Part shown: positions 1 through 20,000 of the stretch, piece by piece | Position numbering within the stretch: position 1 is the first letter of the stretch | Layout of the letters: each line of letters starts with the position of its first letter | IMG/VR virus record: IMGVR_UViG_3300047160_023228 | Strand: one strand, 5' to 3' | Length of the DNA stretch: 20,000 bases | Origin: an uncultured virus (IMG/VR IMGVR_UViG_3300047160_023228) | Taxonomy: Duplodnaviria; Heunggongvirae; Uroviricota; Caudoviricetes | Notes under the pieces: generated by a model | Database searches by the model: none | What the model saw: the letters and a program-made list of their open reading frames with translations, nothing else | What the model was told of the DNA's origin: nothing | Position numbers and translations under genes: made by a program

Positions 1-642
1 GCGCGCCCAATCGGGATGCATCGGCCTGGCCGCCGATCCGCTCTCCCCGCCACATATCACCCAATCCACGTGCTCGAATGCGCGGCTCAACACCAGGTCA
101 AGCGGTCCCAGGGCGGGTTCGTAGCTCACGAAGAACATGGGAACCGAAGGATGCCGGGCGCGAAGCCGTGCCACGTGCGCCAGGCGTTCTTCCAACCGCG
201 TCTGATCTTCGGCGGTGAATCCCGGCTTGACGTTCGCGGGCCAGCTCCGCAACCACCGATCCGGCATGAACGCTTCGTAGTTGTGCGCGCGCTTGGTCAG
301 GATCAGGAATTGGAGGTTGCTGCAAACATCGGCCTCAAGGTAGAAACGTTGACGCTGATCCCGCGGGCCATCGTCATCAAGAAAATCGGCCAGGGACGCG
401 ACGAACACACGGCGCATCACGCCGGCTGCTTTGGACGCGCGGTCCCACTTGCGAAGCTGATTCCAGTTGGCAAGCGAAGTGATCTTGCGCGGCGCACCCG
501 GCCCCCACCCGCCGCCGGTCCAGTTGTAGAGCTTGTTTTGGGTTTCGGCGTAGCAATTCTTACAGCCCGGCGAAACCTTGGTGCATCCGATCCACGGATT
601 GAAGGTGTGATCCGTCCACTCGATTTTGGAATTCTCTCCCAT
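1..642 (-). CDS. DUF5131 / phage Gp37-Gp68 family protein (three-Cys, radical-SAM-like), 3' end outside window
   Basis: Manual translation of the minus strand from ATG at 642: MGENSKIEWTDHTFNPWIGCTKVSPGCKNCYAE...RVFVASLADF...FLILTKR...FVSYEPALGPL...DWVICGGESGSAARPMHPDWAR. Starts 2 bp after the stop of 645..965. Confidence 0.93.
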   Translation of the reverse strand, partial: MGENSKIEWTDHTFNPWIGCTKVSPGCKNCYAETQNKLYNWTGGGWGPGAPRKITSLANWNQLRKWDRASKAAGVMRRVFVASLADFLDDDGPRDQRQRFYLEADVCSNLQFLILTKRAHNYEAFMPDRWLRSWPANVKPGFTAEDQTRLEERLAHVARLRARHPSVPMFFVSYEPALGPLDLVLSRAFEHVDWVICGGESGSAARPMHPDWAR

Positions 643-644
643 GG

Positions 645-965
645 TCAGAACTCCGTAGACGCGAAGTAGCGCGGGAACTTGGCGCCTTCGGTGATGAGTT
701 TGTTCAACTGTTCGCGGAAAGAGCGCGGCTTGTATCCGGGCTTTCCAAAGCCCTCATCGTCTTCATCGTGGAACTTGAGACGGCGCATTTCCTTCACACT
801 GAGTTCACGCGGGCAACCGTCCTTGATGTCGATCAGATCATCCTGCACAACCCGATCAAGGCTCATGCTCATGTTTTCCGCGTAGCCGATGGCGGCCTCA
901 AGCGGTGATGCCGCGGCCATCCATTCGCAATCGTTCATCTCGTAGACTTTAACTTCGCTGTCCAT
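645..965 (-). CDS. Phage hypothetical protein (106 aa)
   Basis: In operon; GGAAGG RBS overlapping the upstream stop; protein-like composition. Confidence 0.8.
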   Translation of the reverse strand: MDSEVKVYEMNDCEWMAAASPLEAAIGYAENMSMSLDRVVQDDLIDIKDGCPRELSVKEMRRLKFHDEDDEGFGKPGYKPRSFREQLNKLITEGAKFPRYFASTEF

Positions 966-973
966 CGCCTTCC

Positions 974-1465
974 TTATGCAAACAACGCCATCTGATCCCG
1001 CGCCGACACAACCCGGAACGCTTCAAACAGCGGCTCAATATCATCCTTCGGTTCGGACGTGCTCAAAGCTTCGAGCCGCGCCCAGGCTTCATCGGTGTCA
1101 AAATCGCCCGCTTTGTCGATGGCATCGAGCAACGCCATGCGCGAAGCTTCCACGTTGGCGCCCAGGTGCTCACAGCATTCGGGGAAGCTCACAAACGGCC
1201 ATTCCCCGCGCGGCTTCAATGTTTCCGAAGTGGCGATCCAATCGCGGGCGAGCAACGCTTCGTCGGTGGGCCGCGCTTGGGGATCGGCGGCGGGCTTCGG
1301 CAACGCCACGATCACGCCGCGGGAGATCGAAGCCAGGCCCAGGCAACAATTGCAATCGATCACCGCCACTTCGATCACGCGGAGATAGAACTGCATCGTA
1401 GGCGTGTAATGCCATTGCGGCCGGGCCGCTTGCCACCTTGAGACATCCAACTTCGATTCCGCCAT
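974..1465 (-). CDS. Phage hypothetical protein (163 aa) with C-terminal QMALF clamp-binding-like motif
   Basis: GAGGG RBS upstream; in operon; ARDWI...PFVSFPECCEHLG segment resembles an uncharacterised helical family; ends RDQMALFA. Confidence 0.8.
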   Translation of the reverse strand: MAESKLDVSRWQAARPQWHYTPTMQFYLRVIEVAVIDCNCCLGLASISRGVIVALPKPAADPQARPTDEALLARDWIATSETLKPRGEWPFVSFPECCEHLGANVEASRMALLDAIDKAGDFDTDEAWARLEALSTSEPKDDIEPLFEAFRVVSARDQMALFA

Positions 1466-1477
1466 CTTGCCCTCGTG

Positions 1478-1732
1478 CTACAGAACGCGGCGCACGATCA
1501 CGCCGGCAATGCCGTACTCATCCACCTTCTCGGTTGCGAACTTCATGCCCTTCAGGAAGGGCGAAACCCGCGTCAATGTGCGGCTGATCGAACCCATGCG
1601 CTTGCGCAAGTGATCCACGGATTCACCCTTGGCGGTGACGAAGAAACTATCGCCAACCTGCAGATCCCGCCACGGATACTTCCGCCCGCCGCATTTCCTG
1701 TCCGGTGGATCGATCCAAAACTTTTCCATCAC
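1478..1732 (-). CDS. Small phage protein, probable DNA-binding (KYPWRDLQVGDSFFV motif)
   Basis: KYPW/F-xx-L/M-x-VGDSF motif is common in small phage proteins; abuts upstream stop at 1733. Start may be ATG at 1729. Confidence 0.8.
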   Translation of the reverse strand: MMEKFWIDPPDRKCGGRKYPWRDLQVGDSFFVTAKGESVDHLRKRMGSISRTLTRVSPFLKGMKFATEKVDEYGIAGVIVRRVL

Positions 1733-2089
1733 TTACCTAACCTGTTCGTCGGGGTTTAGTTCGAATTTTCGGCAGAGTTCACGAGCGTACGTCGAACCCA
1801 ACGCAAACACAGCCGATACCGCAACCCATCGGGGGTGCTTTGTGCCTTTACGCTGCGCATGATCACGTGCGCCCCGAACAGCACGGCGCAATAAATCTTC
1901 GGCGGTGATCTCATGCAGGAAATGCCGGTATTCCAACTCCGCCGCGCAAAGAATCCGCTGGCGCAACTCGCCCGCCGCATGAGATCGGCACGGGCAACCG
2001 GGCTTGCATGTGTTCTCTTCGTGTGCGCCATAGATTCCACGCGCATCGAGAATCTCTTCGATGATGTCTTCCAACTGTTCAATCGCCAT
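1733..2089 (-). CDS. Phage hypothetical protein (118 aa)
   Basis: GAGG RBS; C-terminal PRWVAVSAVFALGSTYARELCRKFELNPDE segment is typical of phage hypotheticals; N-terminal CxxxCxCxxH cluster. Confidence 0.8.
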   Translation of the reverse strand: MAIEQLEDIIEEILDARGIYGAHEENTCKPGCPCRSHAAGELRQRILCAAELEYRHFLHEITAEDLLRRAVRGARDHAQRKGTKHPRWVAVSAVFALGSTYARELCRKFELNPDEQVR

Positions 2090-2092
2090 CGC

Positions 2093-2560
2093 TTACCTCG
2101 GCATCGTGCCCCGATAGCGCGGGGCTTTTTCGTTCACTTCCTCAAGCGAGTGATAGTCCACGTGGTTGTACCGGAAAACCCCATTCGCTTCGATCCGTTC
2201 GCGGGCAACCTGCCAGAACAGGGTGAGTTCGGCATGGCGTTCCCGTTCGGCCCATTGCTGTTCTCTCCGCCGGTTTGCCAGGTGCTCAAGCGGTTCGATC
2301 AGTTCGCCCAATTCCGGCCAGGCTTTTTCGCCTTCGCCCCGCCGGCGCCGCGCTACCCGGTGAACCACCGCCGTCACATCGGCGTCGGGGAATTCCGAAA
2401 CCGCCGTGGCGTACATCTCATACGCTTTGTCACTGACAGTCGCGCCCCGCGCTTCCGCCAGGAGTCTCATCAAGCCGAGCAAGGATAGAAGCCGCTGCGC
2501 GTCTTGCCGCTTCGTCATTTGCGTCGGAACGTTGCTGACCACCATGCCCAAAGTTGCCAT
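2093..2560 (-). CDS. Putative replication partner (helicase loader/inhibitor-like) downstream of initiator
   Basis: Position directly after the initiator gene; YATAVSEFPDADV...WPELGEL pattern resembles G39P/lambda-P-like helical domains. Start uncertain because it overlaps the initiator 3' end. Confidence 0.6.
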   Translation of the reverse strand: MATLGMVVSNVPTQMTKRQDAQRLLSLLGLMRLLAEARGATVSDKAYEMYATAVSEFPDADVTAVVHRVARRRRGEGEKAWPELGELIEPLEHLANRRREQQWAERERHAELTLFWQVARERIEANGVFRYNHVDYHSLEEVNEKAPRYRGTMPR

Positions 2561-3362
2561 TGCCGCCCCCGTTCGGTCTGGATTGGTTCTGTGCGCGCGT
2601 AAGCCAGTTCACGATGAACCGCCGCATTCCCGCCGGCGTCTTGCGGTTGCGCGGGTTGGCCTCAAGCCACACGCTGGCGCGAAGCAACTCCGTGAGCACG
2701 TTCACGCCGGGGAACGCATCGGCCCACTTCGCACAGTCTTCTGGCAACACCGGCCATTCCTCGCCGGTCACGGTGGGTATGTACATCGGGTTCCCGTTGG
2801 CGTCAAGAGCGGGACTGGGAGCGGGTGTTATCTGCGCGCCGCTTGCCGGCGGGCAAGAGTTGTTGTCTTTTCCCTCTACGTCTTCATCAACGTCTACGTC
2901 TACTTCGTCGCGTTTTGTATTGCTTAACGATTCGTTTTGATCTTCTAAACTATTCCATAACGAATCGTTTTGTTTCTGTTGTTGAGCCTGTTTCGCCGCT
3001 TTCGCAGCAGCCGCTTTCAGGGTCCGGTCCACGTGCGCCAGGTGCAACGCCTTCGAAGCTTCCCACGTCTCGAATTGCACCCGGTTGTAGACACGGCCGG
3101 AACCGTCCGATACGAAATGGGCCATTACTTCCTCGCGGATGGTAGGAAGGTTCTTCCTCTTCCGAGTCCACAAGCACAGTGAACGGCTGTACTTCGCCAG
3201 TTCGTTGTTGTCTTCCGGGAGCTTCCCATCGGGCTGTTGGAACTGCGCCATGATGAGGTTGTGAAACGCGCGGTAGCCCGCGTCTGTAAACGCCTGTACG
3301 GTGGCTGAGCCTTGCCAGGCGTCAATCTTATGCTTGTACCATTGCTGCCAATCTGAAGCCAT
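2430..3362 (-). CDS. Phage replication initiator, YdaU/DUF1376-like N-terminus (310 aa)
   Basis: Likely start ATG 3362 (TAATG overlap with upstream stop): MASDWQQWYKHKIDAWQGS...GYRAFHNLIMAQFQQPDGKLP...ELAK; low-complexity linker; C-terminal WADAFPGVNV..EL..A..WL.ANP..RKT..GM.RFI.NWL.RAQ typical of lambdoid initiators. Confidence 0.82.
   Translation of the reverse strand: MASDWQQWYKHKIDAWQGSATVQAFTDAGYRAFHNLIMAQFQQPDGKLPEDNNELAKYSRSLCLWTRKRKNLPTIREEVMAHFVSDGSGRVYNRVQFETWEASKALHLAHVDRTLKAAAAKAAKQAQQQKQNDSLWNSLEDQNESLSNTKRDEVDVDVDEDVEGKDNNSCPPASGAQITPAPSPALDANGNPMYIPTVTGEEWPVLPEDCAKWADAFPGVNVLTELLRASVWLEANPRNRKTPAGMRRFIVNWLTRAQNQSRPNGGGNGNFGHGGQQRSDANDEAARRAAASILARLDETPGGSAGRDCQ
2875..2985. repeat. 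Candidate phage replication origin (iteron-like repeats, AT-rich) inside initiator gene
   Basis: TAACGAWTCGTTTTG at 2925-2939 and 2958-2972; CGTTTTG at 2911, 2933, 2966; six TCNNCN hexamers 2875-2910; locally AT-rich. Confidence 0.6.
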
Positions 3363-4018
3363 TACGCCGCCTTCTCCAGCCACTTCGTATTCAGGTCGAT
3401 GCTTGCCTGTAGCGCCATCATTCGTTCCACGCGCGGATCGGCTTGCAGGTCCACCGCCGGCTTTTCCCGCATCAGCAGGTTGTACAGCCGTTCCACGCGC
3501 AGCGCGTTGTAGGCCGTGACGAACTTCGCGCCGTAGAACTGAATGCCATCCTTGCGGCGATAGCCCAGGCGTTCGGCAAGATCGGACTTCGTGACGCCAA
3601 GTTCCGCAACCATCCAATCGATTCGGCGGGTGGTTTCCTTCGCGTTCACCAGCGATCCATCGGAGCGGGCATCGGTGGTTACGCGCATGATCTTCTCTTC
3701 GGTGCTTTGCCGGATGCGCTTTTGCGTGCCGTTGGCGATCTTCATTAGCCGAACGTCGCTGATCCCGGTCACGTCCCACACCGCGCGCTTGCCTACGTGC
3801 GCCTGGCGGAGCATCAACAGGTGTTCCCGTGCGAATTCCGCGCTCACGTAGTAATCCATGTCGGAACGCTTGCGGCGGGCGCGCTGGTCGCGTTGGTGGG
3901 CCGCGTAAGCCGCGCGGCAACCATCACAGCGGCAACCCGTGCGATACCTTGCCGCGGTCCCGTGGGCCGCCTGTGTGTGCGCAGAACGGCCCTTGTAGTT
4001 TCCGGGTGCCCAGGGCAT
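3362..4018 (-). CDS. Phage DNA-binding protein: HGT..Y..GCRCxxC Zn motif plus two HTH-like regions (218 aa)
   Basis: AAHGTAARYRTGCRCDGCRAA; GKRAVWDVTGISDVRLMKIANG and GVTKSDLAERLGY HTH-like segments; operon coupling on both sides. Confidence 0.75.
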   Translation of the reverse strand: MPWAPGNYKGRSAHTQAAHGTAARYRTGCRCDGCRAAYAAHQRDQRARRKRSDMDYYVSAEFAREHLLMLRQAHVGKRAVWDVTGISDVRLMKIANGTQKRIRQSTEEKIMRVTTDARSDGSLVNAKETTRRIDWMVAELGVTKSDLAERLGYRRKDGIQFYGAKFVTAYNALRVERLYNLLMREKPAVDLQADPRVERMMALQASIDLNTKWLEKAA

Positions 4019-4021
4019 CGC

Positions 4022-5185
4022 TTACTTCTCCAGCCGCATCGGCATCACAACGTAGTCGAGATGATCCCCTTCGGCGGGATCGGCGGAGAACATCAGCGCG
4101 CTTTGGTTGGTATCCGGCAAGCAAATGCGGACATCGCCGGATAGGAGCTTGAACAGGTCCAACAGGTATTCGCCGTTGACGCCAACCGAGAACGGCTGTT
4201 TGGGTGTACCTTGGCAATCCACCGTCTCGCGGGCTTCGCCGCTCTGTGCGTCCGATCCTTCGAGGGTGATCTCTTTATCGAACGTGAGTTTGACGCTGCA
4301 GGAACGTTCATCGCTGAGCAATAGGCAACGTTCCAGGCTTGAGCGGAGTTCGCCGGCCTTCGCCGTGATCACCGTATTGTTCTTCGGCACAACCGCTTCC
4401 CAATTGGGAAATGGCCCGGCAAGTTTCTTGTGCGCCACGTGAACCGGAGTCTCACCCGGCAACGCGGCGATGATCTGTTGATCGTCGAAGGTGACATCCA
4501 CGCCGCCATCGGAGAGCATCGGCAACAGGGCCTTGACCATGCCGGCTGGGATCAGGAGGTTCTTGAGCTTGTCTTCACAGGAGATCGAATAGATCATCAT
4601 CGTGTGCCCGTTGGTGGCCACGAACTTCAGGTGCGATCCATCTCCCACGGCCAGAATGCCGTTGAGCGTGTAGCGGCTGGCTTCCTTGCTCACGGCGATC
4701 TGTGCGAAGCGAAGCGCGCGGGCAACACCCTCCTGGTCAAGCGTGATGGCGCCGCCATTGGCTTCGAACGAAATCTGCGGCCATGAACCAACACCCATGA
4801 TCGGAAGCACGGCGCGGGCACGGGCGCATTGCAGCGTTGCCCGGCGATCCGTGAGGCTGAGCTTCACTTCATCGCCCGTGAGAAGCTTCGTCCAATCGAG
4901 CAGTTTTTCCGCGGGGATCACCACAGGCTTATCGATGGTGGTGGATTCGGGAACCGCGGCGCGGATGGCCAGGTCAAGGTTGGTGGCTTCGAGGATCAGG
5001 CCCGCCGGCGTCTGTTCCACCTTGACGCAGGTCAGAATCGGGATGGTGGTTTTGCGCTCGATGGCCGCCGAAACAGTCTTGAGCGCGTGTTTCAAATTGG
5101 AGAGAGATACGGTGGCCTTCGAGGGCGCGGATTCCGGCTTGTCAACCGTTGCGGCCTCGGGCTTGTCTGTTACCGCTGTTGCCAT
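4022..5185 (-). CDS. dnaN: DNA polymerase III beta sliding clamp, prophage-encoded copy
   Basis: AIERKTTIPILTCV, LEATNLDLAI, SKEASRYTLNG, FVATNGH, GPFPNWEAVVP, GVNGEYLLD, YVVMPMR; 387 aa; no dnaA/recF/gyrB context. Confidence 0.95.
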   Translation of the reverse strand: MATAVTDKPEAATVDKPESAPSKATVSLSNLKHALKTVSAAIERKTTIPILTCVKVEQTPAGLILEATNLDLAIRAAVPESTTIDKPVVIPAEKLLDWTKLLTGDEVKLSLTDRRATLQCARARAVLPIMGVGSWPQISFEANGGAITLDQEGVARALRFAQIAVSKEASRYTLNGILAVGDGSHLKFVATNGHTMMIYSISCEDKLKNLLIPAGMVKALLPMLSDGGVDVTFDDQQIIAALPGETPVHVAHKKLAGPFPNWEAVVPKNNTVITAKAGELRSSLERCLLLSDERSCSVKLTFDKEITLEGSDAQSGEARETVDCQGTPKQPFSVGVNGEYLLDLFKLLSGDVRICLPDTNQSALMFSADPAEGDHLDYVVMPMRLEK

Positions 5186-5189
5186 GCTT

Positions 5190-5517
5190 GCCTTCTTTCG
5201 AGGGTTGAGGGTTTACGTTGCGGGGGAGGGCCGGTGGTTTAGCGAATCGGCGCCGGGATATCGGCCCCATTGATCTTTCGCTTGAGCGAAATCGCTTCGC
5301 CGTCCTGCTGTTCCAGGCGGTCTTCATCGATCCAACGGCCTTCGGTGAAATCGCCTTCCTTCTTGACGGGCGGCTGTACGAGGTACTGAGAGCAACCCGT
5401 GATGTAGGTAGTGAAGCCGGTCACGGTTCCGGTGAAACCCGTGATCTTGTCTTTTACCTTCAAGCCGAACTGAATGTTCTGTGCTGCCATGTCGCCTTCT
5501 TTCGAGGGTTGAGGGTT
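5190..5517. repeat. Perfect 24-bp direct repeat (5190-5213 and 5494-5517) containing the RBS of two consecutive genes
   Basis: GCCTTCTTTCGAGGGTTGAGGGTT at both positions (minus strand AACCCTCAACCCTCGAAAGAAGGC). Confidence 0.9.
5239..5490 (-). CDS. Small phage hypothetical protein, SH3-like beta-barrel (83 aa)
   Basis: G.KVKDKITGFTG.VTG...YITGC.QYLVQP...WIDEDRL pattern common in phages; GAAAGAAGG RBS. Confidence 0.85.
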   Translation of the reverse strand: MAAQNIQFGLKVKDKITGFTGTVTGFTTYITGCSQYLVQPPVKKEGDFTEGRWIDEDRLEQQDGEAISLKRKINGADIPAPIR

Positions 5518-5526
5518 GTGGTTGAA

Positions 5527-5946
5527 TCAAGCCGCATCGGGAACGATCAACAGTTCCATCTCGATCAGCTTTCGTGAGAGCCGGTCCAATGCGGCCGGAA
5601 ACTTGTAGGCCATCGTGCGCGCGGCCATCCCCAGGAGCTGCGCGGCTTCGGCCTGGGTATACTCCTGAATCACCACGCGGTTGAGGATGTCTCTATCCAG
5701 CGAGGGGAGCTTTTCGATGGCGCGTTCCATATCGCGCACAAAGATCACCGCGTCTTCGAACGAATGGATCGGGCGGCTTGAAACCCATCCGCCATCGTTG
5801 GGGTTCTGCAAGGTGGATGCGGTTCGGCTGGTTTGCATCGCGGCGTAGAAGTAACGCCGCAACAGGCCATGCGCCTGGGAGCGGTAGAACTGTACCGCCA
5901 TCTCATCCACCATCTCGGGGATCGTGAGCTTCTTTTGCTTTGCCAC
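5527..5946 (-). CDS. Sigma-70 region 4-like HTH protein (139 aa), putative phage transcription regulator
   Basis: Likely start GTG 5946 (TAGTG overlap); SFEDAVIFVRDMERAIEKLPSLDRDILNRVVIQEYTQAEAAQLLGMAARTM...ALDRL matches a sigma4-type HTH. Confidence 0.85.
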   Translation of the reverse strand: MAKQKKLTIPEMVDEMAVQFYRSQAHGLLRRYFYAAMQTSRTASTLQNPNDGGWVSSRPIHSFEDAVIFVRDMERAIEKLPSLDRDILNRVVIQEYTQAEAAQLLGMAARTMAYKFPAALDRLSRKLIEMELLIVPDAA

Positions 5947-6149
5947 TACGCACCTGCCTCGGCCAACTTCCAATTGGCGAACTTGCCTTTGCGGGTGGGG
6001 CGCCCGCGCATCTTGCGGGTTTCTGGCGTCGGGAAGTTCTTGAGCAGCGTTTCGCACGCGGCGCAATAAGCGGATTGCTGAGTGACAGGCCGCGTGAAGA
6101 TCGAACCGCACGCCTCGCAGATTTTGAATTCCACCGAGATATCGGTCAC
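5946..6149 (-). CDS. Small Zn-ribbon protein (67 aa)
   Basis: KICEACG...YCAAC (two CxxC); GTGA overlap with the HD gene stop. Confidence 0.8.
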   Translation of the reverse strand: MTDISVEFKICEACGSIFTRPVTQQSAYCAACETLLKNFPTPETRKMRGRPTRKGKFANWKLAEAGA

Positions 6150-6787
6150 AGCGCGGCCACCTTTCGTTCCGCGCGGCGCGCATTGTTGAGCGCGTGGAAG
6201 CGGCGAAGAAATTCCACTTCGGCCCGATCCGGACCCATGGGGTAGATCGTCTTCGGCAACACGCCGTCATGCCAGGTGGCGCCGTGCATCAGGTCCCGCA
6301 TTTCGGTGTTGAGCAGGATGCGATCAGCGGCCTTCACCGCCGGCGGTTCCGGGCCGCACAGATCGAAGCGGTGGGCGATGGCTTCCATCAGGTTGTGTTC
6401 GAAGCCGCGGTAGATATCGCCGATCCCCGGCGTGCGCTTGATCGGGCTTGGCATGTCGCACAGGTACGCCTCGGACGCATCGTGCATCAGGCCCCACAGC
6501 GCGATTTCGCGGGCATAGGGAACGCGCATCGATGCGGGCCAATCCCTTACCGCGGTCATGGCCAGGCGAACCGCAAGGGTGCTCACGTACAGGCTGTGTT
6601 CGGCCACCGAATAGAAGCAATAGGTGTGCCCGGTGAAGCGTGCGACCAGGGAGAGCGCGTGCGCGATATCGTCAATGTCGATATCTTCCGGTTGCGGATT
6701 CAGCGGCCAGAACTTCCGGCCGGTATAAGTGCGGATGTAATTCGAATCGGTGCGTTCGATCTTGGTGGCCTCGGAGATCATCAACAT
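6146..6787 (-). CDS. HD-domain phosphohydrolase (YfbR/5'-deoxynucleotidase-like, phage type)
   Basis: IDIDDIAHALS...RFTGH...YSVAEHS...LMHDASEAYLCDMPSPIK...VKAAD...E.RDL. Alternative starts at 6814 and 6781. Confidence 0.9.
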   Translation of the reverse strand: MLMISEATKIERTDSNYIRTYTGRKFWPLNPQPEDIDIDDIAHALSLVARFTGHTYCFYSVAEHSLYVSTLAVRLAMTAVRDWPASMRVPYAREIALWGLMHDASEAYLCDMPSPIKRTPGIGDIYRGFEHNLMEAIAHRFDLCGPEPPAVKAADRILLNTEMRDLMHGATWHDGVLPKTIYPMGPDRAEVEFLRRFHALNNARRAERKVAAL

Positions 6788-7185
6788 GCCAGGGCTGCCT
6801 TTCTTTCTTGCCATGCCAGGCGCACGCTCTCGGCGATCTTTGCCCGGTGGTGTTCGGGAAGATGGTTGCTATTGCGGGCGCGGCGTAGCTTCGGCCTTCC
6901 GCCCGCGGAACCCAACATGAGGTTGTAGCCGTTCTCAACCGTGTTGAATTCGCGGATAAACTTGCGTTCCATCTGATTCAGCCGGCGTTGGCAATCGGCT
7001 TCGCCCAGGCAGACCACTTCGAAGACATCAAAGCCAAATTGGCGCATGTCCCGGTAAAGCGGCCAATCGTAGCGGCCGATGCGCGCTTCGGTTCGGTGCT
7101 GGCGCCAACGGGCCTCGACGGTGCGCGTGGTTTTGCCCACGTAGCACTTACCGTTGACTCGATTTCGAAGCAGATACACGTTCAT
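6781..7185 (-). CDS. GIY-YIG endonuclease (134 aa) with NUMOD3-like tail
   Basis: Start ATG 7185: MNVYLLRNRVNGKCYVGKT...RWRQH...E..FI..FNTVENGYN...HLPEHHRAKIAES. Confidence 0.88.
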   Translation of the reverse strand: MNVYLLRNRVNGKCYVGKTTRTVEARWRQHRTEARIGRYDWPLYRDMRQFGFDVFEVVCLGEADCQRRLNQMERKFIREFNTVENGYNLMLGSAGGRPKLRRARNSNHLPEHHRAKIAESVRLAWQERKAALAC

Positions 7186-7450
7186 TGCGCTTTCCGTTGC
7201 CTTCGCGTTGCCGCATGAGTTCGGACACCAGGCCCGCGGTTTCGAGTTCAAGCCGGTGCATAATGTCCCGGATGGGCATCTGTGGATCGGCCGCAATCGC
7301 GGAATCGAACACGAAGCGGCCATCATCGTCAGGTGCTGCGCCGGCGCGAACAGCCACCACGAACAGGGCGCCCGAACCTTTCCTGATCCACTCGCACGCG
7401 CCCTCAAGCGAATGCCGGCTGGTGAGGTCCCATTTGCCGTTGTTGCTCAC
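7148..7450 (-). CDS. Phage hypothetical protein (100 aa)
   Basis: GTGA overlap with upstream stop, GAGG RBS, in operon. Confidence 0.7.
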   Translation of the reverse strand: MSNNGKWDLTSRHSLEGACEWIRKGSGALFVVAVRAGAAPDDDGRFVFDSAIAADPQMPIRDIMHRLELETAGLVSELMRQREGNGKRNERVSASKSSQR

Positions 7451-7785
7451 GCCGCGGCCTCTTCTTTCCGGAGTTGCTTGATATCGAAGCCGTATTCGTG
7501 AAGCTTGCGGTAGAGGGTGGTTTTGCCGATGCCCAGGAGCTTGGCGGCCAGGAGCGGGCCTTTGCGTTCGATGGCGTGCAGGATGGCTTTCTTTTCGAGA
7601 GCATCCAGGGGCACGATGCCGTCTTCGTAGTTGGTGGCATCGCCTTCGGCCTGAATGCGGGCCGGGACAAGTTCTGTCTTCAGCCGCGCGAGTTCCTGTT
7701 GCCGCTGCAGGATCAGGGCGCGCACCCGGATCAGTTCGCTTTCGATCTGGTCAATGCGCTGGCACGCGCAACCGTGGGAACTCAT
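7447..7785 (-). CDS. Coiled-coil plus Fis-type HTH (HTH_8) protein (112 aa)
   Basis: Start ATG 7785 (ATGA overlap); PLDALEKKAILHAIE...AAKLLGIGKTTLYRKLHEYG is the Fis/NtrC C-terminal HTH. Confidence 0.88.
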   Translation of the reverse strand: MSSHGCACQRIDQIESELIRVRALILQRQQELARLKTELVPARIQAEGDATNYEDGIVPLDALEKKAILHAIERKGPLLAAKLLGIGKTTLYRKLHEYGFDIKQLRKEEAAA

Positions 7786-8111
7786 GCCGCGGCCTCTTCC
7801 TTGATGGCGCGATAGGACCACAGGCCGCTGGCGGGAGCGGTGCGCTGGCGTTCGATTTTCCATCCGCCGCGGCGCATGTCCCGAAGGCGGGCGGAGATCG
7901 ACGTTTCCGATGCGCGAAGGCTGTACTGCTTCACCAGGTCCCTGGCGATCTTGGGAAGGGTGCGCCACTGTCCATCGCTCATCAGGTGGGCAACGCACGC
8001 GCGCTGTCCGGAGAGGCGGGCGCCGTCCTGTTCGGGCGAGAACGATTCGCCGAAGATGGCGGGCTGTTGGGCGGCCGGCGGGGCGATGTCAAAAAGGGCG
8101 AGGCTGTTCAT
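7782..8111 (-). CDS. Phage winged-helix-like DNA-binding protein (109 aa)
   Basis: LMSDGQWRTL..I...SETSISARLRDMR.GG..IERQR; ATGA overlaps at both ends. Confidence 0.8.
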   Translation of the reverse strand: MNSLALFDIAPPAAQQPAIFGESFSPEQDGARLSGQRACVAHLMSDGQWRTLPKIARDLVKQYSLRASETSISARLRDMRRGGWKIERQRTAPASGLWSYRAIKEEAAA

Positions 8112-8485
8112 CCGCGCACCGCCTTGGTGAACGTTTCCAGACTCATGCCCTCGTGAAACGGATGAGCGTTTAATGCACTATTCAGTTGGGAGGCTTTGTG
8201 GAGAAGCTTGCGGGCATTGCCGCGGCGCACGGTATCGGTGGCCTTGCGCCACTTGCCGATGAAGATACCGGCGTCGGCGTGCTCGAAATCAGCCTGGAAG
8301 AGATAAAGCCGGGTTGCTCCGCAATCGAGGCAGGTCTGGCGGTTGTTGAACGGAAGGCTGAGATGGGAATGCCGGCACGGAAAAAAGAAATCGGCCAGGC
8401 GCGTCAGCACCGTTTGGAGGGCAGATCTGTACCCCGTTCGGGTTACTTCTGCCGGTGCTCTAAGAGTGAGGGCGGGGCTTTGCAC
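8108..8485 (-). CDS. First gene of phage operon; hypothetical with CxH...CxxC motif (125 aa)
   Basis: AAGGAG RBS 8 nt upstream of GTG; FFPCRHSHLSLPF...TCLDCG. Confidence 0.75.
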   Translation of the reverse strand: MQSPALTLRAPAEVTRTGYRSALQTVLTRLADFFFPCRHSHLSLPFNNRQTCLDCGATRLYLFQADFEHADAGIFIGKWRKATDTVRRGNARKLLHKASQLNSALNAHPFHEGMSLETFTKAVRG

Positions 8486-8525
8486 TTGACAATCTCCTTG
8501 AAAAATCAGAAGATTGCCAAACGCG

Positions 8526-8602
8526 TGGTAGGCGGAGCCGGTGTGAATCCGGCAACCCCCGGCTTAGAAGGCCGGTGCTCTATCCGATTGAGCTACTCGC
8601 CC
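8526..8602 (-). tRNA. tRNA-Arg(UCU), atypical 3' half; probable prophage attachment junction
   Basis: Minus strand: GGGCGAG TA GCTC AATCGGATA GAGC A CCGGC CTTCTAA GCCGG GGGTT GCCGG ATTCACA CCGGC TCCGCCT A CCA; 77 nt cloverleaf with encoded CCA. Confidence 0.88.
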
Positions 8603-8612
8603 GCGTTCTTCC

Positions 8613-8618
8613 ATTGTA
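8613..8618 (-). promoter_or_regulatory. Putative -10 element (TACAAT) of the tRNA promoter
   Basis: TACAAT on minus strand, 10 nt upstream of tRNA position 1; no clear -35. Confidence 0.45.
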
Positions 8619-8638
8619 CTTTGAGTTCCGTAGCGAAC

Positions 8639-9181
8639 CTATCGGCTGCGCGCAATCACTTCAACAACCTCAGGCAGTGCCGCCGAAAGCATCCCGAGCG
8701 CATCCGACCGGCTGGAACCGCAGGCGGTCACGTATAGGGTGATGCCCAGGCCCGGTCGATCAGGTGTGATGAAAGCGCGGCGGACGACGAAATCGGCGCG
8801 GCACTTGCGCAGCTGAATTGAGCGAAGAGCCGTGCACATTTGCCTGCAGCAGCGCTCCGCCAATGGGGGAGACGCCCAGTGCCGGCCGCTTCTCGGCAAC
8901 ATGTCGATGTAAGCGGCCATGGCACAAGCTACGCTTCCCTCGTCGGCATCGAGTTCGCACGGATCAAATTCTTCCACGTTCCACACGTCGCATTTTGAAG
9001 TCCAGACGTCTGACAGAGGCCCGTTTAGGCGGTTCAGCGCAGGCGCCAAACCGGGAAGCTGCGATCCTTCAGAGATCTCCGCAACCCGCGACGCATCGCT
9101 GCGCAGATCGACGAAACCCTCCCAGCACCCATCGATCACGGGCGATTCGCCGCCAATTTCCATTTCCCAGTCGGCTTCCAT
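8639..9181 (-). CDS. Conserved hypothetical host protein (180 aa)
   Basis: Start ATG 9181 (TGATG overlap with hydrolase stop): MEADWEMEIGGESPVID...WTSKCDVW...GITLYVTACG. Confidence 0.8.
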   Translation of the reverse strand: MEADWEMEIGGESPVIDGCWEGFVDLRSDASRVAEISEGSQLPGLAPALNRLNGPLSDVWTSKCDVWNVEEFDPCELDADEGSVACAMAAYIDMLPRSGRHWASPPLAERCCRQMCTALRSIQLRKCRADFVVRRAFITPDRPGLGITLYVTACGSSRSDALGMLSAALPEVVEVIARSR

Positions 9182-10227
9182 CAGGGTTGGCCGGCAAACT
9201 GGAGAAGGTAGCGAATCACCGTAGATTCCGCCCAGTGAATATCGTCTCCAGGTTCTCCGCAGAGATAGGCGCAATGGCCGCCGTTGGGCGTCTCGATCAG
9301 CCGGATGTTCGGATTACGCAGGATCTCCTCGCGAGTCTTGGGAGTCACGCGAATGAAGGGGTCGTCGAGAGCGCGCAGGATCAGTGTCGGGAGCGCGATG
9401 CGGTCGATGACGCGCGCACTGGCCACGCGGTAGTAGTAGTCGTCGGCATCACGAAAGCCGCAATAGCGGGCAACAATTTTGTCGTCGAACTCGCGCAGCG
9501 AACGGACCGGCCCCACCCGCGGGTTCTTGTAAATATGCGGGAATAGCTCGGCTTTGCGGCGGAAACGGCGCATGAGGCGGCGCAGGAAGTGCCACTCATA
9601 CATGCGATTTGCCAGCTCATGCAGCGCATCGGACCCGGCCGCGAGATCGATCACCGGGCAGACGGTTGCCACGGCGCACAGCGGACGGCGCGTACCCCAT
9701 TCGCCCGCCAGTTTCAACACCAGGTTGCCGCCCATTGAGTAGCCCACAAGCGCAACGCGCTCCAGCCCGAAGCGCCGCGTGTAGCGCTCCACTACGGCGC
9801 CTACATCGCCGGAAAAACCCGAGTGATACAGTGTGGGTGTCAACGTGTCCGAGCCATTGCAGTTGCGCATATTCATGCGCACCACGTTGCACCCTGCCGC
9901 CCACGCGCGCGAGGTCAAGCCCCGGATGTAGCGCGAATCAGAAGAGCCCTCGAGTCCGTGGACCAGCACCAGCGTCAGGCGCCCGCTCATTTCAGGGCCG
10001 CGATGCCAGTGCGCGTGGCACAACACACGGCTTCCGTCGGCGGGGTCCACCTCCACTTCATCTGTCTCAAACGGAAGGCGGAATGCCCCGCGTGGCAGGA
10101 AATTTCCCACGATCGTCTGCACGTGCCCGTTTCTCAGCCCGCGACGCGGTGCGAAGGCGGTGAGCCAGTCCGCCGCGGACGGCAGAGTTTCTTTTGCAGT
10201 CAATTGGGCCGGGGAATCAGCGCTCAC
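9181..10227 (-). CDS. YheT-family alpha/beta hydrolase (348 aa)
   Basis: NGHVQTI, VHGLEGSS, GYSMGG nucleophile elbow, DDPF acid, GGHC histidine. Confidence 0.93.
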   Translation of the reverse strand: MSADSPAQLTAKETLPSAADWLTAFAPRRGLRNGHVQTIVGNFLPRGAFRLPFETDEVEVDPADGSRVLCHAHWHRGPEMSGRLTLVLVHGLEGSSDSRYIRGLTSRAWAAGCNVVRMNMRNCNGSDTLTPTLYHSGFSGDVGAVVERYTRRFGLERVALVGYSMGGNLVLKLAGEWGTRRPLCAVATVCPVIDLAAGSDALHELANRMYEWHFLRRLMRRFRRKAELFPHIYKNPRVGPVRSLREFDDKIVARYCGFRDADDYYYRVASARVIDRIALPTLILRALDDPFIRVTPKTREEILRNPNIRLIETPNGGHCAYLCGEPGDDIHWAESTVIRYLLQFAGQP

Positions 10228-10240
10228 CTAAAACCTTGGT

Positions 10241-10492
10241 TCAAGATGGATTGGTTCCAGGCGGCGCAGCACAAACGCTCTCCGGAACTTCTATCTCTAT
10301 TTTAACGCACTGCAGACGGTGCCGATCATGCGTGGCACCTTCTTCAAGATGGCTTATGCGGCTCGGGTGCAAACAGCCCGTAACCGGGCATGAATGCGGT
10401 GACCTACGCTCAAGATTGAACGATCTGCCGGGATCACTGGACACAACGCGCCATTCCGATACTTTACGGACCTGCACGTCATTTAGGAACAT
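10241..10492 (-). CDS. Possible small hypothetical protein (83 aa)
   Basis: GGAGG 6 nt upstream of ATG; ends 13 bp before the hydrolase start; no recognisable domain. Confidence 0.4.
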   Translation of the reverse strand: MFLNDVQVRKVSEWRVVSSDPGRSFNLERRSPHSCPVTGCLHPSRISHLEEGATHDRHRLQCVKIEIEVPESVCAAPPGTNPS

Positions 10493-10706
10493 GTATCGCC
10501 TCCGCGAACTAGGTGCTCGAAAGGGTTAGACTAACGCGATAACGGTGCGTCCCTTGGAATGCCGGAAACATTGCAGACATTGCGCACGTCTGTCTCGAAA
10601 TCGGTGCGGTCATCCCATTTTGTAAACCGCTCAAAACGCTCTATATCCAGAATGCAATTTGAGGAGTTCCGGAGACTATAGATTTCAGAACATGAAGTTT
10701 CCGTCA

Positions 10707-10761
10707 TTAGTTCGAATCTAATGTTCAACTAATCTCCATCTAATTGACGATTTGGCATCCT
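10707..10761 (+). promoter_or_regulatory. Tandem 11-bp-phased CTAAT repeats, candidate OmpR-family binding site and promoter of the oxidase operon
   Basis: CTAAT at 10718, 10729, 10740 (degenerate TTAGT at 10707); weak TGnCATCCT extended -10 candidate at 10753-10761. Confidence 0.45.
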
Positions 10762-10796
10762 GTGCACGGTGAGCAAACACCGGCATGGGAGAAAAA

Positions 10797-11048
10797 ATGT
10801 TCAGACAAAGCATTACGCGTTTACTTGGCCTGGTTCTGCTGATTACGACCCTGCTGGCGGGGAGCGAGTTTGGATTCGCCGCCAGGAAACCGATACCCGG
10901 CAGGAAAACTACAGATGCCGCCGGCCGCACGCATGTGCGTCCCGCCGGCCGCATCTCGGACGCGCAGCGCCGCGCCGCAGCCCGGCAGCGCAGAACTGTT
11001 CGCGATCACTTCATGCGATCCATCAAGAGCAACGGGGGTCGCCAATGA
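10797..11048 (+). CDS. Small basic secreted protein (83 aa) translationally coupled to the multicopper oxidase
   Basis: GGAG RBS; signal-peptide-like MFRQSITRLLGLVLLITTLLAGSEFGFAA; ATGA overlap with the oxidase start. Confidence 0.7.
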   Translation: MFRQSITRLLGLVLLITTLLAGSEFGFAARKPIPGRKTTDAAGRTHVRPAGRISDAQRRAAARQRRTVRDHFMRSIKSNGGRQ

Positions 11049-14000
11049 AGAGGGCGCTCGTTCTGATGTTGCTCGTCCTGTCCGCCGCGCTTGGATCGAG
11101 CCAGGCCCCGGACCCCGCCAAAAACCCCCACTATTTCGGCCCCTATCCGAACTGGGCCAACAGCCCTCTGACCACCGTTGACGCGAGCATTCAATTGACT
11201 GATACATGCGGCAACGGCGCAGGAACGGGCGCCTCCGCGGTGGCATTGGTCGATTCCAAGGGCTCGATTACCGGCGTTACCGTTACCAGTCAAGGCGCGG
11301 GCTACACGTGCCCCCCCGATGTTTCCATTACCAGCACCTACGGCAACGGCGCGGCCGCCCATGCAACGTTTGCGGCAACCTCGGGCTATATCAGTTCCAT
11401 TAGCCTGGTGAATGGCGGCACCAACTACTTTGCGCCCGTAGTGGTCATCAACGGAAATGGCACAGGGGCCACGGCGGACGCCACGGTCGATCCATACAGC
11501 GGCGCGATCACCAGCATCTCGCTGACCAACCCCGGCTCGGGATACACGTCGGCCACCATCAGCATTTCCGATGGCGGGGGCACCGGGACGGGCGCGATGG
11601 CCACGGCCACGGTGAGCACGTCCACGATCGGCGTTATTGTGGATGCGGCGGGCATCGGCTACAGAACGCCCGGCGGCTTGAGGAAGTTCGTCGATACGCT
11701 GCCCGGGCTCGGCCCGTCGGCAGCCAACAATCTCGGACAGTATGTCTCTGTAGCGCACCCGGACACGACCACTTACCCGGGATCCGACTACTACGAAATC
11801 GCCGTGGTCGAGTACTCAAGGAAACTGCACTCCGACCTCTCCCCCACCAAGCTCCGCGGCTACGTGCAGCTCAATAACGGCACCGACTCCAACGGTCAGA
11901 ACACTATTGCTCCGGATGGCCCGCAGTTCCTGGGCGCGACAATCGTAGCGACCAAGGACCGGCCGGTGCGCATTCTTTTCCGCAACAATCTGCCAACCGG
12001 TGAGGCCGGCAACCTGTTCCTCCCGGTGGATACGACCATGATGGGCGCCGGCATGGGTCCCGACATGGGCGGAATGAAGGAGACGGACAGCAGCAGCGTG
12101 TTTGACGGCGTCCGCAACCCGATGTGCGGCAATGCCGGCGCCAAGCCTATGGGATGCTACACCGAGAATCGCGCCACCCTGCACCTGCACGGCGGCCTGA
12201 CCCCGTGGATCAGCGACGGCACGCCGCACCAGTGGACCGTGCCCGCAACCGAGTCGACCATGTATGAGAAGGGCGTGAGCGTCAGCAACGTCCCCGACAT
12301 GTGGTACGACGCGAATGGAGCCACACTTTCCGAGTGTGCCGGCCAGAATACCTGCGCAGTTGCCAATGCTACCAACAACCCGGGCAAAGGCGCTCTCACC
12401 TTCTACTACACCAACCAGCAGAGCGCGCGCCTGCTGTTCTATCACGACCACTCCTGGGGCATAACCCGCCTGAACGTGTATGCGGGCGAAGCCGCCGGCT
12501 ATCTCATCACCGACAACACAGAAAAGACGCTCACCGCACCCGGCGGGGCGCTGGATGCTTCCGATCCCGCGCTTGGCCTGGGAATCCCGCTCGTGATTCA
12601 GGACCGCACGTTTGTGCCCAGTGCCGCTCAGCTTGCCACACAGGACCCCACATGGGATGCGGCGCGCTGGGGTACCGAAGGAGATTTCTGGTATCACCAC
12701 GTCTACATGCCCGCGCAGAATCCTGCCGATCCTACGGGCGCCAGCCCCTTCGGGCGCTGGATGTACGGGCCGTGGTTCTGGCCCCCGGCGAACCAGGCCA
12801 CCACTCCCTACCAGCCCATTCCCAACCCGTACTACGATCCGGCCTGCGATCCGGCGAATGCGCCGAATGGCTTCTGCGAGCCGCCTATGATTCCCGGCAC
12901 GCCGAACATCTCGGTGGGCATGGAGCAGTTCAACGACACCCCGCTGGTCAACGGCACGGCCTATCCAACAATGACCGTGGAGCCGAAAGCCTACCGCTTC
13001 CGCCTGCTCAATGCGGCCAACGACCGCTTCTTCAACTTGCAGTGGTACGTGGCCGACTCCAGCGGCACCGAAGTGGCGCTGAAGGCCTCTGATGTGGCGG
13101 CGGCACAGGTAGACCCAAACGTATTCCCCACGCCCGACACCAACATCAGCCCCGCCGGCCCGAGCTGGCTCCAGATCGGCAGCGAAGGCGGATTCCTGCC
13201 TACGCCGGCAACCATTCCGAACCAGCCGATCACGTGGATCACCGATCCCACGCGGTTCGATTACGGCAATGTGGACCAGCACTCGATGTTGATCGCTCCC
13301 GCGGAGCGCTCGGACGTGATCGTGGACTTCTCGAAGTTCGCGGGCAAGACGCTGATCCTTTACAACGACGCGCCTGCCGCGTTCCCCGCGCGCCAAGCCA
13401 GCTACGACTACTACACCGGCGATCCCGACAATACCGACATCGGCGGCGCGCCCACGACTGTGCCCGGTTTCGGTCCGAACACGCGGACCATCATGCAGGT
13501 GAAGGTGGCCGGCACGCTTACCAAGGCCAGCGCCTTCAGCCTGTCCAAACTGGTCACCGCCTTCGCGCACAATGCCAATGGCACGGGCGTGTTCGAGTCC
13601 GGCCAAAACCCCGTCATTGTCGGCCAGGCCGGCTATAACCGCGCCTATGGCAGCACCTTCACTACCTCCGGCGATTGCTCAAACCCCAAGACCACCACCA
13701 AGTGCGACGGCTTCGCGCGCATCAACCTGCAGGGCGGGGACCTGTTCACGTTCGACACCCTTAGCGGCAAGAAGCTGTCCATTCCGCTGCAGCCGAAAGC
13801 GCTGCACGATGAAATGAACTCGACCACATTTGACGAATACGGCCGCATGACCGCCAACCTCGGCGTGGAAGCGGTTCCGGCGAATGCGGGCGCACAAAAC
13901 GTGGTTCTGTATCCCTACGTCAACCCGGCGACCGAGATGATCGACGGCACCAACCTGCCTTCAGCCTCGGGCATCAAGATCGCCCCGATCGCCACCGCCA

Positions 14001-16525
14001 ACGATGGCACCCAGATCTGGAAGATCACCCACAATGGCGTGGATACGCACCCCATCCACTTCCACCTCTATGACGTGCAAGTTATCAACCGCGTCACCTG
14101 GGACAACATCATCATCCCGCCCGATACCAACGAACTGGGCTGGAAGGATACCGTTCGCGTCAGCCCGCTGGAAGATACGCTGGTTGCGCTGCGGCCTGTC
14201 ACTCCCAGCCTACCCTTCCAGATACCGAACAGCATCCGCCCGCTGAACCCCGGCATGCCGGTCGGATCGATGATGGGCTTCAGCAGCGTCGGCCCCGACG
14301 GCAACGCGACCACATCCAACATCGTCAACGACATCGTGAACTTCGGGTGGGAGTACGTGTGGCACTGCCACATTCTCAGCCACGAAGAAATGGACATGAT
14401 GCGCCCCGTGTCGTTCGCAGTCCCGCCCGCGGCTCCTGCGAACCTGGTCGCCAACTCCAACGGCACCGCAGTGGCGTTGAATTGGACCAATGCCGCGGCG
14501 AATGCCACGGGCTACACCTTGCAACGCGCTACCGACAGCGCCTTTACGGCTAACCTCCAGACATGGCGTGTAGGCATGGTGAACGCTTACACCGATTCCA
14601 ACGCCAATCCCGGCTCAACCTACTACTACCGCGTGTTTGCGACCAACACCGTCGGCAGCACCATGGACTCCGGGTTTACCCAATCGCCGGGCGGCAATTC
14701 CATGCCCACGATGACGGTCAACTCCGGGTACTCGAACACCGCGCCTGTCCTGGCCGGCAACCCGGTTATCGGAGTGGCGCCTGCCGCGCTCAACTTCGGA
14801 AATGTGCTGCTGAACACCAGCGCCGGGCCGCAGTCCGTCACACTCTCCAACACGGGCGGCGTGGCTCTGACCATCAATAGCATCGGGCTGGGCGGCGCAA
14901 ATGCCGGCCAGTTTGCGATGCCGGCGTCGGCTACTCCGTGCGGCTCAACCTTGAACGCGGGCGGCAATTGCGTGATCAACGTGACATTCTCGCCGACAAC
15001 TCTCGGCGCGCAGTCCGCGGCGATCACCATCGCGACCAACGATCCGTCCAGCCCGGTATTGACCGTGCCGGTAACCGGTTCCGGCATCGCGAGCACGACC
15101 TTAGCCCTCAGCGCCCCGGCCATCACCTACGGACAGAACGGCGTGGTCACGCTAGCCGTGTCCTCCACGCAGGTGAACCCGGTCGCCGGGAACATAACCC
15201 TAACTGTTGACGGTGGAGCCCCGCTCAGCCAGGTCCTCGCAAACGGCTCTGCAACCTTCACGCTAACCGCGCCAGGCGCGGGAACCCACACCCTCACCGC
15301 AAACTACGCGGCCCAGGGCGGCGTATCGGCGGCCTCGGCAACCGGCACACTCGTGGTCAACTCGGCAGCGCTCACCATTACGGCGAGCAGCGCGTCACTG
15401 GCCTATGGCGCACCTGTTCCAGCCATCACTCCGGCGTATAGCGGTTTCGTGCTCGGACAAGGGCCCACAAACCTGACGGGAACAGTTAGCTGCTCGACCA
15501 CGGTGACGAGCACCAGCCCGGTGAGCGGCAATCCGTATTCCAGCACCTGTTCGGGAGCGGCAAGTACGAATTACGCCATCAAGTACGTCGCGGGCACAGT
15601 CACTGTAAACCAGGCCTCGACAGCCACAGCCATTACCTCTAACTTGCCGAATCCATCGATCCCGGGGCAGATCGTCACCATAACGTTCAAGGTGACTCCG
15701 CAAGTCAGCGGCAGTCCGACCGGAAGCGTGAAGGTCCTGGCCAGCACCGGCGAGAGCTGCTCGGCAATTCTTCCGGCCGCGAGCTGCACACTCAGCTTCG
15801 CAGGCTCGGGCTCGCGGACGCTCACGGCCACCTATGGCGGCGACAGCAACTTCACCGGATCGGTGTCGCCTGCAGCCAACCAGCAGGTGGTCAGCGGGGT
15901 TGTTCTCAGCACGACTTCGCTGCTGTTCGGCAATCAGCTTGTGAACTCAACCTCGGCCAGCCAGGCAGTCACAATCGCCAACGTTGGCACAACGACTCTC
16001 ACCATCAATGGGTTTAGTTTCGGCGGATTGAACCCGGCGGACTTCACCCAGACAACCAACTGCGGCAGAACGTTGCGAGCTGGACAGAACTGCCGCGTGA
16101 ACGTTTCGTTCCGGCCTGGCGCCGCGGGTGTGCGCATGGCAACCCTTATCATCAGCGACTCCGACATAAGCAGTCCGCAAACGGTGTCGTTGACAGGTAC
16201 GGGCGTGCAACCTACCGCGACGCTAACCCCGGCTTCCTACAACTACGGCACCGTGCTGCGCGGGCGGACAGCCTCCTATGGCTTCACGCTGTCCAACACC
16301 AGCGTAGCTTCGATGACCATCAACCGGATCAGCATCACTGGAACAAACGCCAACCAGTTCTCGCAGCGCAGCAACTGCGGCAACACTCTTGGCGCGGGCC
16401 TGAGCTGCACGATCACGGTGACGTTCGCGCCGACGCAACGCGCTACTGCTAACGCTACCCTTAGCGTGAGCAATAACGCAGTGGGAAGTCCGCACACTGC
16501 CTCGCTCACCGGTTTGGGGCAGTAA
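11045..16525 (+). CDS. Large secreted multicopper oxidase (MofA/OmpB-like) with Fn3 and Ig-like tail (~1826 aa)
   Basis: Signal peptide MKRALVLMLLVLSAALGSSQA; all four copper motifs HLHGG, FYHDH, HPIHFH, WHCHILSHEEMDMM; Fn3 (PAAPANL...YYYRVFATN); three LxFG/YG..CG..L..G..C Ig-like repeats plus Big-like domains. Confidence 0.93.
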   Translation: MKRALVLMLLVLSAALGSSQAPDPAKNPHYFGPYPNWANSPLTTVDASIQLTDTCGNGAGTGASAVALVDSKGSITGVTVTSQGAGYTCPPDVSITSTYGNGAAAHATFAATSGYISSISLVNGGTNYFAPVVVINGNGTGATADATVDPYSGAITSISLTNPGSGYTSATISISDGGGTGTGAMATATVSTSTIGVIVDAAGIGYRTPGGLRKFVDTLPGLGPSAANNLGQYVSVAHPDTTTYPGSDYYEIAVVEYSRKLHSDLSPTKLRGYVQLNNGTDSNGQNTIAPDGPQFLGATIVATKDRPVRILFRNNLPTGEAGNLFLPVDTTMMGAGMGPDMGGMKETDSSSVFDGVRNPMCGNAGAKPMGCYTENRATLHLHGGLTPWISDGTPHQWTVPATESTMYEKGVSVSNVPDMWYDANGATLSECAGQNTCAVANATNNPGKGALTFYYTNQQSARLLFYHDHSWGITRLNVYAGEAAGYLITDNTEKTLTAPGGALDASDPALGLGIPLVIQDRTFVPSAAQLATQDPTWDAARWGTEGDFWYHHVYMPAQNPADPTGASPFGRWMYGPWFWPPANQATTPYQPIPNPYYDPACDPANAPNGFCEPPMIPGTPNISVGMEQFNDTPLVNGTAYPTMTVEPKAYRFRLLNAANDRFFNLQWYVADSSGTEVALKASDVAAAQVDPNVFPTPDTNISPAGPSWLQIGSEGGFLPTPATIPNQPITWITDPTRFDYGNVDQHSMLIAPAERSDVIVDFSKFAGKTLILYNDAPAAFPARQASYDYYTGDPDNTDIGGAPTTVPGFGPNTRTIMQVKVAGTLTKASAFSLSKLVTAFAHNANGTGVFESGQNPVIVGQAGYNRAYGSTFTTSGDCSNPKTTTKCDGFARINLQGGDLFTFDTLSGKKLSIPLQPKALHDEMNSTTFDEYGRMTANLGVEAVPANAGAQNVVLYPYVNPATEMIDGTNLPSASGIKIAPIATANDGTQIWKITHNGVDTHPIHFHLYDVQVINRVTWDNIIIPPDTNELGWKDTVRVSPLEDTLVALRPVTPSLPFQIPNSIRPLNPGMPVGSMMGFSSVGPDGNATTSNIVNDIVNFGWEYVWHCHILSHEEMDMMRPVSFAVPPAAPANLVANSNGTAVALNWTNAAANATGYTLQRATDSAFTANLQTWRVGMVNAYTDSNANPGSTYYYRVFATNTVGSTMDSGFTQSPGGNSMPTMTVNSGYSNTAPVLAGNPVIGVAPAALNFGNVLLNTSAGPQSVTLSNTGGVALTINSIGLGGANAGQFAMPASATPCGSTLNAGGNCVINVTFSPTTLGAQSAAITIATNDPSSPVLTVPVTGSGIASTTLALSAPAITYGQNGVVTLAVSSTQVNPVAGNITLTVDGGAPLSQVLANGSATFTLTAPGAGTHTLTANYAAQGGVSAASATGTLVVNSAALTITASSASLAYGAPVPAITPAYSGFVLGQGPTNLTGTVSCSTTVTSTSPVSGNPYSSTCSGAASTNYAIKYVAGTVTVNQASTATAITSNLPNPSIPGQIVTITFKVTPQVSGSPTGSVKVLASTGESCSAILPAASCTLSFAGSGSRTLTATYGGDSNFTGSVSPAANQQVVSGVVLSTTSLLFGNQLVNSTSASQAVTIANVGTTTLTINGFSFGGLNPADFTQTTNCGRTLRAGQNCRVNVSFRPGAAGVRMATLIISDSDISSPQTVSLTGTGVQPTATLTPASYNYGTVLRGRTASYGFTLSNTSVASMTINRISITGTNANQFSQRSNCGNTLGAGLSCTITVTFAPTQRATANATLSVSNNAVGSPHTASLTGLGQ

Positions 16526-16597
16526 CAGACTGGGGCGGGGGGAGCTACTCCCCCTCTCCCCCGCACCATTAATGCGAATTTCCTCGTGCAGCGGCGC

Positions 16598-16626
16598 CGG
16601 GAGGGAGCGATCCCTCCCGCTTTTTT
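16598..16626 (+). terminator. Rho-independent terminator of the oxidase operon
   Basis: CGGGAGGGA-GCGA-TCCCTCCCG (9-bp stem, GNRA loop) followed by C and six T. A second G/C hairpin lies at 16532-16561. Confidence 0.85.
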
Positions 16627-16704
16627 GTTCGTTCAGGTCCGGGATCTCGCTAAAGCAAAACCGCAGTTACTGTATCCCGAAGTCACTCCATTTGACTCGC
16701 CGCG

Positions 16705-17106
16705 ACCAGCAGCGAACGCCGGCCTTGACCAAAACCCGACACGACACACCTGTTCTGTTTCTGATCAAGGCAGTCCGCCAAAACATTTGCGCACAATTAT
16801 CAACCGATTTGCCACAATGGAATCGGGGTACTGGCGCGCTCTTTGCCTCTCAGGGAATCCGAACCAACAAGCCCCGCTCCATGGTTGCATGACTGAAGCT
16901 CGTTTTGAACCAATCCGGCGGCTTTAAGCTCGGTTTCGCGCCATTCAGGAGCCATTAAGACCGGCTTTAGAGCCATTCAGGAGCCATTCAAACTACAGCT
17001 ATCTGCAAGAAAATAGAAGTGATATTTGTCAAATCGGCACCCCCCCCGGGGGAACCAGCAGGGAGCGCCGACCTTGACCAAAACCCGACAGGACACACCT
17101 GCTCTG
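16705..17106. repeat. 53-bp imperfect direct repeat (16705-16757, 17054-17106) bounding a non-coding segment
   Basis: 48/53 identical; core CCTTGACCAAAACCCGACA-N-GACACACCTG. Confidence 0.85.
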
Positions 17107-17114
17107 GTTTCGCT

Positions 17115-18584
17115 CTAATCTTTTAGAACGGGCTTTGCGGCCCTATTTGCAAGCTGGCGGATTTGAGAGAATTCTCTTTCTGACAGGGTAAGAGAAGGAA
17201 GGGTAATCGTGAATACCGCGCCTTCGTCCGGCGCGCTCGTCACATGAATGGCGCCTCGGTGCTGCACAACCACCCACTTCGTCAGCGCGAGGCCGAGGCC
17301 GCCCGGGGTTTCATGTTGCGCCTGCGAGTCATCGGCGCGATAGGAATGTTCGAAGATATGCGGCAAGTCCGTAGCGCTGATGCCGCGCCCCGAATCGCGG
17401 ATCTCGACTGTGACGGTGTTCGCAACCTGCCGCGTCGTAACCTGGATGCGCCCGCCGCTGGGCGTGAATTTCAGCGCATTATCCAACAGGTTCAGAAACG
17501 CCCGTTCCATCCACTCGCGATCGGCGAGCACTTGTATGTCCCCTTCGCCGGTGAGAGTTACCTGCACGCCGTAGCCTTGAGAGAGAGGCTCCAGTTCCCT
17601 GGCGACAGAGGCAAGGCTTTTTCTGAGGTCGAGGCGCTCGCGGTTCATGCGAATGCCGCCGGTCTCGGCCTTCGCGATCAGTAGGAACCGATTGATCAGC
17701 CGGCTTAGCTTGTCAAACTCCTCGAGGTGGCTGGCGAGATGTTGCCGCCATTCGTCGGGCAGCTCGGGACGCATCAGCTCCACCTCGATCTCTCCGCGCA
17801 GCACCGTCATGGGCGTCCGTAGTTCGTGGGCCATGAAGTCGGCAAAATTCCGCATCTGCCGCACGCTGGCCTCCAGCCGCCCGAGCACCTGGTTGAATCT
17901 TTCGGTAAGCGAATCCAGTTCGTCTTTTGTGCCGCGCAGAGGCAGGCGGCGGCCCAGGTGCTGAAAGGTGATCTCGTCGGCTTCCTCCTCCAGGTTGCGC
18001 AGCGGGCGCAATGTTCTGCCTGCGGTCCACCATGCGCCCGCAACGGCAATCGCCGTGGCAAACGGAAGCAGCACGAACAATACGTTGCGGAGTTCGGCCA
18101 GGCCGGCCAGGTCGTGCTCCACCGAGACGCCTACGCGCACCAGGTAAGGGTGCCCGCCGGACTGAAACACCGCGCTTCGAAAGCGCAGAGGGACCTTGTT
18201 GTGTTCGCTTGTGTCGATGCCCGGATGAGCGGCGAACCGAAGAGCCTGCCCCGGGCTGAGCGCAAGTTGCTCGAGCGCCGAGTCGTCCGACTGCAGCAAC
18301 AGCTTCCCATCGCGCGCATCGTAAATCTGGTAATAGCGCGTGGCTTCACGCAGAAAGTACGCCACGTAGGGGTTGTGCGGATCGAATTTGATCGCAGGCG
18401 AATCGCCGTGGAATTCAACATAGCCCCAGAGCCCCGCGACGTGGTCAACGAGATTGTCGTCCGCGGCATCCCGCAGCCGGTATGCCAGCAACTCGTAAAC
18501 TGCGAGCCCGGAGGATCCCAGCAGTGTGACAAACAGCACGGCATACGAAGCCGCCAGCTTGGTGCGCAGCTTAAGCGGTGGCAT
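17115..18584 (-). CDS. Sensor histidine kinase, CusS/CzcS-like (2 TM, HAMP, HisKA, HATPase)
   Basis: Two hydrophobic helices; DELDSL..RFN HAMP; AHELRTP H-box; NLLDNALKFT, DSGRGI, GLGL boxes. Confidence 0.93.
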   Translation of the reverse strand: MPPLKLRTKLAASYAVLFVTLLGSSGLAVYELLAYRLRDAADDNLVDHVAGLWGYVEFHGDSPAIKFDPHNPYVAYFLREATRYYQIYDARDGKLLLQSDDSALEQLALSPGQALRFAAHPGIDTSEHNKVPLRFRSAVFQSGGHPYLVRVGVSVEHDLAGLAELRNVLFVLLPFATAIAVAGAWWTAGRTLRPLRNLEEEADEITFQHLGRRLPLRGTKDELDSLTERFNQVLGRLEASVRQMRNFADFMAHELRTPMTVLRGEIEVELMRPELPDEWRQHLASHLEEFDKLSRLINRFLLIAKAETGGIRMNRERLDLRKSLASVARELEPLSQGYGVQVTLTGEGDIQVLADREWMERAFLNLLDNALKFTPSGGRIQVTTRQVANTVTVEIRDSGRGISATDLPHIFEHSYRADDSQAQHETPGGLGLALTKWVVVQHRGAIHVTSAPDEGAVFTITLPSLTLSEREFSQIRQLANRAAKPVLKD

Positions 18585-19254
18585 TTCGTTGGTCCGTGAG
18601 CACGTACCCCACCCCCCTCACGGTGTGGATCAGGGCTGGCGAAAAACGCTTGTCGATTTTGTTGCGAAGGTAATTGACATACACGTCCACAACGTTGGTG
18701 AATGTGTCGAAATGCATGTCCCAGACGTGTTCAATGATGTTCGTGCGTGTGACGGGTTTTCCGGCATTTTGGAGGAGGTACTCGAGCAGAGCGAATTCCT
18801 TCGCCGACAGGTCAATGTTTTGTCCTCTGCGCGAGACAGTGCGGTGCGCCGCGTCCAGGGTCAGATCGGCAATCTGGTAGGTGGCCACTCCGCGGTCACC
18901 TCGGCGCAACAACGCTCGCACACGAGCCGTCAGTTCCGAGAACTGAAATGGCTTCTTCAAATAGTCATCGGCTCCGGCGTCCAGCGCGGTAACTGTGTTA
19001 TTAAGCGAGTTATTTGCGGTCAGAACCAAAACGGGAAGGTTCTTCCGGTGCTCGCGGATTGCCCGTAGTACCTGCATGCCGCTCAGCTTGGGCAGCATCA
19101 TGTCGAGAATCACAAGATCGTAGACCGGATCTCGCGCCATCGACGCCGCTTCTTCCCCGTCCGCAGCGGTATCCACCGCGTAATGCTCCTGCGTGAGACC
19201 TCGCCGAATGAAGGAAGCAATCTTTGGATCGTCTTCCACTACGAGCAACCGCAT
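18571..19254 (-). CDS. OmpR-family response regulator, CusR/CzcR-like
   Basis: MRLLVVEDD, ILDMMLP, GADDYLKKPF, LSAKEFALLEYL, TNVVDVYVNYLRNKID, IHTVRGVGY; GGGAGGGA RBS before ATG 19254; overlaps kinase start. Confidence 0.95.
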   Translation of the reverse strand: MRLLVVEDDPKIASFIRRGLTQEHYAVDTAADGEEAASMARDPVYDLVILDMMLPKLSGMQVLRAIREHRKNLPVLVLTANNSLNNTVTALDAGADDYLKKPFQFSELTARVRALLRRGDRGVATYQIADLTLDAAHRTVSRRGQNIDLSAKEFALLEYLLQNAGKPVTRTNIIEHVWDMHFDTFTNVVDVYVNYLRNKIDKRFSPALIHTVRGVGYVLTDQRNATA

Positions 19255-19519
19255 TTGCATTCCCTCCCGCAAGCGCGACGATTTCACCGGCTCCATTCGC
19301 AGTTCGCGAATAGAAGAGAAATGTTGGGGGACACCTCAGGATACATGAGATTTCAATTCTTCACAGGTTCGTTGGAACCATGACGAGCCGGATTCCGAAA
19401 ACGGAACTCGCGGGAAGCAAAGATTCTCTCCTCATCCACCCCGTGCGGGATCTCAATGCAAAACTAGGAACGGTATTAAGCGTCTTTGTCCACCCGAGTT
19501 TGCCCCTGATCTAGGGGAC

Positions 19520-19822
19520 GAACCAGTCAGGTCCTCGGGCGGACCCGAAGTTCGCGTTACAGACGGTCTCCATGTCCGTCACTGGGGTGCGTTCGCCGCG
19601 ACCGAAAACGGGATCTAGAACTTCCTCGATACAGAGGCAACGCCTCGTCCAACGATTCTCTACTTCGATCTTCGGACGGGAGGTTCGATTCCTGTATTGC
19701 CTAAGGATCGAATGCCTGTGCCCGACGACCCAACGCTCAAGGCGACCCGCGATGGGCGGATACTGTTGTTCGCGGAGTGGGATGCCGTGACGCACATCAA
19801 TCTGGCGGAAGCGTCGCCGTGA
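19520..19822 (+). pseudogene. Decayed 3' fragment of a TolB/PD40-like beta-propeller gene
   Basis: Manual translation: EPVRSSGGPEVRVTDGLHVRHWGAFAATENGI*NFLDTEATPRPTILYFDLRTGGSIPVL...PTLKATRDGRILLFAEWD..THINLAEASP*; internal TAG at 19616; no 5' part. Confidence 0.6.
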
Positions 19823-19946
19823 CTGAGTCAGTCCTGACTGCAGTATCCGAACCTCATCGAGTTCGGCGCTCGGTCATTGCATTATCGCCTAATCACCCAT
19901 TGTGAGAGGGCGCCCAGCTTAAGGCAGTCTGCGTCGGCAACCGATG

Positions 19947-19990
19947 CATGTGGGGGCTTTGCCCCCACACCCCCAGGATTTGGCGCTTTG
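19947..19990. repeat. GC hairpin TGTGGGGGC-TTT-GCCCCCACA plus CCCCCAGGATTT, possible mobile-element or REP-like remnant
   Basis: Perfect 9-bp inverted repeat; resembles from memory motifs near IS ends; window ends before context is visible. Confidence 0.3.
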
Positions 19991-20000
19991 GTGCCTCTCC

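Follow-up and report, generated by a model that had tools for sequence, protein, structure and literature searches.

A prophage of about 42 kb has inserted into the gene for tRNA-Arg(UCU) in a soil bacterium of the Acidobacteriaceae. The tRNA gene at its left junction (attL) is a chimera with a damaged 3′ half, and the prophage carries a second, canonical tRNA-Arg(UCU) gene of its own. We consider it probable that the phage lineage gained its own cognate tRNA first and that the 3′ half in its attachment site (attP) decayed afterwards. Overall, the feature is real and is largely explained by a known kind of system; what is new is the host phylum and the intermediate stages.

The window that we analyzed is a stretch of 20,000 nucleotides (IMG/VR record IMGVR_UViG_3300047160_023228). 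Its positions 1-7450 are 100% identical to another record, G001 (41,148 bases, rated complete). To the left of the window the prophage runs on as G001, with terminase and virion genes (a lambda-type terminase, capsid, and tail genes).

The tRNA gene at the left junction

Both ARAGORN and Rfam find one tRNA in the window, a tRNA-Arg(TCT) at 8526-8602 (minus strand). Its host-type 5′ part (8571-8602, minus strand) contains the acceptor 5′ strand, the D-arm, and the 5′ strand of the anticodon stem, all of the same type as in relatives of the host; the last 12 bases of this part are the left half-site, which is repeated around attP. The anticodon loop (8564-8570, minus strand; anticodon at 8566-8568) probably contains the crossover, judging from sister phages. 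The remainder (8526-8563, minus strand) is the phage-supplied 3′ half; the hairpin of the family's attP and the first early gene come behind it, an order also found in the attP of the sister phages L098 and L289. A first-pass annotation, made from the sequence alone, had already read the gene as a chimera whose 3′ half comes from a phage and which marks a prophage boundary; this agrees with synteny in 72 relatives, with the attP and attR sites of sister phages, and with the attP-type hairpin and early gene behind the tRNA.

The T-arm (8537-8553, minus strand) has an intact 5-bp stem with five Watson-Crick pairs, the length of the tRNA is exact, CCA is encoded, and the D and anticodon arms are both intact. 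The T-loop (8542-8548, minus strand) reads ATTCACA, so that A54, U56, C57, and A60 are present and A58 is kept. (In tRNA, T54-A58 and G19-C56 build the elbow.) On these points the first-pass annotation was borne out by ARAGORN, Rfam, and the alignment. It had also noted two G-U pairs and an A-C mismatch in the acceptor stem and had named CTCGCCC as the perfect partner strand. The pairs are as described: the acceptor 3′ strand TCCGCCT (8530-8536, minus strand) forms G1.U72, G7.U66, and the mismatch A6.C67. However, G1.U72 is native to this gene (U72 is found in 59 of 72 relatives), the expected strand ends in T and not in C, and the real damage is a swap of bases 66 and 67 (at 8536 and 8535), which gives G7.U66 and A6.C67. 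Compared with the nearest canonical 3′ half, the attL 3′ half differs at 8 of 24 positions; the damage amounts to 8-9 changes over these bases. The gene scores 50.4 bits against RF00005, versus 67-73 bits for intact junctions of the same phage family. Its minimum-energy fold is not a cloverleaf, whereas all three of the intact junctions that we folded gave one.

The normal state of the gene was taken from relatives. The two host genes upstream of the tRNA (8639-10227, minus strand), a 211-aa frame and an alpha/beta hydrolase, served as the anchor for synteny, and the hydrolase led to 80 syntenic loci (from Terracidiphilus, Acidobacteriaceae, Acidobacteria/Acidobacteriota, and one uncultured bacterium). 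We used 72 of these, some of which are themselves junctions of other elements, and dropped eight (four had no match, three were cut by a contig end, and one had another tRNA type). All 72 complete host-type tRNAs have TTCRA and C66-U67, none has an acceptor mismatch, and T54, C56, R57, and the pair 6-67 are kept throughout; the aberrant 3′ half is thus absent from relatives, in line with the first-pass annotation. The T-stem falls into eight types among the 72, nearly all of them paired, and the type at attL is not among them. From this survey, G1.U72 and a divergent but paired T-stem are ordinary at this gene, and the T-loop and the 66/67 swap are not.

Broader searches gave a similar picture. 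A pattern search of 401 genomes of the genus, which required the usual variable loop and so would miss damage like that of the phage L288 (see below), found no base other than T at position 54 after this arm. A BLAST search of 401 genomes with the canonical tRNA gave no damaged cases among the best 150 matches listed. The exact T-arm motif of attL had 12 matches in viral contigs, none of them in a tRNA or in this phage family. Among 201 genomes searched for this tRNA arm, 160 had a match, with one copy in 149 and two copies in 11; ten of the latter provided 18 loci, in which all 17 complete tRNAs are canonical. Two of the two-copy loci (G260 and G406) were considered as members of this phage family and rejected on inspection. 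In four host genes, AGA makes up 8 of 2908 codons, and to our knowledge AGA is read only by tRNA-Arg(UCU). Because the tRNA is mostly single-copy in relatives and host genes use AGA, a phage that returned this 3′ half would need cover.

Some of the related loci have features of their own. L062 (one of the 72) contains a displaced 18-base 3′ fragment, of the T-loop/junction type, within 10 kb. L023 has a decayed, displaced 3′ fragment of the tRNA about 450-510 bases past the tRNA, and the 5′ strand of its T-stem also reads GCCGG, which hints that nearby repeats can template such a change in the T-stem. At L072 (2343-2419; genome G284), the host-type tRNA-Arg(TCT) is missing behind the hydrolase, and a phage-type tRNA with a phage-like -10 box lies on the opposite strand; it is the sole match in that draft genome and is possibly a domesticated phage tRNA. 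In L341 (G176) and L342 (G094), a small element is flanked on both sides by a full-length tRNA-Arg(TCT), the two copies being 5.8 and 14.7 kb apart, respectively. L341 has a related integrase (53%), and the two loci represent a further att layout at the same gene. Farther out in the window, a large host protein (10769-16525) with a multicopper-oxidase domain, fibronectin III, and several Ig-like domains adjoins a two-component pair (17115-19296).

Attachment site and early operon

In the attP sites of L098 and L289, the order is integrase, small ORF, phage arm, a stretch identical to the host gene, canonical 3′ half, hairpin, and early operon; the identity to the host gene begins in the D or anticodon stem. 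Another sister, G010, shows both attL and attR. Their 3′ halves differ from T-stem base 50 onward, and attR contains the displaced 3′ fragment. At attL in the window, host-type sequence extends through the anticodon arm and the variable loop as far as base 49 and is followed by a 3′ half of full length. In the sister phages, the crossover falls in the anticodon loop and the element supplies a 3′ fragment. Given their attP sites and the junctions of G010, the same would hold for the phage in the window. That attB overlaps the host tRNA gene is seen from the position of the operon, which starts behind the syntenic host tRNA, and from the presence of both attL and attR in G010.

The tyrosine integrase that would act at this site lies at the far end of the prophage (G001 114-1286; PF00589 and PF14659). 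Its homologues adjoin attP or attR in L098, G010, G413, and L289, and a search of viral contigs with it matched only one distant phage besides G001. The record G001 ends 113 bases short of this integrase; in sister phages the attR sites are about 500-600 bases before it.

The early/replication operon occupies 1-8485 (minus strand) and encodes, among others, an HD nucleotidase, a GIY-YIG protein, a sigma-70 region 4 protein, a beta clamp, and a DUF1376 protein. At its far end (G001 30578-34340, reaching window 1-642), a PAPS-reductase-domain protein, a C5 cytosine methylase, and a DUF5131 protein lie in a row. The first early gene (8108-8485, minus strand; 125 aa) has no family match. Directly behind CCA is a hairpin (8482-8524, minus strand; -22.4 kcal/mol, z -6.2) that is predicted to bury the ribosome-binding site (8494-8498) and the GTG start codon (8483-8485). 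Two of its 11 pairs show two-sided changes across seven family members, and a hairpin folds in all 15 junctions examined, including behind intact ones. A post-CCA hairpin, mostly with the repeat, is also found behind the tRNA in L070 (11656-11730), L245 (the attR of G413), L246 (G260), and L343. In the first three of these, where no family genes matched, the hairpins are probably scars of earlier insertions.

A repeat search showed that the left half-site recurs as a direct copy within the first early gene (8451-8462, minus strand). This 12-base copy is about 63 bases past CCA, a distance that most family members share, and another copy is present upstream of the core in attP and attR. In members that target tRNA-Val or tRNA-Arg(CCG), the sequence of the copy follows the target tRNA. 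This fits an accessory recombinase-binding site, and we regard the copy in the first early gene as a candidate that probably has this role. Several members have AGA as codon 9 of their first early gene, and we considered whether it might be a sensor for AGA decoding. We rejected this idea: codon 9 is AAA in G002, CAA in L103, and GGA in L283. Since the overlapping repeat follows the target tRNA and codon 9 varies, we take the AGA as a by-product of the DNA site.

Integration parts the early operon from the DNA on the integrase side and places it behind the host tRNA promoter. The likely -10 box of this promoter, TACAAT (8613-8618, minus strand), was read from the sequence, has the same spacing in relatives, and would point into the phage early operon; a promoter scan of the window gave no full sigma-70 match there. 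No CI-like repressor was noticed near the early operon. The hairpin and the placement behind a host promoter are possibly an integration-coupled switch for the operon.

The phage tRNA and the state of the 3′ half across the family

The first-pass annotation had suggested looking for a second tRNA-Arg(UCU) gene, and there is one inside the prophage (G001 30446-30523, plus strand). It is canonical (67.8 bits) and is encoded on the strand opposite the lytic genes, at a distance of about 11.7 kb from the damaged gene. In sequence type it resembles the native tRNA-Arg(TCT) of other Acidobacteriaceae more than that of this host. When we aligned eight related copies (seven from phages and one genomic), all 168 stem cells paired and 4 of the 21 pairs showed two-sided changes, which is a sign of conservation of the fold and not a probability. 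Where a family member has its own tRNA, it is always just upstream of a second tyrosine integrase (Arm-DNA-bind_3; G001 29144-30367, which is L112 9144-10367), just before the small terminase gene. This second integrase is in the middle of the genome, far from the att site, and has homologues in L283-L310, L315, and L317.

The phage tRNA does not look like an aid to lytic growth. AGA accounts for 7 of 8538 codons in 19 larger phage frames and 8 of 1656 codons in 13 short early frames, against the 8 of 2908 in the four host genes, so AGA is not enriched and a role in codon supply was not supported. The family also targets tRNA-Val(TAC) and, more distantly, tRNA-Arg(CCG) (L283, L285, L291, L317, and L311). 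None of the four members that target tRNA-Val(TAC) has an Arg tRNA of its own, even though two of them (L283 and L317) are closest to the window phage in the neighboring second integrase (72%). Because the phage is not rich in AGA and the tRNA tracks the Arg target, the own tRNA more plausibly provides cover at the att site than a boost to lytic growth.

A search with a profile of one family protein gave 30 viral loci and 3 of 401 genomes. For the tally we used the nine records in which the Arg 3′ half and the slot beside the second integrase are both visible (we excluded records that lack the junction; L032, L068, and L098 have an intact 3′ half but stop short of the slot). Five records have an intact 3′ half and no own tRNA (L303, L308, L309, L310, and L289). 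Two have an intact 3′ half and an own tRNA (L299 and L315), although these may be one event, as their tRNAs are identical and their integrases belong to the same clade. Two have a damaged 3′ half and an own tRNA (the window phage and L288), and none has a damaged 3′ half without an own tRNA. This is consistent with the own tRNA as cover for a damaged 3′ half but is not proof of it: with p = 0.17 by Fisher's test (0.077 when the Val-targeting members are included), the association does not reach significance.

L288 is the second case of damage. Its junction scores 43.3 bits and its own tRNA 69.5 bits. It has lost T54, U55, the pair 6-67, and CCA, and none of its changes is shared with the window phage. 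In all three protein trees (midpoint-rooted, read without support values for clades, and for mosaic phages) L288 is not sister to the window phage. The identifiers of the two records begin with the same prefix, and the two phages, even if independent themselves, may thus come from linked samples. In both copies the T-loop motif and the pair 6-67 are affected and a 5-bp T-stem can still form (the register in L288 was set by eye). In a census of viral records with a host-type 5′ half, we found 12, of which six are intact, one is damaged (L288), and five carry the 5′ half within phage DNA, where the 3′ half is decayed or absent. In L108 (8399-8452), L109 (1677-1730), L323, and L327, a promoter-like site and a tRNA 5′ half, whose 3′ half is decayed or missing, lie inverted relative to the integrase. 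This sister lineage probably rebuilds the tRNA at the other junction.

The course of events that we favor would be as follows. A temperate siphovirus-like phage would integrate in the anticodon loop of tRNA-Arg(UCU) by means of its far-end tyrosine integrase and would supply the tRNA's 3′ half as it does so. Its lineage would first have gained a complete tRNA-Arg(UCU), with its own promoter, beside the second integrase gene. Selection on the 3′ half in attP would then have been lifted, and the 8-9 changes would have collected. The chimeric tRNA is probably poorly matured or inactive, and AGA codons in the lysogen would be read mainly by the phage tRNA. The decay probably arose in a working phage lineage, since the integrases, terminase, portal-position, capsid, and tail genes align to those of sister phages without stops. 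Besides the small numbers, the lack of significance, and the intact attP sites of L098 and L289, several observations count against this account or its fixed order. First, in simulations, the T-stem and CCA survive 5-9 random changes in just 0.3-7% of cases. Second, 11 of 160 relatives have two copies of the tRNA, so a second host copy is conceivable, as is a rebuilt tRNA at attR. Third, at L304 (G002; about 6140-6190) the slot of the own tRNA holds a terminator-like hairpin and a few tRNA-like bases but no tRNA, which is a possible loss; the own tRNA may at times be lost as well as gained, and the direction of change given here is provisional.

We weighed other explanations against this one. 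The chimeric tRNA might still work, perhaps weakly, with the phage tRNA as a supplement, for example against host anticodon nucleases. In its favor, the D and anticodon arms are complete, the length, CCA, the T-stem, and A58 are preserved, both ARAGORN and Rfam call it a tRNA, and two family records have an own tRNA beside an intact junction. Nevertheless, we find this unlikely: T54, C56, R57, and the pair 6-67 are invariant in all 72 relatives, roughly 17-23 bits have been lost, the minimum-energy fold has no cloverleaf (unlike all three intact junctions), and L288 does not even encode CCA.

A phage with cover might also remodel the gene actively, erasing the T-loop and the T/acceptor junction and keeping the T-stem, along with the hairpin, in a leader that controls the early operon. 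Other islands could then not land in the attachment arm, and the leader would no longer be matured as a tRNA. Both damaged copies are hit at the T-loop motif and the pair 6-67 and can still form a 5-bp T-stem, the early operon with its conserved hairpin over the ribosome-binding site comes directly behind the tRNA, L062 has its displaced fragment of T-loop/junction type, and the T-stem and CCA are more intact than random decay usually leaves them. On the other hand, the pattern was recognized post hoc and in only two cases, L288 has not kept CCA, the hairpin occurs behind intact junctions too (so that it does not need the damage), and the T-stem could persist through DNA-level repair between repeats. 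We therefore judge remodeling to be improbable; if it were true, the lysogen would be bound to a phage tRNA located 11.7 kb into the prophage, and the prophage would thereby be guarded against piecemeal deletion. The annotation's related suggestion of a deliberately structure-preserving 3′ half has weak support. It gains something from the paired T-stem in both damaged copies and from the low simulated frequencies, but eight T-stem types in 72 relatives amount to normal divergence, and L288 lacks CCA. Decay under cover of the phage tRNA is the simpler reading.

It is very unlikely that a promoter and 5′ half carried by the phage restore the tRNA at attR, which would make both the attL chimera and the distant tRNA unneeded. 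The sister lineage of L108/L109, L323, and L327 (integrase identity of 54-57%) does have a promoter-like site and a 5′ half, but the integrase of the window phage is 63-71% identical to those of L098, G010, G413, and L289, whose attP and attR sites have no tRNA 5′ half. We give as little credence to damage that arose after integration, in a long-resident prophage, as opposed to being a property of the free phage. The damage has been seen in a single strain (three assemblies are identical at the tRNA), and no attP with a damaged 3′ half was seen in the family (those of L098 and L289 are intact). However, 8-9 changes in 24 bases need a long time, yet the core genes have no stops; G001 is rated complete; and the phage tRNA would still be needed as cover.

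Finally, an error of assembly or sequencing, which the first-pass annotation had raised as a check, can be dismissed almost entirely: although all records with this tRNA may come from one strain and one sampling campaign, the same tRNA letters are present in two other metagenome contigs, L123 (1949 of 1949 bases identical to the window) and L124 (1116 of 1118), and in one Logan contig that spans 7978-8582 with no differing letters. The Logan contig may be source data, and one of the four sequencing runs covers the attL 3′ half (three do not); among 24 runs listed, none was of RNA. Loose ends at the core with canonical 3′ halves also occur in the runs and are not attributable to this host.

Comparison with known systems

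We compared the favored reading, an own tRNA followed by decay of the 3′ half, with the accessible parts of the papers cited here. In canonical islands with a crossover in the anticodon loop (A-site islands in Islander; PMC4383910), as here, attP contains a 3′ fragment and a displaced fragment is left at attR, which we saw in the sister G010. In contrast to such islands, the restored gene in the window breaks the tRNA consensus (A54, U56, C57, and A6.C67). What the accessible text of that study terms damage is a small deletion near the discriminator and not decay of the T-loop. Elements that restore the 5′ end of a tRNA are also described, as 159 of 3919 Islander islands (PMC4383910) and as the pelagiphage HTVC120P. 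The sister lineage of L108/L109, L323, and L327 appears to be of this kind at the same tRNA, but the closer relatives of the window phage differ.

Disrupted host tRNAs that are accompanied by a phage tRNA of identical anticodon have been described outside Actinobacteria for Sinorhizobium meliloti prophages at tRNA-Leu(UAG) (PMC11476347), likewise in another report on Sinorhizobium (PMC12429752), and for the pelagiphages HTVC119P and HTVC200P at tRNA-Leu(TAA) (bioRxiv 10.1101/410191). In the accessible parts of these reports, the host gene is simply not rebuilt, with no decaying 3′ half and no series of stages. More generally, in the literature that we searched, mostly by listing and abstract, we found no case in Acidobacteriota and none that combines a decaying 3′ half with a cognate phage tRNA.

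The closest match is tRNA-dependent lysogeny, for which dependence has been shown experimentally in actinobacteriophages (Fionnbharth of cluster K4, Cluster L, Cain, and Gaia; PMC10865867). According to the accessible text of that paper, the shared features are a tyrosine integrase with attB in a tRNA gene, a cognate tRNA that the phage encodes at another place in its genome and on the opposite strand to its lytic genes, and close relatives that rebuild the tRNA and lack one of their own. Those phages have a core of 8-17 bp and supply no 3′ half. The window phage instead supplies a full-length, tRNA-shaped but damaged 3′ half, and relatives with both an own tRNA and an intact 3′ half exist here. 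The host phylum (Acidobacteriota) and the isotype (Arg(UCU)) differ as well, and the case is known from sequence alone. Since it does not have a short core without a 3′ half, we class this phage as a variant of tRNA-dependent lysogeny, which it resembles in its workings, and not as a member. It looks like a halfway stage toward phages whose host would depend on a viral tRNA.

These stages bear on a question that the accessible text of PMC10865867 poses. That paper calls the evolutionary relation of tRNA-dependent lysogeny to ordinary tRNA-restoring integration unclear, asks whether the phage copy was selected for by loss of the tRNA or whether it was the copy that allowed a smaller core, and says that the spread of such lysogeny outside Actinobacteria needs study. 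In this family, every stage that a phage-tRNA-first order predicts can be seen at a single tRNA (intact without an own tRNA, intact with one, and damaged with one, the last of these twice and with different mutations), although the numbers are small. The case also cautions that a dying gene may be behind a tRNA call at a prophage boundary, and it adds one more reason for small temperate phages to carry a single tRNA. The series makes the order of events testable.
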